Shown here: piece after piece, positions 1-64,000 of the stretch
How the letters are laid out: the number at the start of each line of letters is the position of its first letter
How positions within the stretch are numbered: the stretch's first letter is position 1
DNA from: a virus
Reading direction: 5' to 3' (one strand)
IMG/VR virus record: IMGVR_UViG_3300048838_001809
Length of the DNA stretch: 64,000 nt
Translations under genes and position numbers: made by a program
The notes under the pieces: model-generated
What the model was told of the DNA's origin: nothing
The model's input: the letters and a program-made list of their open reading frames with translations, nothing else
Databases searched by the model: none

Positions 1-1932
1 TGCCCGCCCCAACTCACGCAAAAATGGCAGCGCGAGATCGAAGAAACTGTCCCCGGCGCTCAAGTTGTACAGCTCCGGTCGTTCCGGCAGCTCACTCGCC
101 TCGATCGTCGCTCGCGCCCGACTGGTCCTGAATACTGGATCGTCAAAGAGACGACCGCCAAAGACGGCGCGGCCTGGGAGCCGGCGTACACGATCTGGAA
201 AACCCGTAAGGGCTATTCAAAGGTTGACAAGTCGACTTGCCCGCAGTGCCCGAATTGCGGGCGGTTTATCCTCAACAAAAAGGGGTCGCCGATTCCGCCG
301 AGCGAGCTGGCCAAGCGTCGCCTCTTCTGTGTCGGCACCGAAGAAAGTCCAGGCTGTGGCTCGCCGCTGTGGACCTACAATGGCGTCACGAAGAAATGGG
401 CGCCAGCGGACTACATCAAAAAGCACCTGCGGGGATTCTTCGACTATCTGGTGGTCGACGAAATCCATGAAGAGAATTCGCCGACATCTGCCCGCGCCAA
501 CGCCATGGGCACGCTGGCCGCCGCTTGCCGCAAGGTGATCGGCCTGACTGGTACGCTCGTCGGCGGTTATGCGTGGCACCTGCGCACGCTGATCCTGCGC
601 ATCGCTCCACAATCCCTCACCGCCGAGGGTTTGCATTGGGGCAACGTGACGGACTTCAATCGCCGCTACGGCCGGATGGAAACAAAGGTCGTCACCACGA
701 GCGACGCCGCGAGCGCTGACAACAAGCGATCGAAGGGCTCGCAGCGCACGATCCAAAAGGCCATCCCTGGCATCATGCCTACGCTGTTCGGCCGCCACCT
801 GATCGACAAGTGCGTATTCCTCTCGCTGGACGAGTTGTCTGACAACTTGCCCACGTTCGAGGAAATCGTGATGCCGATCAAGATGGACCGCAAGCTCGCG
901 GAAGCCTACCAGGAAACCGAAGAGGCGTTGCGCATCGTCGTCAAGCAGATGATCGCTCGCAATGATCGTCGCCTGCTGTCCGCCATGCTTGATTGCCTGC
1001 TGACTTACCCGGACATGCCGTATGGCTGGGACGAAGTGGGCTATTGGCAAAAGGTCGAGACGCCCAAGGGTATCCAGAATCACTTCATTCCGGTGGTCCA
1101 ACCGCCGGACTTGGGTGAGTCCATCCGTGCGAAAGAGCAAGCCCTGGTCGAAACGATCCTGGCCGAGCATGGCGCCGGCCGGCAGTGCTGGGTGTACGTC
1201 ACTTGCACCAACAAGCACGATGTCGCTGGCCGCGTGGAGCGTGCCCTACGGGATGCCAAACTCAAGGCTCGCGTGCTGCGGTCATCCGTCAGCACCGATG
1301 CTCGCGAGGACTGGATTAACGAGCACGCGCCCAAGCTGGACGTGATCATTTCACATCCCCGGCTGGTCCGCACTGGGCTCGATCTGTTCGACAAGCGAGG
1401 GCGACACAACTTCCCCTCGTTGTTCTTTCACGAAACCGGCTACGACCTGTTCACGCTGCGGCAGGCCGCTCGCCGTTCATGGCGGATTGGCCAGCACCTG
1501 CCATGCAAGGTGTTCTACTCGTTCTATGCCGGCACCATGCAGGCCCGCGCGATGACGCTCATGGGACGCAAGCTCGTGGCGTCCGAAGCGATCGAGGGTA
1601 AATTTTCGTCCGAAGGGCTCGCGGCCATGTCGGGTGAAGACGACGAGTCGATGCAAATCGCTCTGGCTCGCTCGCTCGTCAACCGCATGGATGACATGGA
1701 CGCCGAGCGCGTCTGGTCGAAAGTCAGTCAGGTGCAAGGCAATGCTCACTTCAAGCCGCCGGCAGTGGCACCAGCCGCACCAGTGGCCGCATCATTGCCG
1801 CCTGCCAAGCCTGACAAAGCCGCTGGCCGTCAGCGAAAGCAGCAGCCGCAGCCGCAACCCGTCGTCGAGCAGTCCAAGCCGGCGGCACCCAAGCGGAAGA
1901 TCACGTTCCGCGAGAAGTTCTTGTTTGACTAA
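1..1932 (+). CDS. DEAD/DEAH-box (SNF2-like) DNA helicase, 5'-partial.
   Basis: Frame 1 is open from the window edge. Contains a motif II-like 'LVVDEIHE' and an SNF2 motif III-like 'GLTGT', then a helicase C-terminal region. A Cys-cluster insert (CPQCPNC...C..GC) is present, and the tail is low-complexity PAAP/PQP. Confidence 0.75.
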   Translation, partial: CPPQLTQKWQREIEETVPGAQVVQLRSFRQLTRLDRRSRPTGPEYWIVKETTAKDGAAWEPAYTIWKTRKGYSKVDKSTCPQCPNCGRFILNKKGSPIPPSELAKRRLFCVGTEESPGCGSPLWTYNGVTKKWAPADYIKKHLRGFFDYLVVDEIHEENSPTSARANAMGTLAAACRKVIGLTGTLVGGYAWHLRTLILRIAPQSLTAEGLHWGNVTDFNRRYGRMETKVVTTSDAASADNKRSKGSQRTIQKAIPGIMPTLFGRHLIDKCVFLSLDELSDNLPTFEEIVMPIKMDRKLAEAYQETEEALRIVVKQMIARNDRRLLSAMLDCLLTYPDMPYGWDEVGYWQKVETPKGIQNHFIPVVQPPDLGESIRAKEQALVETILAEHGAGRQCWVYVTCTNKHDVAGRVERALRDAKLKARVLRSSVSTDAREDWINEHAPKLDVIISHPRLVRTGLDLFDKRGRHNFPSLFFHETGYDLFTLRQAARRSWRIGQHLPCKVFYSFYAGTMQARAMTLMGRKLVASEAIEGKFSSEGLAAMSGEDDESMQIALARSLVNRMDDMDAERVWSKVSQVQGNAHFKPPAVAPAAPVAASLPPAKPDKAAGRQRKQQPQPQPVVEQSKPAAPKRKITFREKFLFD

Positions 1933-2028
1933 CCAATTCCAACACTAGGGGCTCCCGTCGACCTGGCGCGTCAGTTGTGGGCGCGCTGGGCGGCGGGAGT
2001 TTTTGTTTCTGCATCCGAAAGGAACCCA

Positions 2029-2277
2029 ATGGTCGCACCCTCACTCCAGTACCGCGTCAGCACGTTCCGCCTCGCCGGGATCGAAGCCAAGTGGGGCCGC
2101 ACCCGCAAACACGCACCGATCATTTTGGTGCGCAATCCCAACGCCAGCACCAAGCATCAGCGCGAAACATGGTGGGCCGTCCACCGGGACATGTTCGAGC
2201 GGATGCAGGAAGTTGGCGTGCTCCAGGCGTTCGACGAGCACACTGCCCTGGGTGATTTGTTTTCCATGCCGGTATAG
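2029..2277 (+). CDS. Hypothetical small protein. An alternative upstream start exists at 1975.
   Basis: ORF with strong GC3 bias. An AAAGGA site sits about 7 nt upstream of ATG 2029. Confidence 0.45.
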   Translation: MVAPSLQYRVSTFRLAGIEAKWGRTRKHAPIILVRNPNASTKHQRETWWAVHRDMFERMQEVGVLQAFDEHTALGDLFSMPV

Positions 2278-2353
2278 AATTTCCTGCACTATCAATTACG
2301 ATCGAAGTAGGGACACCGACGGCAGTGGCACCAACCAACACTGAGGAGGCACC

Positions 2354-2818
2354 ATGTTAAAGAGCATCAGCATCCACTTACTTTGGGCGGCCGTCGCCGC
2401 ATCATCAGCGGCTGGAGCCTACATTCTTGGCTTCCAGGACGCGATCGTGGAACGAGCGGAGAACTACAACATCGAACGCGAAAAGCTGCTCGATGGCGTG
2501 AAAGTCCAGCAAGTCACCTACCCAGCCGGCATGAGCAGGCTGTACCCGCACGAACTGACGTTCCAGACCATAGGGGATGTTACGATTGTGACAACCTACC
2601 TGGCGCTGGGTCCGGGGCGATGGGGCATTGACTCCAGCGTGCCCGAAGCGATCAACAGACTTCGCGAAACTGGCTGGGACGGCGACCGGGCGATCATCTT
2701 TCGCAATGAGCGGCCGGACAAGCTGAGTGAACCATGGCTTGACGGCGGCTACGTCCATTACTTCGGCACACTGACCATCGTAGACAGGATCGTCGATGGC
2801 AAGGAGGCAAACGAATAA
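2354..2818 (+). CDS. Hypothetical secreted protein.
   Basis: RBS GAGGAGG at 2344-2350. The N-terminus is hydrophobic and signal-peptide-like (LLWAAVAASSAAGA). Confidence 0.6.
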   Translation: MLKSISIHLLWAAVAASSAAGAYILGFQDAIVERAENYNIEREKLLDGVKVQQVTYPAGMSRLYPHELTFQTIGDVTIVTTYLALGPGRWGIDSSVPEAINRLRETGWDGDRAIIFRNERPDKLSEPWLDGGYVHYFGTLTIVDRIVDGKEANE

Positions 2819-2895
2819 CGATCCTCGATCGAGGCACCCGCCATCGAGCGGGTTTTTTTATGCGCTTTCCCAAAACCTAGTTCGGAGCCCAACCC

Positions 2896-3297
2896 ATGAT
2901 CGAACTTTACACGTCCTGTTTTTCTCGCATCCGCACGCTGCCGCCCTCGATCGAGCCCGTATCGATTGCCCGCTGGCCAGCCCGCAACTTTCGCGGCAGA
3001 CGCATCTACACCGTCGCGCCGCCGCCGCTGGCCATGAAAGCCAAAACGCACGAGGAGTACGATGCACTTTACTTTCCGATCTTCCATTCGCTCGACCCGC
3101 ACGCATTCCTCACCGAGCTGACCGCGGGCCTGGCACCAGGATGCGAAGCGATCGCCATGCTCTGCTTCTGCGAGCCATTGGACTACTGCCATCGTCGCTA
3201 CGTCGCCGAGTGGCTGGAGCAAAACATCGACGGCTTGATCATCCCGGAGTACGGCTTCGAGCGCGAGCAATGCGAGACATTCACCGAATGGACCTAG
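2896..3297 (+). CDS. DUF488-like protein.
   Basis: About 130 aa. The C-terminal motif 'MLCFCEPLDYCHRRYVAEWL' resembles the DUF488 (YeaO-like) signature 'LLCfc...CHR..la.wL'. Confidence 0.45.
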   Translation: MIELYTSCFSRIRTLPPSIEPVSIARWPARNFRGRRIYTVAPPPLAMKAKTHEEYDALYFPIFHSLDPHAFLTELTAGLAPGCEAIAMLCFCEPLDYCHRRYVAEWLEQNIDGLIIPEYGFEREQCETFTEWT

Positions 3298-3387
3298 CGC
3301 GCACCTTGCGCAGATCGTTGACGGATTTTCAAGTCCGCATCGATAATCATCGCCGTTGAATGCAGATACCAAGCTGCGAGTCAAGCA

Positions 3388-3744
3388 ATGGCAAAGAAAC
3401 GTCGTAAGAGCGAACCGAGCGTGGCTTACAAAGCCGGCCGCGCCGTTCGCAAGGTCATTGACACTGTGAAAGGAGTCAACGTGGCGAAGAAGAAAGCGAA
3501 GCCGAAGGCCGCTCCCAAAAAGAAGCCGGCCGCACCGAAGAAGAAGGCCGCCAAGAAAAAGGCAGCCGCACCGAAGAAGGCCGCGCCGAAGAAAAAGGCC
3601 GCGCCGAAGAAAAAGTCCGGCGGCAAGAAGTCCGGCGGCAAGGGTGGCCGCATGGCCAATCTCGTCAAGCGTCACGGCAAGCGAAAGCTGTCCTCGCTGA
3701 TCAAGTCTGGCCGCATCAACGCCAAGACCGGCGCCGGGCAGTAA
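3388..3744 (+). CDS. Histone H1-like / AlgP-like Lys-Ala-Pro repeat DNA-binding protein.
   Basis: 118 aa. About 60 residues of KKAAAPKK / AAPKKK tandem repeats flanked by basic ends. The DNA shows a tandem aagaaggccgcgccgaagaaaaag repeat. Confidence 0.65.
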   Translation: MAKKRRKSEPSVAYKAGRAVRKVIDTVKGVNVAKKKAKPKAAPKKKPAAPKKKAAKKKAAAPKKAAPKKKAAPKKKSGGKKSGGKGGRMANLVKRHGKRKLSSLIKSGRINAKTGAGQ

Positions 3745-3780
3745 GCCTCTCGCGTCCGTCTCTTCAACTCGACTGTTTCG

Positions 3781-3824
3781 CCAGGATCGCATCTAACTCA
3801 TGCGATCCTGGCTGCTCTTTTTTT
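3781..3824 (+). terminator. Rho-independent terminator.
   Basis: Stems ccaggatcgcat / atgcgatcctgg (12 bp), followed by a T7 run. Confidence 0.6.
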
Positions 3825-3846
3825 GTGCGCGTTCGGGGCTTCACCG

Positions 3847-4566
3847 ATGGCTGTCGTATTCGACCAGACCATTAAGCGTCTGGTCCGTCTCGCCAAAGAG
3901 CACGACTCGATCCTCGTCAGCTACTCCGGCGGCAAGGATTCGCTGTGCGTGATGGACCTGTGCTGCTCTCTCTTCGCGCGCGTTGAAGCGTTTCACATGT
4001 TTTTCGTGCCGGGCCTGGCCCACGTCGAAGAACGCCTGGAGTACGCTCGCCAGCGATGGAAAATCGACATCCGCCAGTATCCGCACTGGGGCATGCTGCA
4101 ATGCCTCAAGCACGGCACCTACCGCTTCCCGGACCCCGCGTTCGCCTCGATGCCCGACCTGAATGTCCATGACATCGAGCGGCTGGCCCTCTCTGACGCC
4201 AAATGCTCGATCGTGGCCCATGGTGGCAAGATGTCCGATTCGCTCTGGCGTCGCCGGACGATGAAAGCGCTCTCGAAGTCTCACCAGGAACGCATCTATC
4301 CGATCGAGAAATGGAACAAGTGGCACGTTCTCGCCTATTTGCAATCCAAGAAAATCCCCGTCCCATCGTCGGACGGGGCAACTTCTGGCGGTCTGGGGTT
4401 GACGGTTTCGAGCGTACTGTGGCTATATGATTCCTTCCCGGAGGATTACGAGAAAATCCGGCTTGTCTATCCATTCGTTGAAGCAATTGTTAAGCGTCGT
4501 GATTGGTATGGAATTGGAACGCATGCAGCAGCAAAAGACCGTGCCCGTCCAGTACAGGCCGATTAA
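3847..4566 (+). CDS. PAPS reductase / PP-loop ATP pyrophosphatase family protein.
   Basis: SGGKDS PP-loop motif near the N-terminus. Phage proteins of this family are typically paired with a ParB-like nuclease. Start chosen downstream of the terminator; the track ORF starts at 3823. Confidence 0.7.
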   Translation: MAVVFDQTIKRLVRLAKEHDSILVSYSGGKDSLCVMDLCCSLFARVEAFHMFFVPGLAHVEERLEYARQRWKIDIRQYPHWGMLQCLKHGTYRFPDPAFASMPDLNVHDIERLALSDAKCSIVAHGGKMSDSLWRRRTMKALSKSHQERIYPIEKWNKWHVLAYLQSKKIPVPSSDGATSGGLGLTVSSVLWLYDSFPEDYEKIRLVYPFVEAIVKRRDWYGIGTHAAAKDRARPVQAD

Positions 4567-5083
4567 GCGGTTCCCTGGCTATAGGGCAGGCGATGATGGC
4601 TCTGTTTGGAGCTGCCGGAAAGTCAGGGGCAAAAAAGGTGGTGGCTGCGAATCTTATTTAAGTGATACGTGGCATCAGCTTCGTCCAATTAAAACATCAG
4701 GCGGGTACTACCGAGTCAGCCTGTGTCGCGATGGCAAGAAAATACTTTGTTTGGTTCATCGCCTTATTCTCGAAGCATTCGTTGGTCCGTGTCCGCCGGG
4801 TCAGGAGTGTCGTCATAAGGATGGCGATAAGTCCGACAATCGGTTAAGCGAAATCAAGTGGGGCACGCCAATGGAGAATTATCGAGATCGAATCAGGCAT
4901 AACACTCAGACTCGACACAACAAGGGCGAACTAAACGGCAGCGCCATTCTGACCACAGCTAAGGCGAGTGAGATTCGCCGCAAATATGCCGTTGGCGACA
5001 TGAGTTACGCAATGCTCGGCCGTGAGTTTGGTGTCAGTGCTGCAACGATCGCCAACGTAATCAGAGGCAGAACATGGAACTAA
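4508..5083 (+). CDS. HNH homing endonuclease.
   Basis: Motif 'HKDGDKSDNRLSEIKWGTPMEN' (HNH_3). The N-terminus 'FPGYRAGDDGSVWS' is NUMOD4-like. There is a C-terminal HTH-like tail. Local GC drops sharply over 4560-4960. Overlaps the 3' end of the upstream gene. Confidence 0.7.
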   Translation: MELERMQQQKTVPVQYRPIKRFPGYRAGDDGSVWSCRKVRGKKGGGCESYLSDTWHQLRPIKTSGGYYRVSLCRDGKKILCLVHRLILEAFVGPCPPGQECRHKDGDKSDNRLSEIKWGTPMENYRDRIRHNTQTRHNKGELNGSAILTTAKASEIRRKYAVGDMSYAMLGREFGVSAATIANVIRGRTWN

Positions 5084-6216
5084 CTGACGAGACGAAGGCC
5101 AGGAAGCCCCGCAAGGCGAAGCAGCAGCCGCCTCAGCCGCCCAGTGAGGCCGGAGAGCCAGTCGTTGGCACCGGGGAGCCCGCAGAAGCCCCACAGCCAT
5201 CACACGACGATCACACAGGCAGCCCACAGGCCGAGCCCGCAGAAGCCGCCGGCGACCCCTCTCCCTCTGAAACACCCTCTCCAGCCGCCGCGAAGTCCTC
5301 GCGCGCTAAAGACACTGCGCCCGCCGCGCTGACCGAGCTGGAGAAATTCACGTTCGAGGTCAAGCACCGGCGCGATCTCAAGCCGCACCCGAAAAACCCG
5401 AAAACCATCACGTCCAAGGCCCGCAAGAAGCTCCAATCGACGATCAAGCGCGTCGGCCTGATCGAGCCGATCGTCTGGAACAAACGCAACGGCTATCTCG
5501 TCGGCGGCCACCAGCGTCTCTCGATCATGGATTCGCACCACAAGGGGACCAACTACCGGCTGCACGTCGCCGTGGTCGACATGGACGAAAAAACTCACCT
5601 GGAAACCATGACCGCACTTTCCAACGCGCTCATGCAAGGCGAGTACGATCAAGACAAACTGAAATCTCTCTTCGCCGATGACAAGATCGGCATCGAGGAA
5701 GCGGGCTTTGACCTGGGCGAATACTACCGCCTCTTTGGCGACGAAGGATTCGAGGATCGCGCGCCTGACTTAGAGGACTTGGCCGAGAGAATCCGCGAGG
5801 CGACCGACCGCACCCAGAAGCAAGTCTCTTCCACCGGGGACCGCGACGATCCAGGCTTCTATGCCGTGCTCGTTTTCAAAGATCGCATTCAACGCGATGC
5901 CTTTGCCTGCGCGCTGGACCAAGGGACCGAGCAGGACCGCACGATCATCGACGGCCGCGGCGTGTTCGATTCGCTCTGCGCCATGCGCGTCATCCAGGCC
6001 GACCCGAAAAAGGCCGAAGAGCAACCCTATTCATCGATCCCTTGCTGCGATCGCTGCGGCGGCGCCCATGGTTACATTCCGATTCGCGAAATGACCGTGC
6101 CGACCGACACGCACAATTTCTGGGCTCTCTGCCCGGAAACGGGCGACCCGGTGTTCCTGTACTTTGACCCCGACGAAACAGAAGACGAAAACGATGGCGA
6201 AGACGAAGAAGAATAA
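5074..6216 (+). CDS. ParB-like nuclease-domain protein.
   Basis: 'HPKNPKTI...GLIEPIVWNKRNGYLVGGHQRL' matches the ParB N-domain. The N-terminal 100 aa are a low-complexity Pro/Glu/Ala linker. The C-terminus has a Cys cluster and an acidic tail. Confidence 0.6.
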   Translation: MELTDETKARKPRKAKQQPPQPPSEAGEPVVGTGEPAEAPQPSHDDHTGSPQAEPAEAAGDPSPSETPSPAAAKSSRAKDTAPAALTELEKFTFEVKHRRDLKPHPKNPKTITSKARKKLQSTIKRVGLIEPIVWNKRNGYLVGGHQRLSIMDSHHKGTNYRLHVAVVDMDEKTHLETMTALSNALMQGEYDQDKLKSLFADDKIGIEEAGFDLGEYYRLFGDEGFEDRAPDLEDLAERIREATDRTQKQVSSTGDRDDPGFYAVLVFKDRIQRDAFACALDQGTEQDRTIIDGRGVFDSLCAMRVIQADPKKAEEQPYSSIPCCDRCGGAHGYIPIREMTVPTDTHNFWALCPETGDPVFLYFDPDETEDENDGEDEEE

Positions 6217-6718
6217 CCCCCGCGCGCGCTTCACCGACCCCGATGGCCGCGGCACGGACGACTATCTCTACTCGAATTTTGAAATCATCACCACGCCCAA
6301 CGCTGGCCGTTCTGTGATCGCCCTGCGCGATTTTCTCCCGGACGAGCTGGTCATGCGAATCTACGGCCGGCTGATTCCAGACACCAAGCGATCGCCCTAT
6401 GGCTCGCATTACTGCATGGAACTGGACGATCATCGCATGATCCTGGAGCCCTACATGCCGGGGGGCCTGGTCAACCACTCCTGCTCGCCGAACTGCATCC
6501 AGAACACCAATCCCAACATCCCACACTGTTGGGAGTTGCGCGCTCTGTGCTTCATCGCTACCGGGCAGGAATTGTGCTACGACTACGGCTGGCCGTTTCA
6601 AGGGGAGTTCCCGAAATGTCACTGTGGCTCGTATAACTGCCGGGGCTACATTGTGTCCGAAGAGGACTTGCCGAAGTTGCTGGCCGCCAAGCGAAGGAAA
6701 AAGGCGAAGCGAAGATGA
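6194..6718 (+). CDS. SET-domain protein-lysine methyltransferase.
   Basis: SET signatures 'NHSCSPNC' and 'ELCYDYG', plus a post-SET 'CHCGSYNCRG'. A basic KKNNPR N-terminus and KRRKKAKRR C-terminus. An alternative start exists at 6164. Confidence 0.75.
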   Translation: MAKTKKNNPRARFTDPDGRGTDDYLYSNFEIITTPNAGRSVIALRDFLPDELVMRIYGRLIPDTKRSPYGSHYCMELDDHRMILEPYMPGGLVNHSCSPNCIQNTNPNIPHCWELRALCFIATGQELCYDYGWPFQGEFPKCHCGSYNCRGYIVSEEDLPKLLAAKRRKKAKRR

Positions 6719-6891
6719 TCGACTTGCTTTTGCGGATCAACACAAGACTCGGTGTGTTTGATCTGAATTCCGATCGTGGTCGCTGTGGTTTTTTCTACGC
6801 ACTAGGAATTGCAGTCGGTATCGCGGTTGGCACGTTCATCGTGTCGCCGTTTTTGATCTGCATGTTTATTTTGCAATCGAGGTCGCCGTGA
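6715..6891 (+). CDS. Small membrane protein, 58 aa. Below the ORF-track cutoff.
   Basis: ATGA overlap with the SET gene stop, and its stop overlaps the next GTG start. One TM helix (FYALGIAVGIAVGTFIVSPFLICMFIL). Confidence 0.3.
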   Translation: MIDLLLRINTRLGVFDLNSDRGRCGFFYALGIAVGIAVGTFIVSPFLICMFILQSRSP

Positions 6892-7103
6892 AAAACTGGT
6901 GCGATCAATGTCGGAGCAGCGGCACCATGCCGGACCCATCGGCCCGCTGGTGGCAGTTCTGGCGTCGCGTGCCATGCAAGGTATGTGGTGGTGATGGAAT
7001 CTCCAAGCCGCCTGGGTGGCCTGATCGCGAGGCAATGAAGTCACTCCGGCCGACTCCTTCGCCGCCGCCGCCGCCGATCAAGGTTTACCAGGGCAATGCG
7101 TGA
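6888..7103 (+). CDS. Small zinc-ribbon protein.
   Basis: GTG start. Two CxxC pairs (CDQC...CKVCGG) and a PPPPP tail. Confidence 0.4.
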   Translation: MKNWCDQCRSSGTMPDPSARWWQFWRRVPCKVCGGDGISKPPGWPDREAMKSLRPTPSPPPPPIKVYQGNA

Positions 7104-7633
7104 TGACCGAGCCGATCACCGACCCCCAGACTGGTCACAAGTATGTCACCACGAAGGACGGGAAGGTACGCACCCCCAAGTCCACGGCGAAGGATGTCAA
7201 CGAGCGGGTGGCTGCTTGCGCGGACATGCTGGCGAGGCACTTTCATAAGCATCAGATCAAGGCGATGCTGAAGCAGAAATACGGCGTGGGTGGTCGTCAG
7301 GCCGAAACGTACATTTCTCGCGCGAGAGATTATTTGCTATCCCTCGCCGACGAAGGCCCGCGTGAGCTTGTCGCCAACGTGCTCGCCTCGCTGCGAACCG
7401 TGATCCGGCAATCCGACTCTGGTATGGAAGTGATTGCCGCCAACGCCGAGATTTGCAAGCTGTTCGGGCTCTACAAGCCAGTCAAGATCGCCCCGACCAC
7501 GCCCGATGGAAGTCAACCGTACGCCCTCGCGGAGCGGGTGGCGCAATCACTCACAGATGAACAACTCCAATCGCTGTTCCTGTTGAAGCAACAGATCGAC
7601 AAGGCGCAGCAGATTGAACACAAGCCGGAATGA
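7100..7633 (+). CDS. Hypothetical protein.
   Basis: ATGA overlap with the upstream gene. Good GC3 bias. Confidence 0.5.
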   Translation: MMTEPITDPQTGHKYVTTKDGKVRTPKSTAKDVNERVAACADMLARHFHKHQIKAMLKQKYGVGGRQAETYISRARDYLLSLADEGPRELVANVLASLRTVIRQSDSGMEVIAANAEICKLFGLYKPVKIAPTTPDGSQPYALAERVAQSLTDEQLQSLFLLKQQIDKAQQIEHKPE

Positions 7634-7830
7634 CTATGCGTTGTGCCAACTGCGGCGCCAGGTGCAGCCGCGACGAACTAAAGCAGTGCGATGATTGCCT
7701 CGAATTCATCTGCGAGGCATGCTGCGCGGAGTTTCCGCATCACGATCCGCCGCACAATCGCTGCGGGGATTGCTACGAGCGGCTGGGGCCAAGGGAGTTA
7801 AGCAAGCGCAAGCACAAGCAATGCCGCTAA
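7630..7830 (+). CDS. Small Cys-rich zinc-binding protein.
   Basis: Multiple CxxC motifs (CANCGARC, CDDC, CEAC, CGDC). ATGA overlap. Confidence 0.4.
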   Translation: MTMRCANCGARCSRDELKQCDDCLEFICEACCAEFPHHDPPHNRCGDCYERLGPRELSKRKHKQCR

Positions 7831-8171
7831 CGAGTCGCCTGCTCCGTGGAGTCGCTGACACCAGGCTTGAGCGATTTTCTCACGGACCTACCGATTGCCC
7901 TGGCCCACGGCGAATCAATCCGTTCGCCGGCAATTTGCCCGCACACCGAGCAGCGATAGGGCATCGTTGAATAGGCATTCAGCGCTGCGTGCAAAATCCA
8001 GAACGGCAGCCACAGTCCGCACATCAAGAGCGCCAGCCCTAGGTGTAGTACGTGCGGAACTTCGTAGGTGTCGCGGGTGTGCAGCGACACCTGTTGACAC
8101 CGATAGCAATAACTCTGCTTCTGTTGGTGTGCCATTTCGTTCCCCTCCATTAAGTGCCGGAGCCACTGCAT
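7827..8171 (-). CDS. Zinc-ribbon membrane protein. It is the only minus-strand gene in the left 60 kb.
   Basis: CYRC...central TM helix...CSVCG. Both overlapping +strand ORFs are Arg/Ala-rich artefacts. Upstream is an AT-rich divergent intergenic region. Confidence 0.5.
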   Translation of the reverse strand: MQWLRHLMEGNEMAHQQKQSYCYRCQQVSLHTRDTYEVPHVLHLGLALLMCGLWLPFWILHAALNAYSTMPYRCSVCGQIAGERIDSPWARAIGRSVRKSLKPGVSDSTEQATR

Positions 8172-8342
8172 CGATTATACCTAACCCCGTTATCAGCAAC
8201 GATTAAAAAATCTTGTTGACAGTTTTGATAACAGTCGGCCATATTCTGCCCTCGCGACGGCGGCGACCAGCCGCGTTCGGGCGATCAAGGACAAAGCTTC
8301 CCGCCGCCGTCGCTTTCCTCCGCGTCCTAGGGGGCCAGTAAT
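8172..8342. promoter_or_regulatory. Divergent regulatory region with a sigma70-like promoter candidate and a 12-bp inverted repeat.
   Basis: TTGACA at about 8215, then 17 nt, then a catatt-like -10. Perfect inverted repeat gcgacggcggcg (8263-8274) / cgccgccgtcgc (8305-8316). AT-rich relative to its surroundings. Confidence 0.35.
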
Positions 8343-8759
8343 ATGGTCGATCTTCTCCTTGCTATCCGCCGCTACACGGCCTGGACCAACTCACCGAAGT
8401 ACACTCGGCATGCCGCGATTTCCGGTAAATTCCGACAGGCCATTGGCGTTGAAATCGCCAAGCTCCAGAATCAGCCGTCGCTCTCAAAAGACCTGGCCGC
8501 CAAGCTCGCCGCGCTCCGCGAGCTGCTGCACGAATCGCTGACCGATGAGCCGGCGGCCGTCAAGCAGATCGCCGCGATCGCCGAGCAGTTCGTGCTCCAG
8601 TTGCCCGAATCGCTCCAGCGCAGGCTGGCCGAGCCGGAGCCGGAGCAATCCAATCTGCCCGCCGAGACTGGCGATTTCATTCCGACCGAGTTCAGCTCGC
8701 CGCCGGAAGCACGCAATCCCTATCCAGGGTCGCTGCCGCGCAGGAATCACGATGGCTGA
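8343..8759 (+). CDS. Hypothetical protein.
   Basis: ORF with GC3 bias. First + gene after the divergent region. Confidence 0.55.
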   Translation: MVDLLLAIRRYTAWTNSPKYTRHAAISGKFRQAIGVEIAKLQNQPSLSKDLAAKLAALRELLHESLTDEPAAVKQIAAIAEQFVLQLPESLQRRLAEPEPEQSNLPAETGDFIPTEFSSPPEARNPYPGSLPRRNHDG

Positions 8760-9198
8760 CAGCAACATTCGCACGTTCATGGCCATTCCTGTTCGCGGGC
8801 CGTGCGGCGGCATCTATCACGGAGGGTTCGAGGAAATCATGGACGACCAAGCCGTCACGAAGTTCGACACCGGAGCCGTTCGCGGCAGCAGCCCCAAGGC
8901 TCGCCTCGATCTGATCAGCCCTGTCGGCCTGCGTCGCGTCGGCAATGCCTGTGCGGAAGGGGCCGTGAAGTACCCGCCGCACAACTGGAAAAAGGGCATG
9001 CCCGCCAGCGTGTTGATCAACCACGCGCTGGAGCATATCGCCAGCTATCTGGAAGGGAAGACGGAAGAGGACGATCTGGGTCATGCGATTTGGAACCTGA
9101 TGACGCTGTGCCACTTCGAGGAAAAAATGCCGCACCTGATCGACATCCCGGAGCGGCCGGAGTACGAGCACTACCTGAAAGCACAGTCGACTCAATGA
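8752..9198 (+). CDS. dATP/dGTP pyrophosphohydrolase-like (DUF5664-type) phage protein.
   Basis: 'KARLDLISPVGLRRVGNACAEGAVKYPPHNWKKG' resembles the conserved 'KPRYDLIPPEAL...GA.KYGD.NWEKG' N-terminal domain. ATGgcTGA overlap with the upstream gene. Confidence 0.45.
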   Translation: MADSNIRTFMAIPVRGPCGGIYHGGFEEIMDDQAVTKFDTGAVRGSSPKARLDLISPVGLRRVGNACAEGAVKYPPHNWKKGMPASVLINHALEHIASYLEGKTEEDDLGHAIWNLMTLCHFEEKMPHLIDIPERPEYEHYLKAQSTQ

Positions 9199-9494
9199 AC
9201 ATCCTCATCGCCCTCATCGCCGTCGTCATCGGAATCCAGATCGGCCTGGCCATTCAGCGAACAGGCTTCGCGCTGTTCTGCTCGCGCTGGTGGGTTTGCT
9301 TCGACGGCCGGAGCAAAGAAGTCTGGATCGATCGCACGAACTGGGCCTTGCCGCCGCTGGCGATCGTGCTCGACAAGTCGATGAAAGTCGGTGTCATCGG
9401 GCCATACGGCTCGGCCGACAAGGCGAACGAGCAGTGTGATCGCATCTATCGCAACCAAGTGAAGTTCGCCCGGCGGAAACAGGCGGCGGCCTGA
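9195..9494 (+). CDS. Small membrane protein.
   Basis: ATGA overlap. N-terminal TM helix (ILIALIAVVIGIQIGLAI). Confidence 0.45.
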   Translation: MNILIALIAVVIGIQIGLAIQRTGFALFCSRWWVCFDGRSKEVWIDRTNWALPPLAIVLDKSMKVGVIGPYGSADKANEQCDRIYRNQVKFARRKQAAA

Positions 9495-9538
9495 CCCTTA
9501 ACCCCTTTCCTCTTTCCTGAAACTCTAGGAGCACCCTC

Positions 9539-10945
9539 ATGTCCAACGATCTACTGAAAGCCCGCCTTGTTTGGGACGGCGGCGACGAAGTGCGAATTCC
9601 GCCAGAGATGGGCGTGCCGCGCAGCGATCAAATGCAGGGGACGGCGGCTGAGCGGCTGAGCGAGTTGGCAGGGCGAGTATGTTACGACTCTCTGGGCAAG
9701 GGCAGGCCGAGCTTTAGCCGATCAGGAGAGTTCAATAGCGCGGAGATCGCATCGAAACTAGACGTGATTGCCGAGTATCGGGAGCTGGGGGTGCAGTTTG
9801 TTGGCGTCGAGCACAATGGCTGCATGACGTGCCATGCGTTCGGTCGAGCAGATTCCAATCCATCGGCATTTGTGAACATAAAGGATGGCCGCTATCACGA
9901 CGCAGCAAACGGCGACAATCTGTCGCTGATCGAGTTCGCAATGAAGGCAGGCAAGTTCAGGAAATGGAGCGATGTCGCCGCCCATTTCGCACAAAAAGCC
10001 GGCGTGTCATGCAGCAGAGTTGAGGGCTACCACGACCACATCCTCGCCGTTGGCCACGGCAGCGTGTTGGAGCATTTCAATTTCACGATCGGCGTTCAGG
10101 GCTTCGATGCCGATTACGCTGCCTATCTGCTGATTAATCGTCCCGGCATTATCTTCCACAGCCACTGGCACAATGCCGATTTCAGAATAACCGTCAATCT
10201 TCGCGCGATACTCGAATGGCAATCCTTCGCCGACGAGTTCGGTAACCTTGACGACGAGTATCGAATTGATGCTCACAATGATCTTGGTCGTCTTCTCGCT
10301 GAGCTTGGCCATCAAGTTGCGCCACACATCATTAAGCGACCGGAGCAATCGTCGTCGACTTCGGCGATGATCATGCCGCCTGAAACTGACCACGAAAAGT
10401 GGATCTCCCTCTACCTCTCCGGCAGCCGCGGCTTCTCACACGAGCAAGTCCGACATGGCGACTTCACCGCGATCAGCCAGCGGAGTACGCGGTATGTGGA
10501 TGAAGATGGTTCGCCGTGGGTCGAGCATCCACTGATCACGGCATACATCAACGATGTGCATGCCGAAGACACAGCTATCCCGAGCTGTGCGGATGAAACG
10601 ATGAAGTCGGCACAGAACACTTACCGTCTGACCGTTCACGAGCTTGAGGCGTATCTGATCGACCGCAAGGTCGACAAGACTTCCGCCCGCAAGCAAGCCC
10701 GCGGCGCGGCACGCGGCTATCTCGGCAACGCACTGCAAACCGAAATGATCTTCTCCGCGTCCGTCAGTCAGTGGCGCAGGATGGTTCAACAGCGATGCTC
10801 CCGGCACGCCGATGCAGAGATACGGGAAGTCTATGTCCAGGTGGTTCGTGAGTTGCAAAAAAGCAGGTATGCAGACTCATTTCAGGACATCCGGTTAATC
10901 GACTCACCGGACGGCATCGGACAAGTGGCAGAGTTCGTGAAATGA
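9539..10945 (+). CDS. ThyX-like protein (FAD-dependent thymidylate synthase fold) with a non-canonical signature and an inserted CHC2-like zinc-finger segment.
   Basis: N-terminal 'AGRVCYDS' and 'SRGFSHEQVRHGDFTAISQRSTRYV' parallel the ThyX 'aRvCy.S' and 'RHR(X7)S...RY' motifs, but the third Arg is Gly and there is a one-residue insertion. Residues about 90-150 ('C..CHAFGRADSNPSAFVNIKDGRYHDAANGDNLSLIEF') resemble a primase-type zinc-binding element. Confidence 0.5.
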   Translation: MSNDLLKARLVWDGGDEVRIPPEMGVPRSDQMQGTAAERLSELAGRVCYDSLGKGRPSFSRSGEFNSAEIASKLDVIAEYRELGVQFVGVEHNGCMTCHAFGRADSNPSAFVNIKDGRYHDAANGDNLSLIEFAMKAGKFRKWSDVAAHFAQKAGVSCSRVEGYHDHILAVGHGSVLEHFNFTIGVQGFDADYAAYLLINRPGIIFHSHWHNADFRITVNLRAILEWQSFADEFGNLDDEYRIDAHNDLGRLLAELGHQVAPHIIKRPEQSSSTSAMIMPPETDHEKWISLYLSGSRGFSHEQVRHGDFTAISQRSTRYVDEDGSPWVEHPLITAYINDVHAEDTAIPSCADETMKSAQNTYRLTVHELEAYLIDRKVDKTSARKQARGAARGYLGNALQTEMIFSASVSQWRRMVQQRCSRHADAEIREVYVQVVRELQKSRYADSFQDIRLIDSPDGIGQVAEFVK

Positions 10946-11481
10946 AAATCATACGCTTGCCATCTGGCCATGAAGTGCTTGTTGATGATGCTGATTACGA
11001 TTGGCTTGCCAGCCTTCCCTGGCGACTTGCGGTTCGCAACAAGACATCCTACGCCCAAATGCAAGTCGGACGAAAAGGCCGCAGGGTTTACATGCACCGC
11101 ATGATCATGGGTGAGCCAGACTGCCTCGTGGATCATCGCAACCGCAATGGACTTGATAATCAGCGCCACAATCTTCGATTAGCTACACAGCCACAAAATC
11201 AGCACAATCGCGGGCCGGTTCTTGGAACGAGTTCGCGATTCAAGGGAGTGCGAAGACATTCGCAAAATAACTGCTGGGTGTCACATATCACGTTCAATAA
11301 AGTTCGCAAGCACCTAGGGACATTCGTAAGCGAAGAGGTTGCGGCACTGGCCTACGACCAAGCAGCCAGAGAGTTGGCTGGAGAATTTGCGAAACTAAAC
11401 TTTCCAGACGTAATTGACTATTCAATCGTCGCAGTGTCACGAGGAAAGATAGGGCGGCGACCAAAAGCATCAACCATTTAG
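10942..11481 (+). CDS. HNH-AP2 homing endonuclease.
   Basis: 'VDHRNRNGLDNQRHNLRLATQPQNQHN' (HNH) followed by 'SSRFKGVRRHSQNNCWVSHITFNKVRKHLGTFVSEEVAALAYDQAA' (AP2). AT-rich island. ATGA overlap with the ThyX-like gene. Confidence 0.75.
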   Translation: MKIIRLPSGHEVLVDDADYDWLASLPWRLAVRNKTSYAQMQVGRKGRRVYMHRMIMGEPDCLVDHRNRNGLDNQRHNLRLATQPQNQHNRGPVLGTSSRFKGVRRHSQNNCWVSHITFNKVRKHLGTFVSEEVAALAYDQAARELAGEFAKLNFPDVIDYSIVAVSRGKIGRRPKASTI

Positions 11482-11565
11482 CTCCGTTTCCCCTCTCCGT
11501 CCGCAGCTCGTTTCTCGTTGCCACCGCGATTCGAGCTGCGGCGGGTGGGGTAGAGAGAGTGACGA

Positions 11566-11617
11566 AGGATCGTGACGAGCTGCGGGAGCGAATCAAGCAA
11601 CTGGAATCCACCTTGAA
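11566..11617 (+). repeat. Direct repeat copy 1. It duplicates the 3' end of the gene ending at 12187.
   Basis: cgtgacgagctgcgggagcgaatcaagcaac is nearly identical to 12097-12150. It would encode ...DRDELRERIKQLE, like the C-terminus ...ERDELRDALRERIKQ of the downstream gene. Confidence 0.5.
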
Positions 11618-11797
11618 GACATGACCGTATCTCGCACCGCCTCTGGCCAGGGGGATGGGACTTTCGGGTATAGCTCGAAAGTAGCGACGGATTGATCGAC
11701 TTGGCCAACGACCAAACGCGAGTCGGAAAAACTGCTGACGAGTAGTCGCGTGACAGCTCGGAGAGACGGGCATATTTATTCCGCCAGGAGATAGCCA

Positions 11798-12187
11798 GTG
11801 GATTACGACATCGAACGAGCGAAGCAAGAGCAGGCCGAGATCCGCAAGGCGTTCCGGGAGATATTCCCGCTTGCTGCCGAGAGTGATCTGCCGTGGGCAG
11901 CCTCGCACATCAAGAACTTCCTGCGGGACCGCATCAAGCGCGAAGTTCAAGAGGGCGTGTTTCATTTTCAATCTGCCATTGTTCGCGTGCTTTGCGAAAT
12001 CTCGCCACCGAAAACGCACGTCGTCGACATGGCCCGGATCGTCGTCGAGGCAGCTAGAGATGGTCGACGTTTTCAAGAGCAACTAGAGAGCGTCAAAAAA
12101 GAACGTGACGAGCTGCGTGACGCGCTGCGGGAGCGAATCAAACAACCCGAAAAGATTATTGAGGAAATCAAGAAAGACAAGCAATGA
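11798..12187 (+). CDS. Hypothetical protein.
   Basis: GTG start with AGGAGA RBS 6 nt upstream. C-terminal coiled-coil. Confidence 0.5.
   Translation: MDYDIERAKQEQAEIRKAFREIFPLAAESDLPWAASHIKNFLRDRIKREVQEGVFHFQSAIVRVLCEISPPKTHVVDMARIVVEAARDGRRFQEQLESVKKERDELRDALRERIKQPEKIIEEIKKDKQ
12097..12150 (+). repeat. Direct repeat copy 2, inside the 3' end of CDS 11798-12187.
   Basis: See copy 1. Confidence 0.5.
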
Positions 12188-12612
12188 AAAACTATATCGA
12201 GCAGGCACTGACCACCGAGGCCCCTATCACGCCGGAGCTAGCCAATCGCCTTATTACCGATGCTCGCGCCGTACATGCGATCTTTGGACTCGCGACTGAA
12301 ATCGGCGAACTGACCGACTCGTTCAAGCGCACGATCTTTTATGGCAAGCATGCCGACCGCACGAACATCGCCGAAGAGATTGGCGATGCGTTCTGGTATC
12401 TGGCCATCCTCTGCGATCACGTCGGCGTGAGCTTCGAGCAGTGCATGGTGGCCAACATCAACAAGCTCCGCGCTCGTTATCCGAATAAGTTCACAGAGCA
12501 CGATGCAGTGAATCGCGACCTGGGGAATGAGCGGGCGGTACTGGAGCGGCATGTGCCTGACGATTTGCAAGCAACGGAACCGCGAGCGAGTTCCGTTGCG
12601 AACGGACGCTAA
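12184..12612 (+). CDS. MazG-like nucleotide pyrophosphohydrolase.
   Basis: 'EEIGDAFWYLAIL' and '...NINKLRARYPNKF' match the all-alpha NTP-PPase (MazG) signatures. ATGA overlap. Confidence 0.7.
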   Translation: MKNYIEQALTTEAPITPELANRLITDARAVHAIFGLATEIGELTDSFKRTIFYGKHADRTNIAEEIGDAFWYLAILCDHVGVSFEQCMVANINKLRARYPNKFTEHDAVNRDLGNERAVLERHVPDDLQATEPRASSVANGR

Positions 12613-12626
12613 CAGGAACAACAGGC

Positions 12627-13523
12627 ATGAAGTCCACCGAGGCCATCAACGCATTTCGCTATGCCCTCTCCGGCAATCGCGATCAGTTAATCAGCGCAAT
12701 TCGCTGCTTGGAAGCCAGCGAGCGCGCCGCACGCCGCCACTCGCTGGCCGATCGGATTCGCAAACTGCTGGAGCAGCACGCCGGCCCCACCAGCAGCCTG
12801 GTTGCCCTGCCGAACTGCTCCGATGGAGTCTGTGCCATCAATCCCACGCGCACGCTTGGCACACTGCTGCTGCCCGATGATGTGCGGCAGTCGCTGGAAT
12901 TGCTCAAGCGCGAGCACGATCGCCGCGAAGTGCTCCTGGCCAATAATCTTCGCCCGCGAACCAAACTGCTGTTCCATGGTCCGCCGGGCAACGGCAAGAC
13001 CGCCGCGGCCGAAGCACTGGCCAGCTTGCTTGGCGTGCCGCTGCTCTACGCCGAGCACAGCCAGATTGCCGATAGCCACTTCGGCACGTCGGCCAAGAAT
13101 CTCGTGAAGGTGTTCAGCGACGCCGCACGCCAACCATGCGTGCTGTTCATCGACGAAATCGACGCCCTGGCCGAGTCGCGGGCCGCTGGCACCAGTGGGG
13201 CCGACAAAGAGGCTAATCGCATGGTAACGCAGCTATTGATGTCGCTCGACGCGATGCCGCCGACATGCACGTTCATCGCGGCGACCAATCGCCTTGATTG
13301 CCTCGATCCAGCGCTGTTTCGCCGCTTCGACACCAAATTGGAATTCCCGCCGCCGAGCGATAGGCAAGTCGCGATCTTCATCGACACGCTATGCAGGCGG
13401 CACCCGATACTCCGCGGCAGCTTGTCGGCACTTCGCTTTGACGAAAGCACGCCACGCCCAAGCTTCGCAGAAATCGAAACGATCCTACAGAACAAGGCCA
13501 GGGAGCTAATTGCCGCGGCATGA
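12627..13523 (+). CDS. AAA+ family ATPase.
   Basis: Walker A 'GPPGNGKT', Walker B 'VLFIDEIDAL', sensor-1 'ATNR', Arg finger 'LDPALFRRFD'. Confidence 0.75.
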   Translation: MKSTEAINAFRYALSGNRDQLISAIRCLEASERAARRHSLADRIRKLLEQHAGPTSSLVALPNCSDGVCAINPTRTLGTLLLPDDVRQSLELLKREHDRREVLLANNLRPRTKLLFHGPPGNGKTAAAEALASLLGVPLLYAEHSQIADSHFGTSAKNLVKVFSDAARQPCVLFIDEIDALAESRAAGTSGADKEANRMVTQLLMSLDAMPPTCTFIAATNRLDCLDPALFRRFDTKLEFPPPSDRQVAIFIDTLCRRHPILRGSLSALRFDESTPRPSFAEIETILQNKARELIAAA

Positions 13524-13783
13524 CCACTGAACTAATTAGTATGGTTCGCGCTCGTTTGATCGCCACTGCCGTCAAGGAGCTGGAGCGCGACGGCCCGAAG
13601 ATCATTCACTGCTTCCGCAAGCAGCACTGCCTATCGCTGGCCGACCTGGAGAAGCTAACCGGCATTAACCGGCCGAATCTCTCCGCGATGGAGAATGGCA
13701 AACGCAAGGTGACATTTGCTACGCTGGCCAAGCTAGCCGAAGTGGACAAGAGGCTGTCGAGGAAACGGAGCAAGTGCGAATGA
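13520..13783 (+). CDS. XRE-family HTH transcriptional regulator.
   Basis: 'LSLADLEKLTGINRPNLSAMENGKRKVTFATLAKLAEV' is a Cro/C1-type HTH. ATGA overlap with the AAA gene. Confidence 0.65.
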   Translation: MTTELISMVRARLIATAVKELERDGPKIIHCFRKQHCLSLADLEKLTGINRPNLSAMENGKRKVTFATLAKLAEVDKRLSRKRSKCE

Positions 13784-14340
13784 ACAGAAGCGTGGACGAG
13801 ATCGTCAGGCAGGCTGCCGAGCGCATCAGCGAATTGCGAGGCTACCTGCCCAGCGGCGGCGAGTGGATGGTGCAAAGCCTGCTTGGTTTTCGCGGCGAGC
13901 CGAGGGTGCATGCCGTGCCGGATGTTGAGTCGGTCATCCGCGAGGCGATTGCGGAAGCGATCAATGAAATGCAGGCGAAGTTGCTGGCGGCCGAGCAAGA
14001 GCGAGACGAATGGAGGCATCGCGCTGTTGGCGAAACATGCCGAGTAATGAGCGACCCCGATTGCCGTTGCTCACTGTGCATCCGCGACCACGAAATCCAG
14101 CAACTACGGAATTTGTGCGGCTACGTAGAGCTTTATCTGGCCCATTACGACGATTGCGTCATCAAACGAGGAAAGCCGCAAGAGTGCAGTTGCGGCATGT
14201 GGGCCTTGCATCGCCGCCTTAATGACGCCGCCGCCAAAAATTCCCTTGACGGATTTGAAGCACCGGCGCCATCATGCGACGCCGATGCACTATCAACAGT
14301 GATCACTACGATCGATGTTGCGCGGGAGGGTGCCGGCTGA
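13774..14340 (+). CDS. Hypothetical Cys-rich protein.
   Basis: CxxC clusters (CRCSLCIRDHE, CSCGMW). Overlaps the HTH gene stop. Confidence 0.5.
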   Translation: MRMNRSVDEIVRQAAERISELRGYLPSGGEWMVQSLLGFRGEPRVHAVPDVESVIREAIAEAINEMQAKLLAAEQERDEWRHRAVGETCRVMSDPDCRCSLCIRDHEIQQLRNLCGYVELYLAHYDDCVIKRGKPQECSCGMWALHRRLNDAAAKNSLDGFEAPAPSCDADALSTVITTIDVAREGAG

Positions 14341-14481
14341 CTCCGGCCAATAGCGGCCCGATGGATCGAGGCAAGCTGGTTGCGTTGCGTACCTGCCTTG
14401 TAAGCAAAGCAAAGTCCAGCCGCAGGAGTAGCCCAGAGCCCGCTGTGGCGTTGTAACGCGGGCCTGCTTGTCCTTTCGAGG

Positions 14482-14526
14482 CCGTTGCGGTCGGTTCGCC
14501 TGAGTCGGCCGCAACGGTGTTTTTAA
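14482..14526 (+). terminator. Rho-independent terminator.
   Basis: ccgttgcgg...ccgcaacgg stem, followed by tgttttt. Confidence 0.55.
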
Positions 14527-14536
14527 CGGGTGACGC

Positions 14537-14842
14537 ATGAACAGAGATGAGAAGAATTTACTCGAAGCCCGGCTCAAGAGAGCCACGGAGATTGAAAGCC
14601 GCATCGAGTTCCTGAATGATGCGTTGGTAAGACTAGGTGGCAGTGTAAGTGTAGTTGCCTTCGATCTAGTGAAGGGCGAAGTGTGGTATGGCAATGACTC
14701 GAATGATCTGCAGAAATCGGATCTTGCGAAAGTGTGCTGGGCCAACCGCGAGCCCAGCCTTGTGCCGGAAGCACTGCGGCTATTCATCGAAATGTTGGAG
14801 TGTCGAATTGCCGCAGCACAGAAGGAATACGAGGAGCTTTAA
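14537..14842 (+). CDS. Hypothetical protein.
   Basis: ORF directly after the terminator. Confidence 0.5.
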   Translation: MNRDEKNLLEARLKRATEIESRIEFLNDALVRLGGSVSVVAFDLVKGEVWYGNDSNDLQKSDLAKVCWANREPSLVPEALRLFIEMLECRIAAAQKEYEEL

Positions 14843-14959
14843 AGAATCCTGAATCGCGGCCGGCGGCTTCTTTTCGCCTGGATACTTCGGTGAAGATGAT
14901 CCAGTTCAGCCGGAGCCAGAAAAATCTGCTTGACGGTTTTGAAGCCCTGCCGCTAAATC

Positions 14960-15271
14960 TTGCCCATGCCACAAAGGAAGCCGCACAACCCGAACGTCAC
15001 GCCGGCTGGCACGCTGACCGTGCTCCGCAAGATCGCCTACATGTCAGCCGTGTCCGATGGCCTGCCGGTCCCGGTCAAGCACCCGGAGCTTGGCAGGCCA
15101 GCGCTGGGCGAAGTCACCCGCTGGCTGCTGCGTCAGCGTTACGTCGAGTGCAAGCGGAAGGGTGATACCCTGCTGTTTAAGCTAACTCCCAGTGGCATTC
15201 AGGCCCTGCAATCCGCAGAACTAAGAGTCGACCGATACACCGAGCGGCAGCGTAAGTTGCGTGGGTGGTAG
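14960..15271 (+). CDS. Hypothetical protein, possibly DNA-binding.
   Basis: Strong GC3 bias. Preferred over the overlapping Arg/Ala-rich ORF 14734-15165. Confidence 0.5.
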   Translation: MPMPQRKPHNPNVTPAGTLTVLRKIAYMSAVSDGLPVPVKHPELGRPALGEVTRWLLRQRYVECKRKGDTLLFKLTPSGIQALQSAELRVDRYTERQRKLRGW

Positions 15272-15274
15272 CCA

Positions 15275-15703
15275 ATGATCAAGCAAATCGAAGGCCGCCG
15301 TCGCTTCGTCAAGGGGAATGAGTCTCAGGTTATTCTCGGCGTGGATGGCATCACTGGATCGACGCCACTGACGCGAGCCCGCTGCATTCAGATGCAGATC
15401 GACTTTCACAATGAGCGGATCATGGAATTAGAGAAAGAATTGAAGTCGGTGGGCCAGGCGTGCTCCGAAGAAATGACTCGCGAGCTGTGGCTGGAAACCA
15501 GCCTGGCCGAAATCTTCGGCGACATCGAGCTGCGGTTCGTGAACCGCATGGAAGAGGCCGGAGTGCTATACCTAAAGGATCTTCTTAAGCTCACTCGCGG
15601 GCAACTCATGTCGCTGTCGAACGTGGGCGAGAAGACGATAGCCAACGTGTTCAAGCGACTCGAAGAGATTGGGTTCTCAGCGAAGTCCAGCAAGCCGAGA
15701 TAA
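15275..15703 (+). CDS. HhH DNA-binding protein resembling the RNA polymerase alpha C-terminal domain. Candidate small terminase subunit.
   Basis: C-terminal 'LRFVNRMEEAGVLYLKDLLKLTRGQLMSLSNVGEKTIANVFKRLEEIG' is alpha-CTD-like. It sits upstream of the large terminase. Confidence 0.4.
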   Translation: MIKQIEGRRRFVKGNESQVILGVDGITGSTPLTRARCIQMQIDFHNERIMELEKELKSVGQACSEEMTRELWLETSLAEIFGDIELRFVNRMEEAGVLYLKDLLKLTRGQLMSLSNVGEKTIANVFKRLEEIGFSAKSSKPR

Positions 15704-15704
15704 C

Positions 15705-16265
15705 ATGTCCACCTGGCTCACACAGTTACTCGGATCGATCGGCAAGCCATTTCAATGGTGGGTTGTTATCGCCGCATGGGAGGCTGGACTGCTCGTTCGT
15801 CTCGGCAAAACCACGAAGCTACTATCGCCCGGAATCCACTTCCGCATCCCGTTTCTCGACCGCGTTTATTCACAGAGCGTTCGACTGCGAATAATGACGA
15901 CGACCAACCAGACGATGGCCACGTCGGACGGCAAGGTCGTTACCGTATCGTTTGCGGTCCAGTTTGCGATCAGCGATCTCGTAAAGCTCTACCACGAAGT
16001 GGCGAACCCTGAGCATACGCTGTTGAATTTTGTGCTGGCGAAGTCGGCCAAGTATATCTCAGCTCATGCGTCGACCGACTTGAGGCCGGGCGACATCGAG
16101 GAGTCCATCAACAAGGAAATTAGCGAGCTAAACGCATGGGGGCTGAATCAACTCCAGGCGTTTGTCACCGGATTTGCTTTCGTGAGGACGTACCGACTGC
16201 TCTCTAACGACTACATGAATCTGTCGGGCCTCGATCTTGAACGCGAGAACACTGGCCTGAAATGA
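15705..16265 (+). CDS. SPFH / band-7 (stomatin-prohibitin-HflC-like) domain membrane protein.
   Basis: N-terminal TM segment, then 'PGIHFRIPFLDRVYSQSVRLRIMTTTNQTMATSDGKVVTVSFAVQFAISDL' matches the SPFH core pattern. Confidence 0.65.
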   Translation: MSTWLTQLLGSIGKPFQWWVVIAAWEAGLLVRLGKTTKLLSPGIHFRIPFLDRVYSQSVRLRIMTTTNQTMATSDGKVVTVSFAVQFAISDLVKLYHEVANPEHTLLNFVLAKSAKYISAHASTDLRPGDIEESINKEISELNAWGLNQLQAFVTGFAFVRTYRLLSNDYMNLSGLDLERENTGLK

Positions 16266-18127
16266 GCACCGTCAACTCGCCACCCGCTGAGATCAACCCA
16301 ATAGCCCTGGAAGCGGCAGCGATCGAGTTTCTGAAACGCAAGTGCCGCGCTGGCGACCCGTTCCCGCTGATCGCCCATATCTGGCCGTCGCTGATCGTCA
16401 CCGATCCAGCCGAAACAGGATTCTTCGAAGGCGAGCCCGGCAAGCCGCTCGACCCTTGCCTGTGCATCGACAACTGGCAGCGCGACATCATCCGATCTTT
16501 CTTCGACGACACGATCCGCGAGATTTTCATCAAAGGAAACACGAAGGCCGGCAAGGGCACGGCCGTCTCGATCGCCATCAATCTGTGGCTCTATGTTTGG
16601 GATGAATGCAAGATCATCCTCACGTCGACCAGCTACGAGCACTGCCAGAAAAACCTCTACGGCGAAGTGCTGATGTGGCGCAACACCGCAGCCGTCGACT
16701 TGCCAGGCGACGCCCTCACTGATGAAATCAAGTGCCACGAAACTCGCTACCTTGTCGTCCGCAACCCGTCGAGCGGCGAAGGCTTTTCAGGGCAACATGG
16801 GCCGCGTACTCTATTCGTGTTCGACGAGTCCTCGAACTGCCGCGGGCTGCTCTACGAGAACGCCCAGAAGCAGTTCCGCAAGATTGTGGCGCTGTCTAAT
16901 CCTCGCACGCTCTCTGGCTGGTTTTACAAGGGGTACGATCCATGTGTCGACCGGGATGTCACGCAGACAGTCGAGGGTGCGTTCGGTCTGAGGCGATGCG
17001 TCACTGTCGGCGGCCTCGACTGCTCCAATGTCAAGCGATCGCGACTCGAAACGCCTGTTGCGCCACCGAACGGCATCACGATCAAAGACCGCGTATTTCA
17101 GCCAAATGAACGCATCCCGGATGAATACTATGTTCACGTCCGGCCGCTGATCCCCAACCAATGCGATCTGGCTCGCTTCCAGGGCATCAGTCGCCATCTG
17201 GATCAGCGACACGTTGACATCTTCGCTCATGGCAAGTTTCCAACCGAAGACATCGAGAAGCAAGTCATCCTGGCCTCGTGGCTGCGGCGGCACCAGCAAG
17301 CGTGGAACTACGAGGCGATCGAGATCGAATGTTTCGCGGTCGACGTGGCCCGCTCGCTCTCCGGCGACAACACCGTCCTGGCCGTTGGCGGTTTACTGGG
17401 GCTCAAGGCGCTGCACACCTGGCAGAAGACGAGCACCACGGAGCATGCTGCGTACATCGTCCATCTGGTCAGCGAGACGTATGGCATCGACCTGACTAAG
17501 CACTGCCATCCCGTCGTGGTTGATACAGTCGGGCTGGGCGCCGGCACCGCCGACAAGCTCAAGGACATGGGCGTCTGGGTGATCGAGTTCATGGGCGGCG
17601 CGGCACCAAGCATGGAGCTGCGGGCCTATTACGGCAACCTGCGAGCCGAGTCCTATGGCACGCTCGGCCGCCGGCTCAACCCGGATGACCAGTGGGGCGA
17701 TACCGCCTGGATGCTGCCCGATGACGATGAGCTGGCCCAGGAATTATGTGCCCCGGAAAAGGTCTATTCCAGTAGCGGCGACAGCCTGCGATTCCTGCTG
17801 ACGCCAAAGGACCGTCATCCTGGTATGGCCGAGGACGCGCCGACTGTCCGCGAAAAGCTCGGTCGCTCGCCTGACAAGGGCGACGCCACGGTCATGCTGT
17901 TCCATGCCGTCCGCGAGCTGCATTCGCTCAATAGCCAGTTCGCCATGTACTCTGGCCCGCTCGTGTCGTGGCCGCCAGCGCCGGAGCACATCCAGCGACA
18001 GCGCGAGCGCGAAGGACAGCTTGACGAAAACGAAAATGACCTTGTAGCGTACCTGGAGCGAAACTACGGCCGCCGTTCCAGTGGAGGCAGCGATGTAAGG
18101 TCAATCATTAGCGACGAGAGTTGGTGA
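16262..18127 (+). CDS. Terminase large subunit.
   Basis: Walker A-like 'KGNTKAGKGT', Walker B 'LFVFDE', and a C-terminal RNaseH-like nuclease region ('VVDTVGLGAGTADKL'). 621 aa. Immediately upstream of the portal block. ATGA overlap. Confidence 0.8.
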   Translation: MSTVNSPPAEINPIALEAAAIEFLKRKCRAGDPFPLIAHIWPSLIVTDPAETGFFEGEPGKPLDPCLCIDNWQRDIIRSFFDDTIREIFIKGNTKAGKGTAVSIAINLWLYVWDECKIILTSTSYEHCQKNLYGEVLMWRNTAAVDLPGDALTDEIKCHETRYLVVRNPSSGEGFSGQHGPRTLFVFDESSNCRGLLYENAQKQFRKIVALSNPRTLSGWFYKGYDPCVDRDVTQTVEGAFGLRRCVTVGGLDCSNVKRSRLETPVAPPNGITIKDRVFQPNERIPDEYYVHVRPLIPNQCDLARFQGISRHLDQRHVDIFAHGKFPTEDIEKQVILASWLRRHQQAWNYEAIEIECFAVDVARSLSGDNTVLAVGGLLGLKALHTWQKTSTTEHAAYIVHLVSETYGIDLTKHCHPVVVDTVGLGAGTADKLKDMGVWVIEFMGGAAPSMELRAYYGNLRAESYGTLGRRLNPDDQWGDTAWMLPDDDELAQELCAPEKVYSSSGDSLRFLLTPKDRHPGMAEDAPTVREKLGRSPDKGDATVMLFHAVRELHSLNSQFAMYSGPLVSWPPAPEHIQRQREREGQLDENENDLVAYLERNYGRRSSGGSDVRSIISDESW

Positions 18128-18130
18128 TCT

Positions 18131-18319
18131 ATGTTGACGGAGAATGAAATCCACCTGATCCAGATGCTCGGCGACGCCTACTCTTGTTTTGTCAGTCTTG
18201 GCGACCACCATCCAGATGAGTGTAGTGAGTTCGCAACAAAGATACATGACCTGCAAAGACATGTCATGGCGCGAAGTGCCGAGAGAGAATACCCTACCAT
18301 CTTTGGCAAATGGACATGA
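18131..18319 (+). CDS. Hypothetical small protein.
   Basis: ORF in a lower-GC block. Confidence 0.35.
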   Translation: MLTENEIHLIQMLGDAYSCFVSLGDHHPDECSEFATKIHDLQRHVMARSAEREYPTIFGKWT

Positions 18320-18600
18320 CCCCGGAAGAACGACAGGAACGCGACTACTGCCGCAGCTTGCTTTTGGCCTGCCCGACGCCGCGCGATCGGTTGCCGTACA
18401 CGCCGGAGTTCGATGAGCTGCTTGGCCACTTCCGCCGCCGCTTTCCGAATCGCAAGATCACAGAGAATGAATTCTGGCGATTGCTCGCGTCGGCGGCCAA
18501 GCAAGGCTGGTTGGCTGGAAAGCGAGGCACAGCAACCACGATTGCGCATGATTCAAAGTACGAACGGCATGGCTTCTCAGTCACCGAACTAAAGCAATAG
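18310..18600 (+). CDS. Hypothetical protein.
   Basis: ORF. Confidence 0.4.
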   Translation: MDMTPEERQERDYCRSLLLACPTPRDRLPYTPEFDELLGHFRRRFPNRKITENEFWRLLASAAKQGWLAGKRGTATTIAHDSKYERHGFSVTELKQ

Positions 18601-18602
18601 CC

Positions 18603-18902
18603 ATGGGCGCAAAGCAACCAGAACCGCCGCCACCAGGCACGAAACCGGAGCCGCCGTTTTCGCCGCCGCCGCCCTCGCTTCGTACTTCCGAAGTAATGCG
18701 TATCGAGCTGGTGAACGCCCAAGTGTGCCGCATGAACTTACAGCCCGGCGATCGAGTGCTAGTTCGCGTCAGCTCGATGTTGACGAAAGAGCACCGCCAG
18801 GCGATTACTGATCAACTTCGCACTGCATGGGGCGATGACATTCGATTTGTGATCGCGGACCCGACGTTCGATTTCAGTATTATCAGTTCGGAGCAGAGAT
18901 GA
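18603..18902 (+). CDS. Hypothetical protein with a Pro-rich N-terminus.
   Basis: ORF. Confidence 0.4.
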   Translation: MGAKQPEPPPPGTKPEPPFSPPPPSLRTSEVMRIELVNAQVCRMNLQPGDRVLVRVSSMLTKEHRQAITDQLRTAWGDDIRFVIADPTFDFSIISSEQR

Positions 18903-19450
18903 ACAACGTTCGCCGATCTTTTTTTGGTCAGATTATTGGTGCGATCGCCGCCCTATTTGGATTGCCGGCGGCGTGCAGTGCTATATGCCAGACGCCACGT
19001 CGTAGCCTACTAAGAGCCGCTCAGCGAGAAAAACTGATGAACGCGATCGAAGACAACTATCGAGGTGGCAAGCTTCACAGCGATCCGATTATCCTTAGTG
19101 GCGGCCGGTTGCCATGGGAAATCTTATGCACGCTGGAAAACGGCAAGCAGTACGGTTATCGCTGGGTGGTCTGGGCCAAAACCCCAGAGGAAGCGATAGC
19201 AAAAGAGTATGTTCCGAAGATTCACGATCAGGTTGGCGACCGCCAGATTGCGTCAATTTCCGTTTCGCCAATGCACAATCTTCTTTGTAACTTGAATGGA
19301 GCGACTTGCGAGCGAACATGGCGAAAGATGATCGACCGAAAGTCGACAATTGACAAATGGGAAATCATCGCGCCGGAGACGCATCAATGGAACAGTGCTG
19401 CTGGAAAATGGGAAGTCATTTCAGTGGATCGCAGTGACACCGGGGGCTAA
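18899..19450 (+). CDS. Secreted protein with a twin-arginine-like signal.
   Basis: 'RRSFFGQIIGAIAALFGLPAACSA' at the N-terminus. ATGA overlap. Confidence 0.45.
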   Translation: MNNVRRSFFGQIIGAIAALFGLPAACSAICQTPRRSLLRAAQREKLMNAIEDNYRGGKLHSDPIILSGGRLPWEILCTLENGKQYGYRWVVWAKTPEEAIAKEYVPKIHDQVGDRQIASISVSPMHNLLCNLNGATCERTWRKMIDRKSTIDKWEIIAPETHQWNSAAGKWEVISVDRSDTGG

Positions 19451-19455
19451 AAGGC

Positions 19456-19857
19456 ATGTCACGCATGACATCCAAGTACAACCTGGGCTCAATGGATCGG
19501 TTCTACGATCACCATCGCAACGCGGTACTCTGTTCGTTCGCCACAGCACTGCACGACGGCCCTCGCCAGCGCTTCGAGTGGTTTATCTACTCCGATCAAC
19601 GCTCGCCTGCTGGCATGATTCGCGGCAAGCCTGCCGGCAATCCGCCGCGCAATACACTGCGAGTCTGCCCGATCATGGCACTTTGTATCTGTCATACAGG
19701 TGAACTGTCGTGCAAAGACCCGATTGCGGCCGGCGAAGTGCTTGGCATCAGTGACATCCTGGAAGACCTGTTGTTTGCCATCGACGAGGAGCCCTATAGC
19801 GATTTGGGAATGTATATCCAGTCCGCTCTCGGCATGTGCAAACGATTCCTCAAGTGA
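19456..19857 (+). CDS. Hypothetical protein.
   Basis: ORF. Confidence 0.4.
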   Translation: MSRMTSKYNLGSMDRFYDHHRNAVLCSFATALHDGPRQRFEWFIYSDQRSPAGMIRGKPAGNPPRNTLRVCPIMALCICHTGELSCKDPIAAGEVLGISDILEDLLFAIDEEPYSDLGMYIQSALGMCKRFLK

Positions 19858-19862
19858 GTTCC

Positions 19863-20123
19863 ATGCTCTACTGGCTTAACCGCATTTTCCTGTTACCACT
19901 GCGCCGGCTCGGCGATCAGTCGCTGGTGTTCGAGAATCGCCGTCTGTCGCAAGAAGTAGGCCGGCTAGAGCACGAAATCAGCATGCATGAATTGTCGCTC
20001 AAACGATTCGCTGCGCTGCATGAAATGAACATGGAGTTCATTGAAGCCAATCGAGCTTGGTTCTCTCGGCAGTCAGCCGAGCTGACGCAAGGCATATCCC
20101 GCATGGAGCAGCCGCAAGCATGA
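19863..20123 (+). CDS. Hypothetical coiled-coil protein.
   Basis: ATG 19863 chosen, directly after the upstream stop. Confidence 0.4.
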   Translation: MLYWLNRIFLLPLRRLGDQSLVFENRRLSQEVGRLEHEISMHELSLKRFAALHEMNMEFIEANRAWFSRQSAELTQGISRMEQPQA

Positions 20124-20356
20124 TCGAAATTATTCAGCCAGGGTCGCCAGTCTTAATTGGTGGCCACAGGAATCATCGCGAAAAGTCGGAATCAATTCCG
20201 GCAACTGTCATCGCCGTAATGATCGAGGAAAATCGGCATGTCACCTATAAATGCATCTGGTGGCAAGGTCGTGACCGCAAGGAATTGTGGCTCGAATCAA
20301 TTGAAGTCGAGCGCATGCCTGAAACTCAGCAACAGAAGATCGGTTTTTCGCAATGA
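20120..20356 (+). CDS. Hypothetical protein.
   Basis: ATGA overlap. Confidence 0.4.
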   Translation: MIEIIQPGSPVLIGGHRNHREKSESIPATVIAVMIEENRHVTYKCIWWQGRDRKELWLESIEVERMPETQQQKIGFSQ

Positions 20357-20655
20357 CCGACACAGAACGCATCGCCGCATTTGAGGGCGTCGGCCGCCGC
20401 CTCTGGCCCTTCGTTCGATTCTTTGGCCTCTCAGGAGCCTGCCCGGAAGCGATCGAGGCGATGAACGACCTGGGGCAGCTCATTGGTGTCGAGACGACGC
20501 AGCACGTCGACGCGGGCGACCTGGAAAAAGAGGCTTACAACCGCGCGATCGATGCCGTCAAAGAACTGTACGAGAAGCAATTCTTCCGCAAGATGTTGCG
20601 GCGAGAGTCTGAGCAATTTTTGGCGACACTCGAAGAGAGCCTGAAAATCAAGTGA
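20353..20655 (+). CDS. Hypothetical protein.
   Basis: ATGA overlap. Confidence 0.45.
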   Translation: MTDTERIAAFEGVGRRLWPFVRFFGLSGACPEAIEAMNDLGQLIGVETTQHVDAGDLEKEAYNRAIDAVKELYEKQFFRKMLRRESEQFLATLEESLKIK

Positions 20656-20815
20656 CCGATCGCCGTATTCGTCGCATCAAATCCCGCCGCGCCAAGCGGT
20701 TTCGGCAGGAAGCCAAAGCCGCCATCTGGTACGAAAACCTAGGCAGAAAGCGCTATTGCCCAGTAGATTGTCTCCGCGTCGGAAAACGACCGTGGTAACT
20801 CTATGGAGGTTCGTC

Positions 20816-21073
20816 GTGCATTACAGAAACGGGCGTGAAGCGAAGAACGGCGACAAGATCATCCAGCTTGGCGGGTACGGCAGCGGTCCAGTTCAGATTG
20901 TGGCCGCAGGTGTGCTTTATGACGCCACTCCCGGCAGCGACCACTGCAACGGCAACATCGCGCCGATTCAGCAGGCCATCACTGGCGCGTGTCTGTGCGA
21001 CTGCCTGCACATGGATGACGTGGCGGCGATGATCGCCGAAAAGGGTCTCGACAAGCGGCCGGAAGGCAAGTGA
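20816..21073 (+). CDS. Hypothetical protein.
   Basis: GTG start 6 nt after a GGAGG RBS. Contains a CxC / CNGN Cys motif. Confidence 0.4.
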   Translation: MHYRNGREAKNGDKIIQLGGYGSGPVQIVAAGVLYDATPGSDHCNGNIAPIQQAITGACLCDCLHMDDVAAMIAEKGLDKRPEGK

Positions 21074-21286
21074 TGTCCATCGGCAAGCCAATCGCTTGGA
21101 CCTGGACCAGGGACGGCCAATACCGCCCTTGCGTGTGGGAGTTAAGTCGCGCCGACCGAATTGCGATTGGGCTCGAATCCCCTCGCAATGTCGGCGGGCG
21201 GTTGCAGCGAAAAAGCCGACTACGAAAGAAGCGAACTAAGTGGCTCGATAGCTGAGATCGCCACAGCGGAGAATGGAAGCTCGCCG

Positions 21287-22852
21287 ATGAAGCTCGACAT
21301 GATCCTCTCGGACGCGCGGCGGCGCACTGACGAGTACCGCACGCTGTCTCTTAAGGCCGCCAGCGCCAGCGCGTCCGCTCGATCCGGCGGCACGTTCTAT
21401 TCGCAGCAGCACTCAAACGAGTTTGGCCGCCACCGCGAAACCGAGCATCACCGCGAGCAGTACAGGCACTTCCGCGGCTACGTCTACACCGCCATTCGTC
21501 CGATCGCCACACGCATCGCCCGCCAGGAATTCCGCGCTGGCACGATGCCGACCAGCCTGTCGCGGCAGACTGCCGGCCCGGAACGCACGAAGATGTTCCG
21601 CGAGCGCATGTATTGCATCCAGGCCGATCCGATTCTGCGCAAGACATTCCAGCGGGCGCCAGACTTCATCCGCAAGCAACTGGCCGAAGGAATGGAAGTT
21701 AATCACAACCATCCCATGCTGCGGGCGTTCGAGACGCCGAACGATCTGATGGAGCGATGGCACCTGTCATACTTCACCGCCGCCAGCGTGCAGCTCACCG
21801 GCAAGAGTTACTGGTATCTCGATGGCCCGGACGAAAATGGCGAAATGTCGATCTGGCCGTTCCCTGCCCACTGGGTTACTCCAGTCTTCGGCAGGCGCAC
21901 CACGATCGAGCGATGGGATGTCACGCCGACCGGGCAGACAAAGCCGATTCCGATTCCCGCCGATGACATGTGCTATTTCTATCTGCCGGACCCGGAAGAC
22001 CCGACCGGCGCTCTGTCGCCGCTGCAAGCCAATGCGTTTTCCGCCGTGCTTGGCGAGCACGTCCAGCGATCACAACTAGCCAGCTATCGCAATGGCCCCA
22101 AACCCGGCGTGGTCATCAAGGCTGGCCGCTTGCCTGGTCCCGATGGCCGCCCAATGGACCAGCGCCGCATTCTCAATCCGAAGCAGCGGCGGCAACTGAT
22201 CGATGCCGTCAAGTACGCTTACGCTGGCGTCGAGCACCACGGCGAGCCGGCCATCATCGACGGGTTGATCGAGGACATCTATCCCTGGACCAACTCGCCA
22301 GCCGAAATGGACTACATCAACACCGACACACACCTGGGCAAGCGGATCGATCGCGGCTACGGCGTATCGCCGATTTCGTCCGGCGAAATGGAGGCCAGCA
22401 GCTACGCCTCGTCGGCACTGGCTGACAACACGCTCTGCGCCAACGTGGTCAATCCGCAGATCGTGATGATGAGCCAGGTGATGACTCGCCGCTTCCGCAC
22501 CAAGTTTCCCAGCGACGGCGGCGACCTTTATGCCTGGATCGAAGAGTGCGAGCCGCACGATGCCGAAATGCACTTCGCCAAGATGCAATGGGCTGCACAG
22601 CTCGGCATCACCAGCGAGAACGACATCCGCGAATTCCTGAACATGGAGCCGTCGACCGACGAGCGGGCCAAGCAGCCGATGCGCGATGTCCAGGCCGAGC
22701 AGCAAGCCGCACAGGCTGAGCAGGCCCATGGCTTCAACATGGAACGTACCGAGCTTGTCATTGGGGCAAAGGAACAGCAGGCTAAGGCCGCCGCCAAGAA
22801 ACCGCCCGTGAAGAAGCGGGTACCGAAGGGCAAGGGGGGCAAGGCGACATGA
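21287..22852 (+). CDS. Portal protein.
   Basis: About 520 aa, directly between the terminase block and the head morphogenesis, protease and capsid genes. Basic KKPPVKKRVPKGKGG tail. No motif-level proof. Confidence 0.55.
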   Translation: MKLDMILSDARRRTDEYRTLSLKAASASASARSGGTFYSQQHSNEFGRHRETEHHREQYRHFRGYVYTAIRPIATRIARQEFRAGTMPTSLSRQTAGPERTKMFRERMYCIQADPILRKTFQRAPDFIRKQLAEGMEVNHNHPMLRAFETPNDLMERWHLSYFTAASVQLTGKSYWYLDGPDENGEMSIWPFPAHWVTPVFGRRTTIERWDVTPTGQTKPIPIPADDMCYFYLPDPEDPTGALSPLQANAFSAVLGEHVQRSQLASYRNGPKPGVVIKAGRLPGPDGRPMDQRRILNPKQRRQLIDAVKYAYAGVEHHGEPAIIDGLIEDIYPWTNSPAEMDYINTDTHLGKRIDRGYGVSPISSGEMEASSYASSALADNTLCANVVNPQIVMMSQVMTRRFRTKFPSDGGDLYAWIEECEPHDAEMHFAKMQWAAQLGITSENDIREFLNMEPSTDERAKQPMRDVQAEQQAAQAEQAHGFNMERTELVIGAKEQQAKAAAKKPPVKKRVPKGKGGKAT

Positions 22853-23415
22853 GCATGACGCTCGACCAGCTGCTTGGTAAAGCTGCCGCCAAGATCAGGG
22901 GAAACCTATGTCGCAAGCCGGCTGGGCGAACTGGTGGCGGCCAATTTACATCATGCGGCATCGGCGGCGCACCGCCAGCAACTGGCAGTAAACGCGAACT
23001 ATTGAACAATGTACCAATTAGCCACTATTCATGGGCCGGTCCAGGAGAAAAGTCGCAGCCATTCCCGGACAAAGAGGGCTTTTCTTATGTCGAACAAGCG
23101 TACTCTCAAATTGTTGCTGATATGCCGGAGAAGATGGCCAGTGCGATCAGCAGCCAGTTGGTTTCGATCGTTGTGCATGAAACATCAGAGGACATGAGCA
23201 AGGCGGTCGGCCTGAAAGGCGCACGTGCTGCTTACGATTCGTATATGGGTCGGGTGCATATAACAACACAGGGGCCATCTAAATTTTTTGATAGACGCGA
23301 TCAGATTGAATCGACCCTAGCGCACGAACTGTCGCATGCAGCAGACGTTATAAAAGCCGGGATGAGAAGCGGAGTGCAGATGCGTAGCGACAGTAGCGAC
23401 TGGAAGGCGGCGTAG
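22849..23415 (+). CDS. Hypothetical head-module protein with an HExxH motif.
   Basis: 'LAHELSHA' near the C-terminus. The N-terminal 'CRKPAGRTGGGQFTSCG' motif is shared with the next large gene. Its 3' half lies in an AT-rich segment. Confidence 0.5.
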   Translation: MSMTLDQLLGKAAAKIRGNLCRKPAGRTGGGQFTSCGIGGAPPATGSKRELLNNVPISHYSWAGPGEKSQPFPDKEGFSYVEQAYSQIVADMPEKMASAISSQLVSIVVHETSEDMSKAVGLKGARAAYDSYMGRVHITTQGPSKFFDRRDQIESTLAHELSHAADVIKAGMRSGVQMRSDSSDWKAA

Positions 23416-23561
23416 AAAAAGGAAGGCGAAAGGCTGTCTAAGTATGCAAAAACAAACCCAGCCGAAGGATTCGCTGAATTTGGACGAGCGGTGATTTTGG
23501 GTCTTGTCGACAAAAAAACATTCCCGTTGTCTTATGCCGCTTGGGAAAAATTCGGTCTACT

Positions 23562-24371
23562 ATGATTCTCACTGAATTATTCAACGTGCCTGTAACCAAG
23601 GACGGCAAGTTCGGGGATGCGTGGATTCAGCGAAAGCGATCCAGAAAGAAATCGCTGGAATCGCTGCTCAATGAAGCCACAGACCTACTCACCAAAGCCA
23701 ACGCCTGTCACTTGCCCGCAGGCCCGCGCGGCGGGCAGTTCTGCTCCGGCCGTGGCAGTGGTGGCAAGCGTGGGACTGCCGCTGCGAAACCTGCCGCCAA
23801 GGCGAAGCCGGCCGCCAAGGCGAAGCCGGCCGCCAAACCAAAGACCGCTGCGAAATCAGGGGCCTCGCGAGTTCCCGAACAAAAGCCGCTCACGTCGAAG
23901 GCCGAGCGGGCGAAGGCGACGTACAAGCCGTCGACAAAAGAGAAGCAGGCGTTCGCCGACAAAGTGGAAGCCATGATCGCTCGCAAGCTCGGCGCGAAGC
24001 GCACCGATGACAACAAGCCGATGGACAATACGATCAAGATCAACGGGAAGCTGCACGGCGTTGAAGTCAAAGCGATGGTCGACAATAAGAACGGCAAAGT
24101 GACAGTCCACCCGGAGAGCAACCAGCGCAAAAAAGAATGGGCTGGCGGCAAGAGGCCAACGCACCTGATCATCTATGATGGGCAAAAAGAATTCTCCGGC
24201 GGCAAGAACGCGCATCAGTATACTGGGCACAATCTGTATTACTGCCGGGGGACGGGTGCGTTTCGCGCGAAGGCCCAATACAAAGCCAAGAGCGTAGCCG
24301 AAATCAAAAAGCTCATGGCCCTGAGCGATTCCGAATTTGAAGCACTTAAGCGAAAGCAGCGCGGCAAATGA
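23562..24371 (+). CDS. Lys/Ala-repeat (AKPAAK) protein that shares the GGQF motif.
   Basis: 'CHLPAGPRGGQFCSGRGSGG' followed by 'AAKPAAKAKPAAKAKPAAKPKTAAK' repeats. ATG 23562 preferred over the track's TTG at 23541. Confidence 0.5.
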   Translation: MILTELFNVPVTKDGKFGDAWIQRKRSRKKSLESLLNEATDLLTKANACHLPAGPRGGQFCSGRGSGGKRGTAAAKPAAKAKPAAKAKPAAKPKTAAKSGASRVPEQKPLTSKAERAKATYKPSTKEKQAFADKVEAMIARKLGAKRTDDNKPMDNTIKINGKLHGVEVKAMVDNKNGKVTVHPESNQRKKEWAGGKRPTHLIIYDGQKEFSGGKNAHQYTGHNLYYCRGTGAFRAKAQYKAKSVAEIKKLMALSDSEFEALKRKQRGK

Positions 24372-24721
24372 GTTACTACGCAATCATCGACGACCGGGTG
24401 GCCGACAAGATCGCCACGACGCGCGGCTATAGCGACCTGGGAAAGTGGATCGACACGCTCTCCGTCGAAGACCACGGCGAGCTGATCCATGTCCGCGAGC
24501 ATGGCTGGTCGCAGCAAGTCATGTCGCTCATTCAGCAGCTTGGCAAGGCGCTGCGCGACGCGCCGCCAACGAACAACTCGGTTCTCACGACGGCGCGCGG
24601 GCTGCTCAAGACGATCCGCGATGCCAAGCCGACCGCCGACAGTGTACTCGTCATTTCCGACGGCGCAGACGGCGAACTGCCTGGCGATGACACCCCAAAG
24701 GATGATTGGTCGCAATACTGA
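24368..24721 (+). CDS. Hypothetical protein.
   Basis: ATGA overlap. Confidence 0.45.
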   Translation: MSYYAIIDDRVADKIATTRGYSDLGKWIDTLSVEDHGELIHVREHGWSQQVMSLIQQLGKALRDAPPTNNSVLTTARGLLKTIRDAKPTADSVLVISDGADGELPGDDTPKDDWSQY

Positions 24722-24722
24722 C

Positions 24723-25310
24723 ATGCCCGCGGTTCACGGTCGGACCACACTCGAAGCGGCTATGGAAGCCGCAGCTTACAAGGCCCTCTCGGTGCAGCGC
24801 CGCGCCGTCAACGCGCAGCTCGCCAGTGGCGCCGGGCTAACTAGTGCGTTCTGGGCCGAGCAAGAAATCAAGCTCGCCTCGCGATTGCAATCCGCGCTGG
24901 CCAGCACCTACCAGCGAGCGCACCGCAGTTTCCGCTCGCAGTTCGATCTGGCCGGCGACTCGCAAGCCGCCGCGCAAGTCTGGGCTACCAACTACTCGAA
25001 AAACCTGGCCGGGTTACTGACGGTTCACACCAGCAATCTGCTGGCCAAGCCGACCGAAAACGATCTGCAAGTCCGCTCGCTATTCCAGCAGGCTTTCGGC
25101 CGCGGGCGGGCGCAGACGATCGCGATTACCGAAGTCACGCAAGCCTGGACCGATGCCGAAACGTCGCTGGCGATCCCGCTGGGGCTGAAGGCGATCTGGC
25201 GGGCGACCGGGAAGTCGTGCAGCGAGTGCCTGGAGCGAAATGCCAAGCCTTTTAAGGGCCGGGGGCCGCCCCTGCATCCCCGCTGCGATTGTTTCGTGCA
25301 GTGGCTGTGA
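24723..25310 (+). CDS. Mu gpF / SPP1 gp7-like head morphogenesis protein (C-terminal domain).
   Basis: 'ITEVTQAWTD' and a terminal '...HPRCDCFVQ' match the F-like family's conserved C-terminal Cys motif. Confidence 0.5.
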   Translation: MPAVHGRTTLEAAMEAAAYKALSVQRRAVNAQLASGAGLTSAFWAEQEIKLASRLQSALASTYQRAHRSFRSQFDLAGDSQAAAQVWATNYSKNLAGLLTVHTSNLLAKPTENDLQVRSLFQQAFGRGRAQTIAITEVTQAWTDAETSLAIPLGLKAIWRATGKSCSECLERNAKPFKGRGPPLHPRCDCFVQWL

Positions 25311-25365
25311 AAAATTCCCGTGCGCGAACCGTTGACCGATCTTCGACACCACACCTAGCATCATC

Positions 25366-25548
25366 ATGGCAAAAGAAAAGGAAATGTCGCCCGAAGACCG
25401 CTTGCGGGCAGCGATGGACCTGATTAAAGTCCTCGCCACTCCGCAACGCAAGCTGGCTGTAGCCGGCCAAGTCCGGGCGACCTTTCACTACAACTCGCGC
25501 GGCGAACTGTGCAAGGCGCAAGTTGAAGACGATCTGCAAATAACCTGA
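25366..25548 (+). CDS. Small hypothetical protein.
   Basis: 60-aa ORF followed by a terminator. Confidence 0.3.
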   Translation: MAKEKEMSPEDRLRAAMDLIKVLATPQRKLAVAGQVRATFHYNSRGELCKAQVEDDLQIT

Positions 25549-25573
25549 TTCAGCCGCGGCGATCACCACCACT

Positions 25574-25618
25574 AAGCCCCGGTCGAACATTCGCGTTCGA
25601 TACGGGGCTTTTCGTTTT
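25574..25618 (+). terminator. Rho-independent terminator.
   Basis: aagccccggtcgaac / gttcgatacggggctt imperfect stem, followed by ttcgtttt. Confidence 0.5.
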
Positions 25619-25636
25619 AACTGTCGGAGAAAACAC

Positions 25637-26098
25637 ATGAACGCTCATGGCTCGATGTACATCACTGGCGGCTCGACGAACTTCAACGCTCGCGCCACCG
25701 GCCGCAAGGTGACTGGCTGGTCCGCCAATGCCGTCAGCCGTCATGGTCGCAATGACGTGGAAATCGATACGGCCAACAGCCGGCTCACCGCCAACACTCC
25801 CGGTCAGTACATCGTTTCCGCGCAGCTCACTGGCGAGCTGGACGACCTGTCGGGCACGTCGGGCGACGCCGCGGGCCAGGTGGGCATCGCGCTGGCCAAG
25901 AACGGCACGATCGTCACTGGCACCAAGGCACTGATGAACCACACGGCGGTCGACTTGCCGCAGAGCCTGTCGATCTGCAACTGGCCGCTGGAACTGGCCA
26001 TCGACGATTACGTCGAACTGATGGTCATCGCTGTCGATGCTTCGGGCAACGACGTGACGGTCAAGGAGGCCCAGTTGTCGATGGTTAAGGTCAACTAA
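25637..26098 (+). CDS. Hypothetical head-associated protein.
   Basis: Gly/Thr/Ala-rich and beta-rich composition. Lies between head morphogenesis and protease genes. Confidence 0.45.
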   Translation: MNAHGSMYITGGSTNFNARATGRKVTGWSANAVSRHGRNDVEIDTANSRLTANTPGQYIVSAQLTGELDDLSGTSGDAAGQVGIALAKNGTIVTGTKALMNHTAVDLPQSLSICNWPLELAIDDYVELMVIAVDASGNDVTVKEAQLSMVKVN

Positions 26099-26156
26099 CC
26101 GAGTTGGCCGCCGGGAGCGATTGGACTGAACGCTGGCCAGTAGGTGAGTCGCACAA

Positions 26157-27770
26157 ATGAAGCTCGACATTGAAGCCATCCTGAAATCGCTCGGCGAGCG
26201 CGACGCGCTCTGGGGCATCGGCACGGCCGCTCGCGACATCGGCGGCCTGTTGCCATGCTTCGGCCAGGGCGAGAGCGCGCTGTGCCCGACCAAGATTTTT
26301 AATCTGGCGTCGGGCGATCTGTGGCAAAAGGAAATTGCCGAAGCTGCCTCGCGCCTCACTTGGGGCGATGAGGACATGCGGATCAAGTCGCTGCGCGACG
26401 GCAGCGACTTGCCGGATGGCGCGATCCTCATGTTCGACGGCATCCTGTCCTCGTCCAATCTGGACCGGGACGGCGATGTCCTGGAGTCGAAGGGTCTGGC
26501 GATTGACGTGGATATGCCGCTGTTATGGCACCACATCAAGCTCCAGCCGATCGGCCGGCACGTCAAACTGCTCGACCAGAACGACAAGTGGGTCAAGTGT
26601 CAGTTTGCCATTGCCGACACCGAGTTGGGCCGCGATGCCGCCGTGCTCACGCGGATGAAGGCGCTGCGGATGAGCCATGGATTTATCCCCAGCGACTTCG
26701 AGCCGCGCGGTTTCAAGAAAGGCTTGAACGGCCAGCAGATTCCCATCGGCTGGCACGTCAAAAAGGCCAACGTGTACGAGGGAACGCTGTGCTCGATCCC
26801 GGCCAACTCTGATGGCCGGGTGCTCGATGTTTACGCGGGTGAAGGCAGCGTTTGGGCCACGAAGGAATTCGACGGCCTGGCCACGGCTCACAGCCGCGGC
26901 ATGCTGCAACACGAAATGGTCAAAGCCTGGGCGAAGAACATCTTCGACCAGCGACCGACACAAGTTTCCGGCGCGGACCTGGCTGGCAAGATGCTGGCCG
27001 ATGACGACACGTCCGGTGGCACGGAGGCCACGCCGCCGGAAACGACCGCAACCGCCAAAAAGCGCCGCAAGAAAAAGAGGCCCGGCGGCTGTCCCGGCAT
27101 GAAGCCAGACGGCACCTGCGATTGCAATAAAAACAAGAGCAGCGAAATCTCGCTGGAAACCAAGGGGAAGCTACGGGCAGTGGGCCAGTCGTTGATCGAT
27201 CTGGCCAACTTCGATCCGTCCGAAGTGCCTGTTTACCGCAAGTCGCTCGACGCGCTGGTCGCCAAGTCGTCCGGCGAGCTGTCGACCAAAGGCATGTACG
27301 GCATCATGGATGACTATCTCGAAGGTTCCTTCGAGTGGGTCGCCCACAAACTGCGCCGGACGGCGGTGTCTCACTTATGCGCTAGCGGCGCAACCGATCT
27401 GCCGAGCTACGACGATGGGGCCAGCATGGTCGCCACGTTTGCTGACTCGGCGATCTTCTGCATCTACCACGGCGGCAAGCACGCCTGCTATCGCTCGTCG
27501 TGGGCGATGAACGATGCCGGTCTGCCGGCATGGACGGGAACACCCGAAGCGGTCGAAATCAAGCCCCAGGTTGTCACGAAGGCCCTGGCCAGCTTGGGCG
27601 CACCGCTCGCGCCGATCGCTTCGGACAGCCTGGAGCAACTGACTCGCAAAACTTGCGCGGCCCTGTTCATGGCCGACGAAGAGGCTGCCGCCCTGGCCGG
27701 CAGCGCTCTGCTCGATGCGATTAAAACCGTTGAACAGCAGCTTGAACCGCTGGAGCCGCTGCTGAATTAA
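26157..27770 (+). CDS. Prohead maturation protease (HK97 U35/S78-like) fused to a scaffold-like C-terminal region.
   Basis: 'MFDGILSSSNLDRDGDVLESKG...VDMPLLWHHIKLQPIGRHV' matches the HK97 protease 'vpllwqHd...piG' core. The second half is a long helical, charged region. Confidence 0.55.
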   Translation: MKLDIEAILKSLGERDALWGIGTAARDIGGLLPCFGQGESALCPTKIFNLASGDLWQKEIAEAASRLTWGDEDMRIKSLRDGSDLPDGAILMFDGILSSSNLDRDGDVLESKGLAIDVDMPLLWHHIKLQPIGRHVKLLDQNDKWVKCQFAIADTELGRDAAVLTRMKALRMSHGFIPSDFEPRGFKKGLNGQQIPIGWHVKKANVYEGTLCSIPANSDGRVLDVYAGEGSVWATKEFDGLATAHSRGMLQHEMVKAWAKNIFDQRPTQVSGADLAGKMLADDDTSGGTEATPPETTATAKKRRKKKRPGGCPGMKPDGTCDCNKNKSSEISLETKGKLRAVGQSLIDLANFDPSEVPVYRKSLDALVAKSSGELSTKGMYGIMDDYLEGSFEWVAHKLRRTAVSHLCASGATDLPSYDDGASMVATFADSAIFCIYHGGKHACYRSSWAMNDAGLPAWTGTPEAVEIKPQVVTKALASLGAPLAPIASDSLEQLTRKTCAALFMADEEAAALAGSALLDAIKTVEQQLEPLEPLLN

Positions 27771-27835
27771 AGAGCGTTTTTTGCCAACAGCTCGCGACCC
27801 TGTGAAAGTCGCGGTTCTTTCAAGGAGGTTTGAAC

Positions 27836-29476
27836 GTGTTAAAGGTCACACCGCAACTGAAACAGCACATGGTCGCCAACTTCGGTCTGGCTGCCGACGC
27901 GGACGACGCTGCCGTGCGCGAGGCGGTCCAGACGGCGATTCTCGATGAGAAGCTGGAGCCGAAAAAGGTCAAGGAATTGACCGTCACCCCGAACGCGCAG
28001 GCCCGCGAGGAATTTTTCTCGGACCTGGACAAGCGGATGGAGGATCGATTCAGCAAGTTCGAGGAGAAGATGCTGACCACGATCACCAAGGCGCAGCCGG
28101 CCGGCGGCGACGGGGCCGATGCTTCGACCGGGCTGGGCCGCAAGGCTTACGCCATGGCCGGCAGCGCGCTGGGCGAGTACAACGACGAGGCTCGCGTGCG
28201 CGTCAAGTCGATCGTCGAGCGCTTCGACGATTCTCGCACCGGGGCGACCTGGGACATGTACCGCGGCCGCGACCAGATGTTCCGTAAGGAATTCTCCGGT
28301 CGCCCGGTGATGACCGGCGTGGGCATCGACGAGAACTGCGATATCGCGCCGCGCCGCCTGGACGTGCCCAGCGATCGCCAGAAGGCCATCGCCGGCGCCT
28401 GGTTCAAGCTGATGGTCAACAAGAGCTGCAACGCTCACCGTCAGGCCATTCCGCCCGCCATGCGGATGACCGAAGAGGACTGGCAGCTCTGCCAGTACGC
28501 GGTCCACGAATGCAAGTTCGTGGGTCCGGTCGGCGCGGACGACAAAGGCGAGGAAGCGCAGTTCTGGTCGAAGGGCAATCGCATTCACAACGAGCTGCAT
28601 CGCAAGACGCTGCTCGATGACACGCTCTCCGGCGGTCTGGAAGCTGTGCCGATCGAGTTCGACGATCTGGTTATCTTCACGCCGCTGCTGACTGGCGAAA
28701 TCTACCCGCTGGTCACGGTGCGAAACGTCACCCGGCGTCGCATCGAAGGTGTGTCGATCGGCAACCCGACGCTCTCCTGGGGCGTTTCGGAAGGCACGTC
28801 GATCGGCCTGTTCGACACCGACGCCTTTATTGCCGCGTTCGATACGAACATCCATCCGATCACCGGCGCGATCGAGTCCGGCCTGGACTTCGAGGCCGAC
28901 AGCCCGGTCGCAATTGGCGATGCCTTGGTCGATCGCTATGGTGTTCGCTTCCAACAGGAGCTGGACAACGTAGTCACGAGTGGCAACGGCACCGATCGGC
29001 CGGAAGGCTTGTTTGTGTCGAGCGCCGTCACCACCACGACCAGCGAAAACGGCGCTGTTGGCCCGCCGGAAATCGACGATTACGAGGCGCTGCTGTTTGG
29101 CGTCAAGAAGGAGTTCCGCACCGAGGCAGGCCGTGCTCGTTCGGTATATATCACCAACGAGACGACCTACAGTCGCGCTCGTGGCATTCCGGTTGGCGCT
29201 TCGGACGCTCGCCGCGTGTTCGGCATGGACCACGAGAGCTACGAGCTGCTGGGCCATCCGCACAAGATCAACGAATCGATCGACAATGCGGACGCCGGTT
29301 TCTTCTGCATGAACCGTTATCGCATGTATCGGCGCAGCGGTTTCGGCATTCGCGTCGTCACCGAGGATGCCGATCTGGCTCGTCGCAACACCCGCATGAT
29401 CATCTTGCGGGCGCGCTTCGGCGGTCAACTGGAACTGGGTGGCGCGGGCTACCGCATCACCGATATGCAGTCCTAA
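27836..29476 (+). CDS. Major capsid protein.
   Basis: AAGGAGG RBS 7 nt upstream of GTG 27836. 547 aa, directly after the protease and followed by a strong terminator. Helical delta-domain-like N-terminus. No motif proof. Confidence 0.55.
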   Translation: MLKVTPQLKQHMVANFGLAADADDAAVREAVQTAILDEKLEPKKVKELTVTPNAQAREEFFSDLDKRMEDRFSKFEEKMLTTITKAQPAGGDGADASTGLGRKAYAMAGSALGEYNDEARVRVKSIVERFDDSRTGATWDMYRGRDQMFRKEFSGRPVMTGVGIDENCDIAPRRLDVPSDRQKAIAGAWFKLMVNKSCNAHRQAIPPAMRMTEEDWQLCQYAVHECKFVGPVGADDKGEEAQFWSKGNRIHNELHRKTLLDDTLSGGLEAVPIEFDDLVIFTPLLTGEIYPLVTVRNVTRRRIEGVSIGNPTLSWGVSEGTSIGLFDTDAFIAAFDTNIHPITGAIESGLDFEADSPVAIGDALVDRYGVRFQQELDNVVTSGNGTDRPEGLFVSSAVTTTTSENGAVGPPEIDDYEALLFGVKKEFRTEAGRARSVYITNETTYSRARGIPVGASDARRVFGMDHESYELLGHPHKINESIDNADAGFFCMNRYRMYRRSGFGIRVVTEDADLARRNTRMIILRARFGGQLELGGAGYRITDMQS

Positions 29477-29520
29477 TTCACCTGCCACTTCCGGCTGCGG
29501 GGTCTGGAAGTCGCTGCACA

Positions 29521-29562
29521 GGCTGGCGCCGGTTTTTCCATCGGCCGGCGCCAGCCGTTTTT
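29521..29562 (+). terminator. Rho-independent terminator.
   Basis: ggctggcgccgg / ccggcgccagcc 12-bp stem, followed by gttttt. Confidence 0.6.
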
Positions 29563-29576
29563 CAACTCACTCGACC

Positions 29577-29915
29577 ATGAATCAAGCAAACGAGAATCTG
29601 ATCCGAATCTGGCTGCTGGGGGCGTCGGCCATCAGCATCAAGAAGTTCTCCGAGGCTGCGAATGCTCGCGCCATCGAACTTGGTATCGTCCCAGCCGCCG
29701 AGCCGTGGCGAGCGCGCGACAACGATCCGGGCAACGTCAACGTCAATGAGCGTGGCTTGATCGATTGGGTCTGGGCCATCGAATTGCCGGTTCCGGTGCC
29801 CGAAGGCGACACGACCAAACAAGGCGACCGCGAGCGTCGACTGAATAAGCTGCGGCAAAAAAACGTCGACATCCTGGCGAAGTGCTTGGCGACGCTTCGG
29901 GCCAGGAGCTTCTGA
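29577..29915 (+). CDS. Hypothetical protein.
   Basis: ATG 29577 chosen after the terminator. Confidence 0.4.
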   Translation: MNQANENLIRIWLLGASAISIKKFSEAANARAIELGIVPAAEPWRARDNDPGNVNVNERGLIDWVWAIELPVPVPEGDTTKQGDRERRLNKLRQKNVDILAKCLATLRARSF

Positions 29916-29957
29916 TCCACCTATTTTGCTTCTGTTTTCCATCTGGGGGTTTCACGC

Positions 29958-30539
29958 ATGAAAGTTGTGATCGAGATTGCCGGTCCTCGCAATGAAAGCC
30001 ACACGTTCAAGCCGCTCATGCGGCGGTTGCGTGGCCGCTGGGACACCGCCAACGTGGCGCAAAAGGACAAGGCGGAATCACTCAAGGCGATTTCGACAGT
30101 CCATTTCATTCCAGGCATTCATATCAGCCTGGATGTCGACAAGAAAACAGGCGTGGTCTTTGACCCGCTGGCCGAGCCCAAGGACGGCGGCACGCCGGAG
30201 GGGCACGCGATCTGGGAGAAGATCAAGCCGATCATGTCTCAGTATCCGTCGTTCTTTTCGCCCACCAAGCCCTGGCCGCAGTCGGTCAAGGAAAACATGA
30301 GCCAGGACGAAATCAAGACCTGGCTGTACGAGATGGCGCGCACGGTCGAGGCTGGCTATGCCCGCGTCGTTAGCGGCGAACTGATGTCATCGGAGGAGGC
30401 CCGCAAGCTGCCTGGCAAGCGACGCAAGGGCGCGCTGGGAAAGCTGCACAAGCCTGAAGATCAGCGCTGGACCGACCGCGTTGAAGTTCCTGCCACGACC
30501 ACCAGGAAAGAGCCGGCCGGTTCTGGCGGCGGAAAGTGA
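29958..30539 (+). CDS. Hypothetical protein.
   Basis: RBS-like GGGGGT upstream. Good GC3 bias. Confidence 0.45.
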   Translation: MKVVIEIAGPRNESHTFKPLMRRLRGRWDTANVAQKDKAESLKAISTVHFIPGIHISLDVDKKTGVVFDPLAEPKDGGTPEGHAIWEKIKPIMSQYPSFFSPTKPWPQSVKENMSQDEIKTWLYEMARTVEAGYARVVSGELMSSEEARKLPGKRRKGALGKLHKPEDQRWTDRVEVPATTTRKEPAGSGGGK

Positions 30540-30790
30540 TTCAAGAGCAGTCGCGAGTGTGTGAAGCCCCCACTCGCAGCCCGCACGTCGACCGCGCCTG
30601 GAAGACGTGCGGGCAGCTAACAGTCGATGGAGTGATCGTCATGGAGAATCAGCAACCCAGGCGACCTTGCGAGTCCTGTGGCGGCAAGGGGAAGCTGATT
30701 TACAAGTCGCAAGTCGATCCAAGCAAAAAGGTCGAGGCGACCTGCCCGGCGTGCAGTGGGACCGGGAGGCAATCACTCATCTGCAAATAG
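30536..30790 (+). CDS. Small zinc-ribbon protein. An alternative start exists at 30642.
   Basis: CESCGGKGK...CPACSGTG. Confidence 0.35.
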   Translation: MIQEQSRVCEAPTRSPHVDRAWKTCGQLTVDGVIVMENQQPRRPCESCGGKGKLIYKSQVDPSKKVEATCPACSGTGRQSLICK

Positions 30791-30818
30791 GACTGCCGTG
30801 TCACCTGAAACCAACAGC

Positions 30819-31397
30819 ATGTCGCTCGCGAAAGCCGTCGATCACATGGCCGACGGCGACTTGCTGCTGTTTCGTGGCTACGGAGTCTTCTCGTTCTCCA
30901 AGCTGATTCGCACAGCCAGCCGCTCGATCTACAGCCACGCGGCCATGTATTGCGTCTGGAACGGCATCCCCGCGGTGATGGAAATGTGCGAAGGCGTTGG
31001 CGGCCGCTGCGTCAGCTTGCGGAGCCAAGTCAAAGATCACCCTGGCCGCTGGGACGTGTATCGCGTCCGACAGGAATTCGAAGACCAATACGACCGCGCG
31101 GGCGCAGTGCGGCACATGTTCACTCACTCCGTTGGCGAGCCCTACGGATGGACCGCAATCTACTCAGCCGCGCTGCTGCATCTGCCGTTTGTCCGGCTGT
31201 TCATCAAGCCGGAAATGGATGACATCGGCGACCCCTCGTGGCTGCCGAAATTCTGCTCATTCGCCGTCAGCACGTCCGCCCGACTGGGCGGCAAAATCGA
31301 CCCCGTTCCCAACATTTCCGACCGCATTACAGAGCCGGGCGACCTGTCCCACAGCATGCTCTGGAGATATGCGTTCACCCTCGATGGAGTTGACTGA
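30819..31397 (+). CDS. Permuted papain-like amidase (YiiX/YebB, peptidase C92-like). Candidate cell-wall hydrolase.
   Basis: 'GDLLLFRGYG...SKLIRTASRSIYSHAAMY' resembles the C92 family 'GDLlf.r......ai...t.s.ySHvgiy'. Confidence 0.45.
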   Translation: MSLAKAVDHMADGDLLLFRGYGVFSFSKLIRTASRSIYSHAAMYCVWNGIPAVMEMCEGVGGRCVSLRSQVKDHPGRWDVYRVRQEFEDQYDRAGAVRHMFTHSVGEPYGWTAIYSAALLHLPFVRLFIKPEMDDIGDPSWLPKFCSFAVSTSARLGGKIDPVPNISDRITEPGDLSHSMLWRYAFTLDGVD

Positions 31398-31398
31398 A

Positions 31399-31824
31399 AT
31401 GGCTCGTTATATCGCTGGAGCGATGTACTTTGTTTTCGCCGGCATCTGGATTGGATTGATGATTGCCGCTTCGATCCAGGCTTCCAACGAAGTCAAGTGG
31501 CAGCCCGTCACCGGGTTCACGATCGCGCCGCTCTCTCCGGCCTGGCCGGGTGCGGCGTTCCGCACTGGCAACATGTATCGCTGGGAATACAACAGCCGCG
31601 GAGAACTGCGGTACACCTATCTGGGCAAGTCCAATACTGAGCTGACCGTTCACTCGACCGAACCAATCACCCTGGAGGCCGAGCCGCGAATTCACCAGGA
31701 CGGCGGCGGCGGGGCCTGCCTTTGCGTCGTGTCATGCGACTGTCAGAAGCCATGTCGCTGCACCGAGCGAAAAACCACTGGCCAAAAGCTAGGCGAAAAA
31801 AGCGTAGTCGAACTACAAAACTAG
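31399..31824 (+). CDS. Membrane protein with a Cys-rich C-terminus.
   Basis: N-terminal TM helix and a 'CLCVVSCDCQKPCRC' cluster. Confidence 0.4.
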   Translation: MARYIAGAMYFVFAGIWIGLMIAASIQASNEVKWQPVTGFTIAPLSPAWPGAAFRTGNMYRWEYNSRGELRYTYLGKSNTELTVHSTEPITLEAEPRIHQDGGGGACLCVVSCDCQKPCRCTERKTTGQKLGEKSVVELQN

Positions 31825-31867
31825 CGGCTTTTTGGCGGGCAACAGGACTTTTCAGCGAGTTTTCGAC

Positions 31868-32521
31868 ATGGATCGACTTACCAGCATCATCAACGGCCTT
31901 CACTGGAGCGCGATTGCCTACGAGACGTGCCGCTTTGTCGGTCGCCTGCTTTTCGTGCTCGTTGTCGCTGGCTGTACCATCAAGACGGGAGAGCCCCTGG
32001 CGATGACTCGCAGGCCAGGCGTCAATCTCACGCCGCCCAGCGTGGCGCCGCCGCCAGCCCCACTCCCAAACCAACTGCCCAACTGGAACGACCCGCTCGA
32101 CATCCATGTCGACGATCCAGTGACAGAGCTGGAAATCCGGCTCGGCATTCGATTGCGCAGCCGAAACAACTGCCTTTATCTGTTTAGCGACCAGAAGCTC
32201 ACGGCCGCCGCCGACCAGTTTGCCAAATGGATGGCCAGCACTGGCAGGCTCGGACACCAAGGCCAAGGCGGAAGTTGGCCTGCCGATCGCGTGCGCGCCG
32301 CTGGCTATCCGGCAAGCAAGGTTGGTGAAGTCGTAGCCGGCGATTTCGAGACACCAATCAGCGTTATCAATGGCTGGCTGCAATCACCTGGCCATAAGGC
32401 GACTATCCTCGACCCTGAGTTCACTCAATTCGGCTGTGCGATGGCAGAGGATACTCGTGGCCGAAAATGTTGGGTTGTAGTGCTCGCGAGGCCAGCGAAC
32501 CGCCCAGAACCAAGCCCTTGA
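31868..32521 (+). CDS. CAP / SCP / PR-1 domain lipoprotein.
   Basis: Lipobox-like 'VVAGCT'. 'GHQGQ...VINGWLQSPGHKATILDPEFTQFGCA' matches the CAP signatures (HyTQ.vW, GHYTQ). Confidence 0.6.
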   Translation: MDRLTSIINGLHWSAIAYETCRFVGRLLFVLVVAGCTIKTGEPLAMTRRPGVNLTPPSVAPPPAPLPNQLPNWNDPLDIHVDDPVTELEIRLGIRLRSRNNCLYLFSDQKLTAAADQFAKWMASTGRLGHQGQGGSWPADRVRAAGYPASKVGEVVAGDFETPISVINGWLQSPGHKATILDPEFTQFGCAMAEDTRGRKCWVVVLARPANRPEPSP

Positions 32522-32560
32522 AACCGAGGATGTGAGTCGCCAGTTCGGCGATAGAGCGCG

Positions 32561-32752
32561 ATGGAACGAGACACAAGCAACCTGATGATCGTACTGGTCC
32601 TGGCGGCTGTCGCCTGTCTGTTTGTTTGTCAGGGTCGCGGCTGCAAGGCCACGCACCAGCACGGCCACGACCACCACCACCACTACGACGCCCAGCGGCA
32701 CGATCACTACATCCACTTTCAAGTGCCGTGGAAAAAGGATCGCGACAAATGA
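32561..32752 (+). CDS. Small His-rich membrane protein.
   Basis: TM helix followed by 'HQHGHDHHHHYDAQRHDHYIH'. Confidence 0.35.
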   Translation: MERDTSNLMIVLVLAAVACLFVCQGRGCKATHQHGHDHHHHYDAQRHDHYIHFQVPWKKDRDK

Positions 32753-32955
32753 AACAAATGATCGCTGCGATGATGGTCTTGCTTGCCGTTGGTGGCTGCA
32801 CGGTTCGCACTCCTGGAGCCCAGCAATGCGGCCCTGACGGCTGTTGCCCGGACGGCCAGTGCCCAGCGCCAGCCATCAATTACCAGCGACCGCAACCGCC
32901 CTTTTCACCGGATACGACGCCGGTGCCGGGTCCAATCAAGGAGGATTGTCCATGA
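32749..32955 (+). CDS. Small Cys- and Pro-rich lipoprotein.
   Basis: ATGA overlap. Lipobox 'LAVGGCT'. 'CGPDGCCPDGQCP'. Confidence 0.4.
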   Translation: MKQMIAAMMVLLAVGGCTVRTPGAQQCGPDGCCPDGQCPAPAINYQRPQPPFSPDTTPVPGPIKEDCP

Positions 32956-33557
32956 AGCCACTCGCCACGCTGGCGATCATTGCGATCGTTTTCGCTGCCG
33001 GCTGCACGATTCGCACCGGCTCTGGTCCGCTGGCCTATAGCGACGCCGCCTACGTCAATTCGCCTGGCACCTGCTACGGCGACTATCCGTGGACTGGCGT
33101 GCCGCCGGTCGATCTGCCCTACGAGCTGCGGATGAAGAACTATTCCGGCGGCTCGTGTGTCCACGCCAGCACTGAAATGATCATGCGCTGGCAGGGCATG
33201 GAAGACTTGGCCGCCTGGTGGCGCGAGACGTATCACGGCGGCGAGTCATCTGGCGGACTGATCAATAAGTGCGAGAAAGCGGGGTTGCGATTCGCCTACA
33301 CGACTGAGGGCGACGTTGGTTTTCTCGATTGGTGCAGCAGGACTAAACGCGGGGCGACGATTTTCTACAAGCCAAGTCATTCGATCTGCTTCTTCGGTTG
33401 GACCGAAGACGGACGCCAAGCGATTTTGCTGGACAACAATCACATTAAGGAGCACGAGTACGTCGACCGCGAGACGTTCATCAGTAAATGGAAAGGATTC
33501 GGGGGCTTCGCGCTGACACCCGTTTACTCTCCCGCACCGCCCAGGCCATGGCTGTAG
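32952..33557 (+). CDS. Lipoprotein, possibly a papain-like (C39-like) cysteine peptidase.
   Basis: ATGA overlap. Lipobox 'FAAGCT'. 'GGSCVHASTEMIMRWQG' resembles the C39 'CG.A.l.MiL.y.G' pattern, and a His follows later ('HSICFFGW'). Confidence 0.4.
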   Translation: MKPLATLAIIAIVFAAGCTIRTGSGPLAYSDAAYVNSPGTCYGDYPWTGVPPVDLPYELRMKNYSGGSCVHASTEMIMRWQGMEDLAAWWRETYHGGESSGGLINKCEKAGLRFAYTTEGDVGFLDWCSRTKRGATIFYKPSHSICFFGWTEDGRQAILLDNNHIKEHEYVDRETFISKWKGFGGFALTPVYSPAPPRPWL

Positions 33558-33601
33558 ACGCCAGGCCGGCAATGTCCATCTTCAACTGTGGAGGGAATCA
33601 C

Positions 33602-34342
33602 ATGAAAGTATCGTTCACTCACGCGGCGATCGCCACGCTATGCGTGACCGTATCGCTGTTCTTGGTCCGCGACTACCAGCAGAACAACGACGCCCAAGCA
33701 GCCAGCCAGATTCAACAGCAGCAGCCGCGGCAGCAATTGCAATTGCCTGCGCTCGATCTGCCCGCCAATAGCCTGATTTCCGATCGCGTCATCGAACTGC
33801 CCGAAGACGGCCAGTCGTACTACCTGACTGTCTTCACCAACACCAATCCGACGCCGCAAGAGCGTGTGATGCTGAGCTGGTTCCAAAGCGATACGTCGCT
33901 GGCCAGTCTTAAAGCGCAGACGCATTGGAACCACTACACTCCGGCACTGGCCATGTACCGCACGCGGTTTGCCTCTGCGGTCCCTGAAAATCAGTTTCCA
34001 GCCATCATGCTGCAAGGCCCGGACCAGTACGGCAACCATGGCAAGGTGGTTTTCAAGTGCGCGTCGCACAATATCCCTGATTCGCCGCAAGCCCTGGTGG
34101 CCATGATTCGCAACGCGCTCGGCCGACCCTGCCCGCGGCCTGACCCGGCGCCAACGCCGACGCCGGAGCCGAATCCAAATCCGAATCCTATTCCAGTCAT
34201 CCCGGACATCGGACCACAGCCGCTGGCACCGACGCCGCCGGCCGAAGAGCCAACCAACGTGCTCGGCTTGGCGGCGATTGCCTCGCTGATCACGGCAGCT
34301 ATTGCCGCCTATCTGGAAACCAAAAACCGCGTGAAGATGTAA
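33602..34342 (+). CDS. Bitopic membrane protein with a Pro-rich linker.
   Basis: GGAGGG RBS. N- and C-terminal TM helices. 'PRPDPAPTPTPEPNPNPNPIPVIP' linker. Confidence 0.45.
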   Translation: MKVSFTHAAIATLCVTVSLFLVRDYQQNNDAQAASQIQQQQPRQQLQLPALDLPANSLISDRVIELPEDGQSYYLTVFTNTNPTPQERVMLSWFQSDTSLASLKAQTHWNHYTPALAMYRTRFASAVPENQFPAIMLQGPDQYGNHGKVVFKCASHNIPDSPQALVAMIRNALGRPCPRPDPAPTPTPEPNPNPNPIPVIPDIGPQPLAPTPPAEEPTNVLGLAAIASLITAAIAAYLETKNRVKM

Positions 34343-34397
34343 CCGCTCTGGCGGTTGATCGCGGCAGATACACCTGACACCACTGGAGAGAAATCAC

Positions 34398-34850
34398 ATG
34401 AATCCTTTTCTGCTTGCTGACATTGCGGTCACTCCGCAAGACGGCGTGATGGTTGCCCTGGCGGTCGCCTGTACGTTCCTGGTCGTCAAGATGCTGTTCC
34501 GCGTCGATGACAAGATCGAGGAGCGCCGCAAGGCCGGCATGGACCTGTTCGAAGTGCTCACCAACTGGGGGTTCGTTCGCACGCCCGAATTCGTCCGCAA
34601 CTATGTTGTTGGCGATTACAGCGGCATGCTGCACGAGCTTCGCTCGGCCGTGAAAGCGTTCGCCAATAAGGAAAACGTCGTCCGCGAGCTGCAAGGCGTC
34701 TTCAAGAAAATGCTGGCCTATCTGGCGAAGGATAACGAGCTGCGGCCCTGGCTGTTGACCCAGCTCAAAGACAACGGCTTTGTGCCCGCGCCGGAGCCGC
34801 CATTGGCAGAGCCAGTTGCGGCCGTAACGCCTGCGCCGGCAACCAAGTAG
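34398..34850 (+). CDS. Membrane protein.
   Basis: N-terminal TM helix. ORF with GC3 bias. Confidence 0.45.
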   Translation: MNPFLLADIAVTPQDGVMVALAVACTFLVVKMLFRVDDKIEERRKAGMDLFEVLTNWGFVRTPEFVRNYVVGDYSGMLHELRSAVKAFANKENVVRELQGVFKKMLAYLAKDNELRPWLLTQLKDNGFVPAPEPPLAEPVAAVTPAPATK

Positions 34851-34978
34851 CGCCAGAGTTTGCTTGACATTGCCGATCAGCTTGACCAGCCAGCCAGGGA
34901 TTCCGGTTTGGCACGCCTCGCGGCGGGGAGGGGACGCCTGGTCAAGTTCGATCGGCTCTTTGCCAGGAGGGCAGCGAA

Positions 34979-35293
34979 GTGACTTCCAGCAACGGCAAAT
35001 TAAAACTTGGCGCTGCGGAGTGGATTACGCTGGCCTCGCTGGCAATGACTCCCGCTGGTGGGTTCGCCTGGTGGGGGCTCAATATGCAAACGCGCATCGC
35101 CGTTACTGAGAACACGATGTCTCAGATGGCGGTTGTGCTCACCAAGCTGGAAACGAAAACGGATATTTTGGCTCGGATTGAAGTTCAGCAAGCCGGCATG
35201 ATCGAGCGGCAGAGTGCCCTCGAAAGCCGCATCGAGCGCATTGAGCACGACGTTCAGCAACTGGCTCGCAACAGGTCGTCCGGCACCAACTAA
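34979..35293 (+). CDS. Membrane protein with a coiled-coil tail.
   Basis: GTG start after an AGGAGGG RBS. One TM helix, then a helical region. Confidence 0.4.
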   Translation: MTSSNGKLKLGAAEWITLASLAMTPAGGFAWWGLNMQTRIAVTENTMSQMAVVLTKLETKTDILARIEVQQAGMIERQSALESRIERIEHDVQQLARNRSSGTN

Positions 35294-35362
35294 CAGCCCA
35301 TGCTCACCCCCTCACCACTTTGCAGAATATCAAGTTTCCCTGCCTTTCGTGAGACATAACCC

Positions 35363-35602
35363 ATGCCTGGTTCCCCCGCAGTTTGGTATCAGACCGCCGA
35401 TGGCATTCGTCCGTTCGCCGATGGGCAGACGATCTACGGGTCGCCGGCAGCGGGCGGCAACATGGTCATGGCAAGCAATCCGACAGGCACGCCGGGGAAG
35501 ATTGTCGCCGCAGATCCAATTTCATCCGCTATCCCAGCATCCGGCGCAGGCAATTCGCTGTACCTCGAAACGACTTCTGCGACCTCTGGAATGCAGATGT
35601 AG
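35363..35602 (+). CDS. Hypothetical small protein.
   Basis: ORF. Confidence 0.35.
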   Translation: MPGSPAVWYQTADGIRPFADGQTIYGSPAAGGNMVMASNPTGTPGKIVAADPISSAIPASGAGNSLYLETTSATSGMQM

Positions 35603-35611
35603 GGGGCACCA

Positions 35612-36790
35612 ATGGCAATTACCTTCATTCCTAGCAGGCTGTCGCAATTCAGCGACTACTCCACGGTAGCGCTGTTGGCGGGCCGCGCTGGCGGGCAGAC
35701 GCTGATTGGCGGCACGGCGAGTGGCGAGGATCTGACGCTACGCGGCACGTCTCACGCCACAGCAGGCGATGTGATTTCGCTGGGGACGTTCATCGCGCGG
35801 CAGATTGGCGGGGTAGCCGGCACGGATGAAGTGCAGATCAGCCACGATGGAACTAGAGGGCTAGTCACTAGCGAGTCCGGTTATTTAAACATTGCAGCCA
35901 CAGGCATTAGGCTTGTAACGAATATCGGGGGCGGTGGTGCTGATCTTGTTATTGGGTCCGCTTCTACAAGAGATGGGGTGGTGACTGGTATATGGGAAGT
36001 GAATGGGTCAGGTTGGATTCGCGGACCAGAGAGCGGGATGTTTGCTTGGGGAGGCATCATCGGAGCCACTTTCCCTGACACTGCCATTGCCCGCAACGCC
36101 GCTGGTGTGGTCGAAATCAACAACGGCACGGCCGGCAGCGTCCGCGACCTGATGCTGCGGTCCCTACTCGGCAAGCCGGGCTCCGGCAGCAACGCGGCAG
36201 GCTCGAATCTCGTCCTAGCCCCTGGCCAGTCCACCGGCAACGCCACGCCTGCCAGCGTGATCTTGCAATCGACGGTTGCGGGTGCGAGCGGGTCAACGGC
36301 GCAGACGCTAATCGACATATTGACGGTGCAGAACGGGCGCGTTGCCATCGGCAGCGTGACACCACTGTCGCCACTGCATCTCAAGATGGATGCGGTCGGC
36401 TCTCCGTACTTTGCACAAGTCATTATTGAACCAGTATCTGGCGAAAGCGACGCCGTCGTCTATCTGAAAACGACGCGGGGCAGTGACCGCGAATGGTTTT
36501 TCGGAGCAGGCACGGGCGGCGCTGGCGACAGCGGCAAGTTCCGCGTCTTTGACATCACGGCCGGCGCAGACCGCCTGAACATCGACCACGACGGACGGGT
36601 TATTATCGGCGACACAAGCGGTACGGCACTACTAGACATCAACAGCGACGTGCTGCGGCTGCGAACCGCCAAGACGCCAGCCAGTGCATCGGCAACTGGC
36701 AACGCCGGTGACATTTGCTGGGACAGCGGATTCATCTACGTCTGCACGGCAACGGACACATGGAAGCGGGTGCCAATCGCATCTTGGTAA
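35612..36790 (+). CDS. Fiber-like structural protein (tail or head fiber).
   Basis: Gly/Thr/Ala-rich repetitive beta-helix-like sequence. Terminal 'GDICWDSGFIYVCTATDTWKRVPI' resembles conserved phage fiber C-termini. Confidence 0.55.
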   Translation: MAITFIPSRLSQFSDYSTVALLAGRAGGQTLIGGTASGEDLTLRGTSHATAGDVISLGTFIARQIGGVAGTDEVQISHDGTRGLVTSESGYLNIAATGIRLVTNIGGGGADLVIGSASTRDGVVTGIWEVNGSGWIRGPESGMFAWGGIIGATFPDTAIARNAAGVVEINNGTAGSVRDLMLRSLLGKPGSGSNAAGSNLVLAPGQSTGNATPASVILQSTVAGASGSTAQTLIDILTVQNGRVAIGSVTPLSPLHLKMDAVGSPYFAQVIIEPVSGESDAVVYLKTTRGSDREWFFGAGTGGAGDSGKFRVFDITAGADRLNIDHDGRVIIGDTSGTALLDINSDVLRLRTAKTPASASATGNAGDICWDSGFIYVCTATDTWKRVPIASW

Positions 36791-36894
36791 CAAAACAGTC
36801 GCGGGCCGTGCGTGAACACGACCCGCTAAACCGACCGCACGGCACAGAGTCGATCACGACAGTAACGTAACCAACAACCAACAGGAGAACGAAA

Positions 36895-37185
36895 ATGAGC
36901 GCACATCGACAAGCAGACCGCCAAGCCATCTTGCCACAACTGGCGAAATTTGCGCAGCAGCAAGTGGAACTGGCAGCCAACGCGCAAATCGCGCTGGGCA
37001 AGCTGGAACTCTGGAGCGGTGTCCAACTGGACGACTTTGGCGACGGCGAGGACGCACAGGCCAAGCTAGACGAAACGCTGGCAGCCGTGGCGGCGGCGAA
37101 GCAGTTGTTGAGCGTGCTGGACAGGCCGGTTATTGGCTTCGAGCCGCTGACCGTAAAGCAGGCGCTGTTGCGGGTGGCGAAGTAG
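36895..37185 (+). CDS. Hypothetical protein.
   Basis: AGGAGA RBS. Confidence 0.4.
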   Translation: MSAHRQADRQAILPQLAKFAQQQVELAANAQIALGKLELWSGVQLDDFGDGEDAQAKLDETLAAVAAAKQLLSVLDRPVIGFEPLTVKQALLRVAK

Positions 37186-37222
37186 GAACTTTTACCTGGG
37201 GCAGACAACCAGGAGAGAACAC

Positions 37223-37540
37223 ATGTTAAAAATCGAAGGCAATTCCGTGATGCTGAATCTTTCGCCGTCGTCTGGTGGTTTGAAACTTTGCAGCACGCCA
37301 CAGACCGCCAATCTGATGCCAGCTGGTGACTTGCCGTTGTCCGACCCATCGTTCACGAACGACGTGCCGAGCATTGTTATCCGCTCAACGACCGCGCCTT
37401 TTCAGTCCAGTATTACACAGCAGGAGCCAGTGCAATTCGAGGCAGCGAAGATGCTGCAAAAGCAACAGGACGAAATCGACCAACTGAAACGTCGGGTTGC
37501 AGCACTGGAAGCGAAGTTGGAGGAAGGCGGCGACTACTAA
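37223..37540 (+). CDS. Hypothetical protein.
   Basis: AGGAGAG RBS. C-terminal coiled-coil. Confidence 0.4.
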   Translation: MLKIEGNSVMLNLSPSSGGLKLCSTPQTANLMPAGDLPLSDPSFTNDVPSIVIRSTTAPFQSSITQQEPVQFEAAKMLQKQQDEIDQLKRRVAALEAKLEEGGDY

Positions 37541-37759
37541 ATGACCGACGAACCAACCCCCCAACCCACTCCCGACGAACGCCGCAAGAAGCTGGTGGAC
37601 GAGCAGCGCGCCGCCATCGAGCGGGAGATTGAGTTATTGACGAAGCAGCAGCATCACCGCGAAGTGACGCTAGTGCAGCAGCAGCAGGAGTTGCAAACCA
37701 TCGCGGCGAGAATCGAAGAACTGAAATCAACGCTGGTCGAGTGGACCGTGAAGGACTGA
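37541..37759 (+). CDS. Coiled-coil small protein.
   Basis: Q/E/R-rich helix. Confidence 0.4.
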   Translation: MTDEPTPQPTPDERRKKLVDEQRAAIEREIELLTKQQHHREVTLVQQQQELQTIAARIEELKSTLVEWTVKD

Positions 37760-37760
37760 C

Positions 37761-38657
37761 ATGGCCAAACTACGATTTTGGGCGCGGCAGTTGACCGGCA
37801 CCAATCTTTACGCGCACATCACTAACACGTCGGCCGAAATCTGGAACGGCACAGCCTACGAGGCTGTCGTTGCTGCCAATATCGCCACCTATGCCATTAC
37901 GCTCACGGAGCACGACGGATTCGGACTGTTTAGCGCCGACGTACCGGACCTGCCAGAAGGCTTGGCCGACGTTCCTATTTTCCAGCGGGCCGGGGGATCG
38001 CCAGCGACCACCGACGAGCAGGTAGGGGTGGGCACGCTGGATTGGAGCGGGAGCGCGGAAAGGACGCTGTTGACGGACACGCAAATTGAAGATGCCGTTT
38101 GGGATGCTGCAACCACCGATCACACCACCGCCGGCACGTTTGGCTTGCTGTTACAAACGATCAACACGGCCATCGCCGCTCTGTCTTCCGCCGCCGCCAT
38201 CGCCGCCGCGGTATGGGCCTACGCCACCCGCACGCTCACCAGCTCGGCCGCCGCGACGGCCGCGACGGTCGAGGGCGATAACATTACGATCACGCGCGGC
38301 GACACGGCCAGCATTTCGATCACCGGGCTGGGGTCGATTGCTGACCGTTCTACACTCTGGTTTACCGTCAAAAAGCAAGAGCGAGAGGCCGATACCAGGG
38401 CGACGATTCAGATCACCGAATCTGGCGGGTTGCTGCGGCTGAACGGGAGTACGACAACCAGCGGCAATGGTTCAATTACAGTCGACAGCGCAGCCAGTGG
38501 CGATGTCACGATCGCAATCGACGAGGCGGCTACCGCAGAGCTTGATCCGGGGCAATACATTTACGACATCCAGGTTCTGCGGTCTGGCGGCAGTGTAGGT
38601 ACTCTAACGTCTGGCAAATTCATCGTCTCAGCGGATGTCACTCGATCAATCAGTTAA
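37761..38657 (+). CDS. Structural protein, Ala/Thr-rich.
   Basis: 298 aa with a beta-rich C-terminal half. Lies in the structural block. Confidence 0.45.
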   Translation: MAKLRFWARQLTGTNLYAHITNTSAEIWNGTAYEAVVAANIATYAITLTEHDGFGLFSADVPDLPEGLADVPIFQRAGGSPATTDEQVGVGTLDWSGSAERTLLTDTQIEDAVWDAATTDHTTAGTFGLLLQTINTAIAALSSAAAIAAAVWAYATRTLTSSAAATAATVEGDNITITRGDTASISITGLGSIADRSTLWFTVKKQEREADTRATIQITESGGLLRLNGSTTTSGNGSITVDSAASGDVTIAIDEAATAELDPGQYIYDIQVLRSGGSVGTLTSGKFIVSADVTRSIS

Positions 38658-38668
38658 GCGGTGAATTC

Positions 38669-39445
38669 ATGCTCGTCACGATCGACGAAATTCTGATTTA
38701 TATTGGCAAGAGCACGTCTGTCACGGAAGCAGAGCGTGAGCTGATTTCACTGATCCACCGCCCAGTAGAGCGTGCGCTGCAAAACTACATCCAAAAAGAG
38801 CTTGGCCGTCGCCGGCATGTCGAATATCTGCCAGTTGGCGATGACCTGAAACTCGACAACCGCCTGGCTGATTTCGAGTACGAGAACGGCCGCGCGGTCG
38901 CCAGTATGGGCGTCGCCGGCAGCGACCGTTTGCAGCTCACGCATGCGCCCGTCATTTCAACGGGCATGGAAGTCTACGAGGACACTGGCGCCAACGCCGG
39001 CCACCACCCCAGCAGTGCCTTTCCGGCATCGAGCCTGCTGACGTTTGGCAGTGACTACTGGCCAGACACCGACAGCGAGTATGACGTGTCAGGCGATGTT
39101 GGCACGAAAATCTGCCACTCCGGCGTGCTGTTTCGCAGCGGCTACTGGCCGCGCGAACCGCGCAGCGTGAAAGTGCTCTATTACGGCGGTTGGGATGCGG
39201 ATCAGCTCATGGAGTGGGCCGAAGACATTCGGCTGGCTGTAATCAAGTCGATCGCCACCGAGTTCTGGAAGGTCAAGCATGGAGCACAGAACCAGGGAGC
39301 CGGGCCGCTGACTTCGGAGTCGATCGGCAAATGGTCGGGCTCGTATGCCACGAACCTTTCCTCGCTAGGCGCTCCGCAACTGATCTGCCCTGAATCACAA
39401 CACATTCTAGAACACTACCGGGATTGGGGCCGATTGTTCGGCTAA
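38669..39445 (+). CDS. Head-tail connector (gp6-like) candidate.
   Basis: N-terminus 'MLVTIDEILIYIGKSTSVTEAERELISLIHRPVERALQNY' resembles the gp6-like connector pattern. Confidence 0.4.
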   Translation: MLVTIDEILIYIGKSTSVTEAERELISLIHRPVERALQNYIQKELGRRRHVEYLPVGDDLKLDNRLADFEYENGRAVASMGVAGSDRLQLTHAPVISTGMEVYEDTGANAGHHPSSAFPASSLLTFGSDYWPDTDSEYDVSGDVGTKICHSGVLFRSGYWPREPRSVKVLYYGGWDADQLMEWAEDIRLAVIKSIATEFWKVKHGAQNQGAGPLTSESIGKWSGSYATNLSSLGAPQLICPESQHILEHYRDWGRLFG

Positions 39446-39450
39446 CCGAC

Positions 39451-39825
39451 ATGAGCATCGCATCACTCTGCACTGGTCACACGCTCGTTGAAAAGCCGAT
39501 CGCCGTCTCGGTCGGCTCGGCGATGGGCGTGGCGTACACGCCAGGGACCGCCAGCAACAAAACCTGTCTCATGCAGACTGTCTCGGCGTCCGAATCGCTG
39601 GGCTTCAAGGCTCGCGACCAGCGCGCGACGCACATGGCATTCTTTTCTTCGAATCCATCGCTGGAGTACGATTCACACTTCACTTGGACCGATGCCGCGG
39701 GCACCGTCCACGTTTTGCGATTGCTGGGGGCTTACGACGAAGGCCGGCCCGGCGTGGCGACCCCGATGTTGTGGATCGCGGAATTCGAAGAGGACAAGGG
39801 ACGGCTGGAGGCGGCTAATGGCTAA
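39451..39825 (+). CDS. Hypothetical head-tail joining protein.
   Basis: ORF, with position as the argument. Confidence 0.4.
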   Translation: MSIASLCTGHTLVEKPIAVSVGSAMGVAYTPGTASNKTCLMQTVSASESLGFKARDQRATHMAFFSSNPSLEYDSHFTWTDAAGTVHVLRLLGAYDEGRPGVATPMLWIAEFEEDKGRLEAANG

Positions 39826-40213
39826 ATCGCAGATCGGGGTCAATTCAACTGGACTTACCCTTTTATCCTTCGCGGCCAAGTTTTACTGGAAGCTCCGTCC
39901 GGCGGAATACCTGATTCGCCGTGAGATTGCCAATCGGCTTGACGACGCGGGGAAGGTCGCCTTACGCCAGCTTCGCAAGAATCTGTCGACGCCGTTCCCG
40001 CCCGCCAGCATGCCCGGCGAGTTTCCGCACCGCCGTACCGGCGAGCTGCAACGCCGCACGCGATACACCGTCAACCGCTCCAAGCTCACGTTGTCGCTGT
40101 ACGCCGACGCCAAGCACGCGCCGTTTGTCGAGAAAACGCGGCCATTCCTGACCCGCTCGCTGTTCATGGCCGCTGGCCAGATTATGGGCTGCTTTGGCCG
40201 GAGGCGACGCTAA
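39818..40213 (+). CDS. HK97 gp10-like tail component candidate.
   Basis: ATGgcTAA overlap with the upstream gene. 'FPPASMPGEFPHRRTGELQRRTRY' is gp10-family-like. Confidence 0.35.
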   Translation: MAKSQIGVNSTGLTLLSFAAKFYWKLRPAEYLIRREIANRLDDAGKVALRQLRKNLSTPFPPASMPGEFPHRRTGELQRRTRYTVNRSKLTLSLYADAKHAPFVEKTRPFLTRSLFMAAGQIMGCFGRRRR

Positions 40214-40642
40214 ATGCCCGATACATCATCCCTTGACGTTTTTGCAGCCGTCAAAGTAGCTTGGGACGACGTGAGCGGACTGTCGGACATCGACGGGCCG
40301 TTTTTTGGGGAGCGCCCCAAACAGAACACCGATGGCTCGGAAGTAACCTTCCCTTACGCCGTGTTCGAGAGCATCGACAACCGGCGAACACTGACAACTA
40401 CGTCGTCGGAATACTGGCGGCATGAATTCAAGGTCCACTTTTACCACGAGACAATCGAGCAGGCTGGCGCTGCCATGGCCGAGGCCGCCAGCGTCATTGA
40501 CGCGGCGGTCTTGACGATCGCCAACGGCTCGATGACCAGCAAGCGTAGGCAAGCCGAAGAAATGACGATCGACGACAAAAAGGTAGGGCGAGCAGCCATT
40601 GAATACCTCGTCGTCCGGCGCAAGGCGCTGACCGGGCGATAA
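40214..40642 (+). CDS. Tail completion / neck protein candidate.
   Basis: Position and size only. Confidence 0.35.
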   Translation: MPDTSSLDVFAAVKVAWDDVSGLSDIDGPFFGERPKQNTDGSEVTFPYAVFESIDNRRTLTTTSSEYWRHEFKVHFYHETIEQAGAAMAEAASVIDAAVLTIANGSMTSKRRQAEEMTIDDKKVGRAAIEYLVVRRKALTGR

Positions 40643-40716
40643 CAACTCGAACAACCAACGACGTGGGGGCCGTTTCACGCTCGCGAATTTCCTCTTGAAA
40701 CAAAGGAGTTCGCGGC

Positions 40717-41100
40717 ATGTCATCTGGAGCCGTTTCCTCAACTGGTTCGACAGTCAAAATTGGTTCGTCTGAAATCGTCGAAGTCACTGGCTTCGACGTG
40801 GATCGAAAACCCGAAGTCCACACCTACGCGGCGAACACGACGGACGGCTTCCAGGCTGCGGTCGTGGGAACCAAGCGAGCCAGTGGAACCGTCCGCGGCA
40901 AATACGACCCCCTTGATCCGATCACGGATCACATGGATGACGGCGATGCGGTCACGCTGTCCAAGTACCTGACCGCCAGTAAATCCACCAGCTACCCCTG
41001 CAAGATCGACGGCCTCAGCTTCGAGGTTGACATCGACACCGGAGATATCGTTGGTTGGGAAGCCACCTGGACTTCGCATCTGGCCTGGACCGACACCTGA
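40717..41100 (+). CDS. Major tail protein candidate.
   Basis: AAAGGAG RBS. 127 aa, beta-rich, directly upstream of the chaperone pair and the tape measure. Confidence 0.5.
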   Translation: MSSGAVSSTGSTVKIGSSEIVEVTGFDVDRKPEVHTYAANTTDGFQAAVVGTKRASGTVRGKYDPLDPITDHMDDGDAVTLSKYLTASKSTSYPCKIDGLSFEVDIDTGDIVGWEATWTSHLAWTDT

Positions 41101-41151
41101 TCGCCGTCTCGTTTGGCGTGAAGTGAGTCCACAACTCACCTGGAGGGCTTA

Positions 41152-41664
41152 GTGAGCACTGCTTTAGGTTTGGCACTCGGCGCGGGAGTGCCCGTCACCA
41201 TTGCTGGACAGACAGTCGTAATGCCGCCAATGGTCATGGATGACATTGCGACGATTGGCCACTGGATGAACAGCCGGCGGGCGAATCCGCTGGAATTGGC
41301 CGCCAAGTCACTGCATTACTTCCCGCCCGCCGAACAAGATCGTCGCTGGGAACAGGCCGTCAAGTCGGCCGCCGAGGCGTTTGCGATCGACCCGGATGTC
41401 GTGCTTCGCTTTATCGAGCATGACATCGAGGGAATGGCCATGAGCGTCTGGACGCCGCTGGAGCGGGTGTATCCCGGACGGTTCACGTTCGCCGCCGTGA
41501 AGGAATACATCGTCGAAGAGGGATCGAAAAACACTGCCGAGTTTCGCGACCTGCGCGACAAGCAGCAACAGATCAACGGACTGGATGCGGTGGGAAACTC
41601 CTCTGGCCAGTCACCGACGCCGCCGACGAATCAGCCGATCGAGGCGGTTCCGGCAGCCGGGTGA
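41152..41664 (+). CDS. Tail assembly chaperone (G-like).
   Basis: GTG start after a GGAGGG RBS. Sits directly before the tape measure protein. Confidence 0.45.
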   Translation: MSTALGLALGAGVPVTIAGQTVVMPPMVMDDIATIGHWMNSRRANPLELAAKSLHYFPPAEQDRRWEQAVKSAAEAFAIDPDVVLRFIEHDIEGMAMSVWTPLERVYPGRFTFAAVKEYIVEEGSKNTAEFRDLRDKQQQINGLDAVGNSSGQSPTPPTNQPIEAVPAAG

Positions 41665-41972
41665 ACTGGCCACACCTAGTCGCGATCGCTTGCATGGCGC
41701 CGGACTTTGGCGGCCACGGCAAGACGATCCAGGAAGTCAGACTTTGGACGCCCTACCAGCTCATCATCTTCACGATGGAGCCGGACAAGATCAACGTTCC
41801 CATGTTCCCTGGCAAGCCGATCAAGGGGAGTAGTCGCACCCAGAAAATGAGCCGCGCAGAAGCCGCTGATTTTCAGCAGAAAAAGCAAGGCAATAAGCCG
41901 CCGCCGACGCGGAGGCCGTCTACTGTCACCCAGCGTTATCAGCGGTCCCAGCAGTCGCGAAAGGCTCATTAA
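41661..41972 (+). CDS. Second chaperone-like ORF (GT-like). It overlaps the G-like stop by 4 nt.
   Basis: GTGA overlap. Basic, Pro-rich tail. Confidence 0.4.
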   Translation: MNWPHLVAIACMAPDFGGHGKTIQEVRLWTPYQLIIFTMEPDKINVPMFPGKPIKGSSRTQKMSRAEAADFQQKKQGNKPPPTRRPSTVTQRYQRSQQSRKAH

Positions 41973-44393
41973 GTGGGATACGACACAAGGCTCGGCGAAG
42001 CATCGATCCTGGTGAGCATCCAGGAGAACATCAAGCGTGACATGGGCCGCATTCGCAATGCGGTCGAGTCCACGATGGGCTCCATGCTGGCCGCGGTCAA
42101 CTTGCCGACCAGCTTTAGCGGGCTGGTCACGGACATTCGTTCGCTGGGTAATGAGCTGATTCGCACGAATGCTCAGTTCGAGGGCTTCGCGGCCAGCATG
42201 AAAGTCGTGATGGGCAGCGCCGGCCAGGCCCGCGCGATGATGCGCGAAATCGAGAAGTACGCGATCAAAACGCCGTTCACGCTGGAAACCCTGTTTCCAG
42301 GCGTGCAGCAGCTCATCCAGGCCGGCTTCGACCCGGCGAAGATGGTCGGCGAAAACTCGATCATGGAAGCCTTGGGCGGGGCGGCCTCGTCCAGTTCGCT
42401 TGGTCCTAACGTGGCCATGGAACGCATCATCTACGCCGTCAAGCAGATGAAGGACGCTGGCAAGGTCATGGGGCAAGAAGTGCTCCAGCTCTCTAATGCT
42501 GGCATCCCGTTCTGGGCGATCATGGCCGAGCAGATGGGCAAGAGCGTGCCGGAGGTGAAGAAGCAAGTCCAAGGCGGCACGATGCAGATCGACGCCATCC
42601 TGGAGACTTTCTTCGCTGGCCTGCGCAAAAAGTACGGCGGCATGATGAGCGAGCAGTCGAAGACGTTCGCCGGCATTCAGTCGAACATCCAGGACCGCAT
42701 GTCCCAGATCAAGCGCGAGCTGGGCGGGCCGATCTTCGGCTTCGCCAAGAATCGCGCGAAGGACTTCCTCGATTTCATCAACTCCGATGCCGTTGTCAGC
42801 GCCGTTAAGACAATCAGGGCGGCCCTGGTCAGCTTTTTCACTTACGCGGAAACGATGATCCACCGTGGCACCCAGTTTGTCGCCCAGTACGGACAGGCGA
42901 TTCAGCAGTGGGTTGCCGCCGCTTGGGAGCGGTCGAAGAACGCCGCTTTGGCGGCCTGGAATGCCATGTACCCGATTCTGGCGCAAGGCATCGCTTTCGT
43001 CACCGAGTACATTCCGACCTACGAAGAGATTCAGAATGTCGCGGCAGGCGCCTGGAACTACATCGCCGAAACCGCTGCATCGACCTGGGAGTGGATCACT
43101 CAATTGATCGCTCGCAACCGGGAGGAGTGGTCGACTTGGTGGGTCTACGTCGTGAACATCTGGAACAACCTGAAGCGCACGGCCAGTCAGGTATTCGAGT
43201 CTGTGGCGACCGTGATCAGCAAGATCGTGGACGGCTTCTCGATGGATCCGGTGAACACCGCTGTTGATGCCGCATTCAAGGGCGTCACCGGCCTGCTCAA
43301 CCAGTTTAGCCTGCTTAGCACCAACTGGCAGTTGACGTGGGAGTTGATGGTCCTGCACGTCAAGCTGGCGATCGAGAAGATGAAGGGCATGCTCGGCGCG
43401 TTCGTGGCGGAAGTGCCGGTTCTGATGGAGAAAGCCTGGAATGCCGCGGCGGATGCAATCAGCGGGAAGGACGAAGAGAATCCGAATGCCAGACGGTCGC
43501 GGATGCTCGGTCTGAATCGCCAGCAAACCGAGCAGCAGGAGCGGCTGCGCAATCGATACATCGGACTGGCTGAAACCGCCAGAAAACAGGGCGGCAAAGT
43601 GACTGATGAAAAGGGGCACGAGTACACAACAGAGGAGCTGGATAACGCAATCAACGAGTCGAGCCGGCGCATGAAGAAGCTCAAGGCTGAACGTGAAAAA
43701 ATTAACAGCATGAGCGACAATGAGATTATGGACAAGGGTTTTGGCCTTACCACCAAAGTCGAAGAGGGAATGATTACCCAAGGCATCGCCGGCTTGCTGG
43801 AAAGCGGCTCTCAGGCGACCAAGAGCTTTGGCCAGCAAGCCAAGATCGACTCCGATCGTGAGGCGGCGACGATCGAGCAGCAGATTGCCAAAGTGCAGGA
43901 GCAGATGCGTAAAGAGCGTGACGCCAATATGACGCTCGAAGGAAATGCACCAACGGGCGGCACACCCGCGACCGCTGGCTTGCCGTTTGTGCGCACGCCG
44001 CTAACCGATCCAGCCACCGAATGGGCGAAGAAGGCCAGCGCAGCAGCCAAGGCAGCCGGCGAATCGGATGGCGGCCTGGATGCGAAACTGCAAAACATTC
44101 GTGGCGAGGACATCCCCGACGAGCCGTTGCGGTCGCGGCCGCGGGCAGGCATCCCGCCGCCTAGCGCGCTGTCACGCAAGCCGAAGGGCAAGGTCGGCTA
44201 CGAAGGGCTAGTGCAGCGATCAAAGTCGATCCAGCAATCTCTGTTTGCCGCCAGTAAGGCGAGCCCGGAAGTGCGAGCCATGAAGTCGATCGAGAATGTT
44301 GGCAAACAGCAGCTCGACAGGCTCGGTGGCATCGCGGCCAACACACAGAAGACGGCAGACAACGTAATGAACATGGGTGCGAGGGTGGCGTAA
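41973..44393 (+). CDS. Tail tape measure protein.
   Basis: 806 aa, alpha-helical and repetitive. Conserved tape-measure core pattern ('...AIKTPFTLETLFPGVQQLIQAGFDP...QMKDAGKVMGQEVLQLSNAGIPFW'). Confidence 0.75.
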   Translation: MGYDTRLGEASILVSIQENIKRDMGRIRNAVESTMGSMLAAVNLPTSFSGLVTDIRSLGNELIRTNAQFEGFAASMKVVMGSAGQARAMMREIEKYAIKTPFTLETLFPGVQQLIQAGFDPAKMVGENSIMEALGGAASSSSLGPNVAMERIIYAVKQMKDAGKVMGQEVLQLSNAGIPFWAIMAEQMGKSVPEVKKQVQGGTMQIDAILETFFAGLRKKYGGMMSEQSKTFAGIQSNIQDRMSQIKRELGGPIFGFAKNRAKDFLDFINSDAVVSAVKTIRAALVSFFTYAETMIHRGTQFVAQYGQAIQQWVAAAWERSKNAALAAWNAMYPILAQGIAFVTEYIPTYEEIQNVAAGAWNYIAETAASTWEWITQLIARNREEWSTWWVYVVNIWNNLKRTASQVFESVATVISKIVDGFSMDPVNTAVDAAFKGVTGLLNQFSLLSTNWQLTWELMVLHVKLAIEKMKGMLGAFVAEVPVLMEKAWNAAADAISGKDEENPNARRSRMLGLNRQQTEQQERLRNRYIGLAETARKQGGKVTDEKGHEYTTEELDNAINESSRRMKKLKAEREKINSMSDNEIMDKGFGLTTKVEEGMITQGIAGLLESGSQATKSFGQQAKIDSDREAATIEQQIAKVQEQMRKERDANMTLEGNAPTGGTPATAGLPFVRTPLTDPATEWAKKASAAAKAAGESDGGLDAKLQNIRGEDIPDEPLRSRPRAGIPPPSALSRKPKGKVGYEGLVQRSKSIQQSLFAASKASPEVRAMKSIENVGKQQLDRLGGIAANTQKTADNVMNMGARVA

Positions 44394-45181
44394 TGGCTGT
44401 CGTCCGCGATCAAGTTCCAGGCTGGCCGCAGTATCGTGGCTCCATGGCCGAGCTGACGGCCACCACGAAGTTTATTATCGATTGGGATGACATCGATCCG
44501 CTGTATATCGAGCTGTTTCCCTTGGCGATCGCAGGCGTCCCGCAGCTTCCGGAGCTACTGACCGGCAGTTCGGTTCTTTATGCCGACAGCGTGTTTTTCG
44601 AGCCTCTGTGTGGCACCACAGGCGGTGAGTTCGACGGATCAGCCTACCCATCCGTCTACCAAAACGCACTAGCGACAGTCGACTACAAGACGAAGACGTA
44701 TGAGCACAACGGATCGAACATTCTGACGCGACAGATTTCGATTAGTGGCGAGTTTATGACTCTGCCAGCGCGTGCTCTGCGATGGGCCGGTGGCGGTTCA
44801 GACAATCTGGTGACTGGCGAGGATTTATCTGCCGGCAAGGTTCTCACTTCGCTGGAGCACTCCATCACCGCCCATCGCGTTCCGACGCCCAGGTATTCGG
44901 CGATCAGGAGCTTGATCGGCAAGGTGAACAGCGTTGCGTTCGAAGGCGCTGCGATCGAGACGCTGTTATTCATTGGCGCCGAGCTGAATCAGGAGGTCAC
45001 TGCCGGTGGCAGTATGCCGTGGACGGTTAGCATGAAATTCCAGGAGCGGTTTATCAACGGCAACACAGCGTTGAATTGGAACTACTTTTTGAGGCCCAAC
45101 ACTGGAACGTGGGAGCGACTGCAACTGGTCAACGGCGACCCTATCTATAACTCCGGAGCGTTCAGCGCGATGGTCGCATGA
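44393..45181 (+). CDS. Distal tail protein candidate.
   Basis: TAATG overlap with the tape measure stop. Position. Confidence 0.45.
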   Translation: MAVVRDQVPGWPQYRGSMAELTATTKFIIDWDDIDPLYIELFPLAIAGVPQLPELLTGSSVLYADSVFFEPLCGTTGGEFDGSAYPSVYQNALATVDYKTKTYEHNGSNILTRQISISGEFMTLPARALRWAGGGSDNLVTGEDLSAGKVLTSLEHSITAHRVPTPRYSAIRSLIGKVNSVAFEGAAIETLLFIGAELNQEVTAGGSMPWTVSMKFQERFINGNTALNWNYFLRPNTGTWERLQLVNGDPIYNSGAFSAMVA

Positions 45182-46131
45182 TTGAAGACATCAAAAAGTG
45201 GGTTAAAGGCGATTCGATAACGGCCGATCGGCTGAATGCCTACAACCGCGCGCTGGGCATCGTGGACGACGCCACGGTCAGTCCAAAGCTCGGCATGCTT
45301 CACAATGGCGCCGGCAAGCGCATCCTGGATGGCTATCGCGAAAAAGTCTTGCTGTTCGAGCTGACTGAAGACTTGGCGATCGACGGCAGCGACGACGTGC
45401 GTAGCGCACTGGCGAAGCGACTCGTCCTCGATCCCGACTCGAATACATATAACGTTGACCAGAGCGACCAGACGGAATATCGCCTCTATCACCCTCAAGA
45501 CAAAGAGAACAATGATGCCAGTCCGGGCAGACTGGATCGCGTACACGCCAAATTCAACTATCAGTCTAGTCGCTGGGAGATTATCACTGGCGGCCAGGGC
45601 ACTACAGTCGTCATGTTTCGCCCGGAAGAAGAATTATTCCGAGGCATGGCTGCCAACGCCCGGATCGTGGATCCGGCGACATTGCTCACCAAGCCCGGCC
45701 CGCAGATCATCGTGCAGGACGATGAGCGAAAATGGTTCGCGCGCGGCGAAACAGCTCCCTCTGGAGATGACGGCGGCGACCCCAAGGGGAACGCTTGTTT
45801 TGGGTTTGCACTAAAAGCCAATCTTACCGACGACGGGCAAGTCGGATCGGGCGACATATTCAGTGAGCTGCAAGTTTATACGGTCATTTCCGTGGGGACA
45901 TGGTATCGGTACATCACCGGCACGCTACTGGGCGACCAATGGGAGGTCGAAGCCGAGAACGTCACCGGCCACGACGGCGAGTGGCCACGATCGGACATGG
46001 GGACCAACACAGGAAAGATCACGCTCTATCCCCTGGGCTGCCTGGAGGCCGCTTACGGCGTCGAGTTTCGAGCTATCTTCAACGCCACTAATCGCCACTA
46101 CGAAGTGTGGTCGGCGTGCTGCCCGGAGTAG
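45178..46131 (+). CDS. Tail tip / baseplate protein candidate.
   Basis: ATGA overlap. Position. Confidence 0.45.
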   Translation: MIEDIKKWVKGDSITADRLNAYNRALGIVDDATVSPKLGMLHNGAGKRILDGYREKVLLFELTEDLAIDGSDDVRSALAKRLVLDPDSNTYNVDQSDQTEYRLYHPQDKENNDASPGRLDRVHAKFNYQSSRWEIITGGQGTTVVMFRPEEELFRGMAANARIVDPATLLTKPGPQIIVQDDERKWFARGETAPSGDDGGDPKGNACFGFALKANLTDDGQVGSGDIFSELQVYTVISVGTWYRYITGTLLGDQWEVEAENVTGHDGEWPRSDMGTNTGKITLYPLGCLEAAYGVEFRAIFNATNRHYEVWSACCPE

Positions 46132-46134
46132 CCG

Positions 46135-47052
46135 ATGAGCGGACTGCAAAGCTATGGTTGTTGCTGCAACCCATGCGAGATGATTGAGCTACCCTGTTGT
46201 TATATCCCGCTTAGTCAATACCTGATTGCCACCGCACCCAACGGCAAGCGGCACATCCTGCGCTACGATCGATCTTGGGGCGAGTACGGCGCCTGGATCG
46301 GCTACGTCCTCTACGTCAGTGACTCTGGTCATCCACTGGGGAGAGTCTCGCGCGTCGAGTTCGGCCCGAATTGCGTGGGCGACTTGCAGGTTTCGACCTG
46401 GACGCTCCGCATCTACTGTCGCGATGCTTTCCAGAATCGTCCGACAGACTTCCAGGCGACGGTCGATTGTACTACCGGCGAGTTTAGCGCCGTGTTTGAC
46501 GTGCCGTCCCTGCACCCCGATTGCTGGGATACCGACGAGATGCACGGCACCTGGACTATCACAGACCCCGGCCAACTCTGCACTTCCTGCTGCTGTGCGC
46601 GATCTATGCTGGTCGTCAATCCGGGCGGCCAATGCTGCGCTAGTCTGGCTGACCCAGACGGCACGGTGCCTCTGACGGCCATTCTATGGGATGATTTTTT
46701 ACTGCTGGGCACCTGCCACTTGGAGTCGGCGTCGTTTTACGTCATCGGGCCTAATCGGGATTGCGAGGTATGCGACATCTGTAATACGTGCGATAGCTTT
46801 CTAGAAGTAGTGGGCCTGATGAGCTGGGTCGTTGAACAACTGGCGGGCACGAACCCCGGAACGTGCCTGGTTCGGGCGTCACTCGTCGGCGTGGCGGACT
46901 GCCCGCGGACATGGGTGGTTTATGAGCTTGACAATATCACCCAGCAACAATGCGCTGGCACGGCGACACTGACGCTCGCCAAGGTGTCCGAGAGTGTCTC
47001 AGACACCTTTGATTGCACGTTTCCTGACGAGATCAGCTTTCAAAACGCCTGA
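46135..47052 (+). CDS. Cys-rich protein, about 30 Cys in 305 aa.
   Basis: Motifs 'YGCCCNPCEMIELPCCY', 'CTSCCCARS' and 'CEVCDICNTCDSF'. Confidence 0.5.
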   Translation: MSGLQSYGCCCNPCEMIELPCCYIPLSQYLIATAPNGKRHILRYDRSWGEYGAWIGYVLYVSDSGHPLGRVSRVEFGPNCVGDLQVSTWTLRIYCRDAFQNRPTDFQATVDCTTGEFSAVFDVPSLHPDCWDTDEMHGTWTITDPGQLCTSCCCARSMLVVNPGGQCCASLADPDGTVPLTAILWDDFLLLGTCHLESASFYVIGPNRDCEVCDICNTCDSFLEVVGLMSWVVEQLAGTNPGTCLVRASLVGVADCPRTWVVYELDNITQQQCAGTATLTLAKVSESVSDTFDCTFPDEISFQNA

Positions 47053-47067
47053 GACAGTAATTGTGAC

Positions 47068-49161
47068 ATGTATAGACACCTACAGGACGACTGGTATCAG
47101 TGCGACACATGCGGGTCGCGCCGCCGCTCTCCGGTCGATCTATCGAGTATTCGTTGTCGCTGCGGCAGTACCCCATCTCTCCCCGAGACCACGACGGACA
47201 AAAAAAAGCCGTGCGGCGAGCCGTGCGATAATCGCGTCGTCAAATTGTTTGAGACGGCATGGGGTTTCGCTAAATCAATCGCCTATTGGACCGCACGCGG
47301 CTTTAAGACCACGACGCAAGAGCAGTACGAGGAGCGGCGGGCGATCTGTCGCTCCGGCCCGCATGGAAAGTGCCCCAGCGGACAGCTGGTGGTCACGTTG
47401 GGGATGGTCGAGCGGTGCGGCAAGTGCAAGTGCGTCGTCGCGCTCAAAGCAGGACTCGTGCAGAACGACGGCAAGAGCGACTGCCCGCTAGGACACTGGC
47501 CAGCGATTGAACTGGCGGCAGAAAGCGCAGGCGACGAAGACCAGTCGGAGCCGCTGGAGGATTGCCGGATCAAGCTGGTAACGCGCGAGCCAGCGCCATT
47601 TGAGTCAGCGCCATCGGAGACAGCCGTAGACCTCACCGAGAGAACGGTGTGCCTAACGATCCTTAAGGGGCTGGGCGATTCGATGTGCTTTCGCTCGGCG
47701 CTCATGCACCTGGCTCGCTTTCGTCCGCGATGGAAGGTTGACGTGTTGACACACGTTTATCATCGATCGCTCTTCCAAGGACTCTGTGAACGCGTCTTAG
47801 AGCAACCGCCAGACCATTCTCAATACGACGTATTGCACCAGCCTGGATTTATGAGGCCCAGGCAATGTTACGTGAAGGTGCCATGCAATACGACCCAATT
47901 GTTCCTGCTAAGCATTCTCGGCGTAACTCCGTCTGCCGAGTTGAGCACCTACGGGCAGTTGTCGCCCAGTGACCAAGAGGTCGAGTATGCCGATCGATGG
48001 CTGGCTCCATATGGAAATGTGGTGCTGATTCATCAGCGGGGCCGCAGCTTTCCGACCGCCAAGAATCCGCCCGGATCTACATGGGGACAGTTGACGCAGA
48101 AAGTCCGCGACATGGGCTACACGCCCGTCGTCGTCAATTTCGACGGAAATGCCGAGTTGCATGGCGCTGTCAGCCTAAGTGCCGGCAATTACCATCAGCC
48201 ACAACATGGAACGAGCCTGGCAGCCCTTATTAGTCGCTGCACGCTGTTTGTCGGGGTCGATTCTGGGCCGTTGCACGTCGCCGGCGCCACGGCGACGCCG
48301 ACCATTGGAGTGTGGCTCAATCATCATCCTGCACATAGCTATAACATTGCCGATAACGTCACCCACCTGGTTCCGAGAAACCACGTTCAATTCCTACCGC
48401 GCAAGAACCGAACTTTCGGCGGCCGGGTCTTCGATGACCACTATCGATACCGGATATACGACGACCTGGGCGGCGACCTGGCATCGACGGCCGAGAGGCT
48501 GCTGTCCGCCGGCGGGCCATCGCCCGATGGCGAGCTGGTGCGCGTCGACGGATCGTGGCTGCGCCGTCGGTGGAAAGCCGAAGACTTGTATATCTGGCGG
48601 GAGATTTTCGAGCAGGACGACTACCGCGTCCGCCAGCTTGGCTGGCGCCCGCAGTGCGTCATCGACATCGGGGCGCATTGCGGCTTCTTCACGCAGCTGG
48701 CTTCGCAGCTCTGGCCGTCCGCGGCGCTGATCGCCGTCGAGCCTGCCGAAGAGAACGTCGCCGTAGCGCATCGCAATTGCCCGCGAGCCAGCATCATCCA
48801 GGCTGCCTGCACCTATGACCCTGAGCCAATCCACTTGGAGGTCTCGCTAGGGACAAAGGAACACACCGGCGGCTGTCGCGTCAGTCAGCTTGGCAGAGTT
48901 GTTCCGCGTGTGACCATGGATGAGATTCTGTCGAAAACCGATTGCCATGACATCCTATTGAAGTTGGATTGTGAAGGCGGCGAGTTCTCGATCATCGAGC
49001 ACTGTCAGCAGATGCACCGCATCCGCACGATCGTCGGCGAATGGCACGATCGCAACCGGTTCATCAAGCTGGTTCGCCGGAAGCTCCCAGACTGGAAATT
49101 AACGATCTACCGCGACCATGAAATCGGACTGTTTCGCTTGGACCGACCATGCTCACCGTGA
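47068..49161 (+). CDS. Three-domain fusion: an N-terminal Zn-ribbon, a GT9 heptosyltransferase-like domain, and an FkbM-family SAM methyltransferase.
   Basis: 'YQCDTCGS...CRCGS' ribbon. 'LFVGVDSGPLHVAGATATPTIGVW' matches the GT9 signature. The C-terminal 'VIDIGAHCGFF...IAVEPAEENVAVAHRNC...LLKLDCEGGEFSII' matches FkbM (Methyltransf_21). Confidence 0.6.
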   Translation: MYRHLQDDWYQCDTCGSRRRSPVDLSSIRCRCGSTPSLPETTTDKKKPCGEPCDNRVVKLFETAWGFAKSIAYWTARGFKTTTQEQYEERRAICRSGPHGKCPSGQLVVTLGMVERCGKCKCVVALKAGLVQNDGKSDCPLGHWPAIELAAESAGDEDQSEPLEDCRIKLVTREPAPFESAPSETAVDLTERTVCLTILKGLGDSMCFRSALMHLARFRPRWKVDVLTHVYHRSLFQGLCERVLEQPPDHSQYDVLHQPGFMRPRQCYVKVPCNTTQLFLLSILGVTPSAELSTYGQLSPSDQEVEYADRWLAPYGNVVLIHQRGRSFPTAKNPPGSTWGQLTQKVRDMGYTPVVVNFDGNAELHGAVSLSAGNYHQPQHGTSLAALISRCTLFVGVDSGPLHVAGATATPTIGVWLNHHPAHSYNIADNVTHLVPRNHVQFLPRKNRTFGGRVFDDHYRYRIYDDLGGDLASTAERLLSAGGPSPDGELVRVDGSWLRRRWKAEDLYIWREIFEQDDYRVRQLGWRPQCVIDIGAHCGFFTQLASQLWPSAALIAVEPAEENVAVAHRNCPRASIIQAACTYDPEPIHLEVSLGTKEHTGGCRVSQLGRVVPRVTMDEILSKTDCHDILLKLDCEGGEFSIIEHCQQMHRIRTIVGEWHDRNRFIKLVRRKLPDWKLTIYRDHEIGLFRLDRPCSP

Positions 49162-49541
49162 TGACCAATGGCTGTTTTGACCTATTGCACGCCGGCCACG
49201 TCGACTTCCTGCGCCGCTGCCGACTGCTGGGCGATCACCTTGTCGTGGCGATCAACAGCGACCAATCGGTGCAAAGACTCAAAGGGTCGGGGCGGCCGAT
49301 CTACAGTCAGCACGAACGTATTTGCATCGTTTCCGCTTTGCGTTATGTAAGCGAAGTTCATGTGTTTGACACCGAAGAGGAGTTGTCGGAGTTGGTGAAG
49401 CGGATTCAACCTGACGTATTGGTCAAGGGGGGTGACTACGCCGGTCGCGACGTAACCGGGGCAGGGCATGCTCGGCGACTGGTCCTGTTGCCGCTCGTGC
49501 CAGGGCATTCAACCAGTCAGACGATCGCGAGGCTGCGATGA
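49149..49541 (+). CDS. D-glycero-beta-D-manno-heptose 1-phosphate adenylyltransferase-like, corresponding to HldE/RfaE domain II.
   Basis: 'GCFDLLHAGHVDFL...VVAINSDQSVQRLKGSGRPI...VLVKGGDY' is a cytidylyltransferase-fold signature. Confidence 0.7.
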   Translation: MLTVMTNGCFDLLHAGHVDFLRRCRLLGDHLVVAINSDQSVQRLKGSGRPIYSQHERICIVSALRYVSEVHVFDTEEELSELVKRIQPDVLVKGGDYAGRDVTGAGHARRLVLLPLVPGHSTSQTIARLR

Positions 49542-50074
49542 GGCGTGCGTTTTTTGTTTGCGGACCTGAATCGAGCGGCAATCGCCTCATGGTTTCCATG
49601 CTGGTCGATGCCGGCTGTTGGGGCCGGGGGAAAATCGATCAACCCATCGACGGGTCGCTGCCAGATTACCCGATCGTCAAACCTGAGCCGCAGCCGGATC
49701 GCCTGGCGTTTTATCGCTCTTTTCCGCATGGGGGACATTGGCCGAATTTCATGCAGATCGTCAGTAACTTGCGGGCCTGGGGTTATCGGGACACCACTGT
49801 CCTGGTCATGGTCCGCGATCAATACGCCATTGAGCGCAGTCAGGTTCGCGCTGGCCATGTCAGCGACCTGAATCACGCGCGACAAAACACTACACGGGCA
49901 TACAAAGAGATTTTCTTTGGCGTGACTCGCCTCCGGCTGCCGTTTGTCATCGTGTCCTACGCGCGGCTGGGAGTGCCGGAATACCGCCAATGGATCACCG
50001 AGACACTGCGACTTCCTAAAGCACCAACGATTGAGTGGACGAATGAAGACACCAAGTATTACGGCCAAGTGTGA
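49538..50074 (+). CDS. P-loop protein, sulfotransferase-like.
   Basis: 'FFVCGPESSGNRLM' P-loop at the N-terminus. ATGA overlap. Confidence 0.35.
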   Translation: MRRAFFVCGPESSGNRLMVSMLVDAGCWGRGKIDQPIDGSLPDYPIVKPEPQPDRLAFYRSFPHGGHWPNFMQIVSNLRAWGYRDTTVLVMVRDQYAIERSQVRAGHVSDLNHARQNTTRAYKEIFFGVTRLRLPFVIVSYARLGVPEYRQWITETLRLPKAPTIEWTNEDTKYYGQV

Positions 50075-50984
50075 TGTGGACGCCATCTTGGACTCGATTC
50101 GCGGGGTCCAGATTCAGGTGTGCGGCGACACGCTCGTCGATCTGTATCTGCATCTGGCGAATCCGCGTGCATCCAAGCGCAATGCGCAGCATGTGTCCTG
50201 CGATCTGATTCGCAAGGCAACGATCCCCGGCGGGGCTGCCAACGTCGCCTGCTACGCCGCCGCGCTGGGGGCTCGCGTGGAGTTTCACTCGATCTTCTTC
50301 GCCGCTGCCCATGAGCCGGTCGACTACCTGGAGAGCATCGAGAATCTTTCGCTGCGATTGATCTACACTAAAGACTGGCGCAATCCGGTCAAAACGCGAT
50401 CGGTCATTGGTTCCGACGTGCGGATGCAAGGCAGCTACGAACCGGACGGTCTGGTTCCCGCCTTGTTGTCGGAACAGCTCGTCGATCAAGTCTTAGGCAT
50501 GGATGTCAAGACGATCGCTCTGGCCGATTATGGGCGAGGGGCCGTGAATTACCGGCAGGCTCGGCGACTCTGCGAGAGCGGCAATCAGGTGCTGGTTGAT
50601 CCGCACAAGCGCACCGAATGGTCGCGGTACGACGGGGCGCATTGCGTGAAGGGAAGTCATCTGTTTTTCGCAGAGGACTACGGGCAATCCGCCTGCTCGC
50701 CAATTCGCATCATCACCCACGCGGAACAAGGATCGCAGCTCTGGAGGACAGGCCATGCGTCGCCGGTATGGATTCCAGCGATTTCAACACGGGTCGCCGA
50801 TACGACCGGCGCCGGTGACTGCTATCTGGCGGCGCTGGCGTGTTGCACTGCGGCCGGCGTCCCAACTTTTGAAGCATGTCAGTTCGCGAGTGTGGTGGCG
50901 TCAATGAGCGTCGAGCGGATTGGCACGGAGCCGATCTATCCGCATGAAATCAGGGATTGGGCGAGCACGGTGGCATGTTCGTAA
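50043..50984 (+). CDS. PfkB-family sugar kinase, corresponding to the HldE/RfaE domain I heptose-7-phosphate kinase.
   Basis: 'DTTGAGDCYLAAL' PfkB signature. The N-terminus 'VQIQVCGDTLVDLYL' is consistent. Confidence 0.65.
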   Translation: MKTPSITAKCDVDAILDSIRGVQIQVCGDTLVDLYLHLANPRASKRNAQHVSCDLIRKATIPGGAANVACYAAALGARVEFHSIFFAAAHEPVDYLESIENLSLRLIYTKDWRNPVKTRSVIGSDVRMQGSYEPDGLVPALLSEQLVDQVLGMDVKTIALADYGRGAVNYRQARRLCESGNQVLVDPHKRTEWSRYDGAHCVKGSHLFFAEDYGQSACSPIRIITHAEQGSQLWRTGHASPVWIPAISTRVADTTGAGDCYLAALACCTAAGVPTFEACQFASVVASMSVERIGTEPIYPHEIRDWASTVACS

Positions 50985-51787
50985 GCGGCCAGGGCCAGCC
51001 GCTATCGCTGGCCAATCTGTATCGCAATGGCCAGGCATTTTTGTTGCTGTCTGGACCTAGCGCAAAACAGCTCGATCTTTCGCTGCTAACGCGGCGAGGC
51101 TGCTACGTCATGGGCGTGAACAATTCGCCCGCCCTGGTTCGCTGCAATTCGATGATCTACGTCGATCGCGCCTGGAAGATTCACGATGCGATCTGGCTCG
51201 ATCCGGCAGCGATGAAGTTCGTGCCGCAAACGCAGCTCGATTGTGGTATCCGCCGCCAGACGCCAAACGGGCCGGCTTATCCGGCCGCTCCGATCGTCGC
51301 TGGCACCCTGCCAGGGGTCGTTGGCTACGCGCGCAATGATCACTTTCGGCCGGCAGTGTGGATCGAGGAGGCGTCGGTCAACTGGGGGCACAACGACGTG
51401 CGAGGGGGCACTTACCCCTATTGTAAGGACGTACTGTTCGCGGCCCTCAAGGTGTTGTACGTGCTGGGCTTTCGCACGATCTACCTGTTGGGCTGCGACT
51501 TTTCCATGCGCGCTGACCGGCCCTACGCATTTGACGTGGCGCTGGGCCAGCACCACGCCGAGTGGTACGAGCACGCCAATAACAGCATCTACAAAAAGAT
51601 GGCCCAAATGCTGGCCGACCTGAAACCTCACTTCGATTCCGCCGGGCTGAAAATTTTCAATTGCAACCAAAAATCTGGGTTGACGGTTTTTGAATCATGC
51701 TCTTACAACGCCGCCATCGGTGCGGCTTCCGGGGGTATTCAGCAAGGGTTGCTGGACGCCAGGGGCTGGTACGAACTAAACGACTAG
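50975..51787 (+). CDS. DUF115 / Maf-like (motility-associated-factor glycosyltransferase family) protein.
   Basis: 'AFLLLSGPSAKQLDLSLL...CYVMGVNNSPALVRCNSMIYVDRAW' resembles the DUF115 'GPSL...vi.vN.a....PD..v..D' pattern. Confidence 0.4.
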   Translation: MFVSGQGQPLSLANLYRNGQAFLLLSGPSAKQLDLSLLTRRGCYVMGVNNSPALVRCNSMIYVDRAWKIHDAIWLDPAAMKFVPQTQLDCGIRRQTPNGPAYPAAPIVAGTLPGVVGYARNDHFRPAVWIEEASVNWGHNDVRGGTYPYCKDVLFAALKVLYVLGFRTIYLLGCDFSMRADRPYAFDVALGQHHAEWYEHANNSIYKKMAQMLADLKPHFDSAGLKIFNCNQKSGLTVFESCSYNAAIGAASGGIQQGLLDARGWYELND

Positions 51788-51812
51788 CAGTCGATCGAGG
51801 GGCACGGAGCCC

Positions 51813-52550
51813 ATGCAGGACTGGACTCTCATTCTGGCAGTGGACGCCGAACACGCGCGCGAACTTCAATTGTCCTGGCCGACGTGGCGAGCGCACCGGC
51901 CGGAGATTATGGAGCATCCGCTGCTGGTCATGCTTGATACGTCAAGTTGTGGACCCAGCACGCTCGACATCATCGGCATCGATCATCCGCATGTGACGTT
52001 TGCGAGCTGGCCGCCGCGCAGGTTTGGTTCGTTTCCAAACCAGCGAGCCAAGATGCTGTGGTCATTCGTGGCGGCGGCCGACTACATCCAGACTCCGTAC
52101 TATCTCAAGCTCGACACGGATGTCATCGCCCGCGAGCCGTCGCAGTGGTACTCCGACTGGTGGTTCAAGCGGAACTATTCTTTCATCGCGCCGCGCTGGG
52201 GATACACCAAGCCTGCCAACGCCATCGAGCAGCTTGAAGCCTGGGCTAACCGCATCAAATTGGGTGAAGAGTTGGTTGATCCGGGGTTTGCTCGCCATGG
52301 CGATCGCGTCATGCACAAGCGAATCACGTCCTGGATGTTCTTCGGGCAGACCAACTGGACTCGTAGCATGGCTGCGATCGCCGCCAAGCACCCGCCGCCC
52401 ATCTATTCGCACGACACGTTTCTCTGGTTCTGTGCCGTCCGCACTGGAGCGCACTTCATGCCGATCAGCGCTCGCGGAAACGGCTGGGAGCACGTTCCGC
52501 CATTCAAGCTGGAGCGAGCCGCACAGGAGGCGTTGACATGCCGGAGCTAA
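51813..52550 (+). CDS. Glycosyltransferase-like (GT-A) protein.
   Basis: 'YYLKLDTDV' DxD-type motif. Confidence 0.4.
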   Translation: MQDWTLILAVDAEHARELQLSWPTWRAHRPEIMEHPLLVMLDTSSCGPSTLDIIGIDHPHVTFASWPPRRFGSFPNQRAKMLWSFVAAADYIQTPYYLKLDTDVIAREPSQWYSDWWFKRNYSFIAPRWGYTKPANAIEQLEAWANRIKLGEELVDPGFARHGDRVMHKRITSWMFFGQTNWTRSMAAIAAKHPPPIYSHDTFLWFCAVRTGAHFMPISARGNGWEHVPPFKLERAAQEALTCRS

Positions 52551-53173
52551 ACGCCGACTGCCCGCGGTTCGAAGTGCTGGTGCGAAGTGAGTTCCTTTAC
52601 AACTTCCAGAAGGGCATGGGCGAGTACGCGCCCGGCATCTGTCACTCGATCACGTCCATTCCAGGCCGAGCGCTGGGCTTCAACGTCCTATTGAACAACG
52701 GAGCCCATATCGGCCGACTGCCGATTCACGCGCTGGCGCACCGCCGCGACCGTGTGGCCAGCGTGCCGCATGATGACCCTTGGCGCCGGCAGCTCTGGGA
52801 TTGCTTCTCGGCGAATGTCGCTGTGGTCGAGTACGCCTATCTGTCTGGCATGCGCTGCCGCGTCAGCCTGGCCGATCGCAAAGTGATCGGCGGCGTCTAC
52901 ATGTTTACGGTTGACTACTGGGGTTCGCCCGCCGCTGAATCCGCTGGGAATGCTGGCTGGAAGTGTCATCACCTGATCGCGCTGGATGACGGCACGTTTG
53001 CCGCGCAACCGAACAACCGCATCTGCCTGTTCGAGCCCTCTTGCGTTACGCCATTCGAGCAGCCGCCGGACTACAAGACGATGGAGCGTGTCTGGCGCGT
53101 CGAGGACGGCGCTCGCTGGCGCACGTCCGATGACAGCGCCATGTTCTACGGCGTTCAGGAGCTGAATCAATGA
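52538..53173 (+). CDS. Hypothetical protein within the glycan island.
   Basis: Overlapping start-stop coupling on both sides. Confidence 0.45.
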   Translation: MPELNADCPRFEVLVRSEFLYNFQKGMGEYAPGICHSITSIPGRALGFNVLLNNGAHIGRLPIHALAHRRDRVASVPHDDPWRRQLWDCFSANVAVVEYAYLSGMRCRVSLADRKVIGGVYMFTVDYWGSPAAESAGNAGWKCHHLIALDDGTFAAQPNNRICLFEPSCVTPFEQPPDYKTMERVWRVEDGARWRTSDDSAMFYGVQELNQ

Positions 53174-53934
53174 GTGACTGCATGATCGTCCTCACGAACT
53201 GGCGCAGGCCGCAAAACATCGCGCAGATTTTGTACGCGATCAAGCGGCAGTCAGTGGCACCGATCGCAGTCGCTTGCATCGACAACGCCGAGAGTGGATA
53301 CGAGCTGCCGGCCTGTGACGCTTGCCGGTTCGATGCTTACTTTCGCGTCGAGCGGCCGAACTACGGGCCGCCCTGCCGGTTTATCCCCGCGCTGGCCAGT
53401 TATGCGGAGTATTGCCTGTTTCTGGATGACGACCTGTCACCCGGCTGGCGGATGCTCGAAACTTTCCAGGACACCGCCAAAAAGCTGCGAGGGCAATTCT
53501 CCACGCTCTGCCAGATCGGCCGCATCTTTGAGTATCACGGTCATCGTGTCCCGCCCTGGCATTACAAGGCCCGTAACGTGCCGCTCCAGCGAGAGCCCAT
53601 TCGGGTCGACATGGGCTGCCGCGCGCACTTTTTCCGCACGCGCGACTTGCATCACGTCATTCAGTTCAACTGGGACTTGATCGACGCATACGGCGAGCAG
53701 GCTCGCATCGAAGTCGCTCGCCACGACGACCTGTCTCTTTGCCTGGGGTTGCAGCGCGCCCTCAATCTGCCGACGTACATCTTGCCTGAAAACCTGGATC
53801 GGTCGACCTGGATCAACGGCATGGAGCTTCCCGACAACGACGCTTTGTCGAGCATGCCTTTATTCAAGCAAGTGCGCAGCGAATTCATTCACTGGGCCGA
53901 TCAAATCGGCTGGCAATCACTCGTTTCGAGGTAG
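53170..53934 (+). CDS. GT2-like glycosyltransferase.
   Basis: 'CLFLDDDL' DxD motif. ATGA overlap. Confidence 0.45.
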   Translation: MSDCMIVLTNWRRPQNIAQILYAIKRQSVAPIAVACIDNAESGYELPACDACRFDAYFRVERPNYGPPCRFIPALASYAEYCLFLDDDLSPGWRMLETFQDTAKKLRGQFSTLCQIGRIFEYHGHRVPPWHYKARNVPLQREPIRVDMGCRAHFFRTRDLHHVIQFNWDLIDAYGEQARIEVARHDDLSLCLGLQRALNLPTYILPENLDRSTWINGMELPDNDALSSMPLFKQVRSEFIHWADQIGWQSLVSR

Positions 53935-53936
53935 GC

Positions 53937-55202
53937 ATGGCCCGCTTTATCTTGCGTGTCGATGACGTAGGCTGGCTCCCGGATCACAGCCCCGACTACG
54001 GCCTGGAATACTTCGCCGCCTGGCGCAAGGCTGCCGGCCTGTCGGGCTTGCCGGTCTATTACGGGGCCATCCCAAGCTGCATTGGGGATCGCGAGTTGAA
54101 ATGGCTCCAAGAGAATCTCGCTGGCCGCGAGGAGCTATCGGTCCATGGCTGCGATCATGCGCGAGGCGCGAACGTCACTCGCCAGCAAATGGCCGATGCA
54201 ATCCATCGCTTCCGCACGGCGGCAAAATGCCGGTCGTATATCGCCCCCTTCAATAAGTACACTCCCGCCACTGTGCGAGACTGGAACTTGGCGACTGCCG
54301 CCGATCACGAAGGCTACTTCTTCGGCGGTTTCGATCACGAGCATCACCAGCATGGAAACTATCCAGTTGCCGTAGATGGGCATGTCGTTCACCTGCCGGC
54401 GTTCCGGCCGCTCTATGATCACACCGAGCCGTTGACTGAAGAAGTTCCGCTGTGGTGCGACACTCAATGCCCGCTGGTGGTAACACTGCATTGCACCTGG
54501 GGTCACGCCAGACTTGATCGCTTGGCGGCAATCACGGAACTGTTGCTGCCGCACTTGATGCCGATCGACTTAGTGCAGCCCTGGCTGGAGCGGTCGCGGC
54601 TCAATTTGAAGCGGCTGACTGCCGCGCATTACTTCGCTCAACGCTGGGTGCTGGAGCGAATCAAGATCGGTGACAGGGTGCTTGATTTCGGGGCTCGCGA
54701 CGGAGAGATGCCTTCTCAAATGGCGCTGCGCGGGTGCACTGTTTCTACAGTGGACCGCGATTCAACGAGTCCGGGAAAGCAGCATGCCGTCGCAGGCAGG
54801 CTGGGTGTCGAATTGACCGCCTATTGCTCCTCCAGCCTCGATTCGATCGGCGAGGGCTACTACGACGTTGTGACAGCCACCTGGGCGATTCAGCACAATT
54901 TGCCTGGAGAAACCGAGATACCAGCGATTGCCGCTGCACTAGCCCGTCGCATCAGGCCCGGCGGCCGATTATTGATCGTATCCAGTCATTCATCGCGCGA
55001 GAGCTTCGACCAGATCGCCAGGCCCGATCCACAGCGAGTGCTATCCTGGGTCGACCATCAGCGATTGATCGTTCAGCCAAGCGGCTGTCAGCTAGCTGGC
55101 GATCCGTATTTTTTTCAATACGAACACGCCACCGCGATTGGCGGAAAGTGCCGGCAGGAAGATGCAAATGCCGTGGCTTATGAACTCAGGAAGCCAGCAT
55201 GA
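53937..55202 (+). CDS. Fusion of a polysaccharide-deacetylase-like N-domain and a class I SAM methyltransferase C-domain.
   Basis: N-terminal 'ILRVDDVGW' is NodB-like. C-terminal 'VLDFGARDGEMPSQMALRGCTVSTVDRD' is MTase motif I, and 'RPGGRLLIV' is motif-III-like. Confidence 0.5.
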   Translation: MARFILRVDDVGWLPDHSPDYGLEYFAAWRKAAGLSGLPVYYGAIPSCIGDRELKWLQENLAGREELSVHGCDHARGANVTRQQMADAIHRFRTAAKCRSYIAPFNKYTPATVRDWNLATAADHEGYFFGGFDHEHHQHGNYPVAVDGHVVHLPAFRPLYDHTEPLTEEVPLWCDTQCPLVVTLHCTWGHARLDRLAAITELLLPHLMPIDLVQPWLERSRLNLKRLTAAHYFAQRWVLERIKIGDRVLDFGARDGEMPSQMALRGCTVSTVDRDSTSPGKQHAVAGRLGVELTAYCSSSLDSIGEGYYDVVTATWAIQHNLPGETEIPAIAAALARRIRPGGRLLIVSSHSSRESFDQIARPDPQRVLSWVDHQRLIVQPSGCQLAGDPYFFQYEHATAIGGKCRQEDANAVAYELRKPA

Positions 55203-56206
55203 AGATTGTTTCGGTAAGCCGCATTTATCCGACGCACCGCCCTGGCGGAATGGGTTTCGTCGCGCAAGATCGCGCCCATGCGCTGGCCAAGGCAGGGCAC
55301 GAAGTTCACATTCTCACGACTGGAGCACACCGCGGCGAAGCAGACGTGATGGATGCGTTCGTGCATGTCCACCACCTGGACTGCAAGCCACTGGCTTACT
55401 CCGACGAATTCGCCAGTCGCTGCCGGGAAGCGTGCGAATCAATCCGGCCCGACATCATCCACCTGGACAGTTTTGACACGGATCGCTTGTGGTGGGCTGG
55501 CCGACCGCGCGGCGTCAAGAAAGTCGCCATCACGCTGCACGGATTCTGCTGGGGCTCGGCTTTAACCAAGTGGAATCTCTACAAGCTCGGCCAGGGTCCG
55601 GCTCCGCAGTTCGATTTCGTTGGCATGGTGCATGAGCGCGAATCGCTCATGCAAGCCGACGCCGTGATAGGAATCTCTCGACACGAGCACTGGATGCTCA
55701 AGGATTTGCTCGGCATTCCGCACGCCCGGTTGGTTTACAACCCGATCGCACCTGGATTTTTCGCCAAGCCGATCGTCGATCCCCCTAAATCGCCGCGACT
55801 GCTTTGCGCGGCGATTTCTGGACATGGAGAGCGGCTGTTCGCGGTGGCCAAGAAAGCAGCCAGTAAGGCTGGCATTCCGTTGGATGTCGTCTCAAAGTCG
55901 CCGCGGCAGCTCATGCCGGGAGTCTATGACGAGCATTCTGCGTTGATTGTTCCTACGGCGTACAGCCAAGGACTGGATTTGACAGTTGCAGAAGCGGTAG
56001 CTCGCGGGCGGCCCGTCATAGCGTCTGCAACAGGCAGTTACCTAAGAGAATCTGAAGTATCCAGCTCCGTTTCTGTCGCGCCGCTGGGTGACATTGATTC
56101 GCTGGCAAGAGCGATGTCGCTGTTGACGCAATGCAATCACCGTGAGTCAGATAAGCATAGACCAGAAGTGCACGTAAGTAACTGGATGTCGGCGATCAAT
56201 GTTTAG
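55199..56206 (+). CDS. GT4-family glycosyltransferase (GT-B fold).
   Basis: 'GGMGFVAQDRAHALAKAGHEVHILT' N-terminus and 'E..GLDLTVAEAVARGRPVIAS' are both GT4-like. ATGA overlap. Confidence 0.65.
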   Translation: MKIVSVSRIYPTHRPGGMGFVAQDRAHALAKAGHEVHILTTGAHRGEADVMDAFVHVHHLDCKPLAYSDEFASRCREACESIRPDIIHLDSFDTDRLWWAGRPRGVKKVAITLHGFCWGSALTKWNLYKLGQGPAPQFDFVGMVHERESLMQADAVIGISRHEHWMLKDLLGIPHARLVYNPIAPGFFAKPIVDPPKSPRLLCAAISGHGERLFAVAKKAASKAGIPLDVVSKSPRQLMPGVYDEHSALIVPTAYSQGLDLTVAEAVARGRPVIASATGSYLRESEVSSSVSVAPLGDIDSLARAMSLLTQCNHRESDKHRPEVHVSNWMSAINV

Positions 56207-56774
56207 CGAAGCAGACATTCGTGAAGTTTCAGGATTTGCAGGGTACTTCGCTAGAGGCGATGGGACACTATGGACACGTTGGACTAAAGGGCCAATGCGA
56301 CGGAAGCGAGATAACTTAAGGCAAATCGTTGGTCACAGAAACAAAGTTAGTGGATACATCGAAACTGATATCTTGAATGACAAAGGCGAGCGATGTCACG
56401 TACTGGTCAATTGGATTATCGCAACAGCGTTCCATGGACCGAGGCCACAAGGGTTGCAGTGTCGGCATATTGATGGAAATAGAGCCAACAACATGCCGGA
56501 CAACCTTGCTTGGGGAACGCAATCAGACAACGAGCAAGACAAAAAAGACCACGGACGTTTTAATCGTGTGGTTTTGCGTGGAAGTGAGAACGGTAGTGCA
56601 AGGCTAAATGAATGCCGAGTATTGGAAATAGTTAGACGTTGCAATGATGGGGAGAGCCGCTCGTCCATTGCTGCTGAACTTCATGTGTCGCGTGGCTCCG
56701 TTGATTCGATTATGTCGGGAAGAAATTGGTCGTGGCTTACAAAAATCAGTCGCAAAAGGGTGGCTGCGGCATGA
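56199..56774 (+). CDS. HNH homing endonuclease inserted in the glycan island.
   Basis: 'VSGFAGYFARGDGTLWTRW' is NUMOD4-like, and 'RHIDGNRANNMPDNLAWGTQSDN' is HNH_3. Same architecture as the HNH at 4508-5083. AT-rich island. Confidence 0.7.
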   Translation: MFSEADIREVSGFAGYFARGDGTLWTRWTKGPMRRKRDNLRQIVGHRNKVSGYIETDILNDKGERCHVLVNWIIATAFHGPRPQGLQCRHIDGNRANNMPDNLAWGTQSDNEQDKKDHGRFNRVVLRGSENGSARLNECRVLEIVRRCNDGESRSSIAAELHVSRGSVDSIMSGRNWSWLTKISRKRVAAA

Positions 56775-57295
56775 AGCGACTGGAAATTGGACCAGGCCCC
56801 AACAAGCTCGGCCCGGACTGGATCACGCTCGATTGCGTACCTGGGCCGCATATCGTTTTCGTGGCCAACTGGGGCGAGGATCGCCTGCCGTTCAATGACG
56901 AGACGTTCGATCTGGTGTACGGCAGCCACGTCCTCGAACACGTTCCCTGGTTCCGCACGATCGATGCACTGCGCGAAGTACATCGCATCTTGAAACCCTG
57001 CGCTCCGCTGGAAATCTGGGTGCCCAACTTCGCCGTGATCGTCAGCGCCTATCTCGACGGCGAGCCTGCCGACAACTGGCGAAAGCACAATGACGATGGC
57101 GACGTGATGACATGGGTGAACGGACGACTCTTCACCTACGGCCCCGATCCGAACTGGCACCGCGCCTGCTTTGACGAGAGGCACTTGCGGCGATGCTTCG
57201 AGGCCGCCGGCTTTCGTGAAGTGCATCGCCTGACTGGCCGCGAGCGCGGTCACGCGCATGGTCCAATTAGCCTGGGAATGCGGGGTGTCAAGTGA
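56771..57295 (+). CDS. Class I SAM-dependent methyltransferase.
   Basis: 'FDLVYGSHVLEHV' (Methyltransf_11-like). ATGA overlap. Confidence 0.6.
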   Translation: MKRLEIGPGPNKLGPDWITLDCVPGPHIVFVANWGEDRLPFNDETFDLVYGSHVLEHVPWFRTIDALREVHRILKPCAPLEIWVPNFAVIVSAYLDGEPADNWRKHNDDGDVMTWVNGRLFTYGPDPNWHRACFDERHLRRCFEAAGFREVHRLTGRERGHAHGPISLGMRGVK

Positions 57296-58140
57296 GTGTC
57301 ACTTACGTTACCTATCAGCAGCTCTACAGCGACATCCTGGCCTTCGCGCCCAAGCTGCCGCGCGGCATCGACATTATCGCTGGCGTACCGCGCAGCGGCA
57401 TGATCCCGGCCGCGATGCTGGCGACGCATTTGCATTTGCCACTGACTGACATTTATTCGCTATGCGACGGGCACTTTCCAAAATCAGGAAATCGCCTATC
57501 CCCACTGCCAGTCAAGTCGCAATATCGCGTCCTGGTTGTCGATGACTCGATCTATCGCGGGTCGTCGCTCAGGGCGGTGAAGACTTGCATTAATAGCTCC
57601 ATCAATGGTTTGAGCTTTACTTTCGCGGCGGTTTACCGCGACCCTGGAATCGACGTGGCGTTGGATGTCGATCTGTACCACAAGAACATCTCGCCGCAGC
57701 GGTACTTCGAGTGGAATCTGATGCAGCATTCAGAACTATTCGATGCCATGCTCGACATCGACGGCGTGCTGTGCGTGGACTCGCCCGTCTTTGACAACGA
57801 TGGGCCGGAATATGTCGCCGCCATTGAAAACGCCGTGCCTTTGCATTTGCCACGAGTGCCAGTCGGCGCCCTGATTAGTTGCCGACTGGAGCGCTGGCGA
57901 GAGCAAACCGAATCCTGGCTTAAGCGCCATGGCGTCAAGTATGGCCGACTGATCCTGAGCAGCTACCCCACGGCGGCCGATCGCCGTCGGCAATGCAATT
58001 ACGGCCGCTACAAAGGCGAGCAGTATCGCGATTGTGGCGCGACCCTGTTCATCGAAAGCTCCTCTGACCAGGCCCCGGAAATCGCCCGCGTTTCCGGCAA
58101 GCCGGTCATCTGCCTGGGGGACAAAGGGGTTCACCAATGA
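57292..58140 (+). CDS. Fusion of a phosphoribosyltransferase-like N-domain and a HAD-like hydrolase C-domain.
   Basis: 'VLVVDDSIYRGSSL' is a type I PRTase PRPP motif. 'MLDIDGVLCVDSP' is HAD motif I. GTGA overlap. Confidence 0.5.
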   Translation: MSVTYVTYQQLYSDILAFAPKLPRGIDIIAGVPRSGMIPAAMLATHLHLPLTDIYSLCDGHFPKSGNRLSPLPVKSQYRVLVVDDSIYRGSSLRAVKTCINSSINGLSFTFAAVYRDPGIDVALDVDLYHKNISPQRYFEWNLMQHSELFDAMLDIDGVLCVDSPVFDNDGPEYVAAIENAVPLHLPRVPVGALISCRLERWREQTESWLKRHGVKYGRLILSSYPTAADRRRQCNYGRYKGEQYRDCGATLFIESSSDQAPEIARVSGKPVICLGDKGVHQ

Positions 58141-58988
58141 AAGTCGCCCTCGTCACGCTCTGCCTGAATGAAGCGGAGTTCATCGAAAAGAACTACGCAC
58201 AGCATGCCAATTGGCCTGGACTGGCCGCATGGATTTTCGTTGAGGCCGCCGACCACGCCTACGCCGCGGCGTCGCCGAGCATGGTGTCGCATCATGGCCT
58301 GTCGATTGACGCAACTACAGAAATCTTAGATAGACTGTCTACTTGCGACGAAAGAGTCACCGTCATTCATCACGGATGGATGCGACACACAGACCCAGCA
58401 CAAGGAAAGTGCGAGGGACGCAATAGATACATGGAGATTGCCGATGAAGTACGGCCCGATATGTTCATAGTAATCGATCAAGATGAGTTTTACAGCCGCG
58501 AAGATCAACTGCGCATCAACGAGCTTGTCGATCTGGACCGCGAGCATCGTTGTTTTCGTCTGCATCAGCGGCACATCTGGCGCCCGCCGAGCATTGCCCA
58601 CGAACCACTGTTTCGACATGAAGTGGTCGGCGGCTACTGGAGCGTCGAGCACGTCCGCGTGTTTCGCTGGTGTCCTGGTTTACGCTACACGAAAAATCAC
58701 AACTGGCCAGAGCTGCCGGGCTACGCGCCCACCAAGCGCATGTTTAAGTCGCCATTCTCCGGCCCTCAGTGCGTGCACTTAGGGTTTGCCCGTTCGCCCC
58801 GCGAGCGCATGGCGACTAACCGCTATTACGAGCATCGCGGCGAGGGGAAAGAGCAGCATGGCATCAACCGGCAGATGTACGTGAATTGCAGGTCAAGCTG
58901 GGAGTCGTGGAGCCCTGGCGACGACTTGCCGCACGGCGCCCGCGTGATCGAGTACCGGGGAGAGTCGATCCCGGAAGTCCACCAGTGA
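58137..58988 (+). CDS. Glycosyltransferase-like (GT-A) protein.
   Basis: 'FIVIDQDEF' DxD-like motif. ATGA overlap. Confidence 0.45.
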   Translation: MKVALVTLCLNEAEFIEKNYAQHANWPGLAAWIFVEAADHAYAAASPSMVSHHGLSIDATTEILDRLSTCDERVTVIHHGWMRHTDPAQGKCEGRNRYMEIADEVRPDMFIVIDQDEFYSREDQLRINELVDLDREHRCFRLHQRHIWRPPSIAHEPLFRHEVVGGYWSVEHVRVFRWCPGLRYTKNHNWPELPGYAPTKRMFKSPFSGPQCVHLGFARSPRERMATNRYYEHRGEGKEQHGINRQMYVNCRSSWESWSPGDDLPHGARVIEYRGESIPEVHQ

Positions 58989-59011
58989 ACGTCCAGTATA
59001 AAAGTATCTAA

Positions 59012-59821
59012 ATGAATGGAGTCATTTATTTTAATGATGGCAACACGCATCTGGTGCGGATGCTGGTTTCCATCTATTCACTCCGCAAGTTCTGGTCCGG
59101 GCCGATCGCCGTGCTGGATTCGACTTCGCGGCACAATCGCAGCACCGCCAAGACAGTAGACGCGATCTGTAGCGCGCTCGACTGCGAGAAGATTCGCATT
59201 GTCTCGGCCGGCAAACCTTATGTCACCAAGGCGATGCTCTGGCGCAGTACGCCGTTCTCTAAAACTCTATTCCTGGACTCCGACACGATCGTCGCCGACA
59301 ACCTGTCGCCGATCTTTGGGTTTGGCTCGCTGGTTGTGACACGGTTCTCAAATTGGTCGACCGAAACGCCCTTAATCGTCAAGCGACTCCGGCAATGGTC
59401 TGCGGTTGAGTGCAATGGCATGGAAGTCAAGCAATTGCTTCACAGGTCGCTCGGTGATCCGCATGTCGCCATCAATACCGGCGTCGTGGCCTGGTACCAC
59501 GGGCACCCCATCCTGCCTGAATGGGAGCGGCTGACCGCTGCCGGCGACGCGGCAGGCTGCATCCTGGCCGACGAGCTGGCCATGCAGCTTTTGGTCCGTA
59601 AGCACCATCACGTTATCGCGGCCGATCGCTGGAACCTGTCGTGTCGGTATGGGGTTGAGACGCATTGCCCGAAGGTGATTCATTTGCACGGCGGCAAGCA
59701 CATTGGCCGCTGGGCGCATCCACTGTGGAAAAAGGAATACGACGAATGCGTCCGCCGCAATATCGCTCGCGTGAAGCGATGGCAGCCGGCGGGCGATACA
59801 GCGCTAGCGAGGCTGCTGTGA
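59012..59821 (+). CDS. GT8-like nucleotide-diphospho-sugar transferase.
   Basis: 'TLFLDSDTIV' DxD motif. 'HLHGGKH' is GT8-like. Confidence 0.5.
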   Translation: MNGVIYFNDGNTHLVRMLVSIYSLRKFWSGPIAVLDSTSRHNRSTAKTVDAICSALDCEKIRIVSAGKPYVTKAMLWRSTPFSKTLFLDSDTIVADNLSPIFGFGSLVVTRFSNWSTETPLIVKRLRQWSAVECNGMEVKQLLHRSLGDPHVAINTGVVAWYHGHPILPEWERLTAAGDAAGCILADELAMQLLVRKHHHVIAADRWNLSCRYGVETHCPKVIHLHGGKHIGRWAHPLWKKEYDECVRRNIARVKRWQPAGDTALARLL

Positions 59822-60528
59822 AACTGGAAATCATCGTCCACTGCTGGCACTACAGCCGGCTGCTCACGTACCAATTGTCGAGCCTCATCCAACACGCGCC
59901 GCCATTCGTCGAAACGACCGTGACGATCTGCTATTGCCCGACCGAGGATGCGGCAACTCAACGGACGGTCAATTGGTTTTATCTGGCGGCCGAAGCGATT
60001 CCGCATCTGGCGGTCAATCCATTACCCATGCACCGGCGGCATCTTCTGCGGCGGGCAATCGGACGCAACATAGCCTGCAAGAGCACGTTCGCCGATTGGG
60101 TCTGGCTGACCGATTGCGACTACGTGTTCCACAATGGCTGCTTGGCGGCACTGCCTCAATTGCTGGTCGTCGATGGCCCGCTGGTTTATCCGCGACTTGT
60201 CCACAAGCATAAGTCGCACGCCATCGGCGATCGCTACATCGAGGCCGCGGTCGAACCAGCGATCCACGAAATCAACCCCGATGACTTCGAGCTCGTCAGT
60301 CATAGCCGTGCGATCGGCGGTCTACAGATCGTGCGCGGCAGCGTAGCTCGCACCAAAGGCTACTTGCCGCACTCGGTCTATCAGGAGCCAGCCGAGTCGT
60401 GGCAGCGCACCATCGAAGACCCTGCTTTTCGCAAGTATCTCGGCACGGATGGCGAGCCGATCGAGCTGCCGGCGCTGTACCGTATTCGCCACACTTTGAA
60501 AGGGAGAGAAGCACCATGCGAGCTATAA
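59818..60528 (+). CDS. GT2-like glycosyltransferase.
   Basis: GTGA overlap. 'WLTDCDYVF' DxD motif. Confidence 0.45.
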   Translation: MKLEIIVHCWHYSRLLTYQLSSLIQHAPPFVETTVTICYCPTEDAATQRTVNWFYLAAEAIPHLAVNPLPMHRRHLLRRAIGRNIACKSTFADWVWLTDCDYVFHNGCLAALPQLLVVDGPLVYPRLVHKHKSHAIGDRYIEAAVEPAIHEINPDDFELVSHSRAIGGLQIVRGSVARTKGYLPHSVYQEPAESWQRTIEDPAFRKYLGTDGEPIELPALYRIRHTLKGREAPCEL

Positions 60529-61277
60529 CTTGGGCAGTGGGCGTCACGACGGCGCCGCGCGAGCCGTCGTACCTGTGGGAAACGATCAGTAATATCAAGG
60601 CTGCCGGCTGGCCCGAGCTGACAATCTGCGCCGAGGCGGGGCATTTTTCTGACGAATTGCTGGAAACAGCCGTCGCGGACGAGGAGGGACTATCCGGCGA
60701 CACCGTACTCGACCCGCCCGACACGCTCGACAGCCTGCCGACGACATGCCGCGGCTACCCGCTGCACTTCAACGACGGCCCTGCCGGCCCCTGGCCGAAT
60801 CTGCTATCGACGATCGGCTACTTGATCGACATGTCGCCACGCGCCACGCACCTACTGGTGGCGCAGGACGATATTGCGATTGCCGCCAATTTGCGATCGT
60901 GGCTGGAGCGGCAAAGGCCGGTCTTGGAGGCTAAGGAAGTCGTGAACCTATTCACTTGCCGCCAAATGGCCGAGCGTCGCGGCTGGCATTTGCATCGCGG
61001 CATCAAGCAGATGAAGCTCGGCGCTCAATGCTATGTTATTCCGCGCGAGATCGGTGAACACCTGTTGCAGGCCCCGCCGGATTCCGGTGCGAGCGTCGTT
61101 ACGGCTGATTTCTGGTTCGCGAAGTTTCTGTCGGAGAATCAGTATGCCATGTGGTATCACTCGCCGAGCTTCGTGCAGCATGTCGGCGAGAAGCACTCCA
61201 GCCTGGCTAATCCTGGCGGCGTCATGGATTGTCGGCTGGCAATGGAATGGGTCAAAGACATGGAGGGCTTTCGATGA
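60516..61277 (+). CDS. Glycosyltransferase-like protein.
   Basis: AGGGAGAG RBS. 'LLVAQDDIAIA' acidic motif. Confidence 0.4.
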   Translation: MRAITWAVGVTTAPREPSYLWETISNIKAAGWPELTICAEAGHFSDELLETAVADEEGLSGDTVLDPPDTLDSLPTTCRGYPLHFNDGPAGPWPNLLSTIGYLIDMSPRATHLLVAQDDIAIAANLRSWLERQRPVLEAKEVVNLFTCRQMAERRGWHLHRGIKQMKLGAQCYVIPREIGEHLLQAPPDSGASVVTADFWFAKFLSENQYAMWYHSPSFVQHVGEKHSSLANPGGVMDCRLAMEWVKDMEGFR

Positions 61278-61519
61278 TGCTCTGGTTGCCAAGGCGGTTT
61301 CGTCAGCGCGAGCCAATGGGTTGCTATGTCGTCCGCGCCATGGTGTTTGGCAAGTGGCGAGAAATGCGACTGCTTGGCATGCGTGGCGCGATCGTGCATG
61401 GCGAATCGGTCGACAACGGCAGCAAGGTCATCTACGCACTCGCTGAGAATTTGATTCACCCCGAATGCCTTGGCCGATACCGCGAGTTCGTCGAGAAGTG
61501 GATGCGGGGGGCTCGCTAG
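61274..61519 (+). CDS. Hypothetical small protein. Last gene of the + operon.
   Basis: ATGA overlap. Confidence 0.35.
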   Translation: MMLWLPRRFRQREPMGCYVVRAMVFGKWREMRLLGMRGAIVHGESVDNGSKVIYALAENLIHPECLGRYREFVEKWMRGAR

Positions 61520-61959
61520 CGTTTCTCAAACAGCAGGCAGTCGAGTTGGTGATCGAGAATACTGCCGCCTTGCGTGGTGATCCTGGCGATGAAGGCGATC
61601 TTGTTGCCTTTATCGAGCGGCAGAACGCGGTCCTTGAGTTTTTCCGGCACGAATAATTTCAGGTCCGAATGCGTCACTGGAGCCTCAGAGGGTCTCATGG
61701 TGACGCTAATCAGATAACCATCGCCCAACGGCTGCTCTTGAACCATGTTGACCGTGCCAAACCAGCCGATCACCTTGCCCTCGTACTTGCTTTTGAAAAC
61801 GCTCTGCGATCGAACCTTGTTTGATTCCTGCGCCTTAACGCCGCAGTCGCGGACAAATTCGCTCCATTTTAGGTCAGCGACCTCCACGGCCGCAGCCGCA
61901 TGGAAGCTGAAAGCGATGGCAATGGTCAGGGCGACAGTCAGAAAGAGGGCGCGTGTCAT
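61516..61959 (-). CDS. Secreted hypothetical protein.
   Basis: Signal peptide 'LFLTVALTIAIAFSFHAAAA'. Lower-GC gene, convergent with the glycan operon. Confidence 0.55.
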   Translation of the reverse strand: MTRALFLTVALTIAIAFSFHAAAAVEVADLKWSEFVRDCGVKAQESNKVRSQSVFKSKYEGKVIGWFGTVNMVQEQPLGDGYLISVTMRPSEAPVTHSDLKLFVPEKLKDRVLPLDKGNKIAFIARITTQGGSILDHQLDCLLFEKR

Positions 61960-62042
61960 GGCGGGACTCCGGCAATACTGAATTTAATCCATCTGCATTC
62001 AATTCTTGACACTGGCGCAAGCGAGAGCAAGCGCAATTTCGC

Positions 62043-62873
62043 CTACAGCGGCGGCGGACAGGGCGGCTTGTGGCAGAGCTGCTTGGGATCGACGTAGTGT
62101 TTGTACGCCAATCCGGCGGTTTTGTGGCCCAGAAACTGCATCGCCGAGCCGGGGTGCTCCGCTTCGCAGTGCGTAGCGCCAGATCGCCGCATCCACTTCG
62201 GCGAGCCCGGCACGCCGGCAATGCGCTTGAGCCACTTCCACCAGTCGTCGAGCGTCTTTTTAGGGACAGGGAAAATCTGCGAACGATCGCGAAAGTTGAT
62301 CGCGGCCAGGGCCGCCATGGCGTCAGATGGCAACGGCCGAACAACCGGCCAGCCAGTCTTCTTCTGGGTCTTCACGAGCTGGCTGTCGTCATCGATCATG
62401 TCGCTCGTCAGGCCAAGCAGATCACCCGGCCGCAATCCGCTGTAGTAGCCCACGAGCAACCACGCAGTCAGATAGCTCGATCGCTTAATGCCGCAAGCAA
62501 AGCTGCCCGGCGCCGCTTCGGCAGCCTTCAAGAGCGACTTGATCTGAGACTTCTGCCAGGCGACCGGCATGACGATCGGCACTTTGACGGGCCTGATCTT
62601 GCTCGGCTCAGTGTCGAGCATCCCTTCCTCGGTGGCAGCTCTCCAGAGGCTAAGGATTGCCCCCCGCTGACCCTTGACGGTCTTTCGCGCAATGCCCGCC
62701 TCAATGCGGGCAATAATCCAGTTGTTGACATTTTTATCCGATAAGTCATGTAGCGTCGCAGCGCGCTTCAGCCATCGGTCGAACGACAAGACGGCGTACC
62801 GCAACTGTTCGACGGTTCCCGCCTCGATATCACGTTGGCTGGCGTACAACGCCACAAAGTCGCCCAGTGTCAT
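62043..62873 (-). CDS. int: Tyrosine recombinase / phage integrase.
   Basis: 'GLRPGDLLGL', 'MRRSGATHCEAEH...FLGHKTAGLAYKHYV' (R..H..R / H / Y catalytic pattern), and a SAM-like N-domain. Confidence 0.85.
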   Translation of the reverse strand: MTLGDFVALYASQRDIEAGTVEQLRYAVLSFDRWLKRAATLHDLSDKNVNNWIIARIEAGIARKTVKGQRGAILSLWRAATEEGMLDTEPSKIRPVKVPIVMPVAWQKSQIKSLLKAAEAAPGSFACGIKRSSYLTAWLLVGYYSGLRPGDLLGLTSDMIDDDSQLVKTQKKTGWPVVRPLPSDAMAALAAINFRDRSQIFPVPKKTLDDWWKWLKRIAGVPGSPKWMRRSGATHCEAEHPGSAMQFLGHKTAGLAYKHYVDPKQLCHKPPCPPPL

Positions 62874-63085
62874 AACTGGTCCCTCTCACGAAAGCCTGCG
62901 GGGACCATCCGTGGGGCATCATGCGACTTGTTCCTTCACCATCCTTTGGCAGTCCACTTCCATAGTGGGCGGCCGTCCATCGCGACCGACTAACCCTATT
63001 CAGTAACACTCGACGAACAGCAGCGGCGAAAACTCAGGGAAAACCCTGAGCCGAACAAGCATCTTCTAGGGGGCAGCTTTGAGCA

Positions 63086-63574
63086 ATGTTGAGCATGAGG
63101 GGCATAACACTGCTGGATCGCACGGGAAAGATTCTATTGGTAAGCAATCGCTCACTGCACCAGCGGGTTGCCGGAACCTCCGTCTGGTCCTGGATCGACG
63201 CTCGCGATCTGGCGGATTTCAAACTCGCGATTGCCAATTTCCAGTTCGAGCAGCGTGCGGTCGCGTATTGTGTGCGCACGCTGAAGCTAGACGGCTTCCT
63301 GTTCAGCGGAGTGGTCGAGCACGTCGGCGACCTGTTTGTGGCGCACTGGCAGAGGCGACTGGCATCAGCTCCAGAGCTGACACCGCGAGAGCGGCAAGTC
63401 CTAGTGGCCCTGTGCCGCGACGAAACGATCAAACAAACGGCACGGCGGCTGCGTATCAGCGTGAAAACCGTCGAGTCCTTCCGCCTGATTCTGCGGAAGA
63501 AGATCGGCGCACGCAGCAGCGCCGGCCTGATTGTTTGGGCAGTTGCGAACGGCATAGTCGATGCGGATGAATGA
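63086..63574 (+). CDS. LuxR/GerE-family HTH transcriptional regulator.
   Basis: 'LTPRERQVLVALCRDETIKQTARRLRISVKTVESFRLILRKKIG'. Confidence 0.7.
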   Translation: MLSMRGITLLDRTGKILLVSNRSLHQRVAGTSVWSWIDARDLADFKLAIANFQFEQRAVAYCVRTLKLDGFLFSGVVEHVGDLFVAHWQRRLASAPELTPRERQVLVALCRDETIKQTARRLRISVKTVESFRLILRKKIGARSSAGLIVWAVANGIVDADE

Positions 63575-63602
63575 CCAGTTGAAGTGTACGGCCATCCATG
63601 AC

Positions 63603-63632
63603 GTACTAGGTTCGAGTCCTAGTCGGGGAGCC
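63603..63632 (+). other. Partial tRNA 3' end (T-arm and 3' acceptor strand). Candidate att core.
   Basis: ctagg-TTCGAGT-cctag T-arm, then tcgggga, then g, then cc. No matching 5' acceptor strand or anticodon arm lies upstream. Adjacent to the integrase. Confidence 0.4.
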
Positions 63633-64000
63633 TTTCCACACGCTCACAGTTCCAGCCGGTTAACGGCTGGAACGTGAGCGTTTTTTCTTGCGCCCCATTG
63701 AGTTGCGTCAAATGGGGTTTCCAGCCTGGAAGCTCCTCCTCGAACAGCATGATGTTCATGTGGCCGCTGCTCGGGTCCTCCTCTTCCTGATGGATGTCAA
63801 TCGCCGCGATATAGCAGGCGAGCAGGTCTTTCAGGCCGTGAAGGTTGCCCTCCTGCCGCAAGCGGCTGACGATGAACGGGAAATCGCAATAGGTCTCGGC
63901 GATCACGTCCGACGACAGCGTCTCCTGCTCTTTGCTGCTCCGTTCCAGTTCCAGGCGGTTGATGCGTTCTTCGAGCGCAGTCCGGTCCTGTTCGAGAGCC
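63619..64000 (-). CDS. Hypothetical protein, 5'-partial. It continues beyond the window edge on the minus strand.
   Basis: The minus-strand ORF is open to position 64000. Likely flanking host or boundary gene. Confidence 0.35.
   Translation of the reverse strand, partial: ALEQDRTALEERINRLELERSSKEQETLSSDVIAETYCDFPFIVSRLRQEGNLHGLKDLLACYIAAIDIHQEEEDPSSGHMNIMLFEEELPGWKPHLTQLNGAQEKTLTFQPLTGWNCERVERLPD
63639..63688 (+). terminator. Rho-independent terminator.
   Basis: cacgctcacagttccagccg / cggctggaacgtgagcg long stem, followed by tttttt. Confidence 0.5.

Follow-up and report, generated by a model that had tools for sequence, protein, structure and literature searches.

A SET-domain lysine methyltransferase gene in a phage cassette with a lysine-rich polycation, a PP-loop ATPase and a ParB-like protein

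Results and discussion

Gene content of the early module

The window analysed here is a 64-kb stretch of a ~174-kb JGI metagenome contig, and it belongs to a tailed phage in which portal, protease, major head protein and tape measure are found. All genes from position 451 to 7830 lie on the plus strand. An earlier note on this DNA had placed a lysine-rich gene and a SET-domain gene in one co-oriented early module; this arrangement is confirmed, and the cassette that contains both genes is conserved in six contigs. The features of the module are as follows.

451-1932, plus strand: C-terminal part of a SNF2/ResIII-type helicase, truncated by the window start (phrog_62 DNA helicase, E=2e-19)
2896-3297, plus strand: gene for a DUF488-N3a-like protein of 133 aa (phrog_2450, E=5e-16; Pfam DUF488-N3a match)
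3318-3347, plus strand: sigma-70-like promoter match, TTGACG-18-GATAAT, with 10 of 12 consensus positions, ~40 nt 5' of the lysine-rich gene
3388-3744, plus strand: gene for a polycationic "H1-tail-like" protein of 118 aa, pI 12.0, described by composition and without a family
3780-3822, plus strand: strong intrinsic terminator 3' of the lysine-rich gene (13-bp stem with 8 G-C pairs, T-run)
3847-4566, plus strand: gene for a PAPS-reductase-family PP-loop ATP pyrophosphatase of 239 aa with an SGGKDS motif (Pfam PAPS_reduct)
4508-5083, plus strand: gene for a free-standing HNH_3 plus HTH endonuclease (Pfam HNH_3, E=1.7e-10; phrog_59, E=1.5e-39)
5074-6216, plus strand: gene for a ParB/Srx-like protein of 380 aa (phrog_9353, E=1e-35; phrog_620 "ParB-like partition protein", E=4e-21)
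6194-6718, plus strand: gene for a SET plus post-SET lysine methyltransferase of 174 aa (Pfam SET, PDB matches, AF2 model)

The helicase, which is complete on the full contig (L001, 3496-5739, with ResIII/SNF2 matches) and has a DUF6094 methyltransferase-family gene 5' of it (1240-2124), forms the upstream flank of the conserved module. The same DUF6094-helicase pair lies 5' of the cassette in contigs L006, L007, L269 and L186, the last of which stops before any SET position. The DUF488-N3a match (E=8.5e-6, 26.5 bits) falls slightly below the 27-bit cut-off. DUF488 matches occur in 8 of 16 loci that have a basic micro-ORF versus 17 of 98 that do not (Fisher p=0.007), and in L127 the ParB-like ORF includes a fused DUF488; the protein often accompanies the PAPS-reductase-like/ParB-like pair. 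Pfam PAPS_reduct (PF01507) matches the PP-loop protein with E=8e-8 and 32.9 bits (cut-off 22.5), as do phrog_2302 and phrog_424, and every sequence of alignment A3 keeps the SGGKDS motif. We take this protein to be a putative member of the IbrA/DndC-like class. The HNH_3 gene sits between the PP-loop and ParB-like genes in the window phage only, being absent there in L004, L006, L007, L269 and L094, and it probably encodes a homing endonuclease outside the function of the cassette. The ParB-like protein has an acidic, proline-rich N-terminus, a GGHQR box that is kept in alignment A2 and a C-terminal CxRCG...H...CP motif, and a Pfam search with it returned no match, ParBc included, at E<=0.1.

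The SET protein

The SET reading frame is open from a TTG at 6164, and the gene call on the contig begins at ATG 6194, giving a product identical to P0001. The motifs quoted in the earlier note (NHSCSPNC, ELCYDYG and CHCGSYNCRG) are all present, and the protein is basic at both ends, with a tail (MAKTKKNNPRARF) at the N-terminus and a helix (LLAAKRRKKAKRR) at the C-terminus. That note had called the domain bona fide-looking, and a profile search upholds the description: Pfam SET (PF00856) matches with 43.9 bits against a cut-off of 22.4 (E=3.5e-11), over profile positions 1-105 of 105. The top PDB sequence matches (phmmer) are MLL3, ASH1L and SETD2, with alignments that extend across the post-SET region. 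In an alignment of 40 relatives, G38, G58, N94, H95, C97, Y131, C142, C144 and C149 are invariant, so that the SAM-binding and catalytic set is present, comprising the GxG region, NHSC and ELxYDY with the catalytic tyrosine. ELCYDY is the same in MLL3. The post-SET zinc cluster, CxCxxxxC together with the Cys of the NHSC region, is present as well, and its C142, C144 and C149 align with CHCGAVNCRK of MLL3. The AF2 model has a pLDDT of 84.9 overall and above 90 in the core, and its top Foldseek matches in the PDB are MLL1/2/3, SETD2, NSD2/3 and ASH1L (probability 1.00, TM 0.6-0.7, E down to ~1e-10 for MLL1/2/3). Judged by sequence and model, the product is a genuine SET plus post-SET lysine methyltransferase of MLL/SETD2-like fold, with structure and catalytic residues intact.

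The tyrosine of ELCYDY aligns with the Phe/Tyr switch position of MLL. Tyrosine at this position goes with mono- or di-methylation rather than tri-methylation, which suggests that the window SET would be a mono- or di-methylating enzyme and not a tri-methylating one. The SET-fold enzyme BurB (9l4t), which presumably methylates a small molecule and not protein lysine, is also among the PDB matches. Our literature search found no paper that describes a phage SET.

The lysine-rich protein

The 3388-3744 product contains 36 lysines (31%), 22 alanines (19%) and 8 prolines (7%), with just two acidic residues. After an N-terminal segment of 34 aa come repeats rich in K/A/P (the core, residues ~35-76); a KSGGKKSGGKGG stretch then leads on to a basic C-terminal extension of 31 aa with GAGQ at its end. 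The core is coded by a degenerate 18-nt tandem repeat (5.3 copies) and a 15-nt repeat. This lysine richness is not attributable to chance, because, in the 64-kb window with its GC content of 59%, lysine reaches 14% in no ORF of 25 aa or longer other than this one, 23541-24371 and a 26-aa fragment.

The earlier note had described an H1/AlgP-like repeat protein, of which the Lys/Ala/Pro composition and the repeats stand but the homology does not. No Linker_histone winged helix and no other Pfam family is found at E<=0.1; NCBIfam and PHROGs likewise give no match (Hc1, Hc2 and AlgP-type families included), and no PDB match up to E<=1 is an H1/H5 chain. Across 5.8 billion proteins searched, there were two marginal low-complexity matches and no detectable homologue. 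We therefore reject homology to histone H1, Hc1, Hc2 or AlgP on the basis of these empty searches, and the likeness to an H1 tail is, as far as the sequence goes, compositional only. The protein resembles the C-terminal domain of linker histone H1 and SPKK-type tails in its lysine (~31%), alanine (~19%) and proline content and in its short AAPKKK-type repeats, but it has neither the winged-helix globular domain nor sequence homology, and its AAPKKK-type repeat is a local DNA tandem-repeat expansion.

The promoter-like site is a consensus match only, and the sigma-70 consensus may not be the promoter type of the host; comparable matches lie 5' of the micro-ORFs in L004 and L006. Hairpins matching the terminator are present 3' of the micro-ORFs in L004 (7852-7889) and L007 (5232-5257). 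The lysine-rich gene thus looks like a separate transcription unit, and the promoter-like site and terminator around it fit a stoichiometric, abundant product. The polycation is probably an abundant DNA-binding protein, its composition alone being the guide to the DNA-binding role. No paper was found on a Gly-tailed polycationic microprotein.

A second AKPAAK-repeat protein had been put forward as a packaged substrate of the SET enzyme. The stretch is present (23562-24371, in ORF 23541-24371), but with no homologues, no usable structure model and no link to SET, the proposal finds no support.

Conservation of the cassette

A cassette of polycationic microprotein, PAPS-reductase-like PP-loop ATPase, ParB-like protein and SET is common to six phage-like contigs, the SETs of which are 28-50% identical. 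In the window, L004, L006, L007 and L269 the order is PAPS_reduct, ParB-like, SET (SET identity 38-50%). The order differs in L094, a small temperate-type genome, where SET is followed by the micro-ORF, PAPS and ParB-like genes. All six SET plus PAPS-reductase-like plus ParB-like cassettes found have a polycation gene: counterparts, recognised by position and composition, lie immediately 5' of PAPS_reduct or SET in L004, L006, L007, L269 (where the protein carries KKSPPKKSPTKK motifs) and L094, and in L006 and L094 the microprotein gene directly adjoins SET. Among phage contigs with enough flanking sequence, SET lies in or beside the cassette in six of seven; the phage-like contig L268 has a SET gene with neither PAPS/ParB nor polycation nearby. 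The distances from the L094 SET are 0.64-0.67 to cellular SETs of Acidobacteria and Opitutales and 0.75-0.84 to the other phage SETs, so that it lies closer to the cellular ones; in an unbootstrapped NJ tree, this suggests a second, independent recruitment.

It could be argued that the proximity is meaningless, with SET a passenger (moron) inherited in one phage lineage and the lysine-rich ORF an unrelated low-complexity gene. Five of the six cassettes do come from related phages with a largely common early gene order (DUF6094, helicase, PAPS, ParB-like), so the synteny could be inherited rather than selected. Moreover, comparison of the polycations with each other (BLASTP) reveals no alignable homology and no conserved lysine-containing motif, and hence no evident common SET recognition site, and we reject their common MAKK... 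start as homology because it reflects a recurrent ATGGCCAAGAAA start context. We nevertheless consider this explanation very improbable. L094 has all four parts despite its other gene order, SET sub-lineage and genomic context, and basic micro-ORFs are strongly enriched 5' of PAPS_reduct: ~44 kb of such upstream sequence has 12, compared with 4 in 617 kb (under a stricter rule, 9 versus 3 in 2.2 Mb). In addition, nearly all differences between the paralogous polycation tails of L006 and of L004 are synonymous (6 synonymous versus 1 non-synonymous codon in L006), implying that these tails are translated and under purifying selection.

The PAPS-reductase-like/ParB-like pair is widespread in phages, often close to terminase genes. 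A search with the ParB-like profile retrieved 160 loci; in 136 the two genes adjoin, and in just one is SET present. Basic, Gly-tailed micro-ORFs lie directly 5' of the PAPS-reductase-like gene in ~20 phage contigs where SET is not found, and a related phage (L187) has the cassette with no SET after ParB. The primary partners of the polycation are therefore the PP-loop ATPase and the ParB-like protein, and SET is an add-on to this set. As a result, the pairing of SET with the lysine-rich protein drawn in the earlier note holds for co-occurrence (6/6) but not for primary partnership. The ATPase and the ParB-like protein had no place as partners in that reading. From its sequence, the window polycation appears to be an enlarged form within a group of Lys/Arg-rich micro-proteins, most of which end in an oligo-Gly tail.

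These associations raise the question of whether SET might be a subunit of a PP-loop/ParB DNA-modification or anti-defence device, methylating the ParB-like protein, the PP-loop protein or an intermediate, or whether SET and the lysine-rich protein might act as a SAM sink and so deprive host defences that depend on SAM. The SET gene abuts the ParB-like gene: the two overlap by 23 nt in the window and are 21-30 nt apart in L004 and L269. The DUF6094 gene, the SNF2 helicase and DUF488 share an island with the cassette, and BurB, with its presumed small-molecule role, offers a SET-fold parallel. The cassette also resembles IbrA/IbrB prophage pairs, DndC/DndB and BrxP in that an SGGKDS PAPS-reductase-family PP-loop ATPase gene stands beside a predicted ParB/Srx-fold gene; the likeness to IbrA/IbrB and DndC/DndB is a putative one that follows annotation usage in PMC4490671. 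DndC/DndB and BREX type 4 BrxP are related PP-loop/ParB pairs with a role in DNA phosphorothioation (PMC12839542; PMC12914056), and ParB-like proteins are among the partners of phage DNA-modifying enzymes (PMC13229309). Against such a device, most PAPS/ParB pairs work without SET, the window SET keeps classic histone-KMT motifs and is closest to MLL and SETD2, and no desulfurase or other Dnd/BREX part is seen in the cassette; nor do the papers found on the IbrA/IbrB, DndC/DndB and BrxP systems mention a basic Gly-tailed micro-ORF or SET as a component. The SAM-sink variant is without direct evidence. We regard both forms of this proposal as distinctly unlikely.

Origin of the SET family

Of the best 80 genomic loci with SET relatives, 57 are from Planctomycetota. 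The phage SETs group with chromosomal Rubripirellula SETs in an NJ tree, and the nearest cellular SETs are chromosomal Planctomycetota genes that lie among sulfatase and similar genes, not in prophages. H1-like or K/A-rich tails are fused onto several SET relatives (for example, P0033 and P0030), which speaks for an association of the family with DNA. The SET family is thus mostly chromosomal in Planctomycetota, often with H1-like tails, and the host of the ~174-kb tailed phage is probably a planctomycete.

This distribution bears on a further possibility, namely that SET was taken from a planctomycete host for host takeover and methylates host nucleoid-associated proteins, ribosomal proteins or translation factors, leaving the polycation to serve the PP-loop ATPase and ParB-like protein only. 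Given the widespread chromosomal planctomycete SETs, a host substrate for the family must exist. The terminator between the polycation gene and the enzyme genes, the wide occurrence of the polycation where SET is not found (L187 being the cassette minus SET) and the SET gene of L268 all speak for the same view. Six of seven phage contigs, however, pair SET with the cassette, in two gene orders and apparently two SET sub-lineages, and across the 80 genomic loci there is no conserved gene beside SET that names a host substrate. On balance, we find host takeover rather unlikely, although it deserves to be taken seriously.

Relation to known SET systems

The vSET protein of Chlorella virus PBCV-1 is a minimal virus-encoded SET lysine methyltransferase that is used in infection. 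It belongs to a eukaryotic virus, its target is H3K27 on the histone of the host, and it has no zinc cluster of the post-SET kind, whereas the window enzyme is bacteriophage-borne, with a full post-SET region and basic tails, and its host is without histones. Chlamydiae and planctomycetes both belong to the PVC group. In Chlamydophila pneumoniae, the SET enzyme cpnSET methylates the histone H1-like protein Hc1, according to PMC3980110, which summarises Murata et al. 2007. The combination of cpnSET with Hc1 and Hc2 resembles the window in joining a small bacterial SET with Lys-rich, H1-like, DNA-condensing proteins, but the Chlamydia genes are cellular and non-adjacent, whereas a phage carries the window pair, in one cassette with PP-loop ATPase and ParB-like genes. 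Hc1 and Hc2 are, moreover, defined families, the Pfam models of which do not match the window polycation at E<=0.1. What the window shares with a cpnSET-Hc1-type pair is gene co-occurrence. Go1-SET, which methylates MC1alpha (Methanosarcina mazei), and BaSET, which methylates histone H1 (Bacillus anthracis), are likewise stand-alone prokaryotic SETs acting on small basic DNA-binding proteins (PMC3980110); these are cellular enzymes in other genomic contexts, without a PP-loop/ParB association.

Proposed explanation

A substrate-enzyme pairing of SET and polycation is plausible, by analogy, because of the 6/6 co-occurrence and the Chlamydia cpnSET-Hc1 precedent. The explanation that we tentatively favour, at somewhat less than an even chance, is a conserved early cassette of a planctomycete phage in which SET methylates DNA-bound basic proteins, with the cassette polycation as the likeliest substrate. 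The polycation would coat or condense DNA at the sites of action of the PP-loop enzyme and the ParB-like protein. SET would be kept on the same DNA-protein complex by its basic tails, perhaps with help from the ParB-like protein, with which it would be coupled in translation, and would use SAM to methylate lysines on DNA-bound basic proteins, most likely the polycation or, alternatively, host nucleoid proteins. Because methylation retains the positive charge while altering bulk and blocking other lysine chemistry, it could tune the behaviour of the polycation. The polycations in ~20 PAPS/ParB loci where SET is not found, most plainly that of L187, indicate, against this explanation, that the polycation does not need SET. 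The L268 SET, which stands without the cassette, counts against it as well. What is new here is the genomic context: in phages, a SET gene occurs in one cassette with genes for a PP-loop ATPase, a ParB-like protein and a Gly-tailed polycation.

A phage-encoded SET enzyme

The earlier note described a lysine-rich ORF and a SET-domain ORF in the window, and both exist as it described them. The genes at issue, with the signals framing the first of them, are:

3318-3347: sigma-70-like site, 5' of the lysine-rich gene
3388-3744, + strand: lysine-rich protein
3780-3822: strong terminator, 3' of the lysine-rich gene
3847-4566: PAPS-reductase-like (PP-loop) ATPase
4508-5083: HNH endonuclease
5074-6216: ParB-like protein
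6164-6718: SET protein, read from TTG

The source gene call for the SET ORF starts at an ATG at 6194 and gives a 174-residue protein identical to protein P0001. Its assignment is borne out by the Pfam SET profile (43.9 bits against a threshold of 22.4; E=3.5e-11), and alignments to MLL3, ASH1L, and SETD2 extend through the post-SET CxCxxxxC motif. Residues G38, G58, N94, H95, C97, Y131, C142, C144, and C149, which are invariant in 40 relatives, are all retained, and the predicted model (pLDDT 84.9) finds its best structural matches in MLL1/2/3, SETD2, NSD, and ASH1L. Among the 2178 relatives that a full HMMER scan yields at E<=1e-3, the best matches are stand-alone proteins of 130-280 residues with 40-50% identity, commonly built from a variable, often basic N-terminus followed by the SET domain, the post-SET motif, and a basic C-terminal tail. 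Long H1-like K/A-rich tails are fused to the enzyme in the relatives P0033, P0030, and P0050, that of P0033 being outright H1-like (for example, KKAKKKSGKPKAESGKKTGKKAGKKTAKKAGKKAAKKPAAGRKK). Such fusions in some relatives imply that the family may be associated with the nucleoid.

Searching 50,697 cultured-phage records by tblastn at E<=1e-3 gave no match to the window SET protein, and a single-sequence SET pattern scan of IMG/VR found nothing. A SET profile scan of IMG/VR returned mostly distant SET proteins on very large contigs, with only one contig (L094) being informative, and no description of a phage SET turned up in our literature search.

The window derives from a tailed phage (portal, protease, major head protein, tape measure) and is part of a JGI metagenome contig of ~174 kb. 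In one-genome-per-species data, 57 of the 80 best SET loci belong to Planctomycetota, mainly Pirellulaceae, Planctomycetaceae, and Thermoguttaceae, and the named members of the SET cluster come from Pirellulaceae and Planctomycetaceae, on contigs as long as 5.9 Mb. The Rubripirellula copy (locus L010) lies among sulfatase and similar chromosomal genes, and the phage SET proteins group with those of Rubripirellula in an unbootstrapped NJ tree. We infer from these sequences a planctomycete host, with probable gene exchange between host and phage.

The lysine-rich protein

The 118-residue product of 3388-3744 contains 36 lysines, 22 alanines, 8 prolines, and two acidic residues only (pI 12.0), and its K/A/P-rich core arises from a degenerate 18-nt tandem repeat (5.3 copies) together with a 15-nt repeat. 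Just two real-sized ORFs of this 59%-GC window reach a lysine content of at least 14%, the other being 23541-24371. The protein has no family in Pfam, NCBIfam, or PHROGs, and nothing in the PDB matches it, linker histones included; a search of 5.8 billion proteins with the whole sequence gave two marginal matches and no real homologue, the candidate list being saturated by low-complexity words and hence uninformative. The term "histone H1-like" used in the earlier note therefore holds for composition only, and homology to H1, Hc1, or AlgP is rejected given the absence of any match in Pfam, NCBIfam, PHROGs, or the PDB. Antisense ORFs at 2758-3792(-) and 3426-3668(-) are taken as spurious because they overlap profile-supported genes on the + strand. 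The promoter-like site and terminator flanking the gene, with similar expression signals framing its counterparts in the related contigs L004 and L007, fit an abundant product that would be made separately from the enzymes, all of these signals being consensus matches only. Scanning the window for Rfam families and tRNAs gave no hits.

The AKPAAK protein at 23562-24371 (also given from 23541), which had been put forward as a second, packaged substrate, is without support in that role: it has no PDB match, no homologues, no link to SET, and no usable model (single-sequence AF2, pLDDT 46). It is a 269-residue head-module protein, encoded between portal and head-morphogenesis genes, in which the AKPAAK linker joins two domains. 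Its C-terminal part combines a D...EVK motif with a predicted alpha-beta-beta-beta-alpha-beta order, a hint of a PD-(D/E)xK nuclease fold that we do not claim.

A conserved cassette

The order PAPS-reductase-like, ParB-like, SET is found in the window and in the related contigs L004, L006, L007, and L269, and several of these cassettes are preceded by genes for a DUF6094 methyltransferase-family protein, an SNF2 helicase, and a DUF488 protein. The PAPS-reductase-like protein carries the PP-loop motif SGGKDS, and the ParB-like protein carries a GGHQR box and matches PHROG ParB-like families. The HNH gene separating the two in the window is absent in the relatives. It is one of several free-standing HNH_3 endonucleases, one of them with an AP2 domain, that break up otherwise conserved gene orders; the others lie at 10942-11481 and, on the full source contig L001, at 2714-3451. 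They are probably homing endonucleases.

In contig L094 the genes run SET, micro-ORF, PAPS-reductase-like, ParB-like, just upstream of terminase-like genes. Its SET protein is nearer to those of Acidobacteria and Opitutales (distance 0.64-0.67) than to other phage SET proteins (0.75-0.84), which suggests that SET may have been recruited to the PP-loop/ParB cassette more than once. On the phage-like contig L268, SET is present without the cassette, and the related phage L187 has polycation, PAPS-reductase-like, and ParB-like genes without SET. A rival explanation is that the cassette is inherited synteny without function. When a conserved SET neighbor was sought in the 80 genomic loci, no candidate substrate gene emerged. 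These loci display only lineage synteny (sulfatase-like genes and the like), in a picture made less clear by spurious high-GC ORFs.

Several side observations concern these genes. A single ORF in L127 (7872-9122) matches both ParB-like and DUF488 profiles, a Rosetta-stone fusion that ties DUF488 to the cassette; DUF488-N3a is also found at window 2896-3297. In the cultured temperate-type phages L266 (Cutibacterium phage CA1NRNZ) and L267 (Lactobacillus phage LR1), where no basic micro-ORF is seen, a PAPS-reductase-like homologue adjoins terminase genes, much as in L094, where the cassette is followed ~3.5 kb downstream by terminase-like genes. The window cassette genes examined (including 3376-3399) lack a Shine-Dalgarno-like sequence upstream. 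Several cassette genes begin with ATGGCCAAGAAA (MAKK; window 3376-3399; L006 7441-7460, 8368-8387, and 9607-9626), which may be a context for translation initiation and not a sign of shared ancestry. The MAKKRRKS start common to the window and L006 polycations was accordingly dropped as evidence of homology, since other cassette genes (family D4) share this start context.

Elsewhere in the window, three genes suggest nucleotide-pool remodelling, possibly involving a non-canonical base:

8752-9198: protein with a dATP/dGTP diphosphohydrolase N-terminal domain
9539-10945: ThyX with an N-terminal extension of ~290 residues
12184-12612: MazG

A 697-residue protein in the tail region (47068-49161) combines glycosyltransferase family 9 (heptosyltransferase) and FkbM-type methyltransferase domains.

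Basic, glycine-tailed micro-proteins

Small, very basic proteins adjoin the PAPS-reductase-like or SET gene in 6/6 SET cassettes. The counterparts in other contigs are:

L004: 40 residues, MAKKAKKGKK...KSKGTG; and a 69-residue protein
L006: 42 residues, ending ...SRGRRTGGGSG; and a 115-residue protein directly upstream of SET
L007: 40 residues, ending ...GGGGGGGG; and a 67-residue protein
L269: 90 residues, with KKSPPKKSPTKK motifs and a GGGGGG run
L094, ~10522-10629: 35 residues, MARKVTRKTRKAATRKTTRKSRGARKAARRTGGGG

Searches with seven polycation counterparts in Pfam, NCBIfam, PHROGs, and the PDB gave no family, and BLASTP between polycations gave no significant alignment, so that position and composition, not proven homology, define the class. 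Short and long paralogues of one phage end in an identical tail (SRGRRTGGGSG in L006, 7533-7580 vs 9918-9965; KSKGTG in L004, 7788-7841 vs 8151-8204). Differences between the tail DNAs are almost all synonymous (in L006, 6 synonymous vs 1 non-synonymous codon), which argues for translation of the ORFs and for selection on the tail, apparently a recognition element specific to each genome.

A ParB-like profile search of IMG/VR and metagenomes retrieved 160 loci, of which 136 have an adjacent PAPS-reductase-like gene and only one has SET. Many have a basic, Gly-tailed micro-ORF directly upstream of the PAPS-reductase-like gene (e.g. MAKAKLKPKKKVTAKVAAKKKPAAKAKKGGRKPKGGGGGGGG in L124). Such an ORF is present in 12/55 loci of GC>=0.5, with 4 elsewhere in 617 kb, and a stricter rule (basic sequence plus Gly tail) gives 9 upstream of PAPS vs 3 elsewhere in 2.2 Mb of strand-sequence, counts that are descriptive only because the thresholds were set after seeing the data. 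Micro-ORFs are concentrated in the closest ParB-like relatives (7 of the top 10), co-occur with DUF488 (Fisher p=0.007), and were also found by inspection in L109, L112, and L194. These tiny Lys/Arg-rich ORFs encode 24-62 residues, usually with an oligo-Gly end, and lie directly upstream of PAPS-reductase-like/ParB-like pairs in many phage contigs with no SET found. They include:

L106, 6615-6746
L107, 7094-7255
L112, 711-788
L124, 7127-7255
L127, 7230-7358
L186, 4018-4173
L187, 2759-2947
L203, 7227-7325
L247, 1639-1773

No family match and no describing paper were found for them, and the polycationic, Gly-tailed micro-proteins apparently form an undescribed class associated with a gene pair that phages carry very commonly.

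Possible functions of the cassette

The proposal that the lysine-rich protein is the substrate of SET is strengthened by the 6/6 co-occurrence and is plausible by analogy with the SET-basic protein precedents cpnSET-Hc1, Go1-SET-MC1alpha, and BaSET-H1 (PMC3980110). It is qualified by the gene neighborhoods, which place the polycation first with the PP-loop ATPase/ParB-like pair and make SET a lineage-specific add-on. Prokaryotic SET enzymes with a basic DNA-binding partner are known; what is new here is a phage-borne example, with a putative partner, set within a PP-loop/ParB cassette. A model combining these elements, which we advance tentatively and at somewhat less than even odds, is that the polycation would coat DNA, on which the ParB-like clamp and PP-loop enzyme would act, while SET, held there by its own basic tails, would methylate basic proteins on the DNA, the polycation being the likeliest target. 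Alternatively, the target of SET might be a host protein.

SET might instead serve within a DNA-modification or anti-defence pathway. Two papers place related PP-loop/ParB pairs, DndC/DndB and BrxP, in phosphorothioation (PMC12839542; PMC12914056), and IbrA/IbrB pairs are annotated as prophage gene co-activators (PMC4490671). The window pair may be related to these systems. Among the papers that our searches found on IbrA/IbrB, on DUF488, and on SET and H1-like proteins of phages, none describes the cassette.

Asn-synthetase-like lasso-peptide cyclases adenylate peptide carboxylates, and in lysidine formation TilS joins lysine to an adenylated base. A far more speculative reading, to which we give very little credence, is that the micro-proteins would not passively coat DNA but would serve as covalent substrates for the PP-loop enzyme, in a new kind of phage system for conjugating nucleic acids or proteins. 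The PP-loop enzyme would adenylate the genome-specific oligo-Gly C-terminus, which would then be coupled to an amine of DNA or protein wherever the ParB-like clamp had marked a site; in the reverse chemistry, micro-protein lysines would be joined to an adenylated base. Either route would yield peptide-tagged DNA or chromatin resisting host defences, with SET methylation controlling which lysines can react.

Implications

Phages and prophages very commonly carry PAPS-reductase-like/ParB-like pairs, whose role there the literature found has not established, and the recurrent polycationic, Gly-tailed micro-ORF supplies a third component that is concrete and testable. Annotation easily misses ORFs so small and of such low complexity, and the module has probably been under-reported as a result. 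Should SET methylate host nucleoid proteins or the phage's own polycation, the phage would be the first known, so far as our searches reach, with a chromatin-type writer and its basic DNA-binding partner. The range of "viral epigenetic" enzymes, exemplified by chlorella-virus vSET, would then take in phages and their little-studied planctomycete hosts.

Follow-up and report, generated by a model that had tools for sequence, protein, structure and literature searches.

The 9-kb stretch between positions 3847 and 12612 of the window—a viral sequence of 64,000 nucleotides (IMGVR_UViG_3300048838_001809) from the 174 kb contig Ga0498930_0000262, of which 80 kb were viewed—is part of the early region of a large tailed phage or prophage. 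It is probably a mosaic rather than one pathway: a dNTP-pool module is combined with an independent, possibly DNA-directed module of a PAPS-reductase-like and a ParB-like gene, and homing endonucleases are interspersed. The stretch extends from the start codon of the PAPS-reductase-like gene to the stop codon of a MazG gene, and both ends agree with the genes that JGI called on this contig. The five genes singled out by the initial annotation are all present on the plus strand, and their family matches hold in Pfam and PHROG. Their clustering is real, yet it is what the modular layout of phage early regions gives anyway.

The division into two modules is apparent from 84 related loci, in which the PAPS/ParB and ThyX/DUF5664 halves do not co-occur within 8–10 kb on either side of the anchor genes, mostly on metagenomic fragments. 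No ThyX or DUF5664 gene lies near the PAPS-like gene (0/43 loci), and no PAPS-like gene lies near ThyX (0/41). A ParB-like ORF follows the PAPS-like gene directly downstream and in the same direction in 40 of 43 viral loci, versus 1 of 41 ThyX loci used as control (Fisher p = 3e-19). This bears out the earlier description of the pair as a recurrent phage module, as well as its lack of an assigned function; no functional study turned up in literature searches. In the window, a LITAF-like small zinc-ribbon gene on the minus strand (7827–8171; Pfam zf-LITAF-like, E 1.8e-4) parts the halves into separate co-directional blocks, and a promoter-like site (8216–8245) is located ahead of the second, plus-strand block. 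Both the missing co-occurrence and the gene in between speak against the earlier claim that the five genes form a single hypermodification pathway.

The first gene of the pair (3847–4566, plus strand) encodes a PAPS-reductase-like PP-loop ATP pyrophosphatase of 239 aa (Pfam PAPS_reduct, E 8e-8, 32.9 bits versus a cut-off of 22.5), and its SGGKDS PP-loop is directly visible in the sequence. It has 103 homologues of ~220 aa each. An alignment of 26 sequences features invariant S-GK-D PP-loop positions, G126, D131, P152, and D200, and no conserved cysteine. The chemistry of this module would be neither a Dnd-type nor a CysH-type sulfur reaction. The second gene (5074–6216, plus strand) encodes a ParB/Srx-type protein of 380 aa, which has no Pfam match at E ≤ 0.01 and belongs to ParB-like PHROG families (PHROG 9353, E 1e-35; ParB-like PHROG 620, E 4e-21). 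It also matches the N-terminal domain of DNA methyltransferases (PHROG 498, E 1e-20; PADLOC MTase_II, E 6e-14). The protein carries the conserved motifs NP(R/K) and GGHQR, and the NTP-binding motif of ParB is conserved. R99, N108-P109, G145-H146-Q147-R148, D153, Y161, N184, and G189 each recur in no fewer than 28 of the 29 ParB-like proteins linked to a PAPS-like gene. It begins with a Pro/Ala/Glu-rich extension of ~85 aa and ends in a CxxC-containing tail.

The two genes abut or overlap in 40 other loci, mostly without an intervening gene; in Lactobacillus phage LR1, one small ORF sits between them. In the window, the pair is split by a free-standing HNH endonuclease gene (4508–5083, plus strand; Pfam HNH_3, E 1.7e-10; PHROG 59, E 1.5e-39). 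The end of the ParB-like gene is overlapped by the start of a SET-domain gene (6194–6718, plus strand; Pfam SET, E 3.5e-11), whose translation features NHSCSPN, ELCYDYG, and a post-SET cysteine motif, CHCGSYNCRG; of 43 other loci, just one has a SET ORF together with the pair. Neither of these two genes, nor the HNH-AP2 gene at 10942–11481, is mentioned in the initial annotation. A DUF488-like protein of 133 aa (2896–3297, plus strand; Pfam DUF488-N3a, E 8.5e-6, 26.5 bits, narrowly missing the cut-off of 27; PHROG 2450, E 5e-16) is a possible occasional accessory of the module, as a DUF488 ORF is found at most 5 kb from the pair in 5 of 36–37 other non-redundant loci. Between it and the pair lies an ORF for a small Lys/Ala/Pro-rich, histone-H1-like protein (3388–3744, plus strand), recognized from its translation and without a Pfam match. 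Flanked by a promoter-like site (3318–3347) and a terminator with a 13-bp stem (3780–3812), this ORF appears to be its own transcription unit and is treated as a neighbor of both modules rather than a member of either. It and the IetA-like gene described below are likewise additional to the genes named before.

For the PAPS/ParB pair, a DNA-directed role is plausible and is put forward tentatively. The ParB-like protein would engage DNA and bind NTP, and it would target or activate its partner, the PP-loop enzyme; the latter would adenylate a substrate at the expense of ATP, and the pair may act on phage DNA at a late stage of infection, just ahead of packaging. Alternatively, the pair would not modify DNA but be a late or prophage gene-expression regulator or a DNA-packaging accessory, which we consider somewhat unlikely; in this reading, the ParB-like protein would attach to DNA close to the packaging site or nick it there. 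This alternative draws on the position of the pair immediately ahead of terS and terL in isolated phages—just before terS-terL-portal in Riemerella phage RAP44 and in LR1, with genomes of 43–49 kb—and on terL, which in 20 of 37 loci is no more than 5 kb away, 19 times downstream on the same strand. In addition, some ParB/Srx proteins are known as nickases or as NTP-gated DNA clamps. IbrA and IbrB of E. coli, to our knowledge the pair's only named relatives, were described as regulators, namely as activators of prophage gene expression, and not as DNA modifiers (PMC4490671). Against a regulatory or packaging role stands the fact that a catalytic-looking PP-loop enzyme is strictly conserved, which favors chemistry over mere DNA binding. 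Moreover, ~10 kb lie here between the pair and the virion-gene block downstream of it (621-aa ORF at 16262; portal at 21161). PUA-like ASCH proteins, readers of modified bases, accompany the pair in 12 of 37 loci, and this association together with that of DUF488 points to nucleic-acid or nucleotide chemistry.

The second module (8752–12612), consisting of ThyX and two dNTP pyrophosphatases, is probably an ordinary phage nucleotide-supply set. Remodeling of the dNTP pool, offered by the initial annotation as an alternative for all five genes, is the better reading for the ThyX, DUF5664, and MazG genes. The first member (8752–9198, plus strand) is a stand-alone DUF5664 (dGTP_diPhyd_N) protein (Pfam E 6e-17, 61.9 bits versus 27) and a probable dNTP pyrophosphohydrolase. 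Its homologues are 114–124 aa long with no other Pfam domain, a length which suggests that translation may in fact begin at 8839; the quality of the structure model is low (pLDDT 62). For the stand-alone DUF5664 protein of Arthrobacter phage Wayne, hydrolysis to dNMP was measured in the order dATP > dUTP > dGTP (PMC12884076). The last member (12184–12612, plus strand) is a MazG-type all-alpha NTP pyrophosphohydrolase of 142 aa (Pfam MazG, E 1.4e-7, 32.1 bits versus a cut-off of 22; PHROG 229, E 6e-40), with the metal-binding motifs E-x2-E and E-E-x-G-D seen in the translation. MazG-like genes occur near the long ThyX in 9 of 31 loci versus 1 of 36 PAPS loci (p = 0.004), in eight of the nine on the same strand and at most 1.3 kb away. 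The MazG gene is followed by an IetA-like AAA+ ATPase gene (12627–13523, plus strand; PADLOC IetA, E 6e-60, full length; NCBIfam IteA, E 1e-39, under cut-off), a neighbor outside both modules. No IetS-like protease was seen after it, the ORFs there being a directly adjoining HTH gene (13520–13783) and one without a Pfam match.

The central member (9539–10945, plus strand) is an enlarged variant of flavin-dependent thymidylate synthase, ThyX, of 468 aa (Pfam Thy1, E 3.5e-27), which scores 67.9 against the NCBIfam thyX equivalog, below its cut-off of 87.9. Its fold is that of ThyX: the AF2 model has a pLDDT of 84, and the top PDB matches are Mtb ThyX 2af6 and 3gwc. More than 1000 homologues exist—among the matches listed mostly of 350–420 aa—the nearest relatives being found in Planctomycetota genomes, and the protein is one of many enlarged ThyX enzymes that form a large family in phages and prophages. 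In Mtb numbering, all 70 family members retain R87, H91, E92, R95, H96, S105, R107, R172, R199, and S71, and 68 retain H69, while position 108 is Y or F. R97 is replaced by G or K in 66 of 70 and R190 by A, S, E, or G in at least 67, arginine being none of the common states. With residue roles taken from Mtb ThyX (PMC6514825), all dUMP-binding and catalytic residues are retained in the 70 members, and the two lost arginines contact FAD phosphates, not the substrate. The family further features a conserved extra domain of ~100 aa with invariant R201, P202, and R222; together with the loss of the two ligands, this would allow for an altered cofactor or product. In relatives, inteins interrupt four different conserved motifs of the protein, as expected for an important enzyme.

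The window's ThyX additionally carries an insertion of 106 aa (9707–10024, plus strand) homologous to the N-terminal, CHC2-zinc-finger-like domain of D5-type and DnaB-type primase-helicases. It is absent in all but one of 13 aligned family members, P0010 having a shorter insert there. Its 442 matches (best E 1.3e-19 at ~50% identity) lie almost all at residues ~10–120 of proteins of 600–1000 aa; ten top matches were scanned, six with D5_N, DUF5906, Pox_D5, or AAA_25 and four without a Pfam match. The top Pfam match of the insertion itself is a sub-threshold Zn_ribbon_DnaG (E 0.028). Directly after ThyX follows the HNH-AP2 homing-type endonuclease gene (10942–11481, plus strand; PHROG 99, E 2.8e-36), its Pfam AP2 and HNH_3 scores being just under the cut-offs.

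In the nucleotide-supply set, DUF5664 and MazG would split dNTPs into dNMP and PPi. For these two copies, the substrates would probably be dUTP and some purine dNTPs, so that dUMP is supplied and unwanted dNTPs are kept out of DNA. The enlarged ThyX would convert dUMP to dTMP using methylene-tetrahydrofolate and reduced flavin, with the ADP part of FAD presumably bound otherwise than in canonical ThyX; the inserted primase-type domain may tether the enzyme to the replisome or DNA.

It is improbable that the enlarged ThyX family instead makes a non-canonical pyrimidine nucleotide, with the MazG-type and DUF5664 enzymes excluding a canonical dNTP, independently of the PAPS/ParB pair. No more probable are the candidate products, 5-hydroxymethyl-dUMP, formed when the exocyclic methylene intermediate captures water, or those of dCMP or UMP methylation. 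5-Hydroxymethyl-dUMP has been trapped from ThyX reactions. The family-wide loss of R97 and R190, the extra domain, the score under the equivalog cut-off, the recurrent MazG-like neighbors, and the occurrence of the long form in no isolated phage of the collection are consistent with an altered product. However, the residues contacting dUMP and shielding C5/N5 are all conserved, and the substitutions affect FAD-phosphate binders. Short relatives, as well as chromosomal ThyX proteins that share the SQRSTRY motif, pass gradually into the long form, and other enlarged phage ThyX proteins of 300–370 aa are common. A dUTP–dUMP–dTMP supply line would equally account for a MazG beside a thymidylate synthase.

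Still less probable is that all five genes replace or hypermodify a DNA base in one pathway; its steps—pyrophosphatases clearing the canonical dNTP, the ThyX-like protein making a modified dNMP, and the PAPS/ParB pair elaborating it on DNA—fare no better. In T4 and SPO1, the modification pathways are built on dNTPases paired with thymidylate-synthase-like enzymes. The five genes share one strand and a span of 9 kb, the ThyX departs from the RHR motif, and glycosyltransferases, methyltransferases, and a PfkB kinase occur elsewhere in the phage (47–58 kb). That late cluster beside tail genes, however, comprises a GT9 heptosyltransferase, an FkbM methyltransferase, and the kinase, and looks like glycan or heptose chemistry. 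Besides the separation of the halves, the isolated 43–49 kb phages lack ThyX, MazG, and DUF5664 in the ~10 kb shown around the pair. The "odd" ThyX keeps every dUMP-binding residue, at odds with its earlier casting as a hypermodification enzyme. Of the enzymes typical of such routes (transferase, dioxygenase, TGT, PurZ, hydroxymethylase), none turned up in the 80 kb of the contig that were viewed, including TET/JBP, ThyA-like hydroxymethylase, hmU kinase, aGPT-Pplase, and TGT/DpdA.

It is highly improbable that DUF5664 points here to a 2-aminoadenine (Z) genome like that of PurZ0 phages, in which the protein removes dATP: DUF5664 proteins do prefer dATP and occur in Z-genome phages, but canonical-genome phages also carry DUF5664-like proteins (PMC12884076), and PurZ/PurA-like, DatZ, DUF550, DmtZ, and DpoZ genes were not found in the visible 80 kb. 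Just as remote is an auxiliary metabolic role of the PAPS-like gene in host assimilatory sulfate reduction (CysH)—suggested by its Pfam and PHROG names, the PHROG category "auxiliary metabolic gene", and the frequency of this reading in virome papers—since the family, having no conserved cysteine, lacks the catalytic C-terminal Cys of CysH, the scores against NCBIfam CysD and CysH-type models are far under their cut-offs, and sulfate assimilation has no place for the obligatory ParB pairing.

The PAPS/ParB pair adjoins the packaging genes in RAP44 and LR1, whereas it does not in the window. Phage ParB homologues switch on cognate thymine dioxygenases with dsDNA as substrate (PMC13229309). This precedent for ParB as a partner of DNA-modifying enzymes favors a DNA-directed role of the pair and, as a case of post-replicative thymine modification, also counts for the one-pathway proposal; mutating the NTP-binding residues had no effect there, which tells against a firm role for that motif. 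In other phages, ParB domains are fused to DNA methyltransferases (bioRxiv 10.1101/2025.10.10.680097), and the ParB domain of the window matches the N-terminal domains of such fusions. The enlarged ThyX deviates from the canonical RHR motif, whereas the chromosomal ThyX of Fervidibacter and Armatimonadota features the same SQRSTRY motif with RHR intact.

All five genes singled out by the initial annotation exist on the plus strand between 3847 and 12612, as judged by Pfam and PHROG scans and by readable motifs. The PAPS-reductase-like PP-loop protein (PAPS-like; 3847–4566) matches Pfam PAPS_reduct (PF01507) with 32.9 bits against a cut-off of 22.5 and carries the motif SGGKDS. The ParB-like protein (5074–6216) matches PHROG ParB-like families at E values of 1e-35 to 4e-21 and has no match to Pfam ParB_N (PF02195) or to any other Pfam family at E ≤ 0.01. 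The DUF5664/dGTP_diPhyd_N protein (8752–9198) reaches 61.9 bits with PF18909 against a cut-off of 27, the ThyX-like protein (9539–10945) 95.9 bits with Pfam Thy1 (PF02511) against a gathering score of 24.8, and MazG (12184–12612) 32.1 bits with PF03819 against a cut-off of 22. Absent from that annotation are a lysine-rich H1-like ORF (3388–3744), an HNH endonuclease (4508–5083) between the PAPS-like and ParB-like genes, a SET-domain protein (6194–6718) whose gene overlaps the end of the ParB-like gene, an HNH-AP2 endonuclease (10942–11481) directly 3′ of ThyX, and an IetA-like AAA ATPase (12627–13523). In an NCBIfam scan, no IbrA/IbrB, ParB, SET or DUF5664 model matched, and PAPS-type and thyX models appeared at sub-threshold level only. 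The individual parts are new members of known families.

The five genes had been read as one DNA base hypermodification pathway, with dNTP-pool remodeling as the alternative. Loci were gathered around relatives of the PAPS-like protein (43 IMG/VR loci) and of the ThyX-like protein (41 loci), and their ORFs were searched with iterated profiles built from the window proteins. In 40 of the 43 PAPS loci, the end of the PAPS-like ORF adjoins or overlaps the start of a co-directional ParB-like ORF; within ±8–10 kb, these 43 loci hold no ThyX-like ORF, no DUF5664 ORF, a window-type MazG in two cases, and a SET ORF in one. The 41 ThyX loci contain no PAPS-like ORF and a single ParB-like ORF, so that the presence of ParB-like differs sharply between the two sets (40/43 versus 1/41; Fisher p = 3e-19). 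Within the window, an opposite-strand gene (7827–8171) divides the PAPS-like/ParB-like pair (3847–6216) from the DUF5664, ThyX, and MazG genes (8752–12612), and a promoter-like site—a consensus match and, as such, weak evidence—precedes the second block. The contrast between the loci, together with the intervening gene, resolves the five genes into two independent modules, and their proximity therefore reflects the modular layout of the phage early region. The single-pathway reading is not supported, since the modules do not co-occur in the 43 PAPS and 41 ThyX loci; the alternative fits DUF5664, ThyX, and MazG, three of the five genes, but not the pair, which is a separate module. Adjacency in a phage early region is weak support for a common pathway, and comparative context split the two modules cleanly.

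For the family of the 468-residue window ThyX (long ThyX), neighbor clustering of 32 non-redundant loci yields no partner in more than seven, antisense shadow ORFs of the high-GC ThyX genes being discounted. A gene for a MazG-like NTP pyrophosphatase is the only recurrent neighbor: 9 of 31 loci have one, at a distance of up to 1.3 kb and in the same orientation in 8 cases; such a gene lies near PAPS-like in 1/36 loci (p = 0.004).

The pair itself was rightly described as a recurrent phage module without assigned function: literature searches returned annotations and analogies only and no functional study. The order PAPS-like then ParB-like holds in the window, where the HNH gene lies between the two, as it does in 40 of 43 related loci. 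In most of these 40 other loci nothing lies between the genes and they abut, which makes the HNH gene of the window a secondary insertion. The gene order of Riemerella phage RAP44 runs NinG, one small ORF, PAPS-like (gp33), ParB-like (gp32), terS, terL, and portal, and in Lactobacillus reuteri phage LR1 it is PAPS-like, a small ORF, a “nuclease” gene taken as ParB-like, terS, terL, and portal. Among 37 non-redundant loci, terL lies within 5 kb of the pair in 20, in 19 of them downstream on the same strand; ASCH (PUA-like) proteins are encoded alongside in 12 and DUF488 proteins in 5, and beyond these three the 37 loci show no recurring partner. The window features a DUF488-like ORF 550 bp upstream of the pair. 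The operon is widespread in viral metagenome contigs and is experimentally tractable, since it is also present in the cultivable temperate phages RAP44 and LR1.

The PAPS-like family comprises PP-loop proteins of about 220 residues (103 homologues) with an invariant PP-loop S-GK-D and invariant G126, D131, P152, and D200. The window member is a minimal PP-loop domain of 239 residues, in which Pfam detects PAPS_reduct and no second domain. Across 26 aligned members no position holds an invariant or near-invariant cysteine, and the C-terminal tail of the window protein lacks the catalytic Cys of the ECGLH type found in CysH. Because no cysteine is conserved, CysH-type catalysis is excluded, as is DndC-type, TtuA-type, and other Fe–S or persulfide chemistry. 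PADLOC matches to BrxP and QueC are marginal and limited to the PP-loop (QueC E 0.004), no Dnd or Ssp model in PADLOC matches, and the gene neighbors are HNH, ParB, and SET genes. A PDB sequence search with the PAPS profile gives a marginal 43-residue match to Cap9 and matches to CysD and TtuA that are restricted to the PP-loop, all of them uninformative on the substrate.

Of 29 ParB-like proteins linked to PAPS-like, at least 27 retain each of the nucleotide-binding motifs of the ParB fold, namely an NP(R/K) box and a GGHQR box. The window protein carries both, as N108-P109-K110 (Box I, NPR-like) and G145-H146-Q147-R148 (Box II, GxxR), departs from the family at three near-invariant positions (R110K, E175H, and N183S), and has a low-complexity N-terminal extension of about 85 residues. 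The ParB domain belongs to a type that phage DNA methyltransferases carry at their N-terminus (PHROG 498; PADLOC MTase_II). The Pfam scan detects no HTH DNA-binding or C-terminal dimerization domain of canonical partition ParB, no ParA-like gene is among the called genes of the locus, and a PDB sequence search with the protein returned nothing.

Thymine dioxygenases of phages (5mYOX) require the ParB homologue encoded next to them for activity on double-stranded DNA, and such modules often lie near or co-occur with terminase genes (PMC13229309). Fusions of the ParB fold to DNA methyltransferases are frequent in phages (bioRxiv 10.1101/2025.10.10.680097), and bacterial DNA modification includes ParB-superfamily partners of DpdA and of the PP-loop enzyme DndC. 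These activators, fusions, and partners make a DNA-directed role of the pair most likely. That the pair modifies DNA is put forward tentatively by analogy, as a possibility somewhat short of probable. A regulatory or packaging role, for a pair usually found beside packaging genes, is somewhat less likely. With its near-invariant architecture and this usual position, the operon is a sharply defined problem, for which ParB proteins that activate DNA-modifying enzymes provide a precedent from 2026.

Enzymes of the established hypermodification routes were not found in the part of the contig that was inspected. The parent of the window, the JGI metagenome contig Ga0498930_0000262 (JGI 3300061720), has a length of 174,324 bp, of which about 80 kb was inspected by way of the flanks. 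In these 80 kb, Pfam, PHROG, and precomputed Pfam annotations reveal no TET/JBP dioxygenase, ThyA-type hydroxymethylase, hmU kinase, or aGPT-Pplase; TGT/DpdA and the Que genes (the QueC/QueD/QueE/FolE set of Dpd systems) are missing there too, as are PurZ, DatZ, and a phage DNA polymerase. As regards a Z-genome system (PurZ with DatZ, MazZ, DUF550, or DpoZ), this visible part contains DUF5664 only. Likewise, Pfam scans and precomputed Pfam found no pathway enzymes of the SPO1, ViI, M6, or 5mYOX type in the region or among the early genes.

A separate late cluster at 47–58 kb, behind the tail genes, is the only place where glycosyltransferase genes and a kinase gene occur. It encodes a GT9-FkbM fusion (heptosyltransferase-methyltransferase; 47068–49161), a PfkB-type kinase (49944–50984), class I methyltransferases (53937–55202 and 56726–57295), a GT4 glycosyltransferase (55199–56206), and a phosphoribosyltransferase-like protein (57292–58140). 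The GT9, FkbM, and PfkB components, together with the location behind the tail genes, suit glycan or heptose chemistry, and the cluster is probably not DNA glycosylation machinery; the late operon (47068–58140) may serve the modification of virion or host-surface glycans (heptose). Between the GT4 gene and a methyltransferase ORF sits an HNH gene (56199–56774); since this ORF covers just the C-terminal half of methyltransferase profiles, it may be a split gene.

The second module is consistent with ordinary nucleotide supply. The window DUF5664 protein consists of a single recognized domain, named in Pfam for the N-terminal part of a longer dATP/dGTP diphosphohydrolase, and its homologues are 114–124 residues long. 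Its structure model is poor (pLDDT 62), a fold search of the PDB gave no significant match (S-2L MazZ at E 1.7), and a PDB sequence search gave matches at chance level only. In MazG, the acidic metal motifs are readable as EIGE (E-x2-E) and EEIGD, and a PDB sequence search yields weak matches to MazG and DCTPP1 that are uninformative on the substrate. The stand-alone DUF5664 protein of Arthrobacter phage Wayne hydrolyzes dATP > dUTP > dGTP to the dNMP, and phages with canonical genomes likewise encode such proteins (PMC12884076). As judged from sequence, DUF5664, MazG, and ThyX jointly fit a supply line dUTP → dUMP → dTMP: The two pyrophosphatases would convert dUTP, and perhaps other dNTPs, to dNMP, and ThyX would then convert dUMP to dTMP. 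Ordinary dTMP is the expected product, because this ThyX retains an intact dUMP site, and the phage DNA is most likely ordinary and thymine-containing.

Canonical ThyX is about 210–250 residues long and is an antibacterial target. The long-ThyX family consists of more than 1000 proteins, mostly of 350–420 residues among the matches listed, which are encoded in phage or prophage replication regions with varied neighbors (DNA methyltransferases, helicases, nucleases, and integrases). It occurs in Planctomycetota MAGs, with best identities of 52% and 48% (Pirellulales), and in Phycisphaerae, Pseudobdellovibrionaceae, and Eisenbacteria, and a Myxococcota MAG holds a shorter relative. Other enlarged phage ThyX proteins, of 300–370 residues, exist; the long form is in none of the isolated phages of the collection searched. 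The AlphaFold (AF2) model of the window protein has a pLDDT of 84, and its best PDB fold matches are the ThyX proteins of Mycobacterium tuberculosis (Mtb; E 2e-12) and Corynebacterium glutamicum. With the NCBIfam equivalog TIGR02170 it scores 67.9 bits against a cut-off of 87.9, over profile positions 67–202 only.

The residue comparison rests on an alignment that comprised Mtb ThyX and 70 family members as well as short phage relatives and chromosomal ThyX proteins (9 each), and the roles of the Mtb residues in dUMP binding, catalysis, and FAD-phosphate binding were taken from the literature (PMC6514825). Mtb R87, H91, E92, R95, H96, S105, R107, R172, R199, and S71 are kept in all 70 members, H69 is kept in 68, and Y108 is Y or F. 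The dUMP-binding and catalytic set (R87, R95, S105, R107, Y108, R172, R199, H69, and S71) is thus conserved in the window protein. The signature RHR-(X)7-8-S is altered in the window sequence, which reads R305-H306-G307 ... S316. At the position of Mtb R97, the 70 members have G in 55, K in 11, and R in 4 cases, and at that of R190 the family has A in 51, S in 8, E in 5, and G in 3. These two FAD-phosphate ligands are lost together in long ThyX (G307 and S410 in the window), the chromosomal enzymes retain both equivalents in 9/9, and short phage ThyX proteins with SQRSTRY and an intact RHR grade into the long form. In addition, the family features a conserved insertion of about 100 residues between the first core strand and the SR..HE..RH segment, in which R201, P202, and R222 are invariant. 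The simplest reading of these sequences is that long ThyX would be a working dUMP methylase that binds the ADP moiety of FAD differently, rather than an enzyme with a new substrate. The clade is a natural experiment in flavin binding, with more than 1000 mostly uncultured members in which the ligands are lost jointly and the extra domain is kept.

Inteins interrupt the ThyX genes of relatives at four conserved motifs—CYD, GH|S, SRGF|SHE, and SY|SQRSTRY—in the loci L015, L018, L020, L044, L095, L100, and L110, several of the inserts being of homing-endonuclease size; such targeting is typical of important nucleotide-metabolism enzymes. In a related viral contig (L004), a second, highly divergent ThyX-like paralogue of 364 residues is encoded at 13660–14754, 2.5 kb downstream of long ThyX; it was found by iterated profile search (E 8e-62) and has neither a Pfam match nor the RH..SQRSTRY motif.

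The window protein carries a further insertion, residues 57–162, at a loop that varies in the family; it is missing in 12 of 13 aligned members, and a shorter insert is present in the remaining one (P0010). A search with residues 57–162 alone among 1.8 billion representative proteins yielded 442 significant matches (best E 1.3e-19, about 50% identity), nearly all within the first 120 or so residues of proteins mostly 600–1000 residues long. Ten top matches were scanned: Six carry D5_N, DUF5906, Pox_D5, or AAA_25 (DnaB/RepA-like) helicase domains and four have no Pfam match. The insert resembles the CHC2 primase zinc finger, its top though sub-threshold Pfam match (E 0.028), and the zinc ligands are mostly degenerate in the insert and in the primase-helicases alike. 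It is a reasonable guess that this domain tethers ThyX to the replisome or to DNA. An origin as an intein remnant was rejected, as the insert lacks the residues that mark the splice junctions of genuine inteins in relatives.

A more far-reaching proposal concerns both modules and is, taken whole, distinctly unlikely: The pair would be a two-component post-replicative DNA-modification system with new chemistry, and the ThyX clade would be replisome-tethered with altered cofactor use or product. The ParB-fold protein would load on phage DNA, or open it, and then activate the cysteine-free PP-loop enzyme, which would adenylate a base carbonyl or backbone group and thus allow a substitution without a sulfur relay, just before packaging. 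The enlarged ThyX—having lost two FAD-phosphate ligands and gained a new domain, plus the primase-type domain in the window—would act at the replisome with a changed use of the cofactor or a changed product. Little besides this primase-domain insertion and the HNH-split pair is unique to the window, and the enlarged ThyX clade and the PAPS-like/ParB-like operon each merit experiments.

The window is phage-like, with nearly all genes on the plus strand, and encodes a portal (21161–22852), a prohead protease, a major capsid protein, a tape-measure protein, and, on the minus strand, a tyrosine-type integrase (62043–62873). A tRNA scan of the whole window found none. Megablast of the region against 50,697 phage records gave zero matches and an exact 50-mer search of IMG/VR gave none, and a close sequenced DNA relative is absent from both. 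The stretch made up of the flank L048 (5080–9579), just 5′ of the window, and window positions 451–1932 encodes a DUF6094 protein, an HNH endonuclease, and a 747-residue SNF2/ResIII-type helicase, within whose gene the window starts; an ankyrin-repeat protein is encoded further upstream. Past the 3′ end, beyond the integrase, the flank L113 (1–10000) carries a GerE regulator, a large serine recombinase, a reverse transcriptase (RVT_1), a second ParB_N protein, and a PD-(D/E)XK nuclease; either the same element goes on here or another mobile element abuts. The interval between the early genes and the structural module (15275–16265) holds an ORF that weakly matches the RNA polymerase alpha C-terminal domain and, after it, a gene for an SPFH/Band-7 membrane protein.

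Free-standing HNH endonuclease genes number at least five in about 72 kb (4508–5083, 10942–11481, and 56199–56774 in the window; 1–277 and 6554–7291 in L048). The Lys/Ala/Pro-rich H1-like ORF (3388–3744) has its own promoter-like site (3318–3347) and a strong terminator (3780–3812), and lies 2.4 kb upstream of the SET-domain gene (6194–6718), whose product features the motifs NHSCSPN and ELCYDYG and a post-SET CxCx4C. The chlamydial SET enzyme methylates Hc1/Hc2, and a phage with a nucleoid-protein-like substrate and a lysine methyltransferase recalls that system. The IetA-like AAA+ ATPase (12627–13783 region) shows a full-length match to the defense protein IetA in PADLOC (E 6e-60); a gene for an IetS protease does not adjoin it, and a Cro/C1-type HTH gene comes next. 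It could be a decoy, an anti-defense factor, or a superinfection-exclusion gene.

Among known systems, IbrA/IbrB of Escherichia coli ECOR-9 and YbdN/YbdM of K-12 are, like the window pair, two-gene units of PAPS-reductase-family and ParB/Srx-family genes; IbrA/IbrB-type pairs, too, reside on prophages and mobile islands, and neither kind has a known biochemical function. IbrA and YbdN are longer, with a C-terminal DUF3440 after PAPS_reduct, whereas the window protein lacks this architecture and has PAPS_reduct alone in its 239 residues; moreover, the window pair is split by the HNH gene and matched no NCBIfam IbrA/IbrB model. DndB/DndC (phosphorothioation) and DpdB/DpdA (7-deazaguanine) likewise combine a ParB-superfamily protein with a DNA-modifying enzyme. 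DndC is, like the PAPS-like protein, a PP-loop ATP pyrophosphatase of the PAPS-reductase kind, but its cysteines and Fe–S cluster ligands are missing from the PAPS-like family, and, unlike the Dnd and Dpd systems, the window has no DndA, DndD, DndE, or TGT. The 5mYOX modules share the encoding of a phage ParB homologue beside an enzyme (PMC13229309); there, the partner is an Fe(II)/2-oxoglutarate dioxygenase, of which none was found in the window, whereas here it is a PP-loop ATPase.

The DUF5664 protein of the window is, like that of phage Wayne and the MazZ/DUF550 enzymes of Z-genome phages, a stand-alone protein of about 120–150 residues encoded among nucleotide-metabolism genes, but it differs from the Z-genome enzymes in having no PurZ context (PMC12884076). 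The long ThyX shares the fold and all tabulated substrate-binding and catalytic residues with Mtb Rv2754c and Thermotoga maritima TM0449, and differs by RHG in place of RHR, loss of the R190 equivalent, the family insertion of about 100 residues, and the extra 106-residue primase-type domain. In T4, gp56 (dCTPase/dUTPase) and gp42, as in the combination of dUTPase with thymidylate synthase in other phages, an all-alpha NTP pyrophosphatase supplies dNMP to a C5-modifying enzyme, a logic shared by MazG and ThyX of the window; gp42, however, is a ThyA-type hydroxymethylase acting on dCMP, whereas the window enzyme is a ThyX with its dUMP site intact. Both kinds of ThyX, canonical and long, are targets of inteins and homing endonucleases.

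Follow-up and report, generated by a model that had tools for sequence, protein, structure and literature searches.

The open reading frame (ORF) at positions 9539–10945 of a 64,000-nucleotide stretch of viral DNA (IMG/VR record IMGVR_UViG_3300048838_001809; the whole stretch is referred to here as the window) raises the question of whether a protein resembling the flavin-dependent thymidylate synthase ThyX, with an altered active-site signature, still converts dUMP to dTMP or has turned to another reaction. The sequence-only reading of the window had suggested that it could be a diverged pyrimidine-modifying enzyme, for example one transferring a different one-carbon group. On balance, the sequences and models lead us to favour a working flavin-dependent thymidylate synthase that makes dTMP from dUMP and belongs to a mostly viral clade of long ThyX; it would have a rebuilt flavin site, and its embedded primase domain would act as a tether to ssDNA or the replisome. 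The virus is a tailed phage of at least 174 kb, and portal, capsid and prohead-protease genes are found in the window. A megablast search of 15 kb against deposited phages returned no close relative, and tblastn against deposited phages gave only matches below 30% identity.

The ATG of the ORF is preceded 7 nt upstream by AGGAG, and the encoded protein can be divided as follows, using Mycobacterium tuberculosis (Mtb) ThyX as reference:

9539–10945, + strand: whole ORF, a long-type ThyX with an embedded domain resembling the primase zinc-binding domain (ZBD); 468 aa, ATG start.
9539–9718, + strand: ThyX N-terminal part, residues 1–60 (beta1, alpha1, 'AGRVCYDS...GKGRPSF'), matching Mtb ThyX 29–54 and the Thy1 profile from position 8.
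9719–10024, + strand: lineage-specific insert, residues 61–162, in the alpha1-alpha2 loop, with a primase ZBD (CHC2-type) fold lacking the second Cys pair.
10025–10099, + strand: ThyX alpha2-beta2, residues 163–187, 'GYHDHILAVGHGSVLEHFNFTIGVQ', matching Mtb ThyX 58–83 and holding H173, S175, E178 and H179.
10100–10402, + strand: family-wide middle block, residues 188–288, holding N200-R201-P202-G203 and T218-x-N220-x-R222 and ending where a second beta2-like strand begins.
10403–10945, + strand: ThyX catalytic C-terminal part, residues 289–468 and stop, matching Mtb ThyX 78–238 (E 1e-15) and Thy1 profile 62–187.

The protein is indeed about twice the size of ThyX, as had been noticed from the sequence, and this doubling is due to the insert (~102 aa) and the middle block (~101 aa) together. 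The insert had been put at about 60 residues, which falls short of its true length, and the middle block had been overlooked. Residues 1–60 are conserved across the long-ThyX family.

The ThyX-like nature of the protein is borne out both by its predicted structure, which has the ThyX alpha/beta fold, and by its alignment to PF02511 (Pfam Thy1; 95.9 bits for a cut-off of 24.8). It scores below the cut-off of the NCBIfam thyX equivalog (TIGR02170; 67.9 versus 87.9 bits), for which three other long-family members score 54 to 76. The two blocks on which the initial assignment was based are present, 'AGRVCYDS' at residues 44–51 and 'SRGFSHEQVRHGDFTAISQRSTRYV' at residues 296–320, and the HMMER alignment confirms the two reported changes in the signature. 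R305-H306-G307 pairs with Mtb R95-H96-R97, so that the third Arg is replaced by Gly, and the gap to the Ser is of 8 residues instead of the canonical 7; the ORF thus reads RHG-(X)8-S where RHR-(X)7-S is expected:

10451–10495, + strand: altered ThyX signature R305-H306-G307-DFTAISQR-S316-T-R318-Y319, with R305, H306, S316 and R318 invariant in the family.

The order of the core elements is the same as in ThyX/FDTS (PF02511; Mtb structures 2af6 and 3gwc; short viral ThyX at loci L050 and L052), and the ORF has in common with these enzymes every dUMP contact, the Arg-His that opens RHR, the S71/H69-type residues and its place among phage genes for nucleotide metabolism and replication. It differs from them, besides its size, its third RHR residue and its TIGR02170 score, by the loss of T-x-N-x-R (N188/R190) from the C-terminal strand and by the presence of a ~100-aa block (with T-x-N-x-R and N-R-P-G) and of a ~100-aa domain in the alpha1-alpha2 loop.

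These changes, apart from the loop domain, are for the most part shared with a large family. The long ThyX has more than 1000 metagenomic protein matches, only nine full-length matches, each on a MAG contig, among 185,579 species genomes, and 35 matched loci in IMG/VR, of which about 22 are long-family members. The neighbourhoods of the family resemble phage genomes, and the long clade is mostly viral; our literature search found neither a paper on it nor a characterised member. It is most closely related to short viral ThyX of the ordinary kind, in which both RHR and NxR are present. Motif states were counted in 119 aligned long-family sequences, which share about 50% identity with the ORF on average (46–63%). 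Position 307 is G in 94 of them, K in 17 and R in 8, so that RHG is the majority state of the family and is not peculiar to this ORF, while position 309 is F (71), R (35) or W (11). An 8-residue gap is likewise seen in ThyX of the ordinary short type, viral and CPR, in which RHR is intact.

The roles of the ThyX residues were taken from previous studies (PMC6514825, PMC11940539, PMC5003785). The dUMP-binding set of Mtb ThyX (R87, R95, Q103, S105, R107, R172 and R199) corresponds to R297, R305, Q314, S316, R318, R392 and R419, all invariant in 119/119 long-family members, and the Arg side chains directed toward O4 and O2 would fit uracil and not cytosine. S175 (Mtb S71) and H179 are likewise invariant, H173 (Mtb H69) is kept in 116/119, and the equivalent of the Mtb lid residue Y108 is Phe in half of the family. 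The RHR residues hydrogen-bond the FAD phosphates and ribityl, and the third Arg is absent from the list of dUMP contacts (PMC6514825). Among the FAD residues (Mtb R95, H96, R97, S71 and R190), R97 is replaced by Gly and R190 by Ser in the ORF, whereas R305, H306 and S175 are kept and invariant in the family. Since the lost residues bind FAD phosphates or ribityl and not the nucleotide, their replacement points to a rewiring of flavin binding rather than to a change of substrate or product.

The middle block offers candidate residues for such a rewiring, as it holds a second version of the motif that has disappeared from the C-terminal strand:

10190–10204, + strand: T218-V-N220-L-R222, relocated copy of the canonical FAD-contacting T-x-N-x-R (T in 118/119, N in 117/119, R in 118/119).
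10754–10768, + strand: S406-A-S408-V-S410, at the canonical T-x-N-x-R position, where the motif is lost; it pairs with Mtb T186-G-N188-Y-R190.

At the canonical site, position 408 is S in 93 members and N in 25, and position 410 is Arg in none of the 119 (A in 82, S in 12 and G in 10, among other states). Every long-family member has the block, and the nearest short viral ThyX lack it. Between 113 and 118 of the 119 sequences preserve its motifs, and the block is modelled with pLDDT values of 88–98. In the predicted structure, a strand ends and a helix starts at T218-x-N220-x-R222, as at the canonical motif. Judging from these sequence features, T-x-N-x-R and N-R-P-G of the middle block may substitute for the lost FAD-binding Arg.

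Regarding its origin, part of the C-terminal strand and helices of ThyX was probably duplicated internally, with the middle block as what remains of the copy. When it was compared by hhalign with a short-ThyX profile, the only match was colinear with the canonical TxNxR strand and two helices (54 columns, pairwise P=0.005). The same comparison with the C-terminal half of the long family itself gave no match (probability <1%), and Pfam Thy1 did not recognise the block, the N-terminal constructs of eight members being covered only at profile positions 8–71. As the search for a repeat within the family gave nothing, the duplication is suggested by the short-ThyX match together with the register of the motif and secondary structure.

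A related arrangement exists in crAss-like phages, whose ThyX (for example QOR59694.1 of cr128_1 and WCF57542.1 of PhiCrAssBcn2) are annotated as thymidylate synthases and uncharacterised. Where the ORF has its middle block, between beta2 and a second beta-strand, they too carry additional sequence, with N-x-P and T-T-N-F-R, and their canonical C-terminal motif is degenerate (TGFINDW). They share about 24% identity with the ORF and their homologous block is shorter (~65 aa); unlike the ORF, they keep RHR with the 7-residue spacing and have no primase-domain insert. The picture we propose is that of a long clade with a ~100-aa addition between beta2 and the SR...RH helix, in which T-x-N-x-R has gone from its first position (Mtb N188/R190) and most members have also given up the last RHR Arg (Mtb R97); the flavin site would be rebuilt from middle-block residues, with dUMP recognition and methyl-transfer chemistry unchanged.

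The insert in the alpha1-alpha2 loop raises a distinct question, that of whether it contributes anything to the enzyme. Its proposed likeness to a CHC2 zinc-binding element held for the fold, since the helices and five-stranded sheet of the ZBD are predicted, but not for the full set of zinc ligands (C-x2-H ... C-x2-C), of which only the first half has left a trace:

9821–9835, + strand: C95-M-T-C98-H99, remnant of the first half of the CHC2 zinc site; C98 is kept in 130 of 146 domain homologues.

The residue after C98 is His in 64 of these 146 homologues and Arg in 45, and a second Cys pair was found neither in the insert nor in any member of its domain family; in a manual alignment to DnaG, D121 and N124 appear to occupy the corresponding positions. 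Compared with DnaG-type ZBDs (CHC2, PF01807; 1d0q, 2au3), the family keeps one Cys and one His of C-H-C-C, and the additional C95 of the ORF is not conserved. The Twinkle N-terminal domain, which is poor in zinc ligands, is another point of comparison. The insert stays below the Pfam CHC2 threshold (14.6 bits, cut-off 24.9, E=0.029, profile positions 17–94 of 98), none of 58 insert homologues matches this profile at E<=0.01, and the profile of the domain family has no match at E<=10 among PDB sequences. It is tied to DnaG ZBDs by structure-based comparison only, and in a manual comparison with the CHC2 consensus shares with them PS[AF] and Y-H/K motifs and a hydrophobic core. A word-indexed search with the insert alone gave no candidates, and its homologues were found by an exhaustive phmmer search. 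They occupy the usual place of the ZBD, N-terminal to Toprim primase-helicase modules, with 26 Toprim-family matches among the 58 (counted per Pfam family, so that some members may be counted twice). In the ORF, the domain is instead embedded in the ThyX loop of a metabolic enzyme and does not head a primase. An intein or other mobile-element origin was rejected based on the ZBD fold, the gene-like composition and the lack of similarity to Hint or endonuclease domains.

The simplest alternative is that the enzyme is an ordinary ThyX and that the insert is a neutral passenger, left by recombination in a phage with many homing endonucleases and tolerated by a permissive loop. The loop is variable, as it takes 4 to 38 aa in relatives, some with small CxxC...CxxC knuckles, and the primase-domain insert is confined to one lineage. 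Moreover, at least five HNH genes lie within ~70 kb, and an HNH-AP2 gene abuts the ORF, with a homologue that also adjoins the ThyX gene at locus L005:

10942–11481, + strand: homing-endonuclease-like gene (HNH and AP2); its start and the stop of ThyX overlap in an ATGA.

When the full-length protein is modelled, the insert also comes out with low confidence and no modelled contacts. However, it folds confidently when modelled alone from its own alignment, and it retains all 4 invariant and all 17 near-invariant residues of its domain family. Its composition equals that of the rest of the gene, indicating that it was not picked up very recently from a foreign source. The identical ThyX protein is carried by 11 contigs, which also speaks against a passenger, although this very identity prevents selection on the insert from being measured. 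Taken together, these data make a neutral insertion unlikely in our view. We rather propose that the embedded primase domain may tether ThyX to ssDNA or the replisome. It comes from a form of the ZBD that has no second Cys pair and is often found in phage Toprim primase-helicases, and it would bind ssDNA or dock onto the phage primase-helicase, bringing dTMP synthesis to the replication fork. No primase-helicase, with this domain or otherwise, was found in the window or in the 8 kb upstream.

The second alternative is the one that the altered signature had initially suggested, namely that the long clade is neofunctionalised and that its modified flavin site has altered which cofactor or reductant is used, or what becomes of the methylene intermediate, yielding a non-canonical pyrimidine such as 5-hydroxymethyl-dUMP, or methylating UMP as PolB does, for DNA modification. 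The changed signature and the score under the thyX equivalog cut-off are in agreement with it, as are the glycosyltransferase, sugar-activation and methyltransferase genes found elsewhere in the window, a dCMP-type ThyA-like enzyme that accompanies one relative, and the two NTP pyrophosphohydrolases that flank the ThyX gene, both correctly recognised as nucleotide-metabolism neighbours from the sequence:

8752–9198, + strand: all-alpha NTP pyrophosphohydrolase (PF18909, dGTP_diPhyd_N; E=2.3e-17).
12184–12612, + strand: MazG-type NTP pyrophosphohydrolase (E=1.4e-7).

On the other hand, the changed residues touch the FAD phosphates and ribityl and neither the nucleotide nor the transferred carbon, the uracil, phosphate and sugar contacts are all invariant, and the nearest relatives are ordinary ThyX. 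The crAss-like ThyX with the relocated motif keep RHR and are each the sole thymidylate-synthase-type annotation within 3 kb on either side. In the neighbourhoods inspected, no hydroxymethyl-pyrimidine kinase or DNA glycosyltransferase recurs beside family members, and we know of no ThyX-fold hydroxymethylase. Around about 45 family members, inspected out to 10 kb, no second thymidylate synthase appeared, nor was there another in the window or in the 8 kb upstream; the only two ThyA-like neighbours of the family both have Asp at the E. coli N177 position, typical of dCMP-specific enzymes. At loci L064 and L065, the long ThyX gene is preceded by a thymidylate kinase gene at a distance of 10 bp, and such a gene is also nearby at L038 and L008. 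This adjacency concerns a few loci only and would be compatible with a 5-substituted dUMP product too.

As for PolB (4p5a), this ThyX paralogue methylates UMP/dUMP in polyoxin biosynthesis and, unlike the ORF, has the canonical size and FAD site. Its specificity is set by Loop 1 and Loop 2 tyrosines (PMC5003785), Tyr124 and Tyr126, which together with Tyr99 form the UMP gate, and the ORF is nearer to Mtb-type and short viral ThyX than to PolB. A different pyrimidine or one-carbon chemistry, as advanced in the sequence-only reading, is thus not supported, given the FAD-binding role of RHR (PMC6514825), the dUMP contacts conserved in 119/119, the thymidylate kinase near some members and the lack of a second synthase within 10 kb of about 45 of them, and we consider neofunctionalisation distinctly improbable. 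The combined version, in which the relocated T-x-N-x-R and the lost third Arg would alter the cofactor or methylene fate to give a non-canonical 5-substituted pyrimidine nucleotide delivered by the primase domain at the fork, seems to us very improbable.

Finally, a catalytically dead ThyX-derived scaffold or regulator could be imagined from the loss of the FAD-binding arginines (equivalents of Mtb R97 and R190) and the missed thyX equivalog cut-off, but it is extremely improbable, since a pseudoenzyme is not expected where nucleotide-binding and flavin-ring contacts are invariant across 119 sequences (R297, R305, H306, S175, S316, R318, R392 and R419) and where the middle block offers a conserved replacement motif. 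The most likely function, as far as it can be deduced from conservation and modelling, is the ordinary synthesis of dTMP from dUMP by an enzyme whose flavin site would be rewired.

ThyX is a drug target whose active site is built from three subunits of a homotetramer. If structurally confirmed, the long viral clade, with the related crAss-like arrangement, would provide a case of an inter-subunit cofactor site rebuilt within one chain. Many real ThyX would then also escape the "RHR(X)7S" signature and the NCBI equivalog model. Should the enzyme merely make dTMP, the biological consequence would be ordinary. Within the long clade, a primase-type ZBD in a surface loop is unique to the phage lineage of the ORF. 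The presence of this fold inside a nucleotide-synthesis enzyme would physically link dTMP production to the replisome, a connection between dNTP synthesis and replication long under discussion for the dNTP-synthesising complexes of phages.

The open reading frame at 9539-10945 (+ strand) is real, as the sequence-only reading had it: it starts with ATG, encodes 468 aa and has AGGAG 7 nt upstream. Its product matches Pfam Thy1 (PF02511; 95.9 bits, E=3.5e-27), PHROG thymidylate-synthase families and the PDB ThyX sequences of M. tuberculosis (Mtb) and C. glutamicum (E~5e-18). The HMMER alignment with Mtb ThyX falls into three pieces (query residues 32-59 to 29-54, 163-190 to 58-83 and 289-459 to 78-238), so that the query carries two added blocks of ~100 aa and not one of ~60. 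The primase-type block noticed previously is present, at ~102 aa rather than ~60, while a second block of ~100 aa had been overlooked. The altered signature was read correctly: the counterpart of Mtb R95-H96-R97 is R305-H306-G307, with a spacing to Ser of 8 residues versus 7.

The query retrieved 1054 matches from 5.8 billion proteins. The best 120 of the 1054 are 346-428 aa long (one reaches 726 aa), are 42-61% identical over ~65% of the query and mostly carry "RHGDFTAISQRSTR[YF]", with RHG in 94, RHK in 18 and RHR in 8; the altered signature is a family trait, not peculiar to the query. This family is characterized by a middle block at query residues 188-288. Only 9 full-length relatives were found among 185,579 species genomes, every one on a MAG contig (Pirellulales, Planctomycetaceae, Phycisphaerae, Pseudobdellovibrionaceae, Eisenbacteria, Myxococcota). 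In IMG/VR, 35 loci were matched, ~22 with members of this long family and the remainder with short canonical ThyX, and the neighbourhoods of four long-family members on 74-544 kb contigs resemble phage replication and nucleotide modules. Taken together, these observations indicate that the long family is predominantly viral. Its members score 54-76 bits, below the NCBI thyX equivalog cut-off of 87.9, and our literature search found no paper describing the long clade or characterising crAss ThyX. Additional sequence appears to be fused to the long-family protein P0103 (726 aa, a called gene product), and loci L010, L033/L034, L036 and L038 hold long-family ORFs of 722-992 aa, lengths that come from longest-ORF extension and may be overestimates. 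Separately, canonical ThyX occurs in ORFs of 587-746 aa (longest-ORF extension, starts approximate) in the Candidatus Fervidibacter / Armatimonadota loci L015, L017, L020 and L025, with the ThyX similarity in two blocks ~300 aa or more apart and, in L017 and L020, upstream non-ThyX sequence; these look like intein-containing thyX genes.

The closest canonical relatives of the long family are short (250-270 aa) viral ThyX (loci L049-L057), which share with it "AGRTCYDS", "GHGSVLEH", "SRG.THELVRHR", "SQRSTRYVDE", "ARKQARGAARG" and "PDG.G" and in which neither RHR nor the T/S-x-N-x-R strand motif has been lost. The 8-residue spacing to Ser also occurs in several of them and in one CPR ThyX, making the query's "one-residue insertion" unremarkable. 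Compared with these short proteins, the ~100-aa block of the long family sits precisely at the junction of beta2 and "G.SRG"; it contains N200-R201-P202-G203 and T218-x-N220-x-R222...W227 and is followed by a strand, "W[IV]S..." (query 288-296), that repeats beta2, whereas the canonical motif positions are gone from the C-terminal strand.

Residue states in 119 long-family sequences (query numbering)
R297, R305, H306, Q314, S316, R318, R392, R419, S175, H179: 119/119
H173: 116/119
Position 307 (Mtb R97): G 94, K 17, R 8
Position 309: F 71, R 35, W 11
Position 408 (Mtb N188): S 93, N 25
Position 410 (Mtb R190): Arg in none
Block residues: N200 113, R201 118, T218 118, N220 117, R222 118

In ThyX, the hydrogen bonds to the FAD AMP phosphate, ribityl and FMN phosphate come from RHR in one subunit (A) and from S71 and R190 in another (B), and dUMP is held by R95, R199, R87, S105 and R107 (PMC6514825). 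Read against the counts, these roles identify the altered residues as flavin-anchoring and leave the nucleotide contacts untouched. The invariant contacts include the arginines that hydrogen-bond the uracil carbonyls in structures of ThyX and its paralogue PolB. The Arg stabilising reduced flavin at N1/C2=O, T. maritima R78 (PMC11940539), corresponds to the invariant R305, and the folate-stacking T. maritima H53 to the nearly invariant H173 (our own alignment). Loci L064/L065 have a thymidylate kinase gene 10 bp upstream of ThyX, and L038 and L008 have one within ~2 kb. The window, its 8-kb upstream flank and the DNA up to 10 kb from ~45 relatives contain no second thymidylate synthase. The long family also nests beside ordinary viral ThyX. 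Together with the two ThyA-like neighbours described below, these results point to ordinary dTMP synthesis as the probable function. ThyX identity, altered signature and primase-type domain survive from the sequence-only reading, but the altered one-carbon chemistry it proposed finds no positive support, since the dUMP contacts are invariant (119/119) and the changed residues anchor flavin.

In two ThyA-like neighbours, the residue matching E. coli ThyA Asn177 is Asp (PYD instead of PFN):
L046 12898-13938, ThyA-like gene within ~8 kb of a long-family ThyX gene
L055 2230-2991, ThyA-like gene within ~8 kb of a short ThyX gene
In the ThyA family, Asp at this position marks dCMP-specific enzymes, which suggests that both may be dCMP hydroxymethylase or methylase-type enzymes.

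Pfam does not recognise the middle block as Thy1, and the block has no match in the long family's own C-terminal half. The block's single top alignment to a short canonical ThyX profile (54 columns, pairwise P=0.005) runs colinear with the canonical T-x-N-x-R strand plus the next two helices. In the model, a strand ends at T218/N220 and a helix begins at R222, likewise at S406/S408 and S410, 188 residues further on. A shorter block (~65 aa, "N-x-P...T-T-N-F-R") occupies the same site in crAss-like phage ThyX (294-309 aa, annotated as flavin-dependent thymidylate synthase), where the C-terminal strand is degenerate ("TGFINDW") and RHR intact:
L070 2929-3813, crAss-like ThyX gene (cr128_1)
L071 2929-3858, crAss-like ThyX gene (PhiCrAssBcn2)
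A moderately strong inference is that the flavin-anchoring motif was copied by a partial internal duplication of ThyX; the original would then have decayed, and the third Arg of RHR later, within the long clade.

The identical protein is present on 11 metagenomic contigs, the longest of 174 kb. The window encodes portal, prohead-protease-like, major capsid and tape-measure proteins, is rich in small co-directional ORFs and has several HNH endonuclease genes; its source is a large tailed phage, with no DNA-level similarity to any deposited phage. The two pyrophosphohydrolase genes flanking ThyX are those named previously; they are listed here with other genes of the region.
8752-9198, all-alpha NTP pyrophosphohydrolase (PF18909 dGTP_diPhyd_N)
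10942-11481, HNH+AP2 gene (HNH_3 homing-endonuclease-like), start overlapping the ThyX stop codon
12184-12612, MazG, all-alpha NTP pyrophosphohydrolase
4508-5083 and 56199-56774, and L068 (flanking DNA) 1-602 and 6879-7616, other HNH_3 homing-endonuclease-like genes
47245-58140 (in L069), sugar-activation/transfer cluster following the tape-measure gene: GT9 heptosyltransferase-like protein fused to Methyltransf_21 (638 aa), cytidylyltransferase-like protein (130 aa), PfkB kinase (313 aa), Methyltransf_23 (421 aa), GT4 (335 aa), another methyltransferase and a weak phosphoribosyltransferase match
62043-64000, faint phage-integrase match (- strand), GerE-type regulator and large serine recombinase (Resolvase/Recombinase/Zn_ribbon_recom; - strand, continuing past the window end)
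PF18909 is the N-terminal domain of dATP/dGTP diphosphohydrolase and is presumably MazZ-like; the ~72 kb covered showed no gene resembling adenylosuccinate synthetase (PurZ). At least 5 HNH_3 genes fall within ~72 kb, an unusually high density, and a homologue of the HNH+AP2 gene adjoins the long ThyX gene in locus L005. The PfkB and cytidylyltransferase-like pair resembles a split HldE (ADP-heptose synthesis), with virion or DNA as the possible target of the cluster. The genes at 62043-64000 may point to a temperate phage or mark the boundary of a module.

The primase-type insert (residues 61-162) lies in the alpha1-alpha2 loop, a recurrent insertion hotspot that measures 4-10 aa in 74 family members, 12-38 aa in 38 and 107 aa in the query only. 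Proteins P0010, P0030 and P0042 have small CxxC...CxxC knuckles (33-37 aa loops) exactly at this site, and a 25-aa loop, 'PSFTQEVVTGADPHTGEQ...', is common to ~10 long-family members. The best Pfam match of the insert alone is weak (CHC2 zinc finger PF01807, profile positions 17-94/98; E=0.029, 14.6 bits versus a cut-off of 24.9). Exhaustive phmmer against 1.84 billion representatives gave 442 homologues, of which 116 reach E<=1e-10; identity goes up to 52%, and almost every homologue occupies residues ~10-110 of a protein of 650-1000 aa. These proteins are primase-helicases: among 58, 19 match Toprim_2 and up to 7 more other Toprim models, with AAA_25 in 15, DUF5906 in 13, Pox_D5 in 6, D5_N in 3 and DUF3987 in 3. 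The domain family has a PSA motif and one conserved Cys (query C98; 130/146), followed by His (64) or Arg (45), with no second Cys pair (n=146), and the 4 invariant and 17 near-invariant residues are all present in the query. Its profile found nothing among PDB sequences; with its own alignment the domain models well (pLDDT 87, pTM 0.78). The "primase-type zinc-finger-like" description is therefore right at the fold level, although the domain cannot bind zinc through the canonical four ligands. Tandem arrays of the ZBD-like beta-sheet core occur in P0124 (2239 aa) and P0166 (1403 aa), each with eight separate matches to the central part of the domain (residues ~39-93 of the insert).

The insert is also 31-32% identical (E 1e-11) to the cysteine-free, ZBD-like N-terminus of a 953-aa primase-helicase-like protein (6658-9519) on L004, a Pirellulales MAG contig, ~1 kb downstream of the long ThyX gene that L004 itself carries. 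This protein matches PHROG DNA-primase families and has no Pfam match. The two domains fused in the query are thus neighbours in a related element. GC and GC3 of the insert equal those of the rest of the gene. In DnaG, T7 gp4 and Twinkle, the primase ZBD binds template ssDNA and interacts with primase and helicase modules. By analogy, an intact ZBD-like domain carried by ThyX on a permissive surface loop could anchor dTMP synthesis at ssDNA or at the phage primase-helicase. A partner primase was looked for in the accessible 72 kb and not found. The main alternative to such tethering is that the insert is a neutral passenger in an endonuclease-rich genome.
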